In this document: in pieces, positions 1-64,000 of the stretch | Numbering within the stretch: position 1 is the first letter of the stretch | How the letters are laid out: the number at the start of each line of letters is the position of its first letter | DNA from: Macrostomum lignano | Lineage: Eukaryota | Assembly: GCA_002269645.1 (NCBI GenBank) | Contig: NIVC01002129.1 | Location: 62,001-126,000, forward strand | DNA length: 64,000 bases | Direction: 5' to 3' | Position numbers and translations under genes: made by a program | The notes under the pieces: generated by a model | Seen by the model: the letters and a program-made list of their open reading frames with translations, nothing else | Told to the model about the DNA's origin: nothing | The model's database searches: none

Positions 1-1925
1 GAGGAAGAGTCACATAAAGAACTGAGGGAGAGTCACAAACTGAGGAAGAGTCACATAAAGAACTGAGGGAGAGTCACAAACTGAGGAAGAGTCACAGATA
101 GAACTGAGGGAGAGTCACAAACTGAGGGAGAGTCACATAAAGAACTGAGGGAGAGTCACAAACTGAGGAAGAGTCACAGATAGAACTGAGGGAGAGTCAC
201 AAACTGAGGAAGAGTCACATAAAGAACTGAGGGAGAGTCACAAACTGAGGAAGAGTCACATAAAGAACTGAGGGAGAGTCACAAACTGAGGAAGAGTCAC
301 AGATAGAACTGAGGGAGAGTCACAAACTGAGGAAGAGTCATATAAAGAACTGAGGGAGAGTCACAAACTGAGGAAGAGTCACATAAAGAACTGAGGGAGA
401 GTCACAAACTGAGGAAGAGTCACAGATAGAACTGAGGGAGAGTCACAAACTGAGGAAGAGTCACATAAAGAACTGAGGGAGAGTCACAAACTGAGGAAGA
501 GTCACATAAAGAACTGAGGGAGAGTCACAAACTGAGGAAGAGTCACAGATAGAAATGAGGGAGAGTCACAAACTGAGGAAGAGTCACATAAAGAACTGAG
601 GGAGAGTCACAAACTGAGGAAGAGTCACATAAAGAACTGAGGGAGAGTCACAAACTGAGGAAGAGTCACATAAAGAACTGAAGGAGAGTCACAAACTGAG
701 GAAGAGTCACATAAAGAACTGAGGGAGAGTCACAAACTGAGGAAGAGTCACATAAAGAACTGAGGGAGAGTCACAAACTGAGGAGAGTCACAGATAGAAC
801 TGAGGGAGAGTCACAAACTGAGGAAGAGTCACATAAAGAACTGAGGGAGAGTCACAAACTGAGGAAGAGTCACAGATAGAACTGAGGGAGAGTCACAAAC
901 TGAGGAAGAGTCACATAAAGAACTGAGGGAGAGTCACAAACTGAGGAAGAGTCACATAAAGAACTGAGGGAGAGTCACAAACTGAGGAAGAGTCACAGAT
1001 AGAAATGAGGGAGAGTCACAAACTGAGGAAGAGTCACATAAAGAACTGAGGGAGAGTCACAAACTGAGGAAGAGTCACATAAAGAACTGAGGGAGAGTCA
1101 CAAACTGAGGAAGAGTCACATAAAGAACTGAGGGAGAGTCACAAACTGAGGAAGAGTCACAGATAGAACTGAGGGAGAGTCACAAACTGAGGGAGAGTCA
1201 CAAACTGAGGAAGAGTCACATAAAGAACTGAGGGAGAGTCACAAACTGAGGAAGAGTCACATAAAGAACTGAGGGAGAGTCACAAACTGAGGAAGAGTCA
1301 CATAAAGAACTGAGGGAGAGTCACAAACTGAGGAAGAGTCACAGATAGAAATGAGGGAGAGTCACAAACTGAGGGAGAGTCACATAAAGAACTGAGGGAG
1401 AGTCACAAACTGAGGAAGAGTCACTGATAGAACTGAGGGAGAGTCACAAACTGAGGAAGAGTCACATAAAGAACTGAGGGAGAGTCACAAACTGAGGAAG
1501 AGTCACATAAAGAACTGAGGGAGAGTCACAAACTGAGGAAGAGTCACAGATAGAACTGAGGGAGAGTCACAAACTGAGGAAGAGTCACATAAAGAACTGA
1601 GGGAGAGTCACAAACTGAGGAAGAGTCACATAAAGAACTGAGGGAGAGTCACAAACTGAGGAAGAGTCACAGATAGAACTGAGGGAGAGTCACAAACTGA
1701 GGAAGAGTCACATAAAGAACTGAGGGAGAGTCACAAACTGAGGAAGAGTCACATAAAGAACTGAGGGAGAGTCACAAACTGAGGAAGAGTCACAGATAGA
1801 AATGAGGGAGAGTCACAAACTGAGGGAGAGTCACATAAAGAACTGAGGGAGAGTCACAGATAGAACTGAGGGAGAGTCACAAACTGAGGAAGAGTCACAG
1901 ATAGAACTGAGGGAGAGTCACAGAG
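1..1925. repeat. 41-bp minisatellite (23+18 bp subunits), truncated by the window start
   Basis: GAGGAAGAGTCACATAAAGAACT+GAGGGAGAGTCACAAACT repeated continuously. Confidence 0.97.
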
Positions 1926-2454
1926 TTGAAATTGGGAGAAGACTTAAGAGGGAAAACGGGAATTAAAGTCAGTGAACTTTATCTAAAAAGACGCAGTCTC
2001 CAAGAAACGCATACAGTACATGTAAAATATATGCAATTGAAGCAGAATGCAAAGAAATACGGAGAACTACTACGCTAAGCACTATCAATAAAGCTTGTTT
2101 TCGTTAATTCCACCTCTATTTGAACTTTTTTACTAAGAGGAAGTACTATATACATTGGAAGCTTGCCAAACTAATCATTTACATTAATATGTATTAGCAT
2201 TAACCTTACCTGACATGGTACACTAATCAGTTTGGTGTCGGTAAACCAACAAGCAAGATAAAAGCGACTAAAAGAAAGCAAGCTTACAACACCTGACACG
2301 CTGCTAAAATTTGCTTTTGAGTCAACTTAAATAGAAGCTGAGCGGGGGGGGTAAGGGAAAAGATGCTTGGCGTAACAGACTCGCTTGTCGTGGAGTGCTG
2401 GTTTGACGTGTGATCTGGATTGGCCTGGAAACTTAGGCTATTTGATGAGCCACA

Positions 2455-3230
2455 GGTGCTCTAATCTTATCCATTTGGGCGCTCTAATCTCATCTATTTG
2501 GCGCTCTAATCTCATCCATTTGGGCGCTCTAATCTCATCTATTTGGCGCTCTAATCTCATCCATTTGGGAACTCTAATCTCATCTATTTGGCGCTCTAAT
2601 CTCATCCATTTGGGAACTCTAATCTCATCCATTTGGGCGCTCTAATCTCATCCATTTGGGCGCTCTAATCTCATCCATTTGGGAACTCTAATCTCATCCA
2701 TTTGGGCGCTCTAATCTCATCCATTTGGGCGCTCTAATCTCATCCATTTTGGGCGCTCTAATCTCATCCATTTGGGCGCTCTAATCTCATCCATTTGGGA
2801 ACTCTAATCTCATCCATTTGGGCGCTCTAATCTCATCCATTTGGGCGCTCTTATCTCATCCATTTGGGCGCTCTAATCACATCCATTTGGGCACTCTAAT
2901 CTCATTCATTTGGGCGCTCTAATCACATATATTGAGGCGCTATAATCTCATCTATTTGGGCGCTCTTATCTCATTCATTTGGGCGCTCTAATCTCATCCA
3001 TTTGGGCGCTCTAATCTCATCTATTCAGGCGCTCTAATCTCATCCATTTGGGAACTCTAATATCTTCTATTTTTGAACTTTAATCTCATCTAATCTCGTT
3101 GTTATCTATTTGAAACTCTAATCTCATATCTTTGAGTGCTCTAATCTCATCTATTCGGAAGTCTAACTTCATCTATTTTGGCACTTTAATCTTTCCTATT
3201 CGACACTCTAATCTCACCTTTTTGGCACTC
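2455..3230. repeat. 22-23-bp minisatellite decaying at its right end
   Basis: unit CTCTAATCTCATCCATTTGGGCG; explains ORFs 2385..2645 and 2438..2632. Confidence 0.95.
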
Positions 3231-4049
3231 TCATCTTGCTATCACGCGCGACAGCTGTTGCGCTAATCTTATTCTGATGTATTAATGTCCAGATGTATTG
3301 ATAGATGTCTAGATTTAGACATGCATGAGCACTCCTAGCCAACCACTCGCATTCAACGGTTTTTATAGAGACCGAATCGCACACAAGCCACTATCTCAGC
3401 CCCTCAGTTTAACCCCCGCAAGTGACGGGAAATGTGAAAGATGGTCCACAATTTCAACTGAGCGCCTTTTAAGACTGCTCAATTGCTTCCTGTGAGCAGT
3501 CGCTGTCTTAGGGGGGGGGGTGGGTTGTTACTGCATTTCAGAGCCTTCACCTATAAACTGCAGGCTTGAAAATAAACAGGCCACGCATACTGCAGTTTCG
3601 CTTGTAAATAAACGCATTACCTCAGACTGAAATTGAATGCAACTCACGCAGCCCTCTCTACCTTTTTGATAGCCAGCATCATCGCTCATTTTTTATCCAG
3701 TCTCCTTTCTCATTTTATTCCAGCTTTATTCAATTATCAATTCTTTTTGGCAGTCTTCATTATGCAAAGAAGAGTGAGTTGGTATTAGGCTGGGATGTGA
3801 TCCATCTGTGTCCACAAGAATTAACCTCAGTTTGGGTGGCCTCTTGATATTTCCACCTAGACTAAATTTATTGCCTTATTTATGCTCGCATTTTACGGTT
3901 TTTCTATAATAGTGCAGTATAGATTCCATAACTATATCGTCAACCAACTGTTAAGATTGTGTTGTCCGCACACTCTTTATTGGGTCTTGCACTTGCATGC
4001 AACTATGCATGATGGTTCTTGTAAAGTTCTGAAAGCCATTGTGATGCCA

Positions 4050-4735
4050 AACTTTGGGATGGGAAACTTCTGGGGATGGGAAATTTCTGGGATGGGAAAC
4101 TTTTGGGATGGGAAACTTCTGGGATGGGAAACTTCTGGGATGGGAAATTTCTGGGATGGGAAATTTCTGGGATGGGAAATTTCTGGGATGGGAAACTTTT
4201 GGGATGGGAAATTTCTGGGATGGTAAACTTCTGGGATGGGAAATTTCTGGGATGGGAAACTTTTGGGTTGGGAAACTTCTAGGATAGGAAATTTCTGGGA
4301 TGGGAAATTTCTGGGATGGGAAACTTTTGGGATGGGAAATTTCTGGGATGGGAAACTTCTGGGATGGGAAACTTCTGGGATTGGAAAATTAACTTCTAGG
4401 ATGGGAAACTTCTAGGATGGGAAACTTCTAGGATAGGAAATTTCTGGGATGGGAAACTTCTAGGATAGGAAATTTCTGGGACGGTAAACTTCTAGGATGG
4501 AAAACTTCTAGGATGGAAAACTTCTAGGATGGAAAACTTCTAGGATGGAAAACTTCTATGATGGAAAACTTCTAGGATAGGAAATTTCTGGGATGGGAAA
4601 CTTCTAGGATAGGAAATTTCTGGGACGGTAAACTTCTAGGAAAACTTCTAGAATAGGAAATTTCTGGGATGGGAAACTTCTAGGATGGGAAACTTCTAGG
4701 ATAGGAAATTTCTGGGATGGGAAACTTCTAACGAT
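4050..4735. repeat. 17-bp G-rich minisatellite
   Basis: unit TCTGGGATGGGAAACTT with AGGATAGG variants. Confidence 0.95.
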
Positions 4736-5724
4736 GGAAGTTAAAGATAGAAAATAGTACAGGTCACGAAACCCTTTTGCCGTCAAAAGTTATAAGTTCT
4801 ATTGTTCGAATTTTTATGTACATACGTGTAAACAATTATTTCTTGCTTTGACGCTATTCAGTGCTTTGACGTCACTTTGTGCACTAAATTTTGGGCGAGA
4901 CTCGTTTAAATTATAGCTTAGTTTACACAGGTATATATGCACTGCTTCGTTGTTATCTATAAACCTACCTGACATTGAGACAAAAAACTGCCACATACAA
5001 AGAAAGAAAGCTGGTACATTTTAAACAATAGAATCTGTATAATTTATGCAAAGCGAGAGATATTTGTTTTGTTGAAGGCTGGAAAAGACTGAGTGAGACT
5101 TAAGGAAAGGGCTTTTTGTAATTAATGCAGGGTGGTTACAGCTAGCTATAGTTGTTGTTTTCGTAGGGTCAATGTGTCTTTTTTATTTCGTTGTGTATTA
5201 AATAGAAGCAGCTGATCAACAAAATGACGTTGTATAGAGATGGGTGCGCCAGAGATTACGTGCGTGACTCTAATACTGCTAAAAGTTTCAGCAATGGTGC
5301 GAACGATTGTAGATCTTAAAGAAATTTTCTAAAGCAACCAAAAGAAGAAACTGTAATTTGCTTCTTCCGAGCAGTAAATTTGTTATAGGTGGGCTCTTCG
5401 GTAACAGAGTAACACTATAGTGTGTGACAGTCTGAAAACTATATTGTCTAACTGGGGCATTACATGGTAAACACTTCCAATTGTCTTGATTAGAATGCAC
5501 AGCTAGCGGATCGATCTAGCGGTTGCGAGATCTGTACTACATTTAATAAGTAACTATAGCGAACGCTACGAACGTAATCGTACCTAAAAAGTTAAACAAT
5601 CGACCCTTTTTAACGGTCGAAACCCTACCTAACAGATTACACAAATACGTCTGGTTGTATGTATGTAGTATATTGCCTGTATGTACCGCTAAAAAGACTG
5701 CCGTATAGAAGTAAGTGCAAAACA

Positions 5725-5935
5725 TTTAGCGGTTGTGAAGTTTCGCGGTTATGAAGCAATTCGCGGTTGTGAAAGTAGAGATGACATTTAGCGGTTGTGA
5801 AGTTTCGCGTTTATGAAATTTAGCGCTTATGAAAGTAGGTGATTTAGCGGTTGTGAAGTTTCGCGCTTGTGAAGTTTCGCGTTTATGAGAGTGACTTCAA
5901 AAAATTGGCGGTTATGAAATTTCGCATTTGTGAAA
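5725..5935. repeat. diverged short tandem repeat
   Basis: repeated GCGGTTGTGAAGTTTC / GCGTTTATGAA motifs. Confidence 0.7.
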
Positions 5936-6700
5936 CCAACCCAGCTTCTCTTAACGATTACAATACATTGCATTAAATTTATGTTGATCAATAGCCCACA
6001 TTATAAGTTTTATTTATTTATTAATTTTAATTGACATTATAAAAAAACTCTTTTTTACTCAACAATCATAATAGTTAAATTACATATTTGTTTTAGCTTG
6101 TAAAATATTTACTGTATTTTCTAAATTTTTTAATTCTAGAAAATAAGAATTGAAATTTTATAAAGCATCAAAGTTGCATGTCGTTTTTGCTTGCTTTATT
6201 TTATTTGTTCTATAAATTTAGACATGTTGGGTAAAAGAAAAATGCGTATTTCTATTTCTAGCCTACTGTCATTTCTAAAAAATAATTATTTCTAGTTGAA
6301 ACATCTGGCTTTTGGCTTCTATTGAGTATTGACCATAGTAGAGTGCTTTCTAAGTTTCTATGCTTGAAATTGAATGGTAGGCCTACCATGCGCAACCCCC
6401 TTAATTATACTGGCCGTGTGTCTTACTTTTTGACCTAAAAGGCGACTTACCTGTAAATAAAAGAAGTCTTGTTTCAGACAACTGGGAATGTATATTTTAA
6501 TATTTTACATAAGGCTATAGCCATAGGCTATATCGCCTATATGACTTAATAGGATTTAAAGAGTTATTTTGTTTCATATTTTAAGGCAGTGCATGTAAAA
6601 TAGCTTAAGCATAAAAATGCCTTATTATCTAACTATGTCTGCATTTTTTGGGTAGTCATTTTTGTGATTTATCCCTGATCTATTCACAATTACTGGTGGC

Positions 6701-7289
6701 CAGACTCGGGATGGTATACATGTACGCCGGAAAATTCCGGCGTACAGAGGGACCTAGATTACACATTGGCGTACAACTTGGCGTACAAAGGCGCCTGGCG
6801 TGCCCTCTTGGCGTACAGCTTGGCGTATAGAGATTGCCGAGACCAGCAGGTGGGACCAAAAGTTCCGAGTCCCAACAATCAATCTACATAATTAGCATAC
6901 AAAAATGATAAAGTTTGCATTTGGCATAGTTTCCATGTACATAGTTACAGTAGCTAAATTTTGATCAGAAAGAATGGCTGGCCCTTTATGAAAAAAACGG
7001 AAAACTAAATTTAAAAAACCGGGCTTAACCTTTTCAAGAAAGTAAAAGTAAAACAAAATTAGTTAAAATGAACTAGTTCTCTACAGTTTAGTAAAAAGAT
7101 TTTTAGTTTTAACACATAGGTTGATCAAATATTAAAATTTTGCAAGCTTTTAATATTAGTTGTAGTTTGTAATTTCTATTTTGGCGTATTTTTGTATGCG
7201 ATAAAAAGTTCGTTGGCGTACATTGGCGTGCATGAGCTACGGAAGCAATTTTCGTTCCGGCGTACAGCGGTACACGATCCTGACCCTGG
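6701..7289. mobile_element. non-autonomous TIR DNA transposon (MITE, hAT/P-like)
   Basis: imperfect TIRs (CAGACTCGGGATGGTATACATGTACGCCGGAA versus reverse complement of the right end, CAGGGTCAGGATCGTGTACCGCTGTACGCCGGAA); flanking direct repeat CTGGTGGC at 6693-6700 and 7290-7297; subterminal GGCGTACA repeats. Confidence 0.7.
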
Positions 7290-9615
7290 CTGGTGGCTAG
7301 ATTGGCTAGGTTGACTAATAGTTGCACATATATGCTATGCATGTTATATTAGTCTATCTTTGTAGTACAAATAATTTATAAATCAATTTATAATATTAGA
7401 CTATCTTTGTAGTACAAATAATTTATAAATCAATTTATAAAGTAAGTTTGCCATTGTCTATTGTCTAGTTTAGTTAAGATATGAGGGCTTTCTAAAATTT
7501 ATAGTATTTTTGTTAGAATTATATTCAATTTTAGATTTTGTACTCCATAAGTTACATAGTCCCCTTTATTGCCAATAGCCATTATAAAATACTATTTCAT
7601 AGTCATTTCTTACTTATTTGATTAGTAGATAACAAAGTAAGCAATACTAGGTAGTTAATGACAAAGTGGTAAATAATAAAATGTCTAGGAACCTAATAAA
7701 GATACTACAATTGATTAGCTTGATCTGATCTTAGAAAGATTATATACATATTTAATTGGCTCTAGTTGCAACTTATTTTTTGTTTTCTTTTTCTTTTTTC
7801 TTATGTTTTCCCTTTATTTCTTTTCTTTCTTGCTTTGATCATTCAACCTCCTTGTTGCCTAAGTAGAAAAAACATAAATATAGAAAATATGACAATGAAT
7901 ATAAGGTGCAACTTTGCAAGAGTTATCTATTAAATACAAAAGATTTGTCTTTTTATGCTTGTTTTGTCTGAATATATTCCAAGAAAATTCCATTGAGAAA
8001 AATAGTTTTATACAAGCTATTATATTGCACTTTCTTTTATTCCCATAATTTTCTATAGCTATAGCTAGTAGTTATAATAAATAAATAAAGAAAACACAAT
8101 CCTAACTTAGCTTCTAGGGGTTGCAGGTTGCAGCAAGACAACTTTTACAATATATGTGCATTCACCATGGCCAGACAAAGACCAATATATTAATTGTAGA
8201 CTGCAGATGTTCCCCTTTTATCCCATTGGTAAAAGTCTAGTCAATAATATAATTTTAGAGTTCCTAGTCAGTTTGCCAGCCATGTATAGCCAGTTGGAAT
8301 ATGTTATGTATCTACTTCTAGGAAGTAGGTCTGGCCCTCTATGTGACTAGTCATACATGTGCAACCTCCAAAATTCAGTCAGCCATGCAACTTAGTTTTA
8401 ACAAAAATGCGACGTAGTTTTTGGGCAAAAATGCAACTTACATTTAAAAAAACCCTAAAGCAAAATTAACGCCTCTTCTTTAGCACAGAACACGCTACTT
8501 AAGTCCTCTGATTCCGCCTGGGTTGCCAGGCTAGCCATGACAGGAAATAGGCATTACTATGTTAGTTGGTGTTCTTATAGTAAATTTTGGTTATAGGTCG
8601 TTCATGTGAGCGCTCACTGCTGCAGACATGCAAGGGGCTGTGTGAACCCTGGTGCACTTTAAGCGACATTGTCACACAACTAGCTAGAGGCATTACTGCC
8701 CAGTCCACTAACTTCTCTGAGCAGGCACTCAAGCGCGCAGATATCTACTCTTGTTTTGGCATGTACTTTGCCTTGGGGGTTGGCCATTCTTTGGCCCAAA
8801 GACACTTGTCAGAGAGGCTGGTGATTGGTGATGATAGTGAATCTTCTAGCCGTAGATATGGCTGCAGTACTTCTTGATGCCAAAGATGATTGGCAATGAT
8901 CTCAAATCTTCTCAGTTCTTTTTGAAAGATTGAAAATGATGGCCAGTGCTTCATTTTTATCTGATTAACACTCTTATTTAGAAGGCTGTAGCCTAGTGCA
9001 GCGCTTGTATGTTCCAGCGGCTCAAGCTCGATTCCAAGTGCAGTCACATTAGTCCAGAGCTAAATGGGAATCTCAGTTTGGGTCTGCTGGTGGAATTAAC
9101 ACCCCTGAGGGCCAACCACCAAAGCACAGTGAAGTGTGACATGCCTAATGGTAAATAGTTAGGACTGCTATACACTCCTGTGTGAGTGTGTGCCCTGAGT
9201 GTATGACTGCGTAGGTATCCGCGCGCTTGTGTGCCTGTTCAGGGGAGTCAGCGGAATGGGCAGCAATGCCACTCGCCGGTTGTGAGACAATGTCGCATAA
9301 AGTGCGCCAGGGTGCACACATCTGTTACCGTTTGTAGTTTTCATAGAAATTATCAATAGGGTTAGTCAGATTTGAAGTATAAAAATCCAACTGTAAATCA
9401 TTCTGAATTATATGCACTTGTAATGTGCTTTACGAAATTATGTCTACCGTTGAAAGAGAGTGTTTTTTTCTGATTGGCCCTACAGGCATCATCCAATGGT
9501 AATTCCTCAGTGTTGAAAACACCCCCATATAATATATAGTAAAAATGCAGCAAAATAGGGATTTCTACAATCCACTCTTGTTTCCTTTAAGATTATTAGT
9601 TAAAAAAAAGACAGA

Positions 9616-10497
9616 ATGAAGTGTCACAAGCTAATCAGTTCTCTACTCTGTTTAGCCCTGCTGTTGTCCAACTGCTCCTGTCAGACCCACCTGACTAGGA
9701 GCGTCTCCGGCAGCGGCATCAGCGTTGTTGGCGGCGCCGGCTCCAGCAACCCGGCAGATCTCATGGCTCCAACATATCACAGGCGTCAGGACGAGTACAG
9801 CCTGGCTGTCAACTGCACCCCGGGCCTGTCGAAGTCCGCTGCAGCAGCTTACAGTGTTGAACAGCCGCCACCGGCGATCACCATTGCTGCCACAGCGGCC
9901 GGAGCCACCACGGCAACCAGTTCCCCAGCTAGACTGAACTGGCTAGTGCGGCCGGCCGACATCTACGAGCTGTCAATCATTCACAAGCCAATCATAGCTT
10001 TCAATATCAATCCGAATTGTCAGCTGGCCTATCCGGCCGCCTCGACGCCTTCGAATCTGTTCGACTTGATTGAATCTGGCAATTTTGTGGCCCTAGTTAG
10101 CGCTCGAGTGTGCACCCTGCTGCAGCTGGTGCAAGCTGTACGCCAGCTGTCTCCGTTTGCTAAGCTCTTTCTACTCCGGGATATTGCCGAACGGGCTCCG
10201 CTGCCTCAGCTGTTTAATCCGGCTGATGAGGCTAGCTTGCAGCATCCGCTAGGTCTGTACGTGCTGGCCTACACCGGACAAGCCGGTTCGCCCAGTCGCT
10301 TAGCCGAGGACCTGTTGAACCGGAGCTGCAGTGTCAGTATTAATTATCGCCTGTCTATGCTGGATAATCTCATTAATAAAACCTCCGTACTGTTTGTGTC
10401 CGTGTCCTTCATACTGCTCATGATAATTAGCCTATCCTGGTTGGTGTTCTATTATGTGCAGAGATTCCGCTATTTGCACGCTAAGGAGCGTCTATCG
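9616..10497 (+). CDS. Goliath/RNF130-family PA-TM-RING E3 ligase, exon 1 (signal peptide, divergent luminal/PA region, TM helix)
   Basis: [22 protein letters not shown] signal peptide; [37 protein letters not shown] matches the family TM/juxtamembrane motif; phase-0 donor TCG|GTAATG at 10498. Confidence 0.92.
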
Positions 10498-10583
10498 GTA
10501 ATGCTATTTTTGCTGCTGTTTTACTATTACTTTCGATACATATCGGACTATGCTAACATAATTTTTTGTCTGTTATAATTCAG

Positions 10584-10655
10584 CGTCGACTTGGTAATGC
10601 AGCTAAAAAGGCTTTGACAATGATTCCCGTGAGGATTCTTAAACCTGGAGACAAG
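10584..10655 (+). CDS. Goliath/RNF130-family gene, exon 2
   Basis: TTCAG| acceptor, RRLGNAAKKALTMIPVRILKPGDK, AAG|GTAAAT donor; 72 bp, phase 0. Confidence 0.92.
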
Positions 10656-10816
10656 GTAAATTTGTGGTTTGATTTTTTAGATGAGGCTAATGAAATACAA
10701 TATATTAGATTTCAGGAGACTAATACTAGAGATTTTCTTAGATTAGCAGTTGAGATATTTGAGGCTGATTGAGATTCTATGAGACTATCAGTAAGAGTTT
10801 ATTTTTAAAAGACCAT

Positions 10817-11430
10817 GGGCGAGAATTTATGACCCTATGGATGAGAGTTTATGACCCTATGGGTGAGAGTTTATGACCCTATGGGTGAGAGTTTATGACC
10901 CTATGGGTGAGAGTTTATGACCCTATGGATGAGAATTTATGACCCTATGGATGAGAATTTATGACCCTATGGGTGAGAGTTTATGACCCTATGGGTGAGA
11001 GTTTATGACCCTATGGATGAAAGTTTATGACCCTATGGGTGAGAGTTTATGACCCTATGGATGAGAGTTTATGACCCTATGGGTGAGAATTTATGACCCT
11101 ATGGGTGAGAGTTTATGACCCTATGGGTGAGAGTTTATGACCCTATGGATGAGAGTTTATGACCCTATGGATGAAAGTTTATGACCCTATGGATGAGAGT
11201 TTATGACCCTATGGATGAGAGTTTATGACCCTATGGATGAGAGTTTATGACCCTATGGGTGAGAGTTTATGACCCTATGGATGAGAGTTTATGACCCTAT
11301 GGGTGAGAGTTTATGACCCTATGGGTGAGAGTTTATGACCCTATGGATGAAAGTTTATGACCCTATGGGCTATGGGTGAGAGTTTATGACCCTATGGGTG
11401 AGTTTATGGCCCTATGGGTGAGAAACTATG
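10817..11430. repeat. 22-bp intronic minisatellite
   Basis: unit GAGAGTTTATGACCCTATGGGT. Confidence 0.96.
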
Positions 11431-11949
11431 ATCCTACAGGTGATGGGTGGAAATTTGAAAGCAAGATTTCTTATGGGAAAATTTTCCTGAAAAGCAGCGA
11501 AAGAGAGTGCTTTTTGAATGTTGACGTGTTGAGTGCGGGTGAATGTTGACGACAGCACCAAAAAAACTGTCTCGATTCGTGCAGGTGACAATAATTAATT
11601 ACTAGGAATGAGATTTTTTCTGCAGTGGCTCACGTGTTCTAAGCAGATCTTTGTCAGAGAAAATTGCCTCTTTTTTATTATTGCGGGTCTTCGCGTGCTT
11701 CCCTTGATAGGCCCTGTGCGTCAGTCTGCCTGGTTGCTTATTGCTCACGTGCCTCATCTCTTTGATGAGGCATCCTCTCTTCTTTGATGAGGCATCTGTG
11801 AAACTGGCGTTGCTCGCCTCACTGCTTTATTAGCATATGTTTATTAGCGAATAATTGCACTCTGTCTGATTTATAATTATGGCTAATAGTGACTAATTAA
11901 GTATAAAAATCCTCGCCTTTTTCTAGCTACTAAAATGTATATTGCTAGT

Positions 11950-12330
11950 TACTAGTATGCAGATTACTAGTTACTAGAATTCAGATTACTAGTTACTAGA
12001 ATTCAGATTACTAGTTAATAGAATTCAGATTACTAGTTAATAGAATTCAGATTACTAGTTAATAGAATTCAGATTACTAGTTACTAGAATTCAGATTACT
12101 AGTTAATAGAATTCAGATTACTAGTTACTAGAATTCAGATTACTAGCTACTAGAATACAGATTGCTAGTTACTAGAATTCAGATTACTAGTTACTAGAAT
12201 TCAGATTACCAGTTACTAGAATGCAGATTACTAGTTACTAGAATTACTAGAATTACTAGAGTTACTAGTTACTAGAATTCAGATTGCTAGCTACTAGAAT
12301 TCAGATGCTAGTTACTAGAATGTAGATGAC
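11950..12330. repeat. 22-bp intronic minisatellite
   Basis: unit GATTACTAGTTACTAGAATTCA. Confidence 0.95.
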
Positions 12331-12902
12331 TAGTCCATTGCTATACTAATAGCTTAATAAATAGAGAATGCAGACACTTCAAAAAAATTTGTAGAAAAAT
12401 TTTCATTGTATACTAGGGGGCCCTAGTTGTATGATCGAAATTTAGTAACAAAACAAACGAACAAACGAACGAAACAAAATTTAGTATGCGATGCATATGA
12501 ATAATAACATGACTAATTCTACCATCAAACAAAGATCTCAGACTAGCTAACTTTAACCAAACAGTTAAAGCGTATTGATTGGGGAGCTGTGGGAATATGT
12601 AGGAATCCTCTCTAATAGTTCCACAATGGAAGCTGAGCTATAGGTTAGTTGAGTAGCTGCTCACGTGTGTCTGTCATGGTCTGACTTATTGACAGCTAAA
12701 TGCAAACTGTGTTTTTTATATAAAATGGATAGCGTGGGCGTTCTCGCCAGATGGAAGCTGTTTTTTGCTAGATAATAATAAAATAATAGTCATAGCACTT
12801 GGCTATTTATTGGATAATTGGTTTTTATACGATTTATACTGATTTTTTATGTCTGTTATTCATGTATCGATCGATTTTGTCCATCAAACACCCTTGATCC
12901 AG

Positions 12903-12985
12903 GATTTCGTCTGGATTGGAGACCAATGCGCTGTCTGCATTGAGCCGTATCGTGTGTCCGATGCTGTCCGAATTCTGCCCTGCAA
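12903..12985 (+). CDS. Goliath/RNF130-family gene, exon 3 (N-terminal half of RING-H2)
   Basis: TCCAG| acceptor, DFVWIGDQCAVCIEPYRVSDAVRILPC(K), AA|GTGAGT donor, phase 2; not in the ORF track. Confidence 0.93.
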
Positions 12986-12994
12986 GTGAGTAGG

Positions 12995-13795
12995 CAGGAG
13001 AGGGGGGTAGGAGGAGGAAGGGAGGGTAAGAGGGTGAAGAGGGGGTAAGAGAGTGAAGGGAGTGTAAGAGGGTGAAGGGAGGGTAAGAGAGTGAACGGAG
13101 GGTAAGAGGGTGAACGGAGGGTAAGAGAGTGAAGGGAGGGTAAGAGGGTGAAGAGGGGGTAAGAGAGTGAAGGGAGTGTAAGAGGGTGAAGGGAGGGTAA
13201 GAGAGTGAACGGAGGGTAAGAGAGTGAACGGAGGGTAAGAGAGTGAACGGAGGGTAAGAGGGTGAAAGGAGGGTAAGAGAGTGAAGGGAGTGTAAGAGGG
13301 TGAAGGGAGGGTAAGAGAGTGAACGGAGGGTAAGAGAGTGAACGGAGGGTAAGAGGGTGAAAGGAGGGTAAGAGAGTGAAGGGAGTGTAAGAGGGTGAAG
13401 GGAGGGTAAGAGAGTGAACGGAGGGTAAGAGAGTGAACGGAGGGTAAGAGGGTGAAAGGAGGGTAAGAGAGTGAAGGGAGTGTAAGAGGGTGAAGGGAGG
13501 GTAAGAGAGTGAACGGAGGGTAAGAGAGTGAACGGAGGGTAAGAGAGTGAAAGGAGGGTAAGAGAGTGAAGGGAGGGTAAGAGAGTGAACGGAGGGTAAG
13601 AGGGTGAAGGGAGGGTGAGAGGGTGAAGGAAGGGTAAGAGGATGAAAGGAGGTTAAGAGGGTAAAAGGAAGGTAAGAGGGTAAAAGGGGGGGTAAGAGGG
13701 TAAAAGGAGGGTAAGAGAGTGAAGGGGATAAGAGGGTGAAGGGAGGGTAGGAGAATGATAGGAGGGTGAGAGGGTAAGAGGGTGAAGGGCGGGGA
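12995..13795. repeat. 19-bp purine-rich intronic minisatellite
   Basis: unit GGAGGGTAAGAGAGTGAAC; explains the 324-aa minus-strand ORF. Confidence 0.95.
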
Positions 13796-14229
13796 GAGGG
13801 TGCAGTGGTGTTAATAATCTGTGGGCTCAAGTTACAATAGCATTATAATTCGCAGATAAGTAAAAAATGGAAAAATTTGCACAGCTTATTCAAGGCCATA
13901 CAGCCGCTTGCAATCATATTTTCAGCCATTTTTCCCTATTCCCTAGGGAAATGCAATCTTTCAGGCAGGCTTTCACTGGAAAAGTGGGAAGAAATTCCAC
14001 TAAGTACCGTATTTTTTGTACCCTTCCAGAGGAATTTATGTAGATAGGGTGGTGCAGTGGGCTGTGCTTAACTCCTAATCCAGGCCAATATGTCCGCTAC
14101 TAACCATTTGCCCTTTGTACTTTTGCCCAAGCAGATTGGGGAACTATGCATTATTTATTGCCTCCTGCTGCTTTTAGCGAGAAACTATATAGCATATTCT
14201 TTGCGATTTGCTGGTCTTCTTCCATTGTG

Positions 14230-15066
14230 AATTCCAACTGGTAGATAGTTAATTCCAACTGGCAGATTGTTAATTCCAACTGGCAGATTGTAAATTCCAA
14301 CTGGTGGATTGTAAATTTTAACTGGTAGATTGTAATTCCAAGTGGTAAATTGTAAATTTTAACTGGTAGATTGTAAATTCCAACTGGCAGATTGTAAATT
14401 CCAACCGTCAGATCGTAAATTCCAACTGGTAGATTGTAAATTCCAACTGATAGATTGTAAATTCCAACTGGTAGATTGTGAATTCCAACTGATAGATTGT
14501 AAATTCCAACTGGTAGATTGTGAATTCCAACTGATAGATTGTGAATTCCAACTGGTAGATTGTAAATTCCAACTGGTAGATTGTGAATTCCAACTGATAG
14601 ATTGTAAATTCCAACTGGTAGATTGTGAATTCCAACTGGTAGATTGTGAATTCCAACTGATAGATTGTAAATTCCAACTGGTAGATTGTAAATTCCAACT
14701 GATAGATTGTGAATTCCAACTGATAGATTGTAAATTCCAACTGGTAGATTGTGAATTCCAACTGATAGATTGTAAATTCCAACTGGTAGATTGTGAATTC
14801 CAACTGATAGATTGTAAATTCCAACTGGTAGATTGTAAATTCCAACTGATAGATTGTGAATTCCAACTGATAGATTGTAAATTCCAACTGGTAGATTGTG
14901 AATTCCAACTGATAGATTGTAAATTCCAACTGGTAGATTGTAAATTCCAACTGGTAGTTTACAAGTACCAACCAGCAGGTTGTAAAGTAGACTCAGTAGA
15001 TTGTGAGGTAAACTCGGTAGATTGTGACGTAAACTCGGTAGATTGTGAGGTAGACTCAGTAGATTG
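14230..15066. repeat. 21-bp intronic minisatellite with diverged flanks
   Basis: unit TAGATTGTAAATTCCAACTGG (ORF artefact YQLEFTI); variant TAGATTGTGAGGTAAACTCGG at the right end. Confidence 0.95.
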
Positions 15067-15114
15067 TTAATTCGATCAATTAGAATGTATCACTCTGTTG
15101 CCCCGCCTCCCCAG

Positions 15115-15352
15115 GCACTTCTACCACCGTTCTTGCATCGACCCTTGGCTGCTGGACCAGCGCAACTGCCCCCTGTGCAAGCTGGACATTCTCAAAGCTG
15201 TCGGCCTCGCCTTGCGCGACCGCCGTCAGCGACGTCGCCGCGGCTCCTCGGATCTGGAAGGTCGAATCCCATCGACTGCCGCCGGCGGTGCCGCCGTCGC
15301 TGGTGCTGCCGCCCCTTATGTCGACAGCATGGGTGGCGTGGCTTCTGTCGAG
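15115..15352 (+). CDS. Goliath/RNF130-family gene, exon 4 (C-terminal half of RING-H2)
   Basis: CCCCAG| acceptor; AA+G completes K; [28 protein letters not shown]; GAG|GTTTGT donor, phase 0. Confidence 0.93.
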
Positions 15353-15499
15353 GTTTGTCTGCCTACCCAACTGTTATTAACTTTCCAAATTACTCAGGCC
15401 TTGAGCTACTCAAACTCGAATCTACCTTAAGCACGATAGTTTGTGACTATTAGATCTCAACACAGTTCTAACTTTTAAGTGAAAAACTTACACACCTCA

Positions 15500-15832
15500 A
15501 TCTTCATGCCTACCGATATGTAGCGTAAATACCTTTTGCACACTGGAATCTTCATGCCTACCGATATGTAGCGTAAATACCCTTTACATACTGGAATCTT
15601 CATGCCTCCCGATATGTAGCGTAAATACCTTTTGCAACTGGAATCTTCATGCCTACCGATATGTAGCGTAAATACCTTTTGCACACTGGAGTCTTCATGC
15701 CTACCGATATGTAGCGTAAATACCTTTTACACACTGGAATATTCATGCCTACCGATATGTAGCGTAAATACCTTTTACACACTGGAATATTCATGCCTAC
15801 CGATATGTAGCGTAAACAGCTTTACACACTAG
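15500..15832. repeat. 48-bp minisatellite, array 1
   Basis: unit CATGCCTACCGATATGTAGCGTAAATACCTTTTGCACACTGGAATCTT. Confidence 0.93.
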
Positions 15833-15994
15833 AATCATCGTCTCTACGTAACATGCTAAAATTTCTTTCTAATTAAAACTACTGGTGACCTGCTTCGTAG
15901 CTAAAAAAAATTGTCAGGCATAAAAAAATTCATATCCTTGCTACAAAACTTGGATTTACTATATTTTTGAATTTGCACAATGTCGCATCCGCAG

Positions 15995-16237
15995 GACGGA
16001 GTCGATGACTATTACTCCTTAGCGGACAGCCTTGGCGGCATCAGCAGCAGCGGCGGTGGCGGCATCATCGGCTGCCTCGGCGGCGGCGCCAGATCCTCCG
16101 TCAATGCTGCCTCCTCTCTGTCCGATCCCGGCTCGCCCACTGTTGCCGCTGCTCCGGCTGCCCGGGCGTTCGCTGACGTGGAACCGCCCTCCGCCAGCGC
16201 TAACGGCAATCCGATTGATAATGGCGTTGTTTTGCTG
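15995..16237 (+). CDS. Goliath/RNF130-family gene, exon 5 (low-complexity cytoplasmic tail)
   Basis: CCGCAG| acceptor, phase 0, GC-rich DGVDDYYSLADSLGG...NGVVLL, CTG|GTGAGG donor at 16238. Confidence 0.78.
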
Positions 16238-16269
16238 GTGAGGCCCCATTGCCTTCAGATGGCGCGTTT

Positions 16270-17759
16270 GCTTTCTCTTTCCTCCTCTCCTCTCCCTCTT
16301 CTCTCCCCTCTCTTCTCTTCCCTCTCTTCTCTCCCATCTCTCCTCTCCCTCTTCTCTCCCCTCTCTTCTCTTCCCCTCTCTTCTCTCCCCTCTCTTCTCT
16401 TCCCTCTCTTCTCTCCCATCTCTCCTCTCCCTCTTCTCTCCCCTCTCTTCTCTTCCCCTCTCTTCTCTCTTCTCTCCGCCTCTTCTCTCCCTCTCTTCTC
16501 TTCCCCTCTCTTCTCTCTTCTCTCCGCCTCTTCTCTCCCTCTCTTCTCTTCCCCTCTCTTCTCTCTTCTCTCCGCCTCTTCTCTCCCTCTCTTCTCTTCC
16601 CTCTCTCCTCTCCCTCTTCTCTCCCCTCTCTTCTCTCCCTCTCTTCTCTCCGCCTCTTCTCTCCCTCTCTTCTCTTCCCTCTCTCCTCTCCCCTCTTCTC
16701 TTCCCTCTCTTCTCTCTTCTCTCCGCTCTTCTCTCCCTCTTCTCTCCCTCTCTTCTCTTCCCCTCTCTTCTCTCTTCTCTCCGCCTCTTCTCTCCCCTCT
16801 CTTCTCTTCCCTCTCTCCTCTCCCCTCTTCTCTCCCTCTCTTCTCTCTTCTTTACCTCTTCTCTCTTCTCTCTGCCTCTTCTCTCCCCTCTCTTCTCTCC
16901 CTCTCTTCTCTCCCTCTCTTTTCTCCCTCTCTTCTCTCCCTCTCTTCTCTCCCTCTCTTCTCTCCCTCTCTTCTCTCCCTCTCTTCTCTCCCTCTCTTCT
17001 CTCCCTCTCTTTTCTCCCTCTCTTCTCTCCCTCTCTTCTCTCCCTCTCTTCTCTCCCTCTCTTTTCTCCCCTCTCTTCTCTCTTCTCTCCCTCTCTTCTC
17101 TCCCTCTCTTCTCTCCCTCTCTTTTCTCCCTCTCTTCTCTCCCTCTCTTCTCTTCCCTCTCTCCTCTCCCCTCTTCTCTCCCCTCTCTTCTCTCCCTCTC
17201 TTTTCTCCCTCTCTTCTCTCCGCCTCTTCTCTCCCCTCTCTTCTCTTCCCTCTCTCATCTCCCCTCTTCTCTTCCCTCTCTTCTCTCTTCTCTCCGCCTC
17301 TTCTCTCCCCTCTTCTCTCCCTCTCTTCTCTTCCCCTCTCTTCTCTCTCTCTCCGCCTCTTCTCTCCCCTCTCTTCTCTTCCCTCTCTCCTCTCCCTCTT
17401 CTCTTCCCTCTCTTCTCTCTTCTTTACCTCTTCTCTCTTCTCTCTGCCTCTTCTCTCCCTCTCTTCTCTCCCTCTCTTCTCTCCTCTCTTCTCTCCCTCT
17501 CTTCTCTCCTCTCTTTCTCCCCTCTCTTCTCTCTTCTCTCCCTCTCTTCTCTCCCTCTCTTCTCTCCCTCTCTTTCTCCCTCTCTTCTCTCCCTCTCTTC
17601 TCTTCCCTCTCTCCTCTCCCCCTCTTCTCTCCCCTCTCTTCTCTCCCTCTCTTTTCTCCCTCTCTTCTCTCCGCCTCTTCTCTCCCCTCTCTTCTCTTCC
17701 CTCTCTCCTCTCCCCTCTTCTCTTCCCTCTCTTCTCTCTTCTCTCCGCTCTTCTCTCCC

Positions 17760-17797
<38 letters not shown>

Positions 17798-18578
17798 TTC
17801 TCTCCGCCTCTTCTCTCCCCTCTCTCTCTTCCTCTCTCCTCTCCCCTCTTCTCTTCCCTCTCTTCTCTCTTCTTTACCTCTTCTCTCTTCTCTCTGCCTC
17901 TTCTCTCCCCTCTCTTCTCTCCCTCTCTTCTCTCCTCCTTCTTCTCTCCCTCTCTTCTCTCCCTCTCTTCTCTCCCTCTCTTTTCTCCCTCTCTTCTCTC
18001 CCTCTCTTCTCTCCCTCTCTTCTCTCCCTCTCTTTTCTCCCTCTCTTCTCTCCCTCTCTTCTCTCCCTCTCTTGTCTCTTCTCTCCCTCTCTTCTCTCCC
18101 TCTCTTCTCTCCCCTCTCTTCTCTCTTCTTTACCTCTTCTCTCTTCTCTCCCTCTCTTCTCTCCCTCTCTTCTCTCCCTCTCTTTTCTCCCTCTCTTCTC
18201 TCCTCTCTCTCTCTCTCTCCTCCTCTCTTTTCTCCCTCTCTTCTCTCCCTCTCTTCTCTTCAGACTCTCTTCTCTATTCTTTACCTCTCCTCTCTTCTCT
18301 CTGCCTCTCACTCCCCTCTCTTTTCTCTTCTCTCCTCTCTTCTCTCCCTTTCTTCTCTCCCTATCTTATCTTCTCTCTTGTCTCCCTCCCTTTTTTCTTC
18401 TCTCCCTCTCTCTCTCCCATTCTCCTCCCTCTCCTCTCCCTCTCTTCTCCCTCTCTTCTCCCCTCTCTTCTCTTCTCTCTTGTCTCCTTTTGTTCTTCCT
18501 GTCTTCTCTTCAGAAAACATACAGGCAGACCGGTTTCTTCCCTTCCCTCTCTTCCTGTGTAATTTCTCCTCGCATCCT

Positions 18579-18622
<44 letters not shown>

Positions 18623-18625
18623 TTT
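16270..18625. repeat. about 2.35-kb polypyrimidine (CT-rich) low-complexity tract
   Basis: almost only C/T (CTCTT/CTCTCC motifs); produces the spurious 860-, 794- and 352-aa ORFs. Confidence 0.97.
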
Positions 18626-18827
18626 TTAATTAAATAATCTCTCGACGGGGCGTCCCTACCTTTCCTGTGCTTTGATATGGGAAATTGGAAAAAATGAAAT
18701 AATTCTTCCTTTTATTTCGAAATTTGCAGTCTTTCAACTGCCTTGGCTGTCAAATTTAATATGAATATTCATCTACTTAAAACTGGCGGGCCTGGCATTG
18801 CGTCTGACCCTGCCTTCCGTCTTCCAG

Positions 18828-18998
18828 CCCAGATTTTTCCGCACTCCCCCTACCTTACGTTCGTCAATTCTTGTTAGGAAAAGTGCCTACGATTTAGAGT
18901 GCAAGCCTGACGCGCTGCATCCTTTTATTGTGATTGTCTGCTCACTCCCGTCCGTGCGGGCCTCCTCTGATCTCTCTGACTGTCTGCCGCTGTGCTGA
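18828..18998 (+). CDS. candidate terminal exon A of the RING gene
   Basis: CCTTCCGTCTTCCAG| acceptor, phase 0, PRFFRTPP...CLPLC*; no homology support. Confidence 0.35.
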
Positions 18999-19040
18999 GC
19001 AGCTTTGAGTGGATTGCGGGATGTCAGACAGGCCGGCACT

Positions 19041-19066
19041 AAAGACAGACAGACAGACAGACAGAC

Positions 19067-19108
<42 letters not shown>

Positions 19109-19156
19109 AAGACAGACAGACAGACAGACAACAGACAGACAGACAGACAGACAGAA

Positions 19157-19209
<53 letters not shown>

Positions 19210-19347
19210 CTAAGACAGAGATAGACAAGACAGCCAGACAGACAGACAGACAGAGACAGACAGACAGACAGAGACAGACAGACAGCAGACAGACAGAGAC
19301 AGACAGACAGCCAGACAGACAGAGACAGACAGACAGACAGACAGACA
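19041..19347. repeat. (GACA)n microsatellite
   Basis: interrupted GACA repeats. Confidence 0.97.
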
Positions 19348-19839
19348 GTCTCCTGTGTCAGCAGCCCATGCTTCAATTGAGAAGTGAAAAGCTACTCATC
19401 AAAAGTGCATCCTTTTCTATAGCTACTCAGACTCGATCAGTCAGCCACTGCAAGCCGTAGCCTCTGCCCGAGTCCCATCAGTTGGCGCAGAACTGAGGCT
19501 GTTTTCCCCCAACCCGATGGCTGCTCTCAGCTTTCACTCTGCCCCGGTTCAATCCGTCTCTCCCTCTCCCCTTACTGGCCTGCTATAAATGGAATTCTGT
19601 TTGTAACCGGGTTTTTCGAGGCAGGCTTTTTATTGAGAGGTCTGGCCCACTGTAGCAGAGGTTTTTTGAGACGTTTTTCCCGCCGATTCTGGGCAAATTG
19701 GGCAAGCTTTTAGTTGGGAGATGAATAGGAAATGTTTATTTATTAGCTTTCGATTCTTTTCACGTGGCAGCCAATTTCTTGATGTCAATATCGACAGCCA
19801 TCAATGCCGTTAACTTTTCTACAAAGCGCAATTTTATTT

Positions 19840-20390
19840 CTACCGATATGTATTGTAAATAGCTTCACACACAGCAATCAACATGCCTACCGATATGTAG
19901 CGTAGATAGCTTCACATACATGAATCAACATGCCTACCGATATGTAGCGTGAATAGCTTTTGCACATATGAATCTTCATGCCTACCAATATGTAGCGTAA
20001 GTGGCTTTTACTCACAGGAATCAGCATGCCTACCGATATGTAGCGTAAATAGCTTCACATACATGAATCAACATGCCTACCGATATGTATCGTAAAAAGC
20101 TTCATACACGGGAATCAACATGCCTACTGATGTGTAGCGTGAATAGCTTTTGCATTCAGGAATCCTCATGCCTACCGATATGTAGCGTAAATGGCTTTTG
20201 CTCACGGGAATCAAAATGCCTACCGACATGTATTGTAAGTAGCTTCACACCTAGGAATCAATAGGCCTTCTGAGATATAGCTTAAATAGATTTTACACAG
20301 AAATCAACAAGCCTACCGATATGTAGCGTAAATGGCTTTTGCACTTAAGAATCTTCATGTCTACCGATATGTAGCGCAAATGGCCTAAGG
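19840..20390. repeat. 48-bp minisatellite, array 2 (more diverged relative of 15500-15832)
   Basis: same CATGCCTACCGATATGTAGCGTAA core. Confidence 0.92.
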
Positions 20391-20918
20391 TATTTTCAGC
20401 CAGTTTAGCAGACCGGATTTACTGTCTATCAGGTTTACTCCCCACTTTCCTCTGTACCGGTTGTAGCTAATAATTAAAAGGTTAATTAAAAGTTAAAAAT
20501 AATTTTTTTAGAACGTGCAGTCGGACCGAATCAGAGGTTTCCAAAATTTGAGTAGTTGCTGACTGACGGATCTAGCTAGTGGAGAGCACAGAGCAGACTT
20601 GATCTTAGCTTTGCACGCATGATCTGCAGTGGCGGATTACGAGTATGATGGGGAGTTCCTAGGCTTATTCTTAAGTCAGGCTGGGCTGAAGGCTCCTGTC
20701 CTAGGAGCCCTAGGGGGATTTACGAAAATCTAATTTGAACGCAGCCTCGCCTCCCCTTTCTGTGTGCGTGTGTGTGTTTTTCAGGCGGGGTTCGGGGTTG
20801 AGGGGAATTGACTATAGGGAAGCTTATAGGAGGTGAGGGAGAGAGGCAGGGAGTTGAAAGCAAAAATGGCTCTGGGATGAGTTGAGCCGGGGGGAGAGGT
20901 GATGGGCCTGCAGCTCGC

Positions 20919-21056
20919 TGACGTCAAAGGCGTCACTAGAAGTGCAAAGTACGTGTGCTCCACTCCTCGTCTCCCATCCTTCTCATCATTTTTTGCCAGG
21001 AGAATACTCCGTAATCCATCCATCCACCTATAAATAGCCGGGCGACTCTGCAGTCT
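20919..21056 (+). promoter_or_regulatory. core-promoter-like module (CRE, TATA, Inr-like)
   Basis: TGACGTCA 20919-20926, TATAAATA 21029-21036, GCAGTC 21050-21055; downstream gene not identified. Confidence 0.45.
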
Positions 21057-21254
21057 TTTATCTGTGAACTAAATAAAAGGCTCTTCTAATGTTTTTTTGA
21101 AGATTAATTAAAGAAACGCTCAACTACAAAGGATAAAGAGAATGACTTACGCTTAAGATTGTCGCAGACATGGCGTCGTCATCGGTTTTATGGAATGGGG
21201 TGGACAAAGCCAAGAATTCTAGATGTATATTGTTTTGAGAATCGGTATTGTTAG

Positions 21255-22015
21255 CACTCATTTTAGCGCCTCAGGCACTCATTTTGGCGCCAAAGTTACT
21301 CATTCTAGCGCCACAGGCACTCATTTTAGCGCCGCAGGCACTCATTTTGGCGCCAAAGTTACTCATTTTAGCGCCGCAGGCACTCATTTTGGCGCCAAAG
21401 TTACTCATTTTAGCGTCACAGGCAGTCATTTTAGCGCCGCAGGCAGTCATTTTAGCTCCGCAGGCACTCATTTTAGCGCCGCAGGCACTCATTTTAGCGC
21501 CGCAGGCACTCATTTTAGCTCCGCAGGCACTCATTTTAGCTCCGCAGGCACTCATTTTAGCGCCGCAGTCACTCATTTTAGCTCCACAGGCACTCATTTT
21601 AGCTCCACAGGCACTCATTTTAGCTCCGCAGGCACTCATTTTAGCGCCGCAGGCACTCATTTTAGCGCCGCAGGCACTCATTTTAGCTCCGCAGGCACTC
21701 ATTTTAGCTCTGCAGGCACTCATTTTGGCTCCGCAGGCACTTATTTTAGCGCCACAGGCACTCATTTTAGCGCCGCAAGCACTCATTTTAGCGCCGCAGG
21801 CACTCATTTTAGCTCCGCAGGCACTCATTTTAGCTCCGCAGGCACTCATTTTGGCTCCGCAGGCACTCATTTTAGCGCCACAGGCACTCATTTTAGCGCC
21901 GCAGGCACTCATTTTAGCGCCACAGGCACTCATTTTAGCGCCGCAGGCACTCATTTTAGCGCCACAGGCACTCATTTTGGCGCCGCAAGCAGACACTCAT
22001 TTTGGCGCCGCAGGC
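21255..22015. repeat. 21-bp minisatellite
   Basis: unit GCAGGCACTCATTTTAGCGCC; open in several frames (283-, 304- and 241-aa artefact ORFs). Confidence 0.96.
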
Positions 22016-22406
22016 GTTCTGAATTCTGGCGCCCTGAGCAATATTATAGATTTCCACAACGGCTCACAAGGTGAGGTGGGGGGGGGGACAAAGCATTGGC
22101 ATGTCCCCCCTCCACCAGCCGACAACCCTAGCAGCAGAATCTTAATTTCTGAGCACAAATAAAACGGCCCTTCTTAGGGCAACTTAGTAGAAAAGCGAAC
22201 CATGATTCTACTTTGGCATATTTTTCATTCATGGCGGCCCCATCTGTTCGTATTATTGGGGTGAAAGACTAAAATAGTAAAAATCTTCTTTATCAAAACA
22301 TGTTCTGTAATATTTTTCAGTTTTATTTTTGTTTAGACTTCAAACGGCCCTTTTTAGGGCGCACTGTTCAGTTTTAGTAATATGTTTCCTCGCTAATACT
22401 TTGCAG

Positions 22407-22511
22407 ACGGTTCCTATTAGAGCTGAGAGCCCGTCTTCGGTGGACGATGAAGATGCCGAAGTATTTTATCCCCTGGTGCACCAGCAGCAGCCGCAACCGC
22501 TTAACACCTAA
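22407..22511 (+). CDS. candidate terminal exon B (of the RING gene or another gene)
   Basis: branch-like CTAAT plus ACTTTGCAG| acceptor, phase 0, TVPIRAESPSSVDDEDAEVFYPLVHQQQPQPLNT*. Confidence 0.4.
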   Translation, partial: TVPIRAESPSSVDDEDAEVFYPLVHQQQPQPLNT

Positions 22512-22959
22512 ACAACAGATTTCCCTGTTATAAAAGTGTGATGGCCACAATTTTTTGGTGACCTTCAAGTGTCACCACCCGTGATGCGACCGCCTGTTAA
22601 TAATGTGACACTGGTTTATTTGACGGTCACATCAACGTGTCAGAATGAAGGGTCGAAATGTGACCGTACCACTTTTATACAGACTGTCTGAGAAAATAAG
22701 AGATTCTGTGTCGCTAAAGAATCCTTAATAAATTAATCTAGATTCAAAATAGATGTGCAATCCATTTCAAACAGCTCTTACTCTTATATAAATATTATTT
22801 TTTCAGTTTTCAATTCGCGCTGTTGCTTATCTTGTTGCTGTTGTGTTTCACGTCAGTGATTGCCTCCATCGCAGGTCGATACTGATTTTTATAAAAAAAT
22901 AGACGCTGTTAAATCTGCAAATTAAATGCTTAAATATATATAAAATTTACACTGGAAAT

Positions 22960-23500
22960 GCCTATCCCCATCCTGGGTATAGGGTGCCCCATCCTGAGTA
23001 TTGGATTCCCCATCCTGAGTATTGGATTCCCCATCCTGGGTATAGGGTGCCCCATCCTGAGTATTGGATTCCCCATCCTGAGTATTGGATTCCCCATCCT
23101 GGGTATAGGGTGCCCCATCCTGAGTATTGGATTCCCCATCCTGAGTATTGGATTCCCCATCCTGGATATAGGGTGCCCCATCCTGAGTATTAGATTCCCT
23201 ATCCTGAATATTGGATTCCCCATTCTGAATATTGGTTTGCTAATCCTAAGTATCGGATTCCCCATCCTGAATATTGGATTCCCCATCCTGAGTATTGGAT
23301 TCCCCATCCTGAATATTGGATTCCCCATCCTGAATATTGGATTCCCCATCCTGAGTATTGGATTCCCCATTCTGAATATTGGATTCCCCATTCTGAATAT
23401 TGGATTCCCCATTCTGAATATTGGATTCCCCATCCTGAATATTGGATTCCCCATTCTGAGTATGTTATTCTCCCATCCTGAATATTATTGGATTCCCCAT
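22960..23500. repeat. 21-bp minisatellite
   Basis: unit ATTGGATTCCCCATCCTGAGT. Confidence 0.96.
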
Positions 23501-24077
23501 CTTGAATGCAAAATTCCCTAAACAGATTCTGAATCGTATGCTATTTGAGACGTAAATTTCATGCTTTTTTCTGCTTTTTTACACTCTAGTCTGTTGTTAT
23601 ATGCAAGCGAATATCAATTAGTCTGCAAGTTTTTTGTGCATGTGCTTCAACCTTTGTGTCACTACACCCTGTGTGCGTACTAACAGTAATCATGAGCAGG
23701 TTTTTAGTGTTTAGTATTCTTGGCTGTTAGCACTGCACAATGCTTAAATGTATAATTGTAGCCCTGTTTTGAAGCAGATCTCCTTTGTTTATGTCAACTT
23801 TTTAACATCGCAACCTGCCCCTCTTCAGTGCAGAACTTTTTTTTCAATTTATATGTTGTATATTGAAATAATAGTTTATTTTCAATGCAATAATATATTT
23901 GCCTAATTGCGCGAGTCATTTATCATTACGACTATCGAGATTCTATTCGTCTGAATCAACAAAATATTTTTAATTTGACAAAATTGTTTTGCTAAGTCTT
24001 GCATTTACTTGGTCAAAATACGCATTGACAGAACAGTAGCATTGAATGTATTTATTGACTAAATTAGTTAAATAAGT

Positions 24078-24972
24078 CAGTAGAATGGATTGCTAATCTA
24101 GCCAACATCATGGAGATGAATTGGAATAGAATGGATTGCTAATCTAGCCAACATCATGGAGATGAATTGGAATAGAATGGATTGCTAATCTAGCCAATAT
24201 CATGAGATGAATTGGAATAGAATGGATTGCTAATCTAGCCAATATCATGAGATGAATTGGAATAGAATGGATTGCTAATCTAGCCAATATCATGAGATGA
24301 ATTGGAATAGAATGGATTGCTAATCTAGCCAATATCATGAGATGAATTGGAATAGAATGGATTGCTAATCTAGCCAATATCATGAGATGAATTGGAATAA
24401 AATGGATTGCTAATCTAGCCAATATCATGAGATGAATTGGAATAGAATGGATTGCTAATCTAGCCAATATCATGTGATGAATTTGAATAGAATGGATTGC
24501 TAATCTAGCCAATATCATGGAGATGAATTGGAATAGAATGGATTGCTAATCTAGCCAATATCATGAGATGAATTGGAATAGAATGGATTGCTAATCTAGC
24601 CAATATCATGAGATGAATTGGAATAGAATGGATTGCTAATCTAGCCAATATCATGAGATGAATTGGAATAGAATGGATTGCTAATCTAGCCAATATCATG
24701 TGATGAATTTGAATAGAATGGATTGCTAATCTAGCCAATATCATGGAGATGAATTTGAATAGAATGGATTGCTAATCTAGCGAGTATCATTGGTTGAATT
24801 GGAATATAATGGATTGCTAATGTTGTTAATATCATGGATATAATTTTGGAATAAAATGCATTGCTAATCTAGCGGGTATCATTGGATGAATTAGAATATA
24901 ATGGATTGCTAATCTAGCGAGTATCATTGGTTGAATTGGAATAGAATGAACTGCTAATCTAGCCAATATCAT
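24078..24972. repeat. 45-bp minisatellite
   Basis: unit GAATGGATTGCTAATCTAGCCAATATCATGAGATGAATTGGAATA. Confidence 0.97.
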
Positions 24973-25367
24973 GGGAACCGAAAGCAGAACGCTAGTCTGG
25001 CCGGTCAGCCAGCCAGCCAAAGAAGAAGCTTTGTGAAGGAGCTCTGGCTGGCATCGCAAATACTGCTGGACATCTTTCTGCCCAGATGCACAGATCGAGA
25101 AGGTGATTTCTTTTGAAGCTGCTCATGGTTGCTTGCACTATCTAAGTTACTAGTACATCTGTTTAAGTTGGTGCAAAAGTTCACCCAGCAAATTTGGGTC
25201 GCCAGCTAATTTTGATATCTCTGAAATGCGATCTTAGTTATGATCTTTACTCCATGGACGTCAATGTTTAAGAATGATTGTTATTCGTATGAGAGTTTGC
25301 TGCTGGCATTCTTTGTGCCGATGTCCGAATTATCAATTTGTTTGCCTTTTTCCCAACGTCTGTGGAT

Positions 25368-26096
25368 TGTTCCCTTTGGTCTATGGGTGGGATAGGGAAA
25401 TCTGTATTGAGTATTGTTCCCTTTGGTCTATGGGTGGGATAGGGAAATCTGTATTGAGTATTGTTCCCTTTGGTCTATGGGTGGGATAGGGAAATCTGTA
25501 TTGAGTATTGTTCCCTTTTGTCTATGGTTGGGATAGGGAAATCTGTATTGAGTATTGTTCCCTTTGGTCTATGGGTGGGATAGGGAAATCTGTATTGAGT
25601 ATTGTTCCCTTTGGTCTATGGGTGGGATAGGGAAATCTGTATTGAGTATTGTTCCCTTTTGTCTATGGTTGGGATAGGGAAATCTGTATTGAGTATTGTT
25701 CCCTTTGGTCTATGGGTGGGATAGGGAAATCTGTATTGAGTATTGTTCCCTTTGGTCTATGGGTGGGATAGGGAAATCTGTATTGAGTATTGTTCCCTTT
25801 GGTCTATGGGTGGGATAGGGAAATCTGTATTGAGTATTGTTCCCTTTTGTCTATGGTTGGGATAGGGAAATCTGTATTGAGTATTGTTCCCTTTGGTCTA
25901 TGGGTGGGATAGGGAAATCTGTATTGAGTATTGTTCCCTTTGGTCTATGGGTGGGATAGGGAAATCTGTATTGAGTATTGTTCCCTTTTGTCTATGGGTG
26001 GGATAGGGAAATCTGTATTGATCGAGTATTGTTCCCTTTTGTCTATGGGTGGGATAGGGAAATCTGTATTGAGTATTGTTCCCTTTTGTCTATGGT
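25368..26096. repeat. 47-bp minisatellite with three G-tracts per unit
   Basis: unit TGTTCCCTTTGGTCTATGGGTGGGATAGGGAAATCTGTATTGAGTAT. Confidence 0.97.
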
Positions 26097-27279
26097 TCAA
26101 TTAAACTCTATCCATCAACGAATCAGGAAAAATCTTTGACAAAAGCATTTTGCTCATCATACATCATGTAGGGACAGATAAGATGCAGTCTATGAATAAA
26201 TCGATAATAGACTGTCGTTAAATGTACTCGTACAAGCGTACATGCCATGAATATCAGTGTACGAGCTAATCTAATAGCCCGAAAAAGAAATGTGTTGCGC
26301 GAATCATATCCTACGTTTTGGAAAAAAATCACTCGGTGCTCAAACTAACGCTAAATCCAGTTTTTTTAAGTTTTTAGCCACGAGCATACGTTGAGCTGCC
26401 GGAACATTCCAGTACAAAAGAGAGAGATAATCTGCAGAAGACGTGGAGTTCGCGGGTCTACCAAATCATCAAATGTCCCGGCAATCCTTATCAGCTGGCT
26501 GCTTTCTCAGAATGTGAAAACGGAAAGCATCTCAATCAAAGCATTGGAAGAAGACTGACTCAGCGGATTGCCAGTTTTTGATTTATCGAATTAGATTGGT
26601 GAATAAAGCAACAGGCTTTTTTGATTGACAATAGTAGCTTTAATTTTAGTTCTTTTTGGAGTGTGTGAAACGCGAAGTTGTTATTGAAACACACAGTTAA
26701 TAAGCATGACGCAGATGTTTGCCACTGAAAAAGTAGCAAAAAGTGATTTTCTACTTTGCGAAAAGTGAGTTTCAGAGTTTCAGACTACTAGCAGTATTAT
26801 TGAATGATTTCTGCCTCAGTAACAGCACTGCTGAACAAAATGAGCAAAAGTGTGCGCCTAATCCAGCTACTGAAACGGGGGACAGATAGGGAATCACCCA
26901 ATCAAGCAAGTCTAGGTAGCCTCTCACCCAACCAATCAGAAACTCAACAGCCGGAGACCAGGTAATCCACAGTGACCGAATCGGCTTGATGCTCTGTAGC
27001 TGTAGACCCGGGATGATGCTGATGTCACAACCTTTGCAGATAGCTAACAGTGATGCTCTCAACTTTGATGTTCACTGCTGATGACCGGGGGAATTCGTCC
27101 TTGATGATGATGGGGGAGTCGCAATCCGGGGATCAAGAAACGACGGTCGGGCCAGAGAAAGAGCAAGTTCCTGGCCGGTCTCCAGAAAGGGTTGCAGGGG
27201 TTGAACCGGTTGAAGCCCGAGCGGGCCAAAAACACCGGTTTAAATAGCCGCCAACTGGACCGCAGCTTGTTATCACAGA

Positions 27280-27965
27280 GATGGGCAAGAGAGATCATAG
27301 AGAGGGGCAAGAGAGATCGTAGAGAGGGCAAGAGAGATCATAGAGAGGGGCAAGAGAGATCGTAGAGAGGGCAAGAGAGATCATAGAGAGGGCAAGGGAG
27401 ATCGTAGAGAGGGCAAGAGAGATCATAGAGAGGGCAAGAGAGATCATAGAGAAGGAAAGGAATCATAGAGAGGGGCAAGAGAGATCATAGAGATGGGCAA
27501 GAGAGATCATAGAGATGGGCAAGAGAGATCATAGAGATGGGCAAGAGAGATCATAGAGATGGGCAAGAGAGATCATAGAGATGGGCAAGAGAGATCATAG
27601 AGAGGGGCAAGAGAGATCGTAGAGAGGGCAAGAGAGATCATAGAGAGGGCAAGGGAGATCGTAGAGAGGGCAAGAGAGATCATAGAGAGGGCAAGAGAGA
27701 TCATAGAGAGGGCAAGAGAGATCGTAGAGAGGGCAAGAGAGATCATAGAGAGGGCAAGAGAGATCATAGAGAGGGGCAAAAGAGATCGTAGAGAGGGCAA
27801 GAGAGATCATAGAAAGGGGCAAGAGAGATCGTAGAGAGGGCAAAAGAGATCATAGAGAGGGGCAAGAAAGATCATAGAGAAGTAGAGATCATAGAGGGTA
27901 AGATAGATCATAGAGAAGGAAAGAGATCATAGAGAGGAGATCATAGAGAGAAAGAGAGACCATAG
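27280..27965. repeat. 21-bp purine-rich minisatellite
   Basis: unit GAGAGATCATAGAGAGGGCAA. Confidence 0.96.
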
Positions 27966-30293
27966 AGCACGCAGAAAACTGAAATAGCGTAAGACAAGAG
28001 AATTCTATTAATTTTTTTAAAATTCTTTTAGAATCTGTATTCCATAATCCATAGCATATTCTAGAATCTAAATTTTTAAGGCAGTAATTACATATCAATA
28101 AACAGGTCTGTATTTAACCAATGAGTCATGGGCAATGGCGTATATTAAATTATTGTTTTACTTGTATTATACCCGGTATTATAAAGTTTTACTAAAGAGA
28201 GCTGTAGCTAGCTAAGGCTAACAATTACTCTGTCTCTAACTCTAACGTGGCAACTAGCAAGTATCCCTTGTAAGTTGTAAAGCCCCTTTAAAGCGGCTTT
28301 GAGTCAGAATTAAATACCAATTCATGCAAGAGAGAACGTGTGTTTTTTGTCGCAGTTCAGGTTTGGCTTGTACAGCCAGAACTCCCTCGATCTCTTTATC
28401 TCTCTCCCTCACCCTCTGTGTAGCGTACTTTCTTCCCAGTGTAGACTGCGTCCCAGCGTTTATAATATAATATAGTTTCCATATATGGTGGTGGGGTTAA
28501 TGTACAGTCTGCGCCTCTCCTCTCCCCTCGGGCTTGGACTCTTGGGGGGTTTGCTAAGGCTAGCTGTGTCTGTGTGTGTGTGTGACTGTGGGTTAACCAT
28601 ACGCTACACGACCTTTTTACAACTAATGCAAGATACTGAAATGAAGTCTCCATCTTCAGTCAGTCCCTCACTCCCTCACACTCAATCTTACTTTGGCGCC
28701 ACGATTCTCATTTTGTATCTATGGTTCCCATTTTTGGCGTCATTAATTATTCTCATGATTCTCAATTCCTCGCAGCAAGTTTTACGAGTAGTTGCTTCTC
28801 ACCCAGAAAGCCAGTTGCAAATTGCAATCATTAATGTGGTTGTTGTGGCTGACAGTGGCTCAGTGAACCTCTTTTTAGATTGGTCTCGGTAGAGTTCTTG
28901 GTTTTGAATTTGGATTTGGACAGATTAATTAGCATGCTAGCTTAGCTCGTAGCAGAGCAGACGTATCCCGAACCTGAACATGGGGATCTTATGCCATAGA
29001 ACTCCGAGCCCACGAAATAACTACATTTATCAGGGTCCAGTGACCAAGTCATCCCAGATTCCCATGCAGAAGGCCAATTTTAACGCCGCATATTTTGTGT
29101 GCTTTTCTTGCCATAAGGTCCCCTAGAGTCCTAGACGAACTGAAAAAATATGGGGCTGAGTCATGTGCACAATGCACACATGTGAAACGTGACTAAAATA
29201 TCAACCCCCCTCCCCTACCAAGTTCTTCCGACAAGATCACGGGGGTTGAGGACGAGACTGTTTGGCCTTGAAACAAGAAAAAGCCTTCCAGCCCCAGGTT
29301 AGATATTCTAGAATTCTATTGATCATTCATTCTCATACGCTCGCATCGGGAAGGAAGGACGTCTATTATAATTCAGAGCAAACACAGACAGACTGCCATA
29401 ACAGCCAACTAAGCCCTCCTCTTATTTCCCTCTTCGCCTCTCTCCCTCTCCGCCAATCCGAGTTGCCCACACCCTTCACGGAGTCCAGCCACCTCTCCCG
29501 TGCATGCACAAGCGCCTTTCTATAAACTATCTACACTACATCCACACTTACTTTTGTCACTGTCTTCTCCCTCTCCCTCGCTACTGCTTTCCAGACGTTT
29601 GGAATTAGAATGGAAAGTTCTATGAATTCTACAGTTCTGCATTGGTGAGTTTAAAAGCACAGCTTGTTATTGAATTAATGCCTCGGCATTAAAATCACCT
29701 AGACCTAGCGCTATAAATTAAAAGCATCAATTTAATTAGAATTATGGACCAATTTTAATGTCTTTATTTTCATTGGTTTTATCCATGATAATTTTAGTCT
29801 TAAGAGTAAGAATGTTCTTTCAGTACTACGCCTTTTCACGTTCAATTTTGCTACCTCGCCTTTTTCTAATTTGAAATGGGACTTTGGCTTAGCTTTCTTT
29901 TGGCTGCTGCACTTTTGTTTTATCACCTTTTGAATTGCTTTTTTCTAGTCCTATTATTTCATTGCATTGGCTTAGCCTCTTTTTGCCTAGCATTCTCTTG
30001 GCTTTAGTTTAGGGGTTGCAAATACAGCTAGCACTGGGTATGGGGGTAAGGGTTTATAAATGTTATAATTGCCAAAGATCAGCAGGTGGGAATATTAGAG
30101 TTGCATCTAGCTAGTTGACTGCATTAAGCTATTGGTATCATTCCTATCAAACTTTCATAGCATTCTCATGCAGAAAAGTTAAGCTGATGGTGCAATACCT
30201 TAATCTTGGCAGATCTATTAATAGGTTGTAAATGTTTTGCGAGATTGCACTATATTATTACATCACCCGAATTTTTTCTAGCTTGACTAGTAA

Positions 30294-30886
30294 GGCAGTG
30301 CTTATCCCCACAGTACTGTAGGAATAATTTCTGTCTTATTCCAATGGTACCGTGGGGATAATTTTCTGCTTATCCGCATGGCACACTGACGAGATAGCTG
30401 CCCCATCTTCTACATATGCCGTGGGTTCATAATTTAGTTTAGTACTTACAGTTTGAGTGCAGTATAACAACATAACTTTGCTTGGCCATTATTTTTTTAG
30501 AAGTAAAGATTTAATGGCCTTTTTACACAAAAAAACACTTTTTTGTATTTATGACATATGATTTAAGATGAATTGCTCTAGTAATTGTTTACAATTTAAG
30601 AACTTTTAGCAACTAGTCTAATCCCGACATCCCCGAAAAGTCCATTGCCGCTGCTTCTGTAGACTTCTTACTAGACATGTAAATTCTCAATTTGTTTGTA
30701 CAGATTATTGCATTGCTTCAACAATTCACCCGTGCGGATACACAGAAAATTATTCCCACGGCATATGTAGAAGATGGGGTAGCTATCTCGTCAATGTGCC
30801 ATGCGGATAAGCAGAAAATTATCTCCACGGTACTGTTGGAATAAGACAGAAATTATTCCTACGGTACCATGGGGATAAGCACTGCC
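30294..30886. mobile_element. MULE/Mutator-like MITE
   Basis: about 130-bp TIRs starting GGCAGTGCTTATCCCC and ending GGGGATAAGCACTGCC; 9-bp flanks GACTAGTAA (30285-30293) and AACTAGTAA (30887-30895). Confidence 0.85.
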
Positions 30887-31569
30887 AACTAGTAAAATGT
30901 GTGGCAGTCTTAGACATGTACCTACTTATACAGTCATATATATAGTCTATTTCTTTGAGTAAAATTAAGGTTATTAGCCTAAGCCTTTTGACAAATATAT
31001 AACTTTATAAAAAATATCATGCAATCAAACTTGTAAGTTGTATGCAACACTTGGCAGAAAAAGTTCACCAGTAAAAGCCATCTCAAAGCTCAGTGTAGTG
31101 CACAGGAAAAAAGGTGCAAGCATTGTAAAAAAGTACTTCTTAGTGGCATCTCAGCTTTATGTGCATACCTAGTCTCAGATGAGTGCAAGGTATATGGCAA
31201 GAGGTTTAGTTACAATAGCAACCTTGCTCAAGACTTTAGACTAAGACTACATCTAGCTAAAATGCCATTTTAATGCCATTTTAAATGCATAATGTGCAGC
31301 AAAAGATTCAGTGACACTTGACAGAAATTATTTTAGTACGTATATACTTCAATCTGCATATAATAGAAAAGCTATTAAAGTGCAAGCTATGTAGCATATT
31401 AGTAGTCAATAGATTTATAGGGGTAGGCAATATACTCTCCTTTGTTGGTACATTCATTCAATCACTCTCTCATTCACTTTGCTTACTTGTTTGTTCATTC
31501 ATTTATTTGATATGCACCCCTATAAATCTAGGCAATCCTACAGTTTTCTGCTTATAATTATTTTTCAAA

Positions 31570-31903
31570 AAATTGCAGCACAGCAAGAATAAGAAATGAC
31601 AATAAACTTATATAATAGTCACTCATGATAGTCACAACAGTTAACAGATAATAATGGCATATCCAATACATGTTCCCGAATTGACACTCTTGGAACAGCC
31701 GGCACCATAAAAACTCTTGTGGGTACATCTCGAACAGGCCATCCGCAGTACCATGCATCGCCTAGTACTTAGCCTTGCAGTTAGCCCATGCACCCTCAGT
31801 GGTGTTTGTATGGATGGTAGGATCATTGGGGTCAACAAACCAGATAGAGTGATTAATGGTCATATGGATAATCAAGGAACAATCACTTCTAGCTCTTTAG
31901 CTA
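31570..31903 (-). mobile_element. duplicate of the Merlin/ISXO2 transposase 3' end plus a short piece of solo LTR1
   Basis: homologous to 39930-40297; encodes degraded NHSIWFVDPNDPTIHTNTTEG...QEFLW. Confidence 0.85.
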
Positions 31904-31914
31904 AGCAACTCAAA

Positions 31915-32256
31915 TTGAGTAGGCCACCCAAGCGAGTCCACAGCAACGCCTCAGGTCATCAAAGGCGTCGGGTACCAAGCCGCCGGGGTACACGAACTGC
32001 TGAATGCGCGGCAGCAGCATTGCCTGCCCATCAGCGCCTTGGCAGTAGATGTTGGCTTGGATGTTGGTGGGCATAGTGAGCACGATGATCTTTTGCATGT
32101 TGATCACCAGGCCGTCGCTCGCAGCAATGCCAACCAGACAGTCTAGCTGACATTGGGCGCCCTCGACAGTTGAGGACAGCAGGGCGAGATCATCGGCGCC
32201 CAGGATGCTAAGGCGACGCTTTGGCTGGCGGCGGCCCACTCGGCGTTGCAGCAGGA
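31915..32256 (-). mobile_element. non-LTR retrotransposon RT fragment, copy 1
   Basis: LSILGADDLALLSSTVEGAQCQLDCL...GLVINMQK...FVYPGG; same left (5') boundary as the copy at 38380-39022. Confidence 0.85.
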
Positions 32257-32309
32257 AAAATTAAATTAAATTAAATTATTAAATTAAATTAATAAATTAT
32301 TATTTAATT

Positions 32310-32560
32310 ATTTCAATTATTAATTCCGACCCGAGGGTTCATATCTGATTGTAGGGAAAGTTTGTCTGTCTGTCTGTCTGTCTGCCTGTCTAAATAATTA
32401 ATTTCAAATGTCTTAAACAGTAAAATTTTTATTCATTCTAATATACTAAAAATGGTCTGTTGGTATGTGTGTGATCGATTTTAGCAAAAACGGCTCAACC
32501 GATTTTATTCGAACTTGCACCATTCGATCAGAAATTTTTCCGTGACGGTACATGCATCGT
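32310..32560 (+). mobile_element. Helitron/Helentron-type non-autonomous fragment (DINE-1/Lep1-like architecture)
   Basis: (GTCT)n microsatellite followed by AAACGGCTCAACCGATTTT core; a 22-bp block is shared in inverted orientation with 37035-37056. Confidence 0.55.
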
Positions 32561-32970
32561 GGCTAAGAAATTGCTCGATGCTAAAGGGATTAAATATTCG
32601 AAAAACATGCTTTTTTGCAAAGGTCAAGCAGCTATTTCGACTTGAAACGCACTGTAAAAATGCTAGAGAAAAAACTGACTGGTTGAATTCTGATTCGGAA
32701 ATAGATTGCATCACAATACACTTTATTTATCGTCTGTGTACTGGCTGAATTTGACACTCAATTGAATTGCGTCACAGCTTTGAGTGTGAAAGTATAGTGC
32801 AGTACTGAATTTATATTACGTAACCATATTGTTAGCTTTCATAGACACTGGTACTGACTTGCCTAAGAAATTGATTATGTCATAACTGCTTCGCGTGACT
32901 TTTTACTCTACCTGACTTGGTGTGAGTGTTGAATTATATAAGTGGTACAAATTCACTGATAACTTCGATG

Positions 32971-33097
32971 AGAGCCAGCCTAGAGCTGAGCAGACCAGAC
33001 TACTAATGCAGCGACCTGGGTTCGAATCTAAGTAGTTTAAAAGTAGTAGTGTAAAATTTTTTATTAAAAGCTTTTATTAAAGGACTAAATAAAAACA
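32971..33097 (+). mobile_element. tRNA-derived SINE-like head, copy 1
   Basis: A-box-like CAGCCTAGAGCTGAG, B-box GGTTCGAATC 33019-33028, A/T-rich tail. Confidence 0.5.
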
Positions 33098-33099
33098 CT

Positions 33100-34090
33100 T
33101 AGATTACTGCACTCGATAAGCTAAGGATTATTGCTCTTGGCAAACCAAGGAATACTGCACTCGATAAGCCAAGGATTATTGCTATTAATAAACCAAGGAT
33201 TACTGCACTCAATAAACCAAGGACTATTGCTATTAATAAACCAAGGATTACTGCACTCAATAAACCAAGGACTATTGCTCTTGGCAAACCAAGGATTACT
33301 GCACTCGATAAGCCATGGATTATTGCTATTAATAAACCAAGGATTACTGCACTCGATAAGCCAAGGATTATTGCTATTAATAAACCAAGGATTACTGCAC
33401 TCGATAAACCAAGGATTATTGCTATTAATAAACCAAGGATTATGCACTTGGCAAACCAAGGATTACTGCACTCGATAAGCCAAGGATTATTGCTATTAAT
33501 AAACCAAGGATTACTGCACTCAATAAACCAAGGACTATTGCTATTAATAAACCAAGGATTACTGCACTCGATAAGCCAAGGATTATTGCTATTAATAAAC
33601 CAAGGATTACTGCACTCGATAAGCCAAGGATTATTGCTATTAATAAACCAAGGATTACTGCACTCGATAAGCCAAGGATTATTGCTATTAATAAACCAAG
33701 GATTACTGCACTCGATAAGGCATGGATTATTGCTATTAATAAACCAAGGATTACTGCACTCGATAAGCCAAGGATTATTGCTATTAATAAACCAAGGATT
33801 ACTGCACTCGATAAGCCAAGGATTATTGCTATTAATAAACCATGAATTACTGCACTCGATAAGCCAAGGATTATTGCTATTAATAAACCAAGGATTACTG
33901 CACTCGATAAGCCAAGGATTATTGCTATTAATAAACCAAGGATTACTGCACTCATAAGCCATGGATTATTGCTATTAATAAACCAAGGATTACTTACTGC
34001 ACTTGGCAAACCAAGAATTACTGCACTCGATAAGCCATGGATTATTGCTATTAATAAACCAAGGATTACTGCACTCGATAGCCAAGGATT
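33100..34090. repeat. 48-bp (24+24 dimer) minisatellite
   Basis: unit AAACCAAGGATTACTGCACTCGATAAGCCAAGGATTATTGCTATTAAT. Confidence 0.97.
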
Positions 34091-34134
34091 ACTGCGCTTG
34101 ATAAGCTTGGCTACATGTATAGGATTATTTCTAT

Positions 34135-34350
34135 CCAGGGATGCTTGCTATTTAGGGATTCTTGCTATGTGCAGGATGCTTGCTATCTGGAAGGATGCTT
34201 CTACATTATTTGGGGTATGCTTGCTATCTGCAAGATGCTTGCTATCTGCAAGATGCTTGCTATCTGCAGATGCTTGCTATCTGCAGATGCTTGCTATCTG
34301 GGTGGATGCTTGCTAGGAGTATTAGGGGATGCTTGCTACTGGGGGGATGC
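34135..34350. repeat. about 18-bp diverged tandem repeat
   Basis: GATGCTTGCTATCTGCAA motifs. Confidence 0.85.
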
Positions 34351-34400
34351 TTGCTGTCTTGGGAATATTTTCTATTTAGGGGTAATGACAAAAATTCATG

Positions 34401-34514
34401 AGAGCTAGCCTAGAGGTAAACAGACTAAACTGCTAAATGCAGGGACGATGGTTCGAATTTTTAGAGAGTAGAGTTTTTTTAATTAAAGCTTTTTAACGCC
34501 AAGACAAAAAAAAT
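34401..34514 (+). mobile_element. tRNA-derived SINE-like head, copy 2
   Basis: AGAGCTAGCCTAGAGGTAAACAGACT...GGTTCGAAT (34450-34458), homologous to 32971-33097. Confidence 0.5.
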
Positions 34515-35770
34515 TATGGAAGCGTCATGTAAACAATCATACAAGCGTCATGTAAACAATCATAGAAGCGTCATGTAAAAATCATAGAAGCGTCATGTAA
34601 ACAATCATAGAAGCGTCATGTTAAAATCATAAAAGCGTCATGTAAACAATCATACAAGCGTCATGTAAAAAAATCATAGAAGCGTCATGTTAAAATCATA
34701 AAAGCGTCATAAAAAAATCATAGAAGCGTCATGCAAACAATCATAGAAGCGTCATGTTAAAATCATACAAGCGTCATAAAAAATCATAGAAGCGTCATGT
34801 AAACAATCATACAAGCGTCATGTAAACAATCATAGAAGCGTCATATAAACAATCATACAAGCGTCATGTAAACAATCATAGAAGCGTCATGTAAAAAATC
34901 ATAGAAGCGTCATGTAAACAATCATAAAAGCGTCATGTAAACAATCATAGAAGCGTCATGTAAACAATCATAGAAGCGTCATGTAAACAATCATAGAAGC
35001 GTCATGTAAACAATCATAGAAGCGTCATGTAAACAATCATAGAAGCGTCATGTAAACAATCATAGAAGCGTCATGAAAAAATCATAGAAGCGTCATGTAA
35101 AAATCATAGAAGCGTCATGTAAAAATCATAGAAGCGTCATGTAAACAATCATAGAAGCGTCATGTTAAAATCATAGAAGCGTCATGCAAACAATCATACA
35201 AGCGTCATGTAAACAATCATACAAGCGTCATGTAAACAATCATAGAAGCGTCATGTAAAAAATCATAGAAGCGTCATGTTAAAATCATAAAAGCGTCTTA
35301 AAAATCATAGAAGCGTCATGTAAACAATCATAGAAGCGTCATGTAAACAATCATAGAAGCGTCATGTAAACAATCATAGAAGCGTCATATAAAAATCATA
35401 GAAGCGACATGAAAAAATCATAGAAGCGTCATGCAAACAATCATAGAAGCGTCATGAAAAAATCATAGAAGCGTCATGCAAAAATCATAGAAGCGTCATG
35501 TAAAAAATCATAGAAGCGTCATGTAAACAATCATACAAGCGTCATGTAAACAATCATAGAAGCGTCATGTAAACAATCATAAAAGCGTCATGTAAACAAT
35601 CATAAAAGCGTCATGTAAACAAGCATAGAAGCGTCATGTTAACATAGAAGCGTCATGAAAAAATCATAGAAGCCTCATATAAAAACTAATGAAAGTGTGT
35701 CATTTAAAAAATTAAGAAGCATCATGGAAGAATAAAAGAAGCGTAACGTAAAAATCAAAAGAAGCGTCAT
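34515..35770. repeat. 23-bp minisatellite
   Basis: unit AATCATAGAAGCGTCATGTAAAC. Confidence 0.97.
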
Positions 35771-35814
35771 GTCAGACATGTCAGTCATAAAAATTAAATG
35801 AAGCTATAGTGCTG

Positions 35815-36780
35815 TGCTGGGGAGAATCACTGAGACTTCAAGGCTCACAGAGAATAACTGAGATTACAGGGGGGTTTCTGAGATGTTAAAGCAAAAGTCA
35901 GAAGCTACTTCAAAGTACATGTACTTTACTTAAGTTCTTTTATTGCATTCTTTGTTGGCTTGCCACGGTGGGGGGGGGCGCTGATAGAAGAAGAGTCATG
36001 TAAAAATAAAAGGAGCACTATGTATACATAAAATAAAAGTCATGTCAAAGTTAAAAGATTTATTTGGGAATTGCTACGATGTCAAAGCTTGGAGGGAATC
36101 GTTATAGTGCTGTGATTCTTAAAGAAGGAATCACTTAAATGCCAAGGCTTAGGGAAGAAGAATTGCTGTGATTTCAAGGCTTTAGGTTGGGTAAAAGTTA
36201 GGTTTACGTCAGGTTTGGGTTGAGGGTTAGATTTTAGCGCGTTTCAAGGTTAACAGGGGATTTTTTAGATTTCAAGGTTTATGGGGGGCATCGCCGACAT
36301 GTCAAGGCTTACGAGGGGAATCTATCTATCTATCTATCTATAGCTGAGATGTCAAGGCTCACGGGGGAATAAATGAGATGTCAAGGCTAATGTCAGAAGC
36401 TACATGTAGTTTATTGGAAAAAAGTTATTACATTATTTGTTGGCTCCTCACGGGAGGGATCGCTGATAGAAAAAGCGTAATGTAAAAAAAAAGAAGCTTC
36501 ATGTCGAAGTTAAGAGATTCATTTGGGAATCCCTACGATGTCGAGGCTTGCAGGGAATCGCTTTAATGCTGTAGTAGTGCTATAGACTCTTAGAGAGAAT
36601 TACTGAGATTTCAATGCTTTAGGGTTAGGGTTAGGGTTAGGGTTAGGGTTAGGGTTAGGGTTAGAAAGTAGACAGATTTTTTAAGATTTCAAGGCTTATG
36701 GGAGCATCGCTGAGATGTCAAGGGGGGAGTTGATATGTTAAGGCTTGTGGGGGGGGATTGCTGACATGTCAAGGCTTACA
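35815..36780. repeat. diverged tandem duplication of a roughly 0.5-kb unit
   Basis: co-linear blocks (GTCAGAAGCTAC, TTTGTTGGCT, GCTGATAGAA, ATTTGGGAAT, CTACGATGTC, GATTTCAAGG) in both halves. Confidence 0.75.
36619..36664 (+). repeat. interstitial telomeric repeat (TTAGGG)7 TTAG
   Basis: perfect TTAGGG hexamers. Confidence 0.95.
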
Positions 36781-36984
36781 CGGGTACTGGTAGCGTACTG
36801 AAGCATACTGGTAGAAGTAGCTCTGAAAGAAGGCAAGTATGGTTGAATTTCAATGTCTGTTATAAAATTCTGCACAAACATGTTTTATTGGTACATAAGC
36901 CTGGAATTAAAATGAGAATTCGATTCCTAGCCCCCCTCCCTAAGAATTTTTTTTCATTTTAAAGGATTCGTCCCTTGCTTATTG

Positions 36985-37070
36985 GCCACCCCGAAGGGGG
37001 GCGCTAGATTGCTAGTCTATATCTATCTATATATACAAACTTTCCCTACAATCAGATTTGTAGCCCAGCC
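36985..37070. mobile_element. Helitron-like terminus
   Basis: GC hairpin GCCACCCCGAAGGGGGGC (36985-37002), CTAG at 37012-37015 followed by T; adjacent CAAACTTTCCCTACAATCAGAT block shared with the 32.35-kb element. Confidence 0.5.
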
Positions 37071-37084
37071 CTGCTCAAAGTTCT

Positions 37085-37341
37085 GCTCTTCTGCTCAAAG
37101 TAGCCGCAGCCGGCCGCTACGCAGTCGCCTCAGCCGGCGAGGCGGTGGCGGCGGGGGCGGATGCGGGTCCCCTTCTTGCTGGAAAGCAATGTCCATCTGG
37201 AAAAGAAATCAGACGTGTGAGTGGAAAAGGACCATTTCTTCGGGCCATCTTTAAAATATAATGAAAAATTGCGACCTTACAACATTATGCTAGTGTATGT
37301 CCCTAAACTATAGTGCACATGTTCCCCTCATACTACTTATA
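37085..37341. repeat. dispersed repeat unit, duplicated at about 39665-39860
   Basis: shared GTGGAAAA.GACCATTTCTT.GGGCCATCTT...CCTTACAACATTATGCTAGTG...CCCCTCATACTACTTA. Confidence 0.85.
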
Positions 37342-38062
37342 TAGTATTTGTCATGCTATCTCAGCCTAGAGACATCCAAACTCAGCCAGCCCATCTCGAC
37401 AGTGCGATTTTTTACGTAAGCCAGTCAAGTTTTACCATAGACATGCTTCTTGGGGCCATGCTATCTCAGCCTGGGACATGCAATCTCAGCCACTTTTCAG
37501 ATGCTATGTCAAGCTGTCTGTGGCTTAGTCTGTGATCGAAGCAAATCTCGATCAAGCTGCAGCTAGCTGACCCTGCACTGGTGGAGGAGGAGGCTGGTGG
37601 CCGACCCGATGGGGTCACCTGCGAAGCTTGGCGCCTCATTCTCTTGGAGCGAGTGGGCCGAGTCGCGCTAGATGCTGTGACGCCGCTAAAGGTGGCCAGA
37701 TGGGAGATTCACTGCAATCGGAACTTCACGCAGTGTATCGCAGAGCAGCCTTTCAGCTAGGCTGAGCACTGAGCGTCTTATTGACTTTGTCCGTTGTTGC
37801 GTACCCTTACTGACTTTTCTTGCTGCGTTCATTCATTGCTGTTTGTTGCCATTTCATGTCACGTTACAGAAATGATAGCATTGAGATCTGTTTGCAATTG
37901 AAATCTATATTGGCTGAGATTGCATGTCCCAGGCTGAGATAGCATGGCCTTAAGAAGCATGTCTATGGTAAAAGTCGACTAGCTCGAGCCAAAAAAACGC
38001 ATTGCGGAATGGGACTGGCTGAGTTTGGATGTCTCTGGGCTGAGATAGCATGACAAATACTA
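37342..38062. mobile_element. MITE with about 150-bp TIRs and a TA target duplication
   Basis: TAGTATTTGTCATGCTATCTCAGCC ... GGGCTGAGATAGCATGACAAATACTA; TA on both sides; empty paralogous site CTACTTATAGTATC at about 39851-39864. Confidence 0.9.
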
Positions 38063-38134
38063 TAGTATCGTACTAGAGAACCTACTATCTACTATCTATT
38101 AGTAGGATACTATCCTACTATCTACTATCTACTA

Positions 38135-38330
38135 TCTATGATTTATGACACTGAGAATAGATTTGAGACACTAAGAATAGATTTGGGATACTAAGAATAG
38201 ATTCAGGACACTGAGAATAGATTTAAGACACTAAGAATAGATTTGAGACACTGAGAATAGATTTGAGACACTGAGAAACGATTTATGACACTGAGAATAG
38301 ATTTCGGACACTGAGAATAGATTTGGGACA
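38135..38330. repeat. 20-bp minisatellite
   Basis: unit GACACTGAGAATAGATTTGA; a single to double copy also at about 39890-39930. Confidence 0.9.
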
Positions 38331-38379
38331 TATTGGCATTGTCATATTGGCATTGTTGAACACTAACTGTCAAGATGGC

Positions 38380-39022
38380 GCGAAATCTTGTCTGCTGCAT
38401 GGCCAGCAGCACTGGAGCCGCCGGCGGCGAAGCAGATCGCTGGGGCGGGCCAGGCGAGCTCGGGCGTACAGCGCCGCGCTAGTGACATGCTCGCCGCCGC
38501 CGATCTTAAAGGCAGCGCGCAGCAGGCCGGCGTGCGCCGCGTCGACCTGTCACTTGAGCGTTTCCGTCAGCGTCCATGTTTCAGCGTTGTAAAGCAGGAC
38601 GGTCTCGATCAACGCCTAGAACAACGCTGAGCGCTGGCAGTCTGGCAGGGCCGCAGAGTGCAGGACGGTTCTCATGGAGTTGAAGGCCGCCCAAGCGAGT
38701 CCACGGCAATGCCTCAGGTCGTCAAAGGCGTCGGGTACCAGGCCGCCAAGGTACACGAACTGCTGAACGCGCGGCAACAGCGTTGCCTGCCCATCAGCGC
38801 CTCGGCAGTAGATGTCGGCTTGGATGTTGGTGGGCATGGTGAGCACGACGGTCTTTTGCGTGTTGATCACCAGGCCGACGCTCGCAGCAATGCCAACCAG
38901 ACAGTCCAGCTGACGTTGGGCGCCCTCGACGGTTGAGGACAGCAGGGCGAGATCATCGGCGTAGTCCAAGATGCTGAGGTGACGCTTTGGCTGGCGGCGG
39001 CCCACTCGGCGTTGCAGCAGGA
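38380..39022 (-). mobile_element. non-LTR retrotransposon (RTE-like) RT/thumb fragment, copy 2
   Basis: LSILDYADDLALLSS...GLVINTQKT...FVYLGG...RGLAWAAF, continuing ETVLLYNAETWTL...RRRLQLARPA in shifted frames. Confidence 0.9.
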
Positions 39023-39419
39023 TAACTTTATTTACAATTCAGAACGAGTCAATTATGGATGGAATGTGCTTATCTGTTGTCGCAAGATGCAATAACTCGC
39101 TAAGCACCGCCACCAAGTATTAGAACGTCGAGTGGCGAAAACACGGCTAGCCAGCCAGGCTGCTGGGGTGCTGAAATTGAACTCAATTGGTTGCATTGAA
39201 CAGCATTCCTAAGTACTATCTTTTAATAAAAATTGGACCAGTGTGCAATGCTGTTGTTTAACTTATTACAGCCTGCCAAGCCTATTGGCTGATAATGACA
39301 CTTCTCTGAAACCTCTACAACTGAGCTCTACTGTTGTAAACTCATTTGATCATGATCAAATGGTATAATCATTAAATAAGGAAGAAATTGTAGCGCAAGA
39401 TTTTCTATCCAAAATTATT

Positions 39420-39625
39420 AATATTAATAATATTTTATTATTATTTACTATTATTATTATTATTAATATTACAGATAGATTATTAGACAGATACACATTA
39501 TTACATTATTATTATTATTACATTATTATTACATTACATTATTATTATATTAATAAAATATTCTTTTTATTATTATAAAAATTATATTAATATTTATTTA
39601 ATTTTAATATATTATTAAAATTAAA
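39420..39625. repeat. AT-rich (ATT)n-like low complexity
   Basis: TTATTA/ATTAC repeats. Confidence 0.85.
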
Positions 39626-40004
39626 ATGTTTATTAGCTCGTAAAACCGCATTAGCGCTCAACATTAGCGCAACAGCCGCAACCCCCCGCTTCGTAGCCGT
39701 CTCAGCCGGGGCGGCGGCGGAGGGGGGGCGACGTGTCAGTGGAAAAAGACCATTTCTTTGGGCCATCTTGAAACTATAATGATGAATTGCAACCTTACAA
39801 CATTATGCTAGTGCATGTCCCAAAACTATAGTGCACATGTTCCCCTCATACTACTTATAGTATCCTACCAGAGATCCTACCACGAGTATCTATGATTTAT
39901 GACACTGAGAATAGATTTGGGACACTGAAAATTGCGGCACAGCAAGAATAAGATAAGAAATGATGATAAACTTATATAATAGTCACTCATGATAGTCAAA
40001 ACAG

Positions 40005-42036
40005 TTAACATGGATAATAATGGCATATCCAATACAACATGTTCCCGAATTGACGCTCTTGGAACAGCCGGCGCCATAAAAACTCTTGTGGGTACATCTC
40101 GAACAGGCCATTCGCAGTACCATGCATCCCCCAGTACTTAGCCTTGCAGTTAGCCCATGTACCCTCAATGGTGTTTGTATGGATGGTAGGATCATTAGGG
40201 TCAACAAACCAGATAGAGTGATTAATGGTCATATTGATGTGTTCCTTATTACCAGTCCTTGGATAATCAAGGAACAATCACTTCTAGCTCTTTAGCTAGG
40301 CAACCCAGTAATCAAATGAATGTATTCAATTACCCTGATTCCTGGTGAGATATCTCCTTTGTTCTCTCAGTAGATCTCGTGTAGGTCTCTCTCCTTGTCT
40401 TCCGGAAGTGTTAACAAATTGAATCTGTTGTTCGGTCCTGCTTATTCTTCTACTTCCGATGAAGTTGTTCCGGCCGGTCGTCAGGATTCCGGCCGGTTGT
40501 CAGGACCAATCAGAAGCTTCGATTTAACAATAGGTACCCTGCGCCGAATAGCGGTATCAGTTAAGCCTTCTTCTTCTAGCAGTGCCTCGATGCACTCTAG
40601 GTAATGCTCCGGATATCTGTAGTAGCTCCTCTTAGATCTACTAGGGTAGTCCTTCGGGCGACTACAGCCAAGGGAGTCTCAACAGACTTAAAAGTCTCAA
40701 TAGACTTTAATGATCTCGAGTCTCAATAGACTAGAGCGAGACGTCTCTTGCAACAACTGGCGCAAATAAGAAAGGCTTACCGCAACAACCGAACCGAGTC
40801 TCGATTGACTGGTTAACTAGGATGTCTTTCTAAAGACACCTCTTCGGAGCGCTCCTCTTCCGTGGGGAGAATGACTCCGGTGCCGCGTTGGGCCGCTTGT
40901 ATTTATAGACTTTTTCTTCATGAGTCACTTGTTGCGCTACAAGGGGAAATAAGATTGATTGCGTTTGAAAATAGTAACATGACTCATTTTGTTACTAAAT
41001 ATAGTAACATGAATCATCCTGCTGCTATAAATAGCAACATGAATCACTCTGTCGCCATGAACAGCAACATGATTCATTCGCTATAAATAGGAACATGATT
41101 CATATGCTATAAATAGCAACTTGCATCATTTTCAGGTTAAAGTACGCATGCATGCACTAGCTTACTTAACAGTAGTTTCTACGGTTTTTACTTTTAACTT
41201 TTAACGGGAGGTAGAACACTCTACAACATGATTGGCCAGTTGATTATAGGCCGCCCACTGGTCAGTGATCACTCGGGTGCCTGGTAATATATGCTGGTTA
41301 ATGATAGGAACCAGAGTATTAGCCGAGCGATCTGGAATGACTACCATTACACAATGGTTTGTACCATGTTCCACCATGCCCAGCACCCAGTGGCCCTCTT
41401 TGTATGCACCCTGGTGGTATTTCCTGTGCATAAATTTGCTCTTGTCGATCTCGACTTCTCGACCTGGTCCACCGAGCTGCACCAGATGGTCAAGGATGTA
41501 CTGGGCACATATGTCGCAAACAAAATTTAGCCAGTCTATGGTAGTACTCCACGACCCAAAGTGGCACTCTCGCATAAAATCCGTTGCCCTGGTGTTCCGG
41601 GCAAAGAAATAAATGAGATCAACCAGCTGTATCAGTGATAGGTGACTCTTGGCAAAGAATGAGCCTGTCCTTATGGCCCTATGTCACTGACACATCTTGC
41701 AGGCCCAACGCCAGCCATCGCTACAGTCAGCAGCTTCGTGGCAATGTAGGCTCATAGCGATGTTGCAGTTCTAGCACTGCAAAGAGTTCCGGATTAGCCC
41801 ATAACAACTGAGCCAGCGCATTGCCGATTGCGTGTCTGGTATCAGCAGTACCAGCTCCCGATGACTGACATCCAGGGCAGCCAATGCATTGGCAGGTTCA
41901 ATTTCTGCAGGTGGCACCTCCGATTGCTGCTGCTGCAATCGGAGGCAGCAGCAACAGGGGCACCGTTCACAACCCCTCCGATAGCCAACAGCGGGAGGTC
42001 GAAAACTTCAGACTCGGGGTCACTATCATAGGCCAT
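40005..42036 (-). pseudogene. Merlin/ISXO2 (IS1595-like) DDE transposase, with stops and split by solo LTR1
   Basis: N-terminal WLSCYGLIRNSLQC*NCNIAMSL...DGWRWACKMCQ*HRAIRTGSFFAKSHL; core GGPGREVEIDKSKF..RKYHQG...WVLG...DRSANTLVPIINQHILPGTRVITDQWAAY; C-terminal NHSIWFVDP..HTNTIEGTW...QEFLWRR; start codon tentative. Confidence 0.9.
40235..41225 (-). mobile_element. solo LTR1 (991 bp)
   Basis: TG...CA ends (minus strand TGTAG...CATCA); 4-bp flanks ATAT/ACAT; removal restores transposase frame QLANHMTINHSIWFVDP; minus-strand TATAAATA near 40910-40917 and TGA(C/G/A/T)TCA repeats. Confidence 0.85.
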
Positions 42037-42289
42037 AGCCCAAGCTAAATATTGATCAGCTCGCCTATTATCAGTTCCGTTGTTTTCAGTGCCTAGGGGA
42101 ACTATATGTTCAGGGATTTCACCGTCGAGGGCGGTTAACTCTTCGGAGGGGCGATTATTATCCCAGAGGGTGGATATAACTCGGCGGGACATGTTGGAAT
42201 CAACTGAGAGTATAGTATTAGAGCTAGGATTGAGGTTTAGCTCTCTGGAGAGGGGACACATTAATTGTATAGGCAGCCCCAGCGAGGTG

Positions 42290-42420
42290 GTGTGAGCCAA
42301 TAGGAAACATGTCGAGGTACATGTCGGGAAGGTCGCCTGCGACATACATGTCGGGGCGCCTGAACGGCGCTTGGCGCCACGCGCGCGCCGAGCGCTGACC
42401 AATGAGAGGTGACCAATCAT
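42290..42420. promoter_or_regulatory. GC-rich promoter-like island with three CCAAT boxes and E2F-like TTGGCGCC
   Basis: GAGCCAATAG, GACCAATGAG, GACCAATCAT and TTGGCGCCACGCGCGCGCC; lies upstream of the Merlin ORF. Confidence 0.4.
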
Positions 42421-43039
42421 TTTTTAGCTTCCGGGGGCACCCCGTTGGGGTTGCGCCAGACAAATATGCGGTGCGTTTGCAGTGTCGGCCAGCGACTACT
42501 TGATGTTGCCTCGTAGTCGCCTCCCGGCCATTCCCTTGGGAATCGGGCGACTCCCTCGGTGGGGTCCGTGGTGCCGGATGTCTTCTTGCGTGACCTGTGT
42601 CTGGGCGTCCGCCTTCATGCACGGTTGCCCTTGCACAGAGACATCCATAAAACAGACGCCCGGCCTTCTTTGTATGCAGGCCATTGTACTGGAATAATTT
42701 TGGCTGTTAATTAAGTCTTGTTTTGGCATTGTACATACACGGCTAGCCTAATGTATGCTGGCGGGGTTGCGGGCCTCCGCCGGTTTTATTTACGGATCGT
42801 ACCCCTACTGGGGGGTCTTATCTCTAACTTTGCTTTTTAGCAAACCTTTTTATTTGCCCAAACCTTTCCTCCTAATTTCTAATCCCTTTACTCCCTTTAC
42901 TCCGCTTTGCTTTGCTTGAGTTGGAGTTGCGCTTCGCTCAAGCAACAAGCGTTGTCTACGAGTACAATGTAATATTCGGCGGTCTATTTGACAAGCAGCT
43001 GCAGATCATGGAGCTTCGCGACGTCGTGCCGGGTACAGC

Positions 43040-43510
43040 ATGGAAGTGAATCTGAACATGTTGCAGGGTGTCAGTGATAGATTTTTGCGGTCAATTATTA
43101 CAAATCTATGTATGGGACTGTTTGGTGTTGTCTTTTTGGGTGTGTATCCTCAGGACTCGATTAGAACTCTTGGACAATTTCCTTCAGATGGTAAAGACTA
43201 TTTCTTTGTGGCGAATACAGACAATTCGAATCTTCCTGGTAGGCATTGGGTTGCGGTTTGAGTGAGTAGTAGGCGGGTTAGGGGGCGCTGTGGATGAAGA
43301 GTCGGGAAATATTTTGATTCGCTTGGTTTAAATCCACCGAAAAATCACTCAACCCAATGCCAATGCCATTAGAGGGTGGTTGGGGCGAGAATGTGGGGAT
43401 TTTTGAAATGTGGGGTCCTACAGTCGATTTGCTATTCAGGATCCTCGGACTCGTCATTGTGGTACGAGCGAGGTGGGTGTCGTATTTGGGTGTTGTTTTA
43501 TTTGTATTTC
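43040..43510 (+). pseudogene. adenain-like (C5) cysteine protease of a Polinton/adintovirus-like element
   Basis: FLGVYPQD...FFVANTDNSNLPGRHWVAV, in-frame KYFDSLG after stops, frameshifted IQDPRTRHCG; H, D, Q and C catalytic motifs in the expected order. Confidence 0.8.
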
Positions 43511-43942
43511 AAACTGACTCGTGGTGGTAGCCTTCTATTTCTTTTAACGCATGTTCTTGGTTGTGGGCCTTGACGAGGAAATGAGTTTCGGCGCGCGTAT
43601 TTTTGCCTACGACGCTTTGCAACACAAGTGTTGCCTCTATTCTTGTAATGCAGAAATATACCGAAAATGCGTTTTTGACACGTTGGTTGGTTGATCGAAA
43701 TTTAGATCTTTTCTTTTGTATTCTTTGTGGGTATGGTGCATTGTAGTTAGAATTCCTGTAGAATACCCAACAATTTAGTTCGGTACCGAATGGTACGTAT
43801 GGTACCATTATGGTACCACTTATTAACAATTTAATTTTAAATAGAAAAATAAGGTATGTGCGTAATAAAATATTTGACGGGTACCTTATTATGTATTTTG
43901 CAATTGACAAATGGGGATAGACGTAATTTTCTATTACTACTT

Positions 43943-44151
43943 GCGGTCATGCATGTTTGAGCATAACCATATATGGGGTTAAGCAAATACAGCTGTTAAA
44001 ATCCGGTTCTTTGTTCAAACAATGTAGGGTTCTAAATCATTCTGTTTGCGCGTGATTGCTAAAATAGATATGACTCATTCTAAAATAAATAGACTTTCCT
44101 AGAATATTACTTTAAGTAGAGCATTACGGTATGGTTTAATAACTCCCTACA
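43943..44151 (-). mobile_element. diverged LTR (U3) remnant related to the gypsy LTRs at 55.6/62.6 kb
   Basis: GCGGTCATGCATGTTTGAGCAT, AAGCAAATA, TCTGTTTGC, AAAATAGATATGACTCATTCTAAAA and TAGAATATTACTTTAAGTAG co-linear with 55932-56165; ends CCCTACA; other boundary not found. Confidence 0.8.
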
Positions 44152-44225
44152 TTTGGGCGTCTTTTCTATGAGTACATTTGGGCGTCTTTTCTATGAGTAC
44201 ATTTGGGCGTCTTTTCTATGAGAGA
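44152..44225. repeat. 25-bp unit repeated three times
   Basis: TTTGGGCGTCTTTTCTATGAGTACA. Confidence 0.9.
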
Positions 44226-47200
44226 TTTGTGAATAGGTCAGTGAAGCTTTTCCTTTTTCTCAAGCAACATCCATTGATCCGGCGCGACAGTTTAGGCAGG
44301 TTATTACACCATTCGCCGATGTTTGATGATAACACTCTTGACAAAGTATTACCTGACAACATGTCATACTAACAGGAGTGGTTGGTGTGTGTTGGCAGAT
44401 TTGGCAGACTGGTTCGTTGTTTTCTTAGGGAGGTTGATCTTGGTTTAGTGGAGCCATAGCTTGAGTTGGTTGAGCCCCAGCTTGAGTTTGATGTTCTTGG
44501 ATATCTTCTACAAACTCATCCACTCGTCTCTGTGCCTCCTGACACACTTGTCGCTGTTGATGATATTTCTAAAATATAGATTAGTAAGTTAGATCTAATA
44601 TTAGATCGACTTTCTGCAAGCGGGTTTGTGGTTTTTTTCTTTCAACTATAGTGAGGTGAAATGATGTGTTGGAGAGTAGTATATTCAGTACTCTCCGTTG
44701 CCTCTAGGTGTTTGCCCTCTTGTTGCCCTCTTGAATTCCGTTCGAAAAAAATGTTTCACAAATCACAGCTCGACAACATGCGATTGTAATGTTTGGTAGC
44801 TGTGGTTCGTGTGGCAGATTGGACAAAGCCCTTGATTATTAGCTAGGTGGTTCTCTGCTTGAACCTGGTTAATTACCAGCTAGTTGATGCTCCATCTCTT
44901 GGTGATAAGCAACCAAGCGCCTCTCTGCTTCCTAAACTCGTCGTTTTTGAAGAGAGAAGTTCTAGAAAAAATTTAGTGCGCTTGTATAACTTTTTTGTAA
45001 ACTAAAATCTTATAATGGAAAAAACTTCCAACTTACCTTTAGCTGATTAAAGAAGCGCTCTTCATTAGCCAAATCTTGTGGGTTATACTCCAAAAAACCT
45101 TGAGGGGAATATCTTAAAACATTCAGTTCCTATAGTGCTGCCACAAATTTTGCTCACGACTTCTAAGAGTTGCTCTAGCTGCAGTAAGCCTCTCGAGCAA
45201 ATTAGAAAAGACATTGTAAGAATGATATTTTGTAAGAAAGACAAGTTTGTAGAAAAAAGTAACTAGAATTTCGTTTGTGGCATTTCTTAAATATATTTTC
45301 ATGACAATAAAAAGTTCTATTGTCGTAATGTTACCAGCTTCTAATATTTTAAAGGGTGGTCTCCAGTGCAGCGTCTGGGTCCAGTGAAGCTGAAATCCGC
45401 GTCAGCTCAGCACGCGTGCCCGACACGTTGACAACTGTTTTGAGATGTTTCACGAGCTGAACATACCACACATACCACATGCTAGCTGCACACATGGTAA
45501 CCCAGGAAAACTGTCAAACGGGCCCGCATGTCGTCTTTCAAGTTAATCCTGTAAAGATCCAATGGTTTGCGGCCACTGTTGCGATTAGCTGGCTGAGCTG
45601 CAAACGTTCCGCATGCTGTCGCAGTTAAGCCTCTGACAGATTCTTTCACATGGTTGAGTAGATGTCATGACGGGGCTTCTGGCACAAAGTGCAGCAAATC
45701 CCTCTTAGATCAACATCTACTAAAATCTCTTGACACATAATGCGCTTACATCTAAAATCAACTATCCCAATGCAATACATACACCCGCTGATCTAAGGGG
45801 GATAACATCCCGCTGTGCCGACCGCCGTCGACTCGAGAGGTGTGTGTTTGCCGTCGATTCGATGTCGAGCCTTTTCCGGGCTAATGGATGTCGATTCGAC
45901 GGCAAACAGTCGACATGTTTTCGACGCTTATTCGACATATATTCGGCTACCTCTTCCCTGATTCGACACGCATTCGAAATGCATTCGACATCTAATATCG
46001 TTGATATTACATACATATCTATATGTAAACATGTGGCTTATGTTTTTTAGGCCTTGATCGTGACAGAAACAATAATTTATAGTAGCTAATGACACATTCT
46101 ATTAGCATCTGAAACAAACAAATGTAAGAAATTTGTTTATAGATTTTCAGTCATTGTAACAAAGTGCAAAACAAATTTCCATGTTAACAACAACAGGTTT
46201 TGTTAGGTCCAGAGCAACATGTATTTTAAAGTTAAAATTAGAGTAAGCACAAGTTATACCATAATTAAATTCGCACTTTGAGTAACAAAAAGTGCTTAGC
46301 AGCGTCTATTGAAGGTGCCAACCAAAGCTTCAACGCCATTTCAGGTTTCTTGCTGTTGCTCAGCTCAGGTTGTACATCGCTACAATGTACATCGCTCGCT
46401 TAGTTAATTATATAAGTCGGGGCTGGGCCAGTTTGAGCCCTAAGAGTTTTTTGACTAGCCTTACACACTGACTCTTGTCAACAACCTAACACTTTCGACT
46501 GGGGAAGATTGATATCTTCAAAGCATTTGCTTTCGAGAAGAACGCAAGTTAAATTCCCGAATGATTCTCTTTTTTATTTCCTTTCGGAAGCCCTGATGGC
46601 ATTGCGAAGGCTTTTGGATAACTTCTGTCCTCGTTCAGTAGCAGTGCACCGCACTAAGAAGCCACGCTCACAGGCCAGTCGGTGGAGTCTTTCAGTTGTC
46701 TTCCTTCGTCTAGTGGGTCGTTAGCGAGTGATGCTATATACATGATCCTCAATTCGGCCTCCCCCTGATCAGCCAAGACATGAAATCCGTCGATATCTGG
46801 TAAGGTTGGTAAAGGCGCAAAATGCATTGCACGAATTAAGGAATTAAATAACCCTAGAGGACATTGACTTGAAGATTCTTACAAGATCTGACTCAAACTC
46901 CCTTTACGGACTTGCAAGAAATTACCAGATATTACCTATGTAAATGTATACGCAGATCTTATCTGATCTTGCATGTTCTTGAAAGACACGATCTATTAAG
47001 ATCTTACTTAGCACATCACGATCTTGTAAGATTGTGCAAGATATGCCAAGACAGCAGTCTACACTGCTACCAACGGATCTTGGTTATCTGGTCAGATCTG
47101 GGCTGAACCCAGGCCAACTTATAATAATGCAGTTTAAAAGAAAGTATAACAAAGAAAGTAATCATAAACAGATTTCAATTTTTTAATATACATCAAAATC

Positions 47201-47873
47201 TCTTTTAATTGTACTAACTGCTTGATAAGCTAGAGTGAGTGTATTTATTATTTTACCATTTGTAGAGCATGTACATGGTCATGTGTAAATAAACAGAAAT
47301 ACCTAATAGCATTTGAAAAGTAAAAAATGAATAATCAAAGCAATAGCGTAGTCATAGATCCCACAGGTGTGTAGCAATCCTAATGCATCAGAGTCTTCCA
47401 TGGGCAGTTCTAATTTTGCCAAATCTGCGGGTGATATGAGCATATTAAAAAAATAAGATTATACGAGCGTAATTAGAATATTAGAAGCATAGGAGGCCCA
47501 AGCAGGCCTAAGCTTAAAGTTATAATTAATAAATCTGATATGATCAAAATGCCTATACCTATATTAAAAATAATTAAGTATAAGAAATTCATTTGCCTTA
47601 GACTTAGATCTTCATTAACTGATCTTGGACAAGCTAGCCAGACCCTAATAAGACAATTGATGTTTTGGTATTGTCATTTAAAACTCCTCTTCTAGACACC
47701 GCATGGTTAGCTGAAATTAAAAAGGAAAGGTTAGATAAGGTACATATTTTTGAAAATGGTTTATAATTTACACTTTTGTTTTAGAAACTTATCATTTAAA
47801 TAGGCTAAATGATTAGCCACCATTTATACTATATAACCATGGCATAGCTATATTTTAATATGAACTCAATGTA

Positions 47874-48592
47874 CAGGGTGGTCCAGAAAGGTCTCCCGTA
47901 CTACAAACATAGTTTTCTCTGCACTGGATTGATGGATTGAACTGAACCTTGACCTGCCTAAACTTTATTCTGAATATATTGTTTTGTCTAAAAATCTTAG
48001 CAATTGCTAAAAAATCATGAAGTTACAGCAGTTTTTCTCAAAAACACCGTTTTTTGTTAAATCAGTTGGGTTTTAGCACAATCTGCTATGCAGCTGTCAG
48101 TCAGTGCTCCACATGACGACCTTTGTTGTCGATACAAGTCTGCAGGCGCTTCTTAAAGCTATTAAGGCTGTTGACAGCAAAGTCCACTGGCATATCCTGC
48201 ATTACCTGCGTTATGCGTGCCTTAAGCTCATCCAGGCTGTCCACTGGCTGTCGGTAGACGTTGTCTTTCACCCATCCCCAGACAAAAAAGTCCATAGGGT
48301 TGAGATCAGGACTGCGTGCAGACTCTTCAATTAATCCAGCCAGGATGCCATTTTAAATCTTTCAACTGGCGTGTTAGTCATAAAGCTGGAATGAAATGTG
48401 CACATCAGTAAGTGAAACGTTGTTTTTTAAAAAAACTGCTGTAACTTCATGATTTTTTAGCAATTGCTAAGATTTTTAGACAAAACAATATATTCAGAAT
48501 TAAGTTTAAGCAGGTCATGTTTCAGCCCAATCCATCAGACCAGTGCAGAGAAAACTCTGTTTGTAGTACGGGAGACTTTTCTAGACCACCCG
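47874..48592 (-). mobile_element. internally deleted Tc1/mariner element
   Basis: about 180-bp TIRs CAGGGTGGTCCAGAAA / TTTCTAGACCACCCG, TA on both sides, transposase C-terminus RSPDLNPMDFFVWGWVKDNVY...ELKARI...KRLQTCIDNKGRHVEH. Confidence 0.93.
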
Positions 48593-49459
48593 TATGTTAA
48601 AAATAAGATTAAAAGATAATAATGATTAAATAAATTTTAGGCCTAGTCTCGAATTTACTAAATTAAAATAAAAAAGTGGCTAGGGCCTAATTATACAAAT
48701 TCAAGTGTCTGTTAGGTCCACTATTTTATTTTTGACATCACATCAACTACTAACTGAGTTGAGCTAGGCTACCTCATAAAAAATCTGGACTAGGCTAGGC
48801 TTAGGCCCTAGCTAAGTTAATTGAAGCTCAATTTTACACTAAATTTAACATTACTAATGAACCAACATGATTTAGCCCCCTTCCAATAAAAGTATGATCG
48901 AATCATGAAATCTTACTTTTAAAATATGCTGCCTATTTTCCTATATGGTGACTAGTAGTCCGTCCATCAGTTTTACTCTCAATTTTACTCTTAATCGAAT
49001 CATAAAATCCTACTTTTAAAATATGCTACATATTTTCTTGCATGGCCATTCTATCCATAAGTGCTGATTTAATTTGGCTGCTGAAATCAAACAGTGCAGA
49101 ATTTTCTGTCAAAAATTTTGGACTTTGCTCAGCTCTTATACAATTCTGAATGCCTGCATTTTCAGGGCCAGCTTTTACCCCAAACAGAATTTACAGCCCA
49201 ATACAGAGAACTTTTGGGATGACCCTCGTATGTACGGACGAGTTAAAAGTATTGAGTATAGCAAATGCTTCCTAATAAAACAATAGATATGCAATAATGT
49301 ATTTTTTAAATAAGTAACTGCGTATTGTATTCCTAATTTTTATTCTAAACTAACTTATTGGAATGGGCGTGTCCTGCAGTCTAAGCTACTGGTTTTTATT
49401 CTGTCTTCTACTTTACTTATTATCCATTTTAATAAGAAATCCATCCATTTTACTCCTAT

Positions 49460-50046
49460 TTGGTAAGTAGAATGCGAGGGGGCTTTTGGGACAAAATTTT
49501 TCACGTCCTCCATAATCCTATTAAATCCATCCATATTATCCCCGACGGAATCAGAAAAAAGGAGTGGGACGCACTTGCTCCGAAAACTTCGAACCTAATC
49601 TCATTAAATCCATCCATATTATCCCTGAATCAGAGGGTCGCACTCGCTTACAAAACGTCATCCATAATCCACCTAAATCCACCCATATTATCAGAGCATA
49701 GCAGGTGTTCTACATAATCCACTGACATCCACCCATAGCATCTTCGAAACAATCAGAAAATAATCTATTCTTCTCCCCACATTCAATTCGCAACGCGGAA
49801 CCAGATCCCAAAGACTTTAAAATCATCAGCGCAAGGTCCTTATTTCACGAGTTTTGTCGTGGTGAAGGAATACTAGTCGAGACAACACGGCGGTTTGTAG
49901 CGGTAGCACTGCCAATATCGCGGCAACGATTTGGCCGTAGGCTTGTTTATTTGAGTAATAGTCGGATTGCCACGAAGGTTAACAGTTTCAATATAGTGGA
50001 CTACTGTACTGGGCACTGGCGGCAGCGCAACAATAAGTTGAGTTAA
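49460..50046 (+). pseudogene. degraded, frameshifted ORF, probably part of the virus-like element
   Basis: MRGGFWDKIF...DGIRKKEWDALAPK then shifted frames NNQKII...RNQIPKTL / RSLFHEF; family resemblance is only impressionistic. Confidence 0.25.
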
Positions 50047-50570
50047 GTTGAAGGCGGTTGAGCACGATGAAGGTGATCCCAAGTGGCGAATGATGGCAGT
50101 GAGCAAACAGTGCGGTGGCACTAGGAGAATAGACAGGCAGTGGAAAGGCGTAAACAGGTCTGGCTGGCGAGTCGGGCCCAGACAGGGTGGGCCGTGGCGA
50201 GAAATAAGGAGAGAGAAGGAAAACGAGAGGCCACAAGAGTGAGGAGGCCCCCAGCCCGCCGCCAGGCGGGGGTTAATAAAGAGCGCAGAAGGGTTAGCAT
50301 AATACACGCGGAGAGTTTTCATTGGCTGGCGGGGGAAAAAACAAGAACTTGAAATTATCGATCGTGCTAGATTTTACAGACGAACGCAAGGTTTATCAAA
50401 TACACAGTGAATTAGCAATTGATACAGATTAGTTGCGCGCTACTACAAGTAAACGTGAGAATACACAATTGGAAATTTTAAATGAGAAATTTTAAGGAAA
50501 ATTGCAGTCCAACGGCCCTTTTGCGGGACCACTTTAAACCAGCAACGTCACACTTACCCTTTGGAAACAA

Positions 50571-51517
50571 TTAAATAGTAAGTCTGCCCTGTGCATCAGC
50601 AGAGCTGGCACTGGTGCTATTCCACACCCTTTTACATGACTCGGAATTGAACTTTTCATAATTTACTTTTGACCAATTAGTGATTACTTTGTACATTTCA
50701 TCACCACTGTCTATGTCGCGGAGTATGAGCCCTACCTTGTACCAAGAATCATAGTCTTGGTTTTTGTGTTGTATTATACTTAACAACTTTGAAGCTCCTT
50801 CACAAGTGGGTGATGGAACGGTGCTTTTTAGTGCCTGTTTATCGGGTTCTTGATTTTATTTTTTATCCTGTGGCTTTATTTATCTATTTATCTCATCAAG
50901 AATTACATCTGGCATGTGTATTAAACCTTTGGGCTTTGTACGTTTGTATTCCTTAATTTTACCAAATAATGGTAACAAAATAATATGATAGTAATAGTCA
51001 CCAAATAATAATAGAAACCTGGTGGAGCAAATACTAAGGCGGGAATATCAAAACCCACACTTTGTTGAATCGTTACTTTCAATACATCTACCTTGTTAAA
51101 GTAAAAGTGGTGACCCTTGTTTGTCTGAACAATCCAATCACAATGAGTCATACACAGTTCATTCAACCTAGGGCATAGTTCAGCATTATCAATATCGATT
51201 ACGGTTATATTTGAATTTCGAGTATCTATCCAAATCATGTTGTGTACCTCTGGTCGAAATGGTGGGGAGGTTGAATTTCTATCCTCTGTGGTTGGCATTC
51301 TTGATGGTATTTTTTTCTTTGTTTTACTATTCCATGTTATACTGCAACTTCCGAATCTAAAATTAAGTTCTCCATAGAGATTAATTAGTTTATCGTACGA
51401 TTTTGTGTGTTTTAAATTTGTCAATCTTGGTAGTGGTGGTGGTGCATCATGGTTTTGAAACGGATCCTGTACGATCACAGGAGAGACACTTGAATCGTTT
51501 TGATTTTTTTCTTCCAT
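50571..51517 (-). pseudogene. AEP bifunctional primase-polymerase (Prim-Pol) plus PriCT-2 domain, frameshifted
   Basis: ITVIDID, IVQTNKGHHFYF and GFDIPALVFAPPG motifs; downstream QDYDSWYKVGLIL...WSKVNYEKFNSESCKRVWNS...RLTI fits PriCT-2. Confidence 0.8.
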
Positions 51518-51529
51518 TTTATTAAAAAA

Positions 51530-51877
51530 AACTTTAAAAATAACATTTATCGGTTTCAATTTTCTTCTCAAGGGTTATGGGGAGTTTGAAAATGTTCAAC
51601 TTCAGCATGACGAAAAATTTGTCATTCCTTATGTGCTGTCTCGAAACCAATGCCAATTTATCAACATGTGCAAGATATACTCTGAATGAATGCGAATATG
51701 GGGGCATTTAAAATCGGTGTGTTTTAATATTTCTGCTTTATATTACATCGTAAGCTTTATCAATTTCTTTAATTAGTCGAGACTTTCGAGTGGGGTTTTT
51801 AATTTGAGAGAAATTTATAATAGAATCATAGTACTTTTGTAGCAGAACATTTCGTACATTTGGGTTATTAGCTTCCA
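51530..51877 (-). pseudogene. small decayed ORF upstream of the primase, unknown function
   Basis: MEANNPNVRNVLLQKYYDSIINFSQIKNPTRKSRLIKEIDKAYDV, then a frameshifted continuation. Confidence 0.3.
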
Positions 51878-52277
51878 TTTTTTCTAAGAAAATTTAGCAG
51901 TTACAATCTAATTTTGGAAGTGAGCCCACGGCTGAGGCGGCTTGGCAAATGAGGGGTAAATTGTCTTTTATTAGATTGCCCTACAGACCCTAAGCGGTAA
52001 GAGAGAGAGACTAGACCCCCTCCATTATATTTCTGTCATTCTTCTCTCAACTCTTTAAGCTCGTGTGGGTTGGTTGTGTGAGTCATTTCGTTGCTCTTTT
52101 GCATAGAAAAATAATGACGCGTGGACACAGAAAGAATATCATACACAAAAGGTGCATTTGATGTTAAAAGTAACTATTTAGACAAACACTTTTAATATTG
52201 ACACATTTTTATTACCAAGACACACTACTACGGCAGAATTTCTAATGTGTAATGTGTAAGTATAATGTAAGCATAGT

Positions 52278-52691
52278 CTAAAGTAGAATGCGTAAAGCAC
52301 ACTCACGATTCAAAGTGATAATGTAACTAACATTTAAGGGGGCGTAGCGCAAAATCGGTCTGTCACTCAAGTCTTGTAAAACTTCCCACTGTTTCCTCAC
52401 AACTCGAGGCTTTTCATCGCAGTCGAAGTAGCAGGTTGGTTTGTAGAGAAGCATCGTTTCGAAATTCACATCGCTTTTTGCCTCATCCTCAATCGTTTTT
52501 TTAAACCGCAGTAGAGTAGCAAAGGAGTAGCCTGTGTATACGATGGCGGGGAATGTAGAGGCAAACTTGAAAAAGTTGTGCAGACGTCTGACGTAGCTGA
52601 AGTCGATTCCAAGCTTTTCACCAACAGCTTCATCGCTTTTTAACTCAGCTAGCATCTTATCAACAATCCGCCCGCGCTTGAATTCAAGCAT
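52278..52691 (-). CDS. hypothetical protein (137 aa) of the virus-like element
   Basis: non-repetitive ORF; its ATG directly follows the TAA of the upstream frame (TAAATG at 52694-52689). Confidence 0.45.
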   Translation of the reverse strand: MLEFKRGRIVDKMLAELKSDEAVGEKLGIDFSYVRRLHNFFKFASTFPAIVYTGYSFATLLRFKKTIEDEAKSDVNFETMLLYKPTCYFDCDEKPRVVRKQWEVLQDLSDRPILRYAPLNVSYIITLNRECALRILL

Positions 52692-53068
52692 TTATTTTAG
52701 CACGTCCAGCGACTCCACAATACCTCCAAGGAGATCGAAATGCTCGACGAGATCTTTGTCAGCCATATTATCAATCTTGATGCCTAGCACATCGCGACAA
52801 TCCTTGAAGTCAGTCTTGACTATGCATCTCCTTCGCATAATCACCTCCAGGTTCATATCAATTTTAGCAAGTAGCTAGCCGATTCCGATGTCGATTTGCC
52901 ACTGGAGGGCTTCTTTTCTTTTGGTGTAGTCTTCAGTTTTTTCAAAATTGTAAGTAGACTTTCCTTTTCATGTTTCAATAGGCCGTTAAGAGAAATAGCG
53001 AGAGAAGGTTGATCAGAAGAACTCACTTCTTGGATTTTCGAGACAATTTTGCTTTCGATCTTGTCCAT
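52692..53068 (-). pseudogene. hypothetical protein, frameshifted
   Basis: MDKIESKIVSKIQEV...KKPSSGKSTSES, then shifted LLAKIDMNLEVIMRRRCIVKTDFKDCRDVLG...LDVLK*. Confidence 0.4.
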
Positions 53069-54220
53069 GATGATGTAGTTGATGTAGACGGTGCAAAAAG
53101 TAAGGCAAATGTGTAACAGAGTGGAGAAAATTCTTTTCGGTGGTAGATATTTAGAAGACTCATGCTGCGTTTTATATTCATATATACGCCTACATCTTCT
53201 CAACAGGTTTCAGCGTGTTGGGCGTGTGTAGCTAACTTGTGTGCTATATTTAGTATCGTTGGATATTGTCCTCTCTTGTAATTTTTTTCTTTAGACTCGT
53301 TGGGGTCTAGATTTGTATGAAACTACATACAACTTCATTCATAAGACGAATTGACAATACCATATATGGACTTGATAATATTTATGAATGAAAAAGTTGC
53401 CAGTGGAGAGGATGGGTGCTAGTTTTATTATAACTGACTGAATATCTAAAGCATTTCATATAAATAATGGTTTACTGAAGGCAATTTCATATATATAAAA
53501 TTTACTATCATTAAATTGGATGACACTTTCATATTGTATATACCTAAAATTGCATTGAATTGACCCGTGAATCCAACTTTTCTCATGGTTTTAGAGCTGG
53601 AATCGTGAAAATTGCACTTTTTTTAATTTTTGAAAATCACAAAAAAGTCGCTGTTTTCAGACCATTTTCACCTGTTTTTAGTCATTTTTCACCTGTTTTT
53701 AGTCATTTTCAAAATGAGTGACGGCATGAGGGCGAGGGCACCCTCCTTTTTAAAAAGTATAAAAATTCTGAAAAATCTGTTCTGTGAAATATTTTACATG
53801 CCAATGCCCCCACATGCCCTCACTGAGTCATCCAGCGAGCTGGCGCGCAATGCACCCGAGCAATAAGTGTGGCGCAGCCCCTTATCATACTACTTCTGAC
53901 CCTGGCTAATAACAAGTTCTATTACAAATGAAAGGGTGCGATAGCAGAGGTGATTTCCCTTCCCGCAAGCACACAAAGTGTGGATACTTATAATTACTTT
54001 TTCGAGAATGTTTTTTTTCTAAGCGAAAACACTTTGAGAAACCTAATCCAAGTAGACCAGACAATAAACTGTTCCCTTCTAAACTATCCTATGATCTCAC
54101 TGTGATGAGAGTTGTCTTGCAAGTTCATAAAGATGCTGAGATTGAGTTTAAAAATGACACATGGTGCAGAGAGTTGGGCTTTGAAGCAAAAGTTTACAAA
54201 GAAGGTTTGTACTTAGCTTC

Positions 54221-55127
54221 TGAAGTACTACTCCTTCTCGGGTTCTTGAAGATCTTCCTAGAAATAGAACCCGCTGCTCCTGAAGAAGCTAGATAGCACC
54301 GTTGTACTACCTATCGATTTGACTGAAAATGAACCTAAAACGTAAGCCTTGACTTGGTAGGGTTGCTGCCACCTTGGTGTGCGGACTCGACGCGTCGGCA
54401 GAGTTGTCTATCCGTCACCTGAAATAAAATAACGAAAACGCTCGGAGCAAAGGCAAATCTGAAAATGTCTCGACAGTCGATCGTCTTAGTAGAATGCTGC
54501 TCGAACCTGAAAACCTGAAAAACCTGAAATGAGAGAGGAGAGCTCGGAGAAGGCTTCACGAGTCAGCCACGATGCTCCGCGAGACGACGCAGTCTGGAGA
54601 AAAATGGCTCGCAGATGCTCCGTATTTATAGCCGAGCGGACCCCCAAAAGTCACGTGAGTTTCATGCGGTGAGCGCGTGAAACTTCCTTATTTGGGCATT
54701 AAAATCATGCGAGCGACGCGTGATCCAAGGCCAACTTCCAAATAAGGCAACCCTGTCACGCAGCAGTGGCGTGACTCAAGGTCAGTGGCCATGCACAGAG
54801 TGCGTGCACAGTCACGTGCTTAGTCTGTGCTAAAAATAGAATCGTGGGCGAATGAGTCATCCTGTTTACTCCCTCTAGGCAGCCCTTACACTCCGCGCAG
54901 GTGATGAGTCATCCTGCTACGCCTCCTCGGCGCGGGAGGGGAAAACATTGAGTGTGGCTGCCGCGCCCTCTCAGGCGATGAGTCATCGGGCAGTAAACAC
55001 TCAGGCCCAGCACAGGGTATCTCTCTCACTAGATCAGGTGGACTGAGCAACTGTGCAGCGGACCACAGCACTCTTAGGGAAAGCTAGTGAATGCTGCTGA
55101 ATAACCAGTTAGCAGCCAGTCACTACA
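54221..55127 (-). mobile_element. solo LTR2 (907 bp)
   Basis: TGAAG...CTACA ends on +; perfect 4-bp TSD CTTC (54217-54220, 55128-55131); minus-strand TATAAATA at 54623-54630. Confidence 0.9.
54686..54985. promoter_or_regulatory. LTR enhancer: two CArG boxes and four AP-1 sites
   Basis: CCTTATTTGG 54686-54695, CCAAATAAGG 54738-54747; TGACTCA/TGAGTCA at 54772, 54853, 54905, 54979. Confidence 0.7.
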
Positions 55128-55579
55128 CTTCAAATATTGCCGACATTGTAAAAGGTTTAAATATTTTAATTCGTAGCAATTTGAGTCTTGATTGGGTCTT
55201 CAAAGGTAAACGTACAAATGTACTTTTTAATATATCAAACTCTGTTTCTGGCGATCAGATGTTGGTAGAGAAACCCAATCCAGTGAAGAGAGTTGTTTTG
55301 AGCAATAAAGAAATTAATGAGATTGCTCTGAAGTTTGAAACAGAGTATGGAGATAGAGTCGATTTTAATGGTGAAGAGTTTGCGTTAACAATTGTGATTA
55401 AGAGAATGTGATGTTAAAAAAATACTAGCTACATGTACCAAATAAATAAGTCAATTAAAAATTTTTTGTTCAAAAGTCACTAGAAGCAGTGTTTAAATTT
55501 AATTAGATTAAATTATATTTCATGTTAGTTTTATTTATTAGGAATTAGAACAATATTTAGGTGTGCATTTAGTAGGTGT

Positions 55580-56195
55580 TGAAGAGTTTAAGAGTGGTGA
55601 TCAGTCACTCAGAAACTCCCACTTCTAGACACTGGGGAACAAGTGCCTAGGTATTTACTAGTTCAAATAACTTACTGCAGCGGATCCTTTAGTGGCTTGT
55701 AGGCTTCTTGGTTTGGCTTAGGTGACTCAGTACCTCCGGGAGTCCTTGACTTTTATCAATTGGACAGGTATGGTCCCTCAGAGATTGGTCTTCTTATTTC
55801 TTCAGTGTCTTCTTAGAGACCGCTCCGAGTCTGAATTTTTTACTTGAATTTTCACTTATATTTATAGCAAAATTTTGGAGAAAAACCGGTTTGGGATTGG
55901 GTATTTACTTAGGTCAAAAATGTTTGATTAAGCGGTCATGCATGTTTGAGCATTACCAGATATGGAATTAAGCAAATAAAACTCACGAGAACCGGTTTTT
56001 TGATCAAATAAACGTCGGTCCTACGTAGGGCTCTGAGTCACTTCTGTTTGCATGTGACTCATTCTAAAAATAGAATTTCTAAAAATAGATATGACTCATC
56101 ATGACTCATTCTAAAAATAGATTGCGAGTTTAAATTGATTTAGTTAGAATATTACTTTAAGTAGTGCGTTTTGTTATAACTTACTGTTCTCTACA
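55580..56195 (-). repeat. 3' LTR (616 bp)
   Basis: minus strand TGTAG...CTTCA; TATAAATA 55859-55866; AP-1 motifs at 56034, 56055, 56092, 56102. Confidence 0.85.
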
Positions 56196-56207
56196 ATATC
56201 TCCCATG
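56196..56207 (-). other. polypurine-tract-like sequence abutting the 3' LTR
   Basis: minus strand CATGGGAGATAT|TGTAG; short and imperfect. Confidence 0.45.
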
Positions 56208-56448
56208 GTTACAAAAAATTCGTCCCGAATTTAAAGTTGGAATAATAAAATTATGGTTTTATTGACAGAAATGAGCATGAATTCACAGTAATGATGTGGA
56301 ATAAATATGTAAGTATTTATAGAGCAAGAGCGGATTGTACATATCATAATTGCGACATTAGCTGGAAAAAAACCCATTACCAAATTAATTTAGTACGCTG
56401 CGTTCGCGTCGAGTTAAGCGTGTTAGAGTAAGGGTTATAAATTATTTG

Positions 56449-57045
56449 TTACTCGAAGGCATGCCTTAGCATGGCCTTTAGCCGCATTACTAAGGTGACC
56501 ATTGGCCAGTATAGGAACTGAAGTGGTGTGTAGCCTGTATCTTCTGTCCTGTCGATGATGGTGAGATAGGCTGTCACGTCGGTGGTGATTGTAGTGTCCA
56601 CCGTGATGTTGCGGCCCATTTCTAGCAGTCTGTCACGGAAGACGACTTGGCGTAAGGTCACGGGCCATGTCCGGATGGCCCACGTCAGGTCAGCTGTGGA
56701 CATTGTGGCTATTTGTTCCGTGTGGAGCTGGGTTTCCGGAACGATTGGTATTCTACGCGTGTAGTCTAGCGTGGTGGTTGTCATTGCCCAACCGCACTCT
56801 AGGCAGTGCCGAATGTCGTGGCGTGCGATTGTTTCGGCACAAGAAACGCAACTCCAATGGCCCTGGGTGCACAATTGGAGTTGGGGGAGGTCGCCGCAAA
56901 CGATACACCACACCCTGTCTTGTCGACAGAGTGGACATCGTGTAATTTCCTCTCTTTCGCCACAGTCGTTGCAGGCCAGATGGCCCCATGCGCACGTAGG
57001 CACAATATACGGCTTGGTGTCGAGGCATATCGGGCAGTCTTCCAT
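56449..57045 (-). CDS. accessory ORF B: tandem C3HC4 RING-RING protein with a helical C-terminal domain (198 aa from the MEDCPIC start)
   Basis: CPICLDTKPYIVPTCAWGHLACNDC..CPLC (C-x2-C-x10-C-x3-H-x2-C-x2-C-x8-C-x2-C) and CIVC..CTQGHWSCVSC..CLEC (spacing 8/3/2/2/11). Confidence 0.88.
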   Translation of the reverse strand: MEDCPICLDTKPYIVPTCAWGHLACNDCGEREEITRCPLCRQDRVWCIVCGDLPQLQLCTQGHWSCVSCAETIARHDIRHCLECGWAMTTTTLDYTRRIPIVPETQLHTEQIATMSTADLTWAIRTWPVTLRQVVFRDRLLEMGRNITVDTTITTDVTAYLTIIDRTEDTGYTPLQFLYWPMVTLVMRLKAMLRHAFE

Positions 57046-57061
57046 ATCTGTGGGCAAGATA

Positions 57062-57719
57062 TTAATTACTTTCTGATTCGGAACTAATATACTGATACGA
57101 TTCTTGGGGTGGTAATATGTAAGATAAGTCGTCATTACGCAGAATGAGTGCAGGTAGAGTTGTACAGAGGATGGGGCATGGGTGAAAATTCATATCATTA
57201 ACAATTTTAAACAGCTTATGTTCAATTTCTTGTGGAGATAATTGCCGGAGTCTAGAACCGTAGGAAGAGGAATAGCGAACGAGGTATTTACGTGTTTTAT
57301 GAGCAACACGTGGTATGGGCCATGATCTGAGGCGGATAATTATAGCATGTGATGGAAAAAGAGCATAAGTGAATGGGTGAAGCTGTAGGTTATACGAGCT
57401 AGTCTGCTTGAATGCATGCAAGTTTGTTGTTAACTTTAGGTAAAGGGGTGGTATCGCATATAGGACACTGACAAATGGAGCGATAAGCAAGCTTCTTAAT
57501 ACATTGTGTGCACATAAAATGTTGATTTAAGCAATATTGTTCAGTGCGCCAGGAGTTGCATATCATGCATTGACGGAGATTACCTCGACACATAGGGCAA
57601 TTTTTTAAAGGTTTTTTGTAATGTGCAAGGCTTAAGCAAGAACCACACACCTGGTGTCTATTGACACATATACAAGGTAGTTTACATGAAAATTCTCCGA
57701 GACAGATAGGACAATCCAT
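57062..57719 (-). CDS. accessory ORF A: paralogous RING-RING protein whose C-terminal domain is in the +1 frame (frameshift near 57440)
   Basis: CPIC..CVNRHQVCGSC..CPMCRGNL and CMIC..CLNQHFMCTQC..CPIC (spacing 8/3/2/2/11, as in ORF B); the shifted frame gives NLQLHP...IRLRSWPI, aligning with ORF B ETQLHT...WAIRTWPV. Confidence 0.82.
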
Positions 57720-57861
57720 TGTCGTGTTTGTCGAAGTTGTGTGAGTGTTTGTAGGAAAACAAGGATTTAGTCGCCTCTTACGACAAGCTTGAGGAAGCTG
57801 TAGTGCTATTATTTATCCCGGTCACTACACGGGGACATGAATAGAATAATTTAACGAGGTC

Positions 57862-60800
57862 TTAGGTTGTACGTATGACCGACAGGTGGTGCGTTTGTTG
57901 TTTATGTTTCGGCGTGTGCAGTGGCAATTTGTTTATTTGTTGTTTTGTGTGGTCTGGATTTTGTAGGTCTGGGAGGAATGTAGTGTCGTTAGTGATACGT
58001 TTTAGACGTTGAATGTGAACATAGAACTGAGGTTGATGTGGATCCTGGATATTAGCGAGGCGTGCCGTTGTTGCCGATACCAATGCCGTTACTCGGAATG
58101 GTCCTTTGTATTTAAGTGCGTGTTTATGCGTATGTTGCGCAGGGTAATGTAGGTAAACGATGTCTCTGACTTGTAGAGTAGATGTATGATTGCTGGTGGT
58201 GACTACTGCCTGTTGATTTTCTAAATTGTGTTTCGCGATTTGCCATGCCAGGTGTAGCTGCGAAGTAAACTTTTGTAGTGTTGTTGGCGTTTCCACGTAC
58301 TGAGAAGGTAACAGTTTTTGGACTAGTAGGCTTGGTGGCTGAAAGTCTCGAGAGAACATAAGGAAAAACGGTGTGTTCTCTGTTGAACGGTGTACTGCAC
58401 TGTTGTAGGCCATTGTCACTGACTGCAGGTATATGATCCAATCTTCAGGTTGCTTATAGACGAAGTGTGTCAACATTTCGTGTAGATTTCTATGGAATCG
58501 TTCTACTAGGTTAGCTTTTGGATTGTAGGTGGAGGTGAAAATTTGTTGGATATTTAGTAGTTTAGCAGCCTGTTGGAATAGTTGCGACGTAAATTGTGTA
58601 CCATTGTCGGAGGTTAGTGTCTTTGGAGTTCCGTATTTGCAGATAATTTCATTGTAGAAGGCCATTGCAACTGTAGTGGCTGTAATGTCAGGCAGTGGAA
58701 TGGCAACAGCAAATTTAGAGAACACGTCTAATGCGGTAAGAATGTAAGTGTAATCGATAGCATGTTGTCGAGCTGGCGGTAGTGGTCCAGTAATATCAAG
58801 TGATACAATGTCCCATGTGGTTGTCTTTGGTACGGATTGAAGTTCTGGTTTTTGTCTTCTTCCAGTCTTTGTTGAAGCACATGAGTGGCATTGTAGGCAG
58901 TAATTGCGGATGTCTGCATTCATTGTTGGCCAGAAATAGAACTGGGCTATTCTGTGGATTGTTTTCTTGGCAGATAAATGTCCGGCTAGGAGTGTGTCGT
59001 GTAGTTCATGTAGGATTGCAGCGCGATAGTTGTATGGTAGGTACAATCTTGGGGTATTATTGTGCAGCCAGTAAAGTGCTAGTTCTCTGAAGATGAGATT
59101 ATTGCCTTGTTTCCGTAAAAATTTCTTTTCGATCTTGGTGAGCGGTTTTTGCATTTCTTCTGTGTCTTCGTATACAGCTTTGTAGAAATTATCTTCTTGC
59201 TGCGCTTTCAATAGATCCATCATGGTTGGAATGGGGTGGACAGCATTGACTTCATATGCTCTTGATAGCGCATCCGCGGCCTTGTTTGTAGGTCCTGGTT
59301 TATAGATGAGATGAAAGTTATAGTCCTGAATTTTGAGGACCATCCGGATAAGTCTGTTATTCGTTTGTCCTTTTGTTTTGACAACATGAGTCAGCGGTGC
59401 GTGGTCTGTGCGGATGATGGTTGGTAGCGGTGATCCGTAGATGTAGTAATGAAACTGTCGAAGAGCGAATAAAATCGCTAGTAATTCACGTTCGGTGGCA
59501 GACCATTTTGTTTCATTTGGACGCAGGGCTCGGCTGATAAAGGCAATTGGTTTTTCCTTTTTTTGATATGTTTCTTGTAGTAGTACAGCTCCTAAACCAC
59601 TTCCTGATGCATCAGTTTCGATAATAAACGGCTTTTGGAAGTCTGGGTGTTTGAGCAGAGCGTCGCTGGTTAGTTGCTGTTTAATTTTATCAAAACTGTT
59701 TTGCTGTTCCGTTTTCCAATTTTCTTCCTTCCATTTCGGTAACTTCAACAACTCATATAATGGCTTTGCAGTTTGCGCGAAGTTAGGTAGGAATTTTCGG
59801 AAGTACTGTGCTAATCCAAGGAATGATTGTAGTTTTGTAAGTTTTGTAGGCTTGGGGAACTTCTTGACCTTTTCGACATTATTAGGGTCGGGTGAAATTC
59901 CTCTTGCTGAAACATGATGTCCCAGATATCGGACTGATTCTCTGCAGAATTTACATTTTGTAGGTTGTAGTTTTAGTCCTTGTTTCTGAAGTAGAAAGAG
60001 AGCTTGTTCCATGACACTCAGTAGTTGTTCGAAATTATCGCCGAAGGCGAGAATATCGTCCACATAATGCAATAGATTCGTACATCCCGCTAGCATGTAG
60101 GCTGTTAAGCGGCTCATGGTCGCTGGGGAGTTGGAAATTCCCATTGGGCTTCTCTGGTACGCAAAGACTTCTCCCTTGTAGGTCTTGAATGCTGTATATT
60201 GTTTCGATTCTTCTTCAAGTTCAATTTGCCAAAAGCCATGTCGTAGATCAAATACGGTGAAGAGAGTAGCTGTATTCAGTCGTGCCAATAGTTCCGAAAT
60301 CTTTGGTAGACTTTGTTGATCTGTGGGGATGTATTTATTTAGGACTCGAAAGTCACAGACAAGTCGTCTTTCATTTGTTTCTTTTTTTTCAACTAGTAGA
60401 CACGGTGATGAATATGCTGAGACTGTTCGTTTGATGATTCCGGCCTTGAGCATTTTTTCGATGATTTCATCAAAATGTTGTTGCAGATGTTTTGCTACCG
60501 GGTATGGTTTGCATTGGATGGGTTCCTGGTGGGGTAGCAGTTCGATTTTCTGCTTGATGTCGCGAGAGCGACCAATGTCGTAATCATGATGACAAAAGAC
60601 GTCATTGTACTTCCAAAGTAGATCTCTGACCTGTGTTTTTTGTCCTTCCGTAATGGGACTTTGCGAGAGATCAATTTGTTGTAAGAATTGTTGCTTTGAC
60701 ATCCTTGTTGGTTTTGTATGTTGAATCAGCATGACGGAGGCTTGTGTGTTGAGGTGTCCCATGCATGTTCCTGCGTAGATCTTAACGGGATGTTGGTGAG

Positions 60801-62562
60801 GGTTGACAATCTGTACCGGAATAACTTTTTCTGATGTGATCAGGACCAATGCCGTTGGAATTAGAACTTCCTTTGTTGTTAGTAGTTTCTTTCTTGGTTC
60901 GAAAATCATAGCTTCTTCGACGTCTTCGTTATTTACTAGATAAGCCTTAACCCAACAAGTGCTTTCAGGCTGTATGAATACATCTTGTCGGAGATGAACT
61001 TTAGGTTGTAAATGAACTTGGCTGACCAATGGGTGTTCTACGTTGTCTAGTTTGAATTTCTGTTTGTTAAAATCAAATGTCAAGGGTAGATTCAGTTTTT
61101 GGAATGTGTCAATTCCAATGATAACATCTTGACTTGGAAGGTGGTCGATAACAAATGCTTGAACAGGGAGTTGTTTATTTGCCAGTTTGAGCATAATCCC
61201 AACTTGTCCAAGGATATTAAGCGCATGTCCACCTGCTCCAGCAACAGCGATGGATGATGGTCGCATTCGAAGTTGTAGTTTGTCATATAGTCTCTTAGTA
61301 ATGACAGTGATGGAGCTTCCAGAATCAAGCAGTGCTTTGCTGGGCCTGTTGTTGACAAGTACTTGAGCCATTGCTCTTCCCATATTGGCTTGGAGAGTAC
61401 AGACGTAGTTGGCTGGCCATTTTGGGTCGGTTGGTAGTGGAGGTGACATTGGCGGAGGAATTGCTGGCTTGAAATCGATTTTTGGATAAATGTTTGAGGT
61501 TTCTGGTGCTGTAGGTTCTGGTCGAATTTCTTGAACTTGCATAGGTGTCTCTTCGGTTGGTTCTTCTCCTGTAGTGGTAGTGTCTGTTTGTTTGATTATT
61601 TGAAAGATGCCTCGAGTTTGTGGACAATTTCTTGCTGCGCATCGGACTACTGTGACAAGAATGAGTAGCGCTAAGTAGATCCATACAATGCAAGCGCTGG
61701 AGAAAAGAAAACCTTGGTATAGACTTCCTCGTCCTTGTATTAGGTCCAGAAAGCTATTTGACCAAAACGATTGAATGGCATTGTGCATAGTCATTCCTAT
61801 TGGAGATGTAGGTCGATCTGCATCTCGTTGCTGTCGTTCCGTGAACAGTTTTGTCAGTACTTGCCGTTGTGAAATAAAAACCTGCAGGAAATCGTTGATA
61901 GTCCATCCTGGGGTGATTTCGTCTAGTTTAATATCTCCAAAGGGTTTGTATGTTGTTTTATTGAATTTTACTTGGAGGTCCGTCATTTCGTATGTCTCGT
62001 CAACAATAACTTGCGAGTTTGAAATGTTTTTAATATCGCCTGCCGACGAAATTTGGTGTAGTAGATCGTTTAAGTTGAAATAGTTGGCTGAGTTTGTACA
62101 TGGTCTTGGAATGGCGGTTCCAACAATAATATTGTGGACAGTGTCCAAAAATCCTCGGATGCGCCTTCCCTTGTAAAAGGCCTCGATTCGAGGTTTGTCG
62201 TAGCAGGTTGTTGTAGTATTTGATGGCAAGATGTTAAAGTGGTTGATCGGTGTACATTTATAGATTAGCAAATATCCGTAAACTGGAATTGCCAAGACAT
62301 CTTCAATACCTGTGATTTTCCTAAAGGTCGTCGTGGGATTGGCATAATAGTTCTGTCTTGCGTAATTTAGGCTGGTTTCGTGCATTCGGCACGTTAGTTT
62401 GACCATGGATCGATGCAGATAGTTCAGTTGCTTGTGTAGCTTATGTTCCATGGCGGCTAGTTTTGCTGCCAGAAGTCGTGCTGATACTAGAGAAGGCTTA
62501 GGTAGGTCTCGCTTATGTCGTTCTATGACATCTTCTCTCTGATAGGTTCCATTTACTACCAT
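57862..62562 (-). CDS. Env(gB-like C-terminal half + TM)-PR-RT-RNaseH-IN polyprotein, 1566 aa
   Basis: furin-like RHKR at aa 15-18; gB domain III/IV-like QLNYLHRSMVKLTC...ANPTT...GYLLIYKCTP...CYDKPRI...RGFLD...PCTNSANYF; TM LFSSACIVWIYLALLILVTVV; protease LLDSGS (about 61320); RT YVDD (60055-60066); RNase H ETDASG...ELLA...TDH...ADALSR; integrase HHCC, SLDITG, SDNG, VERFH and GPF motif. Confidence 0.97.
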   Translation of the reverse strand: MVVNGTYQREDVIERHKRDLPKPSLVSARLLAAKLAAMEHKLHKQLNYLHRSMVKLTCRMHETSLNYARQNYYANPTTTFRKITGIEDVLAIPVYGYLLIYKCTPINHFNILPSNTTTTCYDKPRIEAFYKGRRIRGFLDTVHNIIVGTAIPRPCTNSANYFNLNDLLHQISSAGDIKNISNSQVIVDETYEMTDLQVKFNKTTYKPFGDIKLDEITPGWTINDFLQVFISQRQVLTKLFTERQQRDADRPTSPIGMTMHNAIQSFWSNSFLDLIQGRGSLYQGFLFSSACIVWIYLALLILVTVVRCAARNCPQTRGIFQIIKQTDTTTTGEEPTEETPMQVQEIRPEPTAPETSNIYPKIDFKPAIPPPMSPPLPTDPKWPANYVCTLQANMGRAMAQVLVNNRPSKALLDSGSSITVITKRLYDKLQLRMRPSSIAVAGAGGHALNILGQVGIMLKLANKQLPVQAFVIDHLPSQDVIIGIDTFQKLNLPLTFDFNKQKFKLDNVEHPLVSQVHLQPKVHLRQDVFIQPESTCWVKAYLVNNEDVEEAMIFEPRKKLLTTKEVLIPTALVLITSEKVIPVQIVNPHQHPVKIYAGTCMGHLNTQASVMLIQHTKPTRMSKQQFLQQIDLSQSPITEGQKTQVRDLLWKYNDVFCHHDYDIGRSRDIKQKIELLPHQEPIQCKPYPVAKHLQQHFDEIIEKMLKAGIIKRTVSAYSSPCLLVEKKETNERRLVCDFRVLNKYIPTDQQSLPKISELLARLNTATLFTVFDLRHGFWQIELEEESKQYTAFKTYKGEVFAYQRSPMGISNSPATMSRLTAYMLAGCTNLLHYVDDILAFGDNFEQLLSVMEQALFLLQKQGLKLQPTKCKFCRESVRYLGHHVSARGISPDPNNVEKVKKFPKPTKLTKLQSFLGLAQYFRKFLPNFAQTAKPLYELLKLPKWKEENWKTEQQNSFDKIKQQLTSDALLKHPDFQKPFIIETDASGSGLGAVLLQETYQKKEKPIAFISRALRPNETKWSATERELLAILFALRQFHYYIYGSPLPTIIRTDHAPLTHVVKTKGQTNNRLIRMVLKIQDYNFHLIYKPGPTNKAADALSRAYEVNAVHPIPTMMDLLKAQQEDNFYKAVYEDTEEMQKPLTKIEKKFLRKQGNNLIFRELALYWLHNNTPRLYLPYNYRAAILHELHDTLLAGHLSAKKTIHRIAQFYFWPTMNADIRNYCLQCHSCASTKTGRRQKPELQSVPKTTTWDIVSLDITGPLPPARQHAIDYTYILTALDVFSKFAVAIPLPDITATTVAMAFYNEIICKYGTPKTLTSDNGTQFTSQLFQQAAKLLNIQQIFTSTYNPKANLVERFHRNLHEMLTHFVYKQPEDWIIYLQSVTMAYNSAVHRSTENTPFFLMFSRDFQPPSLLVQKLLPSQYVETPTTLQKFTSQLHLAWQIAKHNLENQQAVVTTSNHTSTLQVRDIVYLHYPAQHTHKHALKYKGPFRVTALVSATTARLANIQDPHQPQFYVHIQRLKRITNDTTFLPDLQNPDHTKQQINKLPLHTPKHKQQTHHLSVIRTT

Positions 62563-62566
62563 TTAC

Positions 62567-63070
62567 TAGTGGCTTGTAGGCTTCTTGGTTTGGCTTAGGT
62601 GACTCAGTACCTCCGGGAGTCCTTGACTTTTATCAATTGGACAGGTATGGTCCCTCAGAGATTGGTCTTCTTATTTCTTCAGTGTCTTCTTAGAGACCGC
62701 TCCGAGTCTGAATTTTTTACTTGAATTTTCACTTATATTTATAGCAAAATTTTGGAGAAAAACCGGTTTGGGATTGGGTATTTACTTAGGTCAAAAATGT
62801 TTGATTAAGCGGTCATGCATGTTTGAGCATTACCAGATATGGAATTAAGCAAATAAAACTCACGAGAACCGGTTTTTTGATCAAATAAACGTCGGTCCTA
62901 CGTAGGGCTCTGAGTCACTTCTGTTTGCATGTGACTCATTCTAAAATAGAATTTCTAAAAATAGATATGACTCATCATGACTCATTCTAAAATAGATTGC
63001 GAGTTTAAATTGATTTAGTTAGAATATTACTTTAAGTAGTGCGTTTTGTTATAACTTACTGTTCTCTACA
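62567..63070 (-). repeat. 5' LTR, missing the last about 110 bp (U5 side)
   Basis: near-identical to 55690-56195; joins directly to env-derived sequence. Confidence 0.92.
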
Positions 63071-63127
63071 GTGTGAAGTATATTATTATTAGTAAGTTTA
63101 TCTTGCTTAATACAACATCTAGATCTA

Positions 63128-63385
63128 GTTTTTTTCCACGATTTACATTAAAAACTACTTGTAGTAGAAACTTCTCAACCATTTGCTTTCCTGAATATCC
63201 AGGATTTTTTCCAGGATTTGTTTTCTAAGATTTTTCCGTAAAGCTTACTCATAGTAGTTTTTAATGTAAATCATGGAATATTATAAGTGTCAATATCAGC
63301 TTAGCTTAGTCCGCCGATGCCGTTAAGGTCCAGGTTTTTTTTCCACGATTTACAATAAAAACTACTTTTAGTAGAAGCTTCTCAA
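63128..63385. repeat. three-copy direct/inverted repeat cluster
   Basis: TTCCACGATTTACA(T/A)TAAAAACTACT at about 63134 and 63341 (direct); inverted copy AGTAGTTTTTAATGTAAATCATGGAA at 63253-63278. Confidence 0.8.
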
Positions 63386-63416
63386 GTAGTAACTCCGAGT
63401 TTTTTCTTGAGAGTCG

Positions 63417-63662
63417 CTAGGACTTCGCCTGCTTTCTTCTGGCCAGACAGCCAAGCACCTCCAAATCCTTCACGAAAACTTTAAGCTCATTAAATTGACG
63501 TCGCATTCTCTTCTCGTCGCCTTGCACATAAGCCATGCTCAACTTCTTTGCGTCGAAAAATCTAAAAAGAACTATTACGGAATTATAATGTGAATAAGAT
63601 AAAGTTGGTTTACTAGCAAATATCTTTAGTCTATTTCTACTCGCGTTTTCACAAAGCGACAA
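63417..63662 (-). CDS. hypothetical ORF, probably from the virus-like element
   Basis: non-repetitive 81-aa ORF; further partly open frame at about 63740-64000 (LRILNAIKSINSYDAVSTAVAIAAIGEEEQTSLFEIMRKVDQ); no motif recognised. Confidence 0.25.
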   Translation of the reverse strand: MSLCENASRNRLKIFASKPTLSYSHYNSVIVLFRFFDAKKLSMAYVQGDEKRMRRQFNELKVFVKDLEVLGCLARRKQAKS

Positions 63663-64000
63663 ATTAATTATAAGGTGAAAATTTTGTCAATAGTCTTTAG
63701 TAGTGAGCCAATAGAACAAAACGCAAAAAAATTTACCTTGTCCTGACGACAATTTCCTCATTCCTGATGTTGTTGAGGCTTTCCTTCAACCGGGCCATGA
63801 AGCGCTTCCCGGCGCTCCTTGTCGTTTTCAGAGGCGCTTGGCGTCTTCAGTTCGCTCTTTCTTGGCGGACGCTTGATCGACTTTACGCATTATTTCGAAC
63901 AGTGAGGTCTGCTCCTCTTCGCCAATAGCGGCAATCGCAACCGCCGTGCTTACAGCGTCTTAAGAGTTTATGCTCTTAATAGCATTTAGTATCTTAGTTG

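Follow-up and report, generated by a model that had tools for sequence, protein, structure and literature searches.

A Maverick-Polinton family of Macrostomum lignano pairs a protein-primed PolB lacking proofreading motifs with an AEP-PriCT2-D5/SF3 primase-helicase

Family C, a Polinton family of the Macrostomum lignano genome, appears to combine a protein-primed PolB devoid of proofreading with a separate primase-helicase that likely unwinds the template, a reading to which we assign a probability of about 0.6. One broken end of a family C element lies in the window, the 64,000-nucleotide stretch of DNA analysed here. Within the window, the region 43040..55411 is a nested graveyard made of broken pieces of three unrelated Polinton families, termed A, B and C. 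The protease found in this region derives from family A, the likely penton gene from family B and the Prim-Pol/PriCT-2 sequence from family C.

Polinton remains in the window

The leftmost remains belong to family A. They start with the last ~120 bases (42919..43039, + strand) of a 441-aa gene, which match C2529 and C889 at 92% DNA identity. This gene, which has no Pfam hit, is likely the family A major capsid gene, and its short terminal piece would be the only exception to the statement of an earlier note on this DNA that the window holds no major capsid. The adenain-like protease that the same note placed at 43.0-43.5 kb is real and marks the right end of family A. This adenain-type cysteine protease (43040..43655, + strand) is broken by stops and frameshifts; over its first 73 residues it shares 92% identity with an open 187-aa gene at C2529, and the motif residues (His 43238, Asp 43310, Gln 43434 and Cys 43452/43475) can be traced across shifting frames, with stops between them. 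A profile built from six Polinton proteases of this genome matches ASFV pS273R (9e-8) and adenain (3e-6). The right terminal inverted repeat (43653..43941) ends with TACTACT at 43941 and matches both ends of the C2529 element. Unrelated insertions follow (43943..49465), including an LTR-like relic with a RING-like ORF (43943-45350) and a remnant of Tc1/mariner type bearing 177-bp inverted repeats (47876-48591).

Family B is represented by its left terminal inverted repeat (49466..49842), which starts with AGTAG and shows a 70-83% match to the element ends at C1, C33, C166 and C616, and by a penton-like gene. No right repeat of family B turned up in the 10 kb that follow. The middle (53905..54220) and 3' (55133..55411) parts of the gene, both on the + strand, are split by a TG...CA solo LTR (54221..55127) flanked by the 4-bp target duplication CTTC. 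Copies of this LTR, 90-92% identical, occur at C2657 and C1090, and one contig of run X6 skips it. Segments 53905-54199 and 55133-55411 match a single 287-aa gene present in four family B elements (75-78% DNA identity; 84% amino acid identity over 92 residues). The penton-like gene directly follows a weak DJR-capsid match (PF21738, E 1e-4, below cut-off) and weakly resembles the genes that occupy this position in families C and D. Neither Pfam, PDB, homologue names nor Atlas (recognition 2281, below 2300) provides a name for it. On the basis of position, size and likeness to its family C and D counterparts, the 287-aa gene is likely a penton, or minor capsid, gene. Thus, of the penton-like gene proposed at 53.9-55.4 kb, the gene itself stands and the name is likely.

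The family C terminus, at 53897, abuts the family B penton-like gene, and one contig of run X6 bridges the junction. The terminal inverted repeat (53397..53897) shows a 91-93% match to both ends of full family C copies. Between this repeat and the primase, a slot is occupied by a broken accessory gene (52281..53209, - strand) that is ~40% identical in amino acid sequence to its family C and D counterparts in that slot and has no DNA match to them. This gene and the cargo of other transposons make up what had been described as orphan ORFs. Further left lies family C sequence located upstream of the primase gene (51575..51919, - strand; 91-93% match), which includes part of a 113-aa ORF, and then the 5' part only of the primase-helicase gene (50575..51574, - strand), 88-90% identical in DNA to full copies. 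Pfam confirms the Prim-Pol and PriCT-2 domains reported at 50.6-51.5 kb, now recognised as an end piece of a family C element: PriCT_2 (PF08707, E 1e-10) maps to 50574-50855 and Prim-Pol (PF09250, E 0.002, below the gathering score) to 50924-51574, both on the - strand. A frameshift separates the two domains, the gene stops past PriCT-2 at ~50575, and the fragment has neither D5_N nor the SF3 helicase. The motif GGNCC is absent from the primase gene, against 2.6 expected occurrences, a deficit too weak to date the residence of the gene.

The earlier note had proposed an unusual animal capsid-encoding element or two co-located viral remnants. Remnants they are, albeit of three families rather than two. 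The notion that protease, primase and penton are what is left of one PolB-less Polinton-like virus, with a primase in place of PolB, is highly improbable. The three genes do lie within 12.4 kb, and at C262, a duplicate locus, only 4 kb separate protease and penton. However, the three genes match three different families, each with repeats of its own, three different termini occur inside the region, and these family assignments rule out one element spanning it. The window protease fails to align with the family C protease, neither it nor the penton-like gene has a DNA match in family C, and a primase was looked for in families A and B and not found. C262 has no primase altogether, the segment corresponding to 44194-52350 being lost. 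PolB, ATPase and integrase genes of the three families are missing from the window, in line with the earlier note.

C262 was also considered as an empty pre-insertion site and rejected, because the order seen in the window is collinear with C2657, C13 and C1884 and is bridged by contigs of runs X6 and X15; moreover, the C262 breakpoint cuts the slot gene and carries no target duplication. We read C262 as a deletion derivative. The family C insertion has lost its left target duplication, so the order of nesting can only be inferred: a family C element would have landed in a family B element, within its penton-like gene, and the bodies of the two elements would then have been lost to deletions and later transposons. 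In this genome, adjacent Polinton genes are often of different family origin, and the window itself is only a relic.

Structure of family C elements

Judged by its sequence, family C is a Maverick-Polinton with an rve integrase, a protein-primed PolB and a capsid module. Full copies, found elsewhere in the genome, are 18-19 kb in length and feature ~590-bp inverted repeats. For instance, the C2232 and C2696 copies measure 18,718 and 17,814 bp, and their repeats (591 and 582 bp) are 98.5-98.8% identical. The repeats have AGT-repeat termini, and the ends read AGTAGTAGT. Target duplications of 6 bp flank all three copies of which both ends were fetched and assignable (GACGGC at C2232, CGCAGG at C2696 and GCTGTC at C944).

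Family C elements encode an integrase (rve, PF00665, E 5e-11), an A32 ATPase (PF04665, E 8e-6), a DJR major capsid protein (PF21738, E 2e-13), a cysteine protease whose profile matches adenain, the protein-primed PolB and an AEP-PriCT2-D5/SF3 primase-helicase. Pfam recognised rve, Pox_A32, DJR-like MCP, D5_N, PriCT_2, Prim-Pol and Endonuclease_7; PolB has no PF03175 match, and the capsid has no virophage capsid match. A PLA2-like domain is also present. The minor capsid candidate fits in size and position and has no Pfam, PDB or named match. Primase and capsid genes, which by the earlier note's own refuting condition should never co-occur, are found together in intact copies; an unusual animal capsid element with an AEP module therefore does exist, elsewhere in the genome. 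The family has recently expanded, as 17 capsid genes are 99-100% identical.

Loss of proofreading motifs in PolB

In the family C PolB, the three polymerase motifs (A, B and C) are intact, as are the vOTU Cys/His residues, and Phi29 polymerase is the first fold match (E 6e-12) of its structure model (pLDDT 72). The exonuclease motifs are altered. The ExoI sequence is YAILD in every one of the 13 readable family C rows (12 contigs) and YADFE in families B and D. The stretch bearing ExoIII spans 45 residues in family C (9 loci) versus 133 (2 loci). The first Asp of ExoI and the ExoIII motif are absent from every readable family C copy, whereas all four exonuclease carboxylates are kept in 96 of 100 aligned sequences spanning them. 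These motif losses are fixed in the family and suggest that the family C PolB lost proofreading, which we consider probable as part of the explanation favoured here.

In the PolB tree, which included no mavirus sequence, family C groups with family D as its sister (support 0.98), and the two are nested within relatives of the proofreading type. Because of this nesting, the exonuclease loss looks independent of that of mavirus. The PolB of family D, residing in the same genome, keeps the proofreading motifs and has no helicase. Most copies of the family C PolB and primase-helicase genes are frameshifted. A conserved break or intron in PolB was discarded, as break sites differ among copies and C105 has a 1027-codon open frame; the breaks are treated as decay or assembly indels.

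The primase-helicase and its association with PolB

The family C primase-helicase (~820 aa) lies tail to tail with PolB. A helicase occurs within 3 kb at 22 of 27 family C PolB loci, and at all 16 where the 3' end of PolB is present. All 77 helicase matches are close to the family C gene; the 15 family D PolB loci have none nearby (0/15 within 20 kb). The two genes always face each other in this way, and the pair flips as one cassette.

In the AEP domain, motifs A (DxD; IDID at 106), B (TxxGxH; TNKGHH at 131) and C (hD; GFDIP at 154) are recognisable at these positions of P0005 and are kept in the copies read, the Pfam score being below cut-off. The Arg that follows motif C in more distant relatives is missing. 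The structure model is of low confidence (pLDDT 54, below 50 in the AEP part), and fold matches were used for the helicase part only; D5-like proteins of Bodo saltans virus are the top matches, and PDB matches to nucleocytovirus primase-helicases have E 1e-24.

In pN/pS comparisons, which have one common reference and are not independent, values of at most 0.35 for the polymerase domain (10/12) and at most 0.42 for the helicase domain (16/17) indicate purifying selection. Values for AEP range from 0.32 to 0.68 (11 comparisons with pS of at least 0.08) and reach 1.9 in closer ones, indicating weaker selection.

These data bear on two other explanations. The primase-helicase might be a selfish or neutral passenger, proofreading having been lost separately, for instance through selection for a higher mutation rate. 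Barth et al. 2026 propose that AEP-SF3 genes are mobile, Bodo saltans virus having 12 copies, and a single lineage does not allow cause to be told from coincidence. The confinement of the helicase to family C, its constant orientation as one cassette with PolB and the purifying selection acting on it make this explanation rather unlikely. Still less likely is a replicase replacement under way, in which AEP-SF3 would be the main replicase, as in PLVs and some group 2 Mavericks, and PolB would be kept for terminal-protein or end functions, or be on its way out. The fixed erosion of the exonuclease and the AEP motifs retained in the copies read (DxD, TxxGxH and the motif C Asp) fit such a replacement, and group 2 Mavericks often swap pPolB for helicase-AEP fusions (Bellas and Sommaruga 2026). 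However, the polymerase and vOTU motifs are intact, selection is stronger on the polymerase domain than on AEP, and no complete copy without PolB occurs among the family C copies mapped.

In the favoured explanation, that of a PolB without proofreading assisted by a separate primase-helicase, replication would still begin at the AGTAGT ends, primed by the terminal-protein domain. The SF3 helicase would supply the unwinding otherwise done by the polymerase, and AEP would act as a helper, re-priming or copying the displaced strand, not as main replicase. PolB may still displace strands alone; TPR2 is the subdomain apparently given the unwinding role in Phi29 polymerase. Exonuclease loss and helicase gain amount to one event in one genome, a single coincidence that says nothing of order or cause.

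Comparison with known systems

Family C shares with Maverick-Polintons/adintoviruses (Polintoviricetes), as described in PMC8502044 and PMC10748475, the TIRs, 6-bp target duplication, rve integrase, A32 ATPase, DJR major capsid, protease, PLA2-like domain and a pPolB with an N-terminal TP/vOTU region and an HNH-type insert. Compared with these descriptions, it adds a full AEP-PriCT2-D5/SF3 gene and lacks the ExoI Asp and ExoIII. The PolBs of animal Polintons are reported to retain proofreading motifs: Jeong 2023 (PMC10748475) describes, as a group-level statement, conserved exonuclease motifs for 20,702 plus 1,331 integrase-linked pPolBs. The word "primase" is absent from the main text of both papers.

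Mavirus-type virophages (PMC11161782, PMC3671162 and PMC13215967) resemble family C in having, by these accounts, an exonuclease-less pPolB, a separate SF3 helicase and an rve integrase. The mavirus S3H is described there with no other recognisable domain, and the mavirus capsid is of the virophage type; in contrast, family C keeps a primase domain and a Polinton capsid module and resides in an animal genome, and its PolB is sister to that of family D among Polinton-type PolBs. Krupovic 2024 (PMC11161782) ties the loss of the exonuclease in mavirus and PLVs to the acquisition of a helicase and takes fidelity, rather than unwinding, to be what is compensated.

In PLVs and group 2 Mavericks, AEP-SF3 replicases (10.64898/2026.06.19.733378; 10.64898/2026.10.13.758929; PMC11296320) have the same domain order, in a gene that likewise sits beside a terminal repeat of a small capsid-coding element. 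They are described there as replacing pPolB and as usually paired with a tyrosine recombinase, whereas the family C gene adjoins a pPolB under selection and an rve integrase. A figure of Barth 2026 reportedly indicates which pPolB genomes have an SF3 helicase encoded on its own. The D5/E5/C962R primase-helicases of nucleocytoviruses combine D5_N, SF3 helicase and PriCT-2 as family C does, but the family C protein is only ~30% identical to them. Phi29-type protein-primed polymerases require neither primase nor helicase (PMC4974454), and Yutin et al. 2013 described the combination of pPolB and primase-helicase as uncommon.

The closest relatives of the primase-helicase (37-45%) are unnamed environmental proteins, and the contigs that carry the close primase relatives are so short that the neighbouring genes are not covered. 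No second host with the same gene pair emerged from IMG/VR scans in which P0005, A4 and the family C capsid served as queries, or from one metagenome scan. The former yielded two distant PLV-like loci only, cut on the upstream side, and the latter 11 loci, the 2 close ones on contigs of 2.9-3.2 kb; none of the 13 matched the family C PolB or MCP by tblastn.

Significance of family C

The pairing of pPolB-exonuclease loss with a helicase is described for protist virophages and was not found described for animal Polintons: our literature search, which covered the text of papers, returned no animal Polinton with both pPolB and AEP-SF3, nor one with an exonuclease-less pPolB. Family C is an apparently independent animal case, placed beside a sister family with neither change. 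More tentatively, family C might stand between two replication systems, with a proofreading-less PolB starting at the ends and a D5-type helicase-primase unwinding and priming the displaced strand, in a small fork-type replisome. If so, the mavirus transition would have been repeated independently in an animal, family D, its proofreading sister in the same genome, would serve as a natural control, and family C would model a possible origin of D5-based replication from Polintons. Since family C has expanded recently beside a sister without either change, the two families make the compensation idea testable, through paired natural proteins and mutation spectra across copies.

Polinton remnants in the window

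The window (contig C2129, positions 62001-126000) contains the protease, the primase (Prim-Pol and PriCT-2) and the penton-like gene described in the earlier note, as confirmed by six-frame reading and Pfam searches. The minus strand carries the PriCT-2 domain (50574-50855) and a weak Prim-Pol domain (50924-51574). The cysteine protease gene, which is broken, starts at 43040, and the penton-like gene is split into two pieces (53905-54199 and 55133-55411). Gene-by-gene searches of the genome with these three genes returned three separate sets of relatives, corresponding to Polinton families A, B and C. The genes had been attributed either to one viral element or to two co-located remnants; the former does not hold, and the remnants derive from three families.

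The protease matches, at 92% identity, the final gene of the family A elements in contigs C2529 and C889. These elements carry PolB and integrase genes, both detected by tblastn, as well as genes for a dNK and a TBP-like protein, and they have target duplications of 6 bp. The last kilobase of a family A right end is retained in the window, with the terminus TACTACT at 43941. In one family A stretch (L094:5502-6693), the TATA-binding-protein-like ORF (PF00352, E 8e-7) overlaps the deoxynucleoside kinase ORF (PF01712, E 9e-21). At C1153:20004-33455, a large inverted duplication includes two copies of the right-end kilobase, in inverted orientation on either side of host-like genes.

Both the penton-like gene and a left repeat (49466-49842) match family B sequences in contigs C1, C33, C166 and C616. 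The gene is interrupted by a solo LTR (54221-55127) with a CTTC duplication; two further copies of this LTR have their own 4-bp duplications, and one contig of run X6 passes over the LTR. The primase piece, the region upstream and a repeat-end stretch (53397-53897) share 88-93% DNA identity with family C, in which no DNA match was found to the window protease or penton. At 53897 the family C terminus adjoins the family B gene, a junction that is spanned by one contig of X6. The inferred history is an insertion of family C into family B, followed by deletions that took out the bodies of both elements. A 99%-identical duplicate of the region, on contig C262, lacks 44194-52350 and is read as a later deletion derivative.

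Nested Polintons recur: family C lies beside or inside family B at C67, C273 and C1113 and beside family A at C1090, which suggests a targeting or tolerance bias. A minus-strand Gypsy-type LTR retrotransposon with near-identical LTRs (55690-63070) has a weak viral fusion-glycoprotein match at the start of its long ORF, and its pol is followed by two RING-like ORFs rich in cysteine; the C262 copy is about 3.5 kb longer, so the glycoprotein-pol fusion may derive from deletion. Beyond it, at 63417-64000 and further (L099:1502-2233), lies another homologue of the slot gene (the accessory gene between terminal repeat and primase), with 66-68% DNA identity to family B-associated copies. It is probably the continuation of the family B element; no family B right repeat was found over the following 10 kb. 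A relic akin to the Gypsy LTR, followed by a decayed RING-like ORF, occupies 43943-45350. A Tc1/mariner-type remnant at 47876-48591 has inverted repeats of 177 bp, and 41201-41683, 39983-40277 and 38616-39038 hold fragments of IS1595/Merlin-like transposases and of a reverse transcriptase.

Organization of family C elements

The window itself is an ordinary nested relic; the proposed unusual animal capsid-encoding element with an AEP gene exists as full family C copies elsewhere in the genome. The primase query gave 89 matches (pieces counted), and five copies keep an open frame of 819-841 codons. The copies in C2232 and C2696 measure 18,718 bp and 17,814 bp, with inverted repeats of 591 bp and 582 bp, respectively, and 6-bp target duplications were found at both and at C944. 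Family C encodes a Prim-Pol/PriCT-2/D5_N/SF3 protein of about 820 residues, a PolB with an Endonuclease_7 insert, a protease, a likely minor capsid protein, an A32 ATPase, a DJR major capsid protein, an rve integrase, a PLA2-like domain, an Eco47II-like nuclease, a 246-aa ORF and an F5/8-domain fibre-like protein.

The counts that follow are lower bounds, as the PolB search scored the best 48 of 1594 candidates and the capsid search the best 93 of 556. The helicase lies within 3 kb of PolB at 22 of 27 merged family C PolB loci, and at all 16 that retain the PolB 3' end. A primase match occurs within 25 kb at 18/48 merged capsid loci, and a capsid match at 18/53 primase loci; the remaining loci of both kinds include fragments and contig ends. 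At least 17 capsid genes are 99-100% identical, which points to a recent spread of the family.

Family C occurs in two arrangements (C2232 versus C2696), which differ in how the block of primase-helicase, PolB and 246-aa ORF is oriented with respect to the capsid block: on the same strand, about 7 kb from the capsid gene (10 loci), or on the opposite strand, 10-13 kb away (4 loci). Several copies of one arrangement include an 82% counterpart of window positions 44721-45307. GGNCC is missing from the C2232 element (0 observed versus about 21 expected) and from the counted stretches of C2696 and family D, and is present in families A and B.

Family D (C2379 and C1429) matches 11 of the 16 family C proteins, among them the integrase (57%), the protease (59%) and the nuclease (72%), and is a matched sister family, a same-genome control for family C. 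No primase-helicase match was found in these two contigs or in families A and B, and no helicase lies within 20 kb of PolB at 15 family D loci; across the genome, each of the 77 helicase matches is close to the family C gene. Both C and D carry a group I intron (L034:326-709, L024:4002-4362 and L118:109-412; RF00028, 71-89 bits), which lies near the genes for the integrase and the Eco47II-like nuclease.

Loss of exonuclease motifs in family C PolB

Aligned with family D and with 12 homologues from outside, family C PolB retains polymerase motifs A, B and C, the Cys and His of the vOTU, and the conserved RGSG region near the N-terminus. In contrast, ExoI reads YAILD (Y[ACS]DFE in relatives), ExoII reads LNESGKD (HN-x-x-x-YD in relatives), and a stretch of about 88 residues that contains the ExoIII YxxxD motif in relatives is missing. 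The loss is fixed in family C, as ExoI is identical in all 13 readable rows (12 contigs) and the ExoIII-bearing stretch measures 45 aa in 9 family C loci versus 133 aa in 2 family D loci. A wider alignment took in families C and D together with the best 120 of 232 homologues. The exonuclease region is spanned by 100 of these sequences, and 96 of them keep all four carboxylates; the exceptions are two Mytilus gene models that have block gaps but an intact ExoI, one sequence gapped at ExoI, and family C. Because these carboxylates and the ExoIII tyrosine form the active site of the exonuclease, according to a review on Phi29 (PMC4974454), family C PolB is predicted to lack exonuclease activity. 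Its AlphaFold model (pLDDT 72) has Phi29 polymerase as best structural match. In a 42-sequence polymerase-domain tree, C and D are sisters (0.98) nested among proofreading-type relatives, so that the loss is a derived state.

Selection on the replication genes

Against one reference per gene, pN/pS did not exceed 0.35 in 10 of 12 comparisons of the polymerase domain (0.54 and 0.75 in the others) or 0.42 in 16/17 helicase comparisons. It follows that both large genes were working while copies spread. AEP values ranged from 0.32 to 0.68 in 11 comparisons with pS of at least 0.08, were noisy in closer comparisons (up to 1.9), and reached 0.81 for the window piece. The AEP, which keeps its three motifs but scores below the Pfam cut-off and gives a poor structural model, is the less constrained part of the protein. 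It seems unlikely that the primase-helicase is a passenger gene and the exonuclease loss unrelated.

Comparison with other elements

The primase-helicase belongs to a large D5-like family (11,995 representatives at E 0.001), including poxvirus D5 and ASFV C962R (PDB) and, by fold, Bodo saltans virus proteins. A small closer group (37-45% identity) comes from contigs of ENA and JGI, none longer than 6.3 kb; the two that were fetched held no informative neighbour genes. Four more distant loci resemble giant-virus contexts by ORF reading, one with an rve integrase. No second element with both PolB and primase-helicase was found among the relatives fetched, where closer-group contigs reach at most 6.3 kb.

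Helicase gain accompanies exonuclease loss in maviruses and PLVs, as described in Krupovic 2024 (PMC11161782). According to Yutin 2013 (PMC3671162), S3H is the sole domain of the mavirus protein, and it is uncommon for pPolB to occur together with a primase-helicase; in family C, by contrast, SF3 is joined to Prim-Pol, PriCT-2 and D5_N. Group 2 Mavericks, according to Bellas and Sommaruga 2026 (10.64898/2026.06.19.733378), carry helicase-AEP fusions in place of pPolB, so that finding AEP-SF3 in a Polinton of animal type is by itself nothing new; in family C, however, the primase-helicase lies beside pPolB. A PolB replacement in progress in family C is quite improbable. Barth 2026 (10.64898/2026.10.13.758929) marks, in a figure, pPolB genomes that have stand-alone SF3 helicases, and its passages make no mention of the exonuclease; Jeong 2023 (PMC10748475) describes integrase-linked pPolBs with conserved exonuclease motifs, and Stephens 2024 helicases scattered among coral elements. 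No animal Polinton with an exonuclease-less pPolB and a full primase-helicase was found in literature searches, and figures, supplements or Repbase may hold one.

Gene content, linkage, motif states and selection were seen directly; the replication steps are what we infer from them. At a probability of about 60%, the PolB terminal-protein domain would still initiate replication at the AGT-repeat ends, the SF3 helicase would unwind the template for PolB, and the AEP would assist re-priming. In the same model, the integrase would insert copies flanked by duplications of 6 bp, and packaging would fall to the capsid module. Exonuclease loss together with the helicase is, in family C, one event in one genome. 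The window leads to a Polinton family whose two-gene replication module is unusual, together with a matched sister family.

What the first reader, a model, noticed from the sequence alone, without database searches (positions are those of the whole stretch)
56449..57719. LTR retroelement carrying two paralogous tandem double-RING (Siah-like C3HC4) accessory genes
Seen: between the integrase stop (57862) and the 3' LTR, in the element's sense, lie two genes with two RING fingers each. The second RINGs share identical spacing (C-x2-C-x8-C-x3-H-x2-C-x2-C-x11-C-x2-C). The C-terminal domains align (QLH...R[ST]WP, and ...TLVMR versus ...ALILR). Known: C-x3-H spacing and a CPxCRG end are typical of SINA/Siah RINGs; DNA viruses use RING E3s (herpes ICP0, baculovirus IE2/PE38) against host defences; Ty3/gypsy elements normally lack such genes. 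Inference: an env-bearing retrotransposon has acquired and duplicated a ubiquitin-ligase cassette, possibly to degrade host silencing or antiviral factors.
Basis: partly seen in the sequence, partly recalled or inferred. Interest (0 to 1): 0.92.

Follow-up and report, generated by a model that had tools for sequence, protein, structure and literature searches.

The report
Flatworm retroelement carrying double-RING accessory genes
A defective copy of an envelope-bearing LTR retroelement from a Macrostomum-like flatworm carries, after its integrase, two related genes for double-RING-finger proteins; related elements keep the same genes under selection, and I found no earlier report of RING genes inside an LTR retroelement.

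Summary
Two tandem genes lie between the integrase stop (57862) and the 3' LTR (55690-56195). Each encodes two C3HC4 RING fingers.

- **Gene B** (56449-57045) is intact at 198 aa.

The genes belong to the element family and are not a one-off passenger.
- A full HMMER scan found a small family of about 200-aa proteins: two RINGs plus a helical C-terminal domain.
- Related elements have these genes in the same place. One Logan lineage keeps both genes intact, and three of four M. lignano genome copies examined keep a shortened A-type gene (the fourth has only a decayed remnant).
- All 16 zinc ligands are invariant. dN/dS is about 0.08-0.15, on small samples.
- The AlphaFold model is confident (pLDDT 90.6). 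Only its RING parts match known folds.

"Siah-like" is not supported as family membership.

The family is GAG-ENV-POL with a gB-type env. This copy lacks gag and the N-terminal half of env.

E3-ligase activity is inferred and counter-defence is untested. I found no literature precedent.

The parts
62567..63070 (-). 5' LTR (506 bp as delimited by the repeat). It starts TGTAGAG and carries a TATA-like box and five TGAGTCA heptamers.
   Evidence: 99.6% identical to 55690-56195. The LTR start TGTAGAG is shared with M. lignano relative L007. TGAGTCA is enriched: 27 in the window against 10.5 expected, with 5 in each LTR.
57862..62562 (-). Single 1566-aa ORF: the C-terminal part of a gB-type env-like glycoprotein (with TM helix) fused in frame to PR-RT-RNaseH-IN. 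The pol part has no breaks. Env is N-terminally truncated by one deletion, which also removed gag.
   Evidence: It is 68% identical over 1467 aa to M. lignano polyprotein P0001. Full-length relative L007 has about 350 more env codons and a gag ORF upstream.
61378..62562 (-). Env-like fragment (aa 1-395). The Pfam Monjiviricetes_fusion match is at 62086-62469, and the TM helix is at 61645-61710.
   Evidence: PF24664 scores E 1.1e-5 and 24.1 bits, below the cut-off of 27, matching profile positions 312-431 of 653. The AF2 model is poor (pLDDT 35), so the fold is not confirmed.
61081..61377 (-). Aspartic protease domain
   Evidence: Asp_protease_2 / RVP
59911..60390 (-). Reverse transcriptase domain
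   Evidence: RVT_1, E 6.7e-28
59320..59718 (-). RNase H domain
   Evidence: RT_RNaseH / RT_RNaseH_2
58519..59037 (-). Integrase (H2C2 zinc-binding domain plus catalytic core)
   Evidence: Integrase_H2C2 E 3e-19, rve E 9e-16
57062..57719 (-). Gene A (A-type double-RING accessory gene), broken by one frameshift. RING1 is at 57588-57713 and RING2 at 57456-57569. The C-terminal domain is read in a second frame.
   Evidence: The orthologue P0043 is an intact 206-aa ORF directly downstream of integrase in L001: 53% identity over the RING part and 30% over the C-terminal part.
56449..57045 (-). Gene B (B-type double-RING accessory gene), intact at 198 aa. RING1 is at 56926-57036, RING2 at 56794-56907, and the helical C-terminal domain at about 56452-56733.
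   Evidence: Homologues are P0037 (E 3.7e-62), P0039, P0040 and P0043.
56196..56226 (-). Polypurine-tract region immediately upstream of the 3' LTR
   Evidence: GGGACGA..CATGGGAGAT is conserved with M. lignano L007 at the same position.
55690..56195 (-). 3' LTR

Best explanation
Genes A and B are bona fide accessory genes of a lineage of Ty3/gypsy retroelements found in Macrostomum-type flatworms. These elements have a gB-type env and GAG-ENV-POL order.

**Architecture.** Each gene encodes a protein of about 200 aa. RING1 and RING2 are joined by an invariant 6-residue linker and followed by a helical domain of about 100 aa with a conserved W-P motif.

**Most likely function.** They are RING-type E3 ubiquitin ligases.
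- RING1 would engage the E2. It always keeps the Pro after ligand 7 and the Arg after ligand 8.
- RING2 lacks that Arg and has fixed loop lengths. It would act as a built-in partner RING, as BMI1 does for RING1B.
- The helical domain would choose the target, which could be a host factor or an element protein. The two paralogues would differ in target.

**Likely expression.** The genes are probably translated from processed sub-genomic RNAs made by cis- or trans-splicing, which is common in M. lignano.

**This copy.** It is defective. Gag and the N-terminal half of env are absent through one deletion, and gene A has one frameshift. Pol and gene B are unbroken.

**Shown:** RING sequence and fold, family membership, conserved position, purifying selection.
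**Inferred:** E3 activity, division of labour between the RINGs, mode of expression, any target.
For: **Family and position**
- The full HMMER scan found P0037, P0039, P0040, P0041 and P0043.
- L001 has integrase, a 119-nt spacer, then the intact A-type gene.
- L004 has the end of an A-type gene followed directly by the intact 208-aa P0040.
- M. lignano genome copies L008-L010 have an A-type ORF with all 16 ligands between integrase and the 3' LTR.

**Conservation**
- All 16 ligands, plus P38 and R41, are invariant at 22-36% overall identity.
- RING1 Pro and Arg are kept in 10/10 sequences. The RING2 Arg is absent in 9/10. The linker is always 6 residues and the RING2 loops are always 8 and 11.

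**Selection**
- L001 versus L004: 15 synonymous and 5 non-synonymous differences in 49 codons, dN/dS 0.08.
- L008 versus L009: 5 synonymous and 3 non-synonymous over 73 S and 299 N sites.

**Fold**
- AF2 gives pLDDT 90.6 and pTM 0.83.
- Foldseek matches RING domains at 1.3-2.5 A rmsd, and the top PDB hit is the RING1B-BMI1 fusion.
- The family profile hits TRIM21, RING1B and SIAH1 for RING1, and Bre1 for RING2.

**Expression route**
- In M. lignano, 38.8% of genes are trans-spliced and about 7% of transcription units are multi-gene precursors (PMC5730564).

The role of the Arg after the last ligand in priming E2~Ub is established RING biochemistry (my own knowledge).
Against: - No activity, transcript or protein evidence was available.
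- The Pfam RING models all score below their cut-offs.
- Foldseek E-values are above 0.01 because the matched domains are short.
- The family is tiny and seen only in a few short contigs and one genome. Selection estimates rest on 8-20 substitutions.
- In the M. lignano relatives there is only one such gene, and its C-terminal domain is cut short even in a copy with 100% identical LTRs. The full architecture is therefore not indispensable.
- In L007 the gene has decayed.
- P0039 sits on contigs that show no pol, so it could be a cellular or differently placed paralogue.
- The window copy itself has gene A broken.
Confidence: 0.6

Rival explanations
1. The proteins are conserved element genes but are not ubiquitin ligases. 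The tandem zinc modules would serve as a structural or nucleic-acid/protein-binding scaffold. Two models are the arenavirus Z RING matrix protein, which organises budding, and the Cer1 CERV protein, which binds and exports genomic RNA.
For: [quoted passage not shown] CERV is made from a spliced mRNA, uses a cysteine loop, and is needed for gRNA export (PMC10309623).
- The M. lignano A-type ORFs begin MGNALSK, a myristoylation-type N-terminus as in matrix proteins (the motif reading is my own knowledge).
- Arenavirus Z RINGs appear among weak matches to RING2.
- In M. lignano the C-terminal domain is dispensable, yet the RINGs are kept.
Against: - RING1 keeps exactly the residues that matter for E2 engagement in 10/10 members.
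- The best sequence and fold matches are catalytic E3 RINGs.
- The MG start is absent from the window's A and B and from P0039, P0040 and P0043.
- The family already has a gag with a CCHC knuckle for RNA binding.
Confidence: 0.25
2. The ORFs are a transduced fragment of a host RING gene that has no role for the element and is decaying as a passenger.
For: - Gene A is frameshifted in the window.
- The A-type gene is degenerate in L007 and shortened in L008-L010.
- LTR retroelements are known to capture foreign ORFs (PMC5408684).
Against: - The genes are present at the same position in three element lineages whose pol proteins are only 64-68% identical.
- Both are intact in the L001/L004 lineage.
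- Ligands are invariant and dN/dS is 0.08-0.15.
- No cellular homologue with the C-terminal domain was found among 1.84 billion representative proteins.
Confidence: 0.07
3. The RING genes are host genes, or genes domesticated from the element, that merely lie next to LTR sequences. The host expresses them for its own purposes, for example as restriction factors.
For: - P0037 is annotated as an M. lignano protein, and P0039 is found on contigs without pol.
- RING proteins such as TRIMs are classic host restriction factors (my own knowledge).
Against: - In the window and in L001, L004 and L008-L010 the genes lie inside the LTR pair or directly after integrase, in the element's sense, with spacers of 3-160 nt.
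- The P0037 gene model itself includes LTR-like pieces.
- The window LTRs are 99.6% identical, so this is a recent insertion carrying the genes with it.
Confidence: 0.05

Closest known systems
Platyhelminth, nematode and bryozoan 'errantivirus' Ty3/gypsy elements with HSV gB-type env in GAG-ENV-POL order (PMC13524379)
   Same: PR-RT-RH-IN pol, and an env-like class III glycoprotein segment with a TM helix upstream of pol. The M. lignano relative L007 shows gag (CCHC), then env, then pol.
   Different: [quoted passage not shown] Here env and pol form one continuous ORF. The window copy lacks gag and the N-terminal half of env.
RING E3 ligases of large DNA viruses (herpesvirus ICP0 and IE61, baculovirus and nudivirus IAP/IE2-type, giant-virus RING proteins)
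   Same: A mobile or viral genome encodes its own C3HC4 RING. Foldseek matches to these RINGs have rmsd 1.3-2.3 A over about 44 residues.
   Different: The similarity is confined to the generic RING fold (E > 0.01). No shared flanking domains were found. The carrier here is a retroelement, and no function has been tested.
SINA/SIAH E3 ligases
   Same: RING1 has the CP[IV]C...GH..C..C...CP.CR pattern. SIAH1 is the best single-sequence PDB hit (E 0.008). Sina_RING is the top Pfam model for gene B and P0040.
   Different: The score is below Pfam's cut-off. No Sina zinc fingers or TRAF-like substrate-binding domain are present. The C-terminus is helical. With the family profile, TRIM21 and RING1B score as well or better.
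Paired RINGs such as RING1B-BMI1 (PDB 6wi7 fusion), BRCA1-BARD1 and MDM2-MDMX
   Same: One RING has E2-priming residues and is coupled to a second that lacks them. The top PDB fold hit is the RING1B-BMI1 single-chain fusion. Residue pattern.
   Different: Here the two RINGs are natively in one chain, separated by 6 residues. The overall superposition on 6wi7 is poor (TM 0.21). Intramolecular pairing is inferred and was not examined in the model.
Accessory ORFs of animal LTR retroelements: Cer1 CERV (PMC10309623) and the rotifer ORF3 types GDSL esterase, DEDDy exonuclease and dUTPase (PMC5408684)
   Same: [quoted passage not shown] CERV is expressed from a spliced mRNA.
   Different: None of these is a RING protein. 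No sequence comparison with CERV was made here.
Arenavirus Z (small myristoylated RING matrix protein)
   Same: A small RING protein of an enveloped genetic element. The M. lignano A-type ORFs start with an MG...S motif. There are weak profile and fold matches.
   Different: Z has one RING and late-domain motifs. The window's A and B lack the MG start, and the matches are weak (E 0.14).

Membership tests
RING-type (C3HC4) zinc finger | Eight Cys/His ligands with C-x2-C-x(9-39)-C-x(1-3)-H-x(2-3)-C-x2-C-x(4-48)-C-x2-C spacing | tested here: met
   Both RINGs of A and B fit. RING2 of A and of B have x8 in loop 1, one residue under the textbook x9 minimum. All 16 ligands are invariant in 7 aligned family members, and the pattern is kept in 10/10 sequences.
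RING-type (C3HC4) zinc finger | Significant match to curated RING profiles or solved RING sequences | tested here: inconclusive
   All Pfam RING models score below their gathering cut-offs; the best is Sina_RING at 25 bits against 29.3. The family profile hits solved E3 RINGs at E 4e-5 to 2e-4, separately for RING1 and RING2.
RING-type (C3HC4) zinc finger | Cross-brace RING fold | tested here: met
   The AF2 model has pLDDT 90.6. Foldseek aligns 43-57 residues to many RING domains at rmsd 1.3-2.5 A with probability up to 1.0, although E > 0.01. This is a predicted structure, not a solved one.
RING-type E3 ubiquitin ligase | E2 binding and ubiquitin-transfer activity | not testable with these tools
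   Only indirect evidence: hydrophobic residue at C1+2, Pro after C7 and Arg after C8 are kept in RING1 of all members.
SINA/SIAH family | Sina-type RING scoring above the family threshold | tested here: not met
   Sina_RING scores 25.0 bits for gene B (cut-off 29.3), gives no hit for gene A, and scores 16.7-23.4 bits in homologues.
SINA/SIAH family | Two Sina zinc fingers and a TRAF-like substrate-binding domain C-terminal to the RING | tested here: not met
   No such Pfam hit at E <= 1. The C-terminal domain is predicted to be all-helical and matches nothing in PDB or BFVD.
RBR (RING-between-RING) E3 ligases | RING1-IBR-RING2 arrangement with an IBR domain between the RINGs | tested here: not met
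   The linker between the two RINGs is 6 residues in every member, and both RINGs are C3HC4. No IBR hit.
Ty3/gypsy (Metaviridae) LTR retroelement | Pol domain order PR-RT-RNaseH-IN flanked by LTRs | tested here: met
   Pfam domains occur in that order. The LTRs are 506 bp and 99.6% identical.
Ty3/gypsy (Metaviridae) LTR retroelement | Gag gene, primer-binding site and target-site duplication | tested here: not met
   In this copy there is no gag ORF and no counterpart of the sequence that follows the 5' LTR in L007. The bases flanking the 506-bp repeats do not match. The relative L007 has a gag ORF with a CCHC knuckle. The copy is therefore a deleted member.
GAG-ENV-POL errantivirus-like elements with gB-type env | Class III (gB-like) fusion glycoprotein gene upstream of pol | tested here: inconclusive
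   PF24664 matches at E 1e-5 but below its cut-off, in both the window and L007. A TM helix follows. The AF2 model of the fragment is unusable (pLDDT 35) and there is no PDB sequence match.
Cer1 CERV-like accessory proteins | Sequence or fold similarity to CERV (H, M and G domains) | not tested
   No CERV sequence was fetched. [quoted passage not shown]

The most novel reading that the evidence does not exclude
This is the first retroelement lineage found to encode its own RING E3 ubiquitin ligases. The element would use the duplicated pair as counter-defence, marking host restriction or silencing factors for degradation. Large DNA viruses do this with ICP0-type RINGs, and retroviruses do it only indirectly by hijacking host ligases.
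Probability: 0.2. Interest if true: 0.85.

Novelty: new variant of a known kind. Interest (0 to 1): 0.68.

Why it matters
Retroviruses and LTR retrotransposons are known to redirect host ubiquitin ligases. I know of none that carries a RING ligase gene of its own, and none turned up in four full-text searches or in the recent metazoan errantivirus survey.

A conserved, selected, duplicated double-RING gene would add a new class of retroelement accessory gene. It sits in envelope-bearing elements of a regeneration and stem-cell model flatworm genus. It would also offer a concrete handle on how such elements deal with host control in an animal that has a pluripotent stem-cell system.

The C-terminal domain has no recognisable relative and may define a new target-recognition module.

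Tried and rejected
- **Word-indexed homologue search.** Gene B found nothing. The family alignment recovered only P0040 and P0043. The family became visible only with the exhaustive HMMER scan.
- **Exact-sequence look-ups.** None of the window's ORFs is in the collection.
- **P0038.** This hit is a spurious low-complexity repeat protein.
- **P0044 and P0045.** These are generic Sina-like RING proteins without the family's C-terminal domain.
- **The search for related loci.** It cannot use the divergent alignment. With single proteins it found nothing in viral contigs. In metagenomes it found only a generic single-RING gene on a 65% GC contig, L012, which I rejected as a relative.
- **Env fragment.** The AF2 model is too poor to search. 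There is no PDB sequence hit.
- **NCBIfam.** Nothing found.
- **LTR comparison.** The window LTR has no detectable similarity to M. lignano LTRs beyond the first bases. I therefore could not test whether the 5' LTR is also truncated.
- **PPT motif.** It was not found in the short Logan contigs, so P0039 and P0040 could not be placed relative to an LTR.
- **Supplementary tables.** Those of the two most relevant papers are not held.
- **Source of the Logan runs.** I could not establish whether SRR316283xx-4xx are RNA or DNA, so they are not used as expression evidence.
- **RBR and Siah membership.** Both were considered and rejected (see the membership test).
Full report
**1. What is at the coordinates**

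The right end of the window holds an LTR retroelement on the minus strand.
- Two 506-bp direct repeats, 99.6% identical, lie at 62567-63070 and 55690-56195.
- Between them is one 1566-aa ORF at 57862-62562. Its Pfam domains run protease, reverse transcriptase, RNase H, integrase zinc-binding domain and integrase core.
- Downstream of its stop, in the same sense, lie the two ORFs of the finding.
  - Gene A starts at 57719.
  - Gene B is an open 198-aa frame at 56449-57045. An upstream ATG at 57135 is less likely to be the start, because homologues begin 2-8 residues before the first Cys.
- Each gene has two C3HC4 RING patterns.
- Gene A is not intact.
  - Its double-RING part is a 106-aa ORF.
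  - So gene A (57062-57719) has one frameshift.

**2. Are A and B related, and are they real genes?**

The double-RING parts align at 30% identity (E 1.4e-7). The C-terminal parts align too weakly to stand alone: 84 of 2000 shuffles score as well.

The word-indexed protein search found nothing. An exhaustive HMMER scan of 1.84 billion representatives found a small family.

| Protein | Length | E-value | Note |
|---|---|---|---|
| P0037 | 660 aa | 3.7e-62 | Several B-type modules; UniRef A0A1I8G201, M. lignano "RING-type domain-containing protein" |
| P0039 | 214 aa | 1.8e-15 | |
| P0040 | 208 aa | 5.1e-9 | |
| P0041 | 130 aa | 2e-8 | |
| P0043 | 206 aa | 1e-5 | |

- P0043 is the intact counterpart of gene A. 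It shares 53% identity over the RINGs. It shares 30% over 81 aa with A's second-frame segment (E 3e-7). This confirms both the shared architecture and the frameshift.
- In the family alignment all 16 zinc ligands are invariant, as are a Pro and an Arg in RING1. Overall identity is 22-36%.

**3. Do the genes belong to the element?**

Yes.

*Logan contigs*
- L001 carries an integrase C-terminus that is 65% identical to the window's. A 119-nt spacer follows, then P0043.
- L004 begins with the last 49 codons of an A-type gene, 87% identical in DNA to L001. The intact P0040 follows directly.
- A second lineage therefore has integrase, A and B in the same order, with both genes open.

*M. lignano genome*
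- The closest pol is M. lignano P0001, 68% identical over 1467 aa.
- Copies of that family in assembly GCA_002269645.1 show what lies downstream of integrase.
  - L008-L010 each have an A-type ORF between integrase and the 3' LTR. It has all 16 ligands, is 144 or 124 aa long, and is cut short by one premature stop each. There is no B gene.
  - L007 has only a decayed remnant, with several stops and two lost ligands.
- The three pol lineages (window, M. lignano and L001) are about 64-68% identical to each other. The association is therefore old.

*Selection*
- L001 versus L004: 15 synonymous and 5 non-synonymous differences over 49 codons, dN/dS 0.08.
- L008 versus L009: 5 synonymous and 3 non-synonymous differences over 73 synonymous and 299 non-synonymous sites.
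- The samples are small but consistent with purifying selection.

**4. What kind of element, and how complete is this copy?**
- The first 395 residues of the big ORF are not gag.
  - They give a sub-threshold match to the class III viral fusion glycoprotein model PF24664, at profile positions 312-431 of 653.
  - A transmembrane helix follows, and then the protease.
  - P0001 shares this part.
- A recent survey reports that flatworm, nematode and bryozoan env-carrying Ty3/gypsy elements have gB-type env in GAG-ENV-POL order (PMC13524379).
- The M. lignano relative L007 shows exactly this order.
  - It has 1088-bp LTRs.
  - Its gag ORF has a CCHC knuckle.
  - Its 1914-aa ENV-POL ORF extends about 350 codons further upstream than the window's.
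- The window copy therefore lacks gag, the leader and the N-terminal half of env, through one deletion.
  - No counterpart of the sequence following L007's 5' LTR is present.
  - The polypurine region and the LTR start are conserved with L007.
  - No target-site duplication flanks the 506-bp repeats.

| Gene in window copy | State |
|---|---|
| gag | absent (deletion shared with env) |
| env | one truncating deletion |
| pol | no breaks |
| gene A | one frameshift |
| gene B | no breaks |

The source organism is inferred to be a Macrostomum-type flatworm. It is not the Mlig_3_7 assembly as annotated.

**5. Structure and likely mechanism**
- An AlphaFold2 model of gene B, built with the 7-sequence alignment, is confident: pLDDT 90.6 and pTM 0.83. 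It shows two small zinc modules followed by five helices.
- Foldseek against PDB and BFVD returns only RING domains: 43-57 residues, rmsd 1.3-2.5 A, probability up to 1.0, E > 0.01.
  - The top PDB hit is the RING1B-BMI1 single-chain fusion.
  - Nothing matches the helical domain.
- With the family profile, RING1 hits TRIM21, RING1B and SIAH1 (E 4e-5 to 2e-4). RING2 hits Bre1 (E 1.6e-4).
- Across ten family sequences:
  - RING1 always keeps the Pro after ligand 7 and the Arg after ligand 8. It usually has Ile or Val two residues after ligand 1.
  - RING2 lacks that Arg in nine of ten.
  - RING2 has invariant loop lengths of 8 and 11.
  - The inter-RING linker is always 6 residues.
- From established RING biochemistry (my own knowledge), this pattern fits an active E2-engaging RING1 supported by a partner RING2. 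The helical domain, with its conserved W-P motif, would be the specificity module. This is inference.
- For translation of downstream ORFs, cis-splicing as in Cer1 CERV (PMC10309623) is plausible. So is the trans-splicing of multi-gene precursors that is common in M. lignano (PMC5730564). Neither has been shown.

**6. Comparison with known systems**
- Siah membership fails.
  - The RING score is below threshold.
  - There is no Sina zinc finger or TRAF-like domain.
  - The C-terminus is helical.
- RBR membership fails, because there is no IBR.
- The element is a deleted member of the GAG-ENV-POL gB-env flatworm elements.
- Known accessory ORFs in animal LTR elements do not include a RING protein. 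They are CERV, the rotifer GDSL esterase, DEDDy exonuclease and dUTPase, and the env types.
- Four full-text searches and the errantivirus survey gave no report of a RING gene in an LTR retroelement.
- The nearest functional analogy is the RING E3s of large DNA viruses. The similarity to them is only the generic fold.

**7. Verdict**
The missed caveat is that gene A is frameshifted.
- It is overstated on "Siah-like" and on this copy being env-bearing.
- It is untested on counter-defence.
- I rate it a new variant of a known kind: an LTR-retroelement accessory gene of a type not previously described. Interest is 0.68.

Noticed in passing
window 57862-62562; L007 10001-15745: Env and pol form one uninterrupted ORF in the window (1566 aa) and in the M. 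lignano relative (1914 aa). Pol would then be made as the cytoplasmic extension of a membrane glycoprotein. In L007 the gag ORF overlaps its start by about 120 nt in another frame.
   Followed up: partly
L008 9160-9594, L009 8002-8376, L010 7612-7986: The M. lignano A-type RING ORFs begin MGNALSK, an N-myristoylation-type start. The window's A and B, and P0039, P0040 and P0043, do not. In these copies the C-terminal domain is cut short, although the L008 LTRs are 100% identical.
   Followed up: partly
window 55690-56195 and 62567-63070; also 54772-54985: Each LTR holds five TGAGTCA (AP-1/TRE-type) heptamers, four of them clustered within about 75 bp. The window has 27 against 10.5 expected by shuffling. 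Four more lie within about 200 bp just outside the 3' LTR.
   Followed up: partly
window 50571-51571 (-): Neighbouring ORF pieces encode Prim-Pol (weak) and PriCT_2 (E 2e-10) primase domains. They are probably the remnant of a DNA element or virus-like insertion next to the retroelement.
   Followed up: no
window 1-35700: The window is packed with minisatellite arrays.
- 41-bp units at 1-2000.
- A CT-rich 13-bp array at about 16.2-18.6 kb.
- 16-24-bp units at several places.
- 45-47-bp units at 24-26.2 kb.
   Followed up: no
P0037 (UniRef A0A1I8G201, M. lignano): This annotated 660-aa protein strings together two to three B-type RING modules with pieces that match the LTR of L008-type elements. 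It is probably a gene model built across repeated element ends. It shows that B-type genes also exist in M. lignano.
   Followed up: partly
L002, L003, L011 (P0039): A 214-aa full-length family member occurs in three sequencing runs on contigs that show neither pol upstream nor a second RING gene downstream. It could be a single-gene element variant or a cellular paralogue.
   Followed up: partly
window 43943-43989: A 47-nt stretch is 91% identical to a segment of the LTR (55932-55978 and 62809-62855).
   Followed up: no
L008-L010 (M. lignano): Integrase is identical between L008 and L009, while their A-type genes differ by 8 substitutions. L010 shows the reverse pattern. This suggests recombination between copies. 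Their env-pol frames are interrupted by 1, 2 and 1 frame changes respectively.
   Followed up: no
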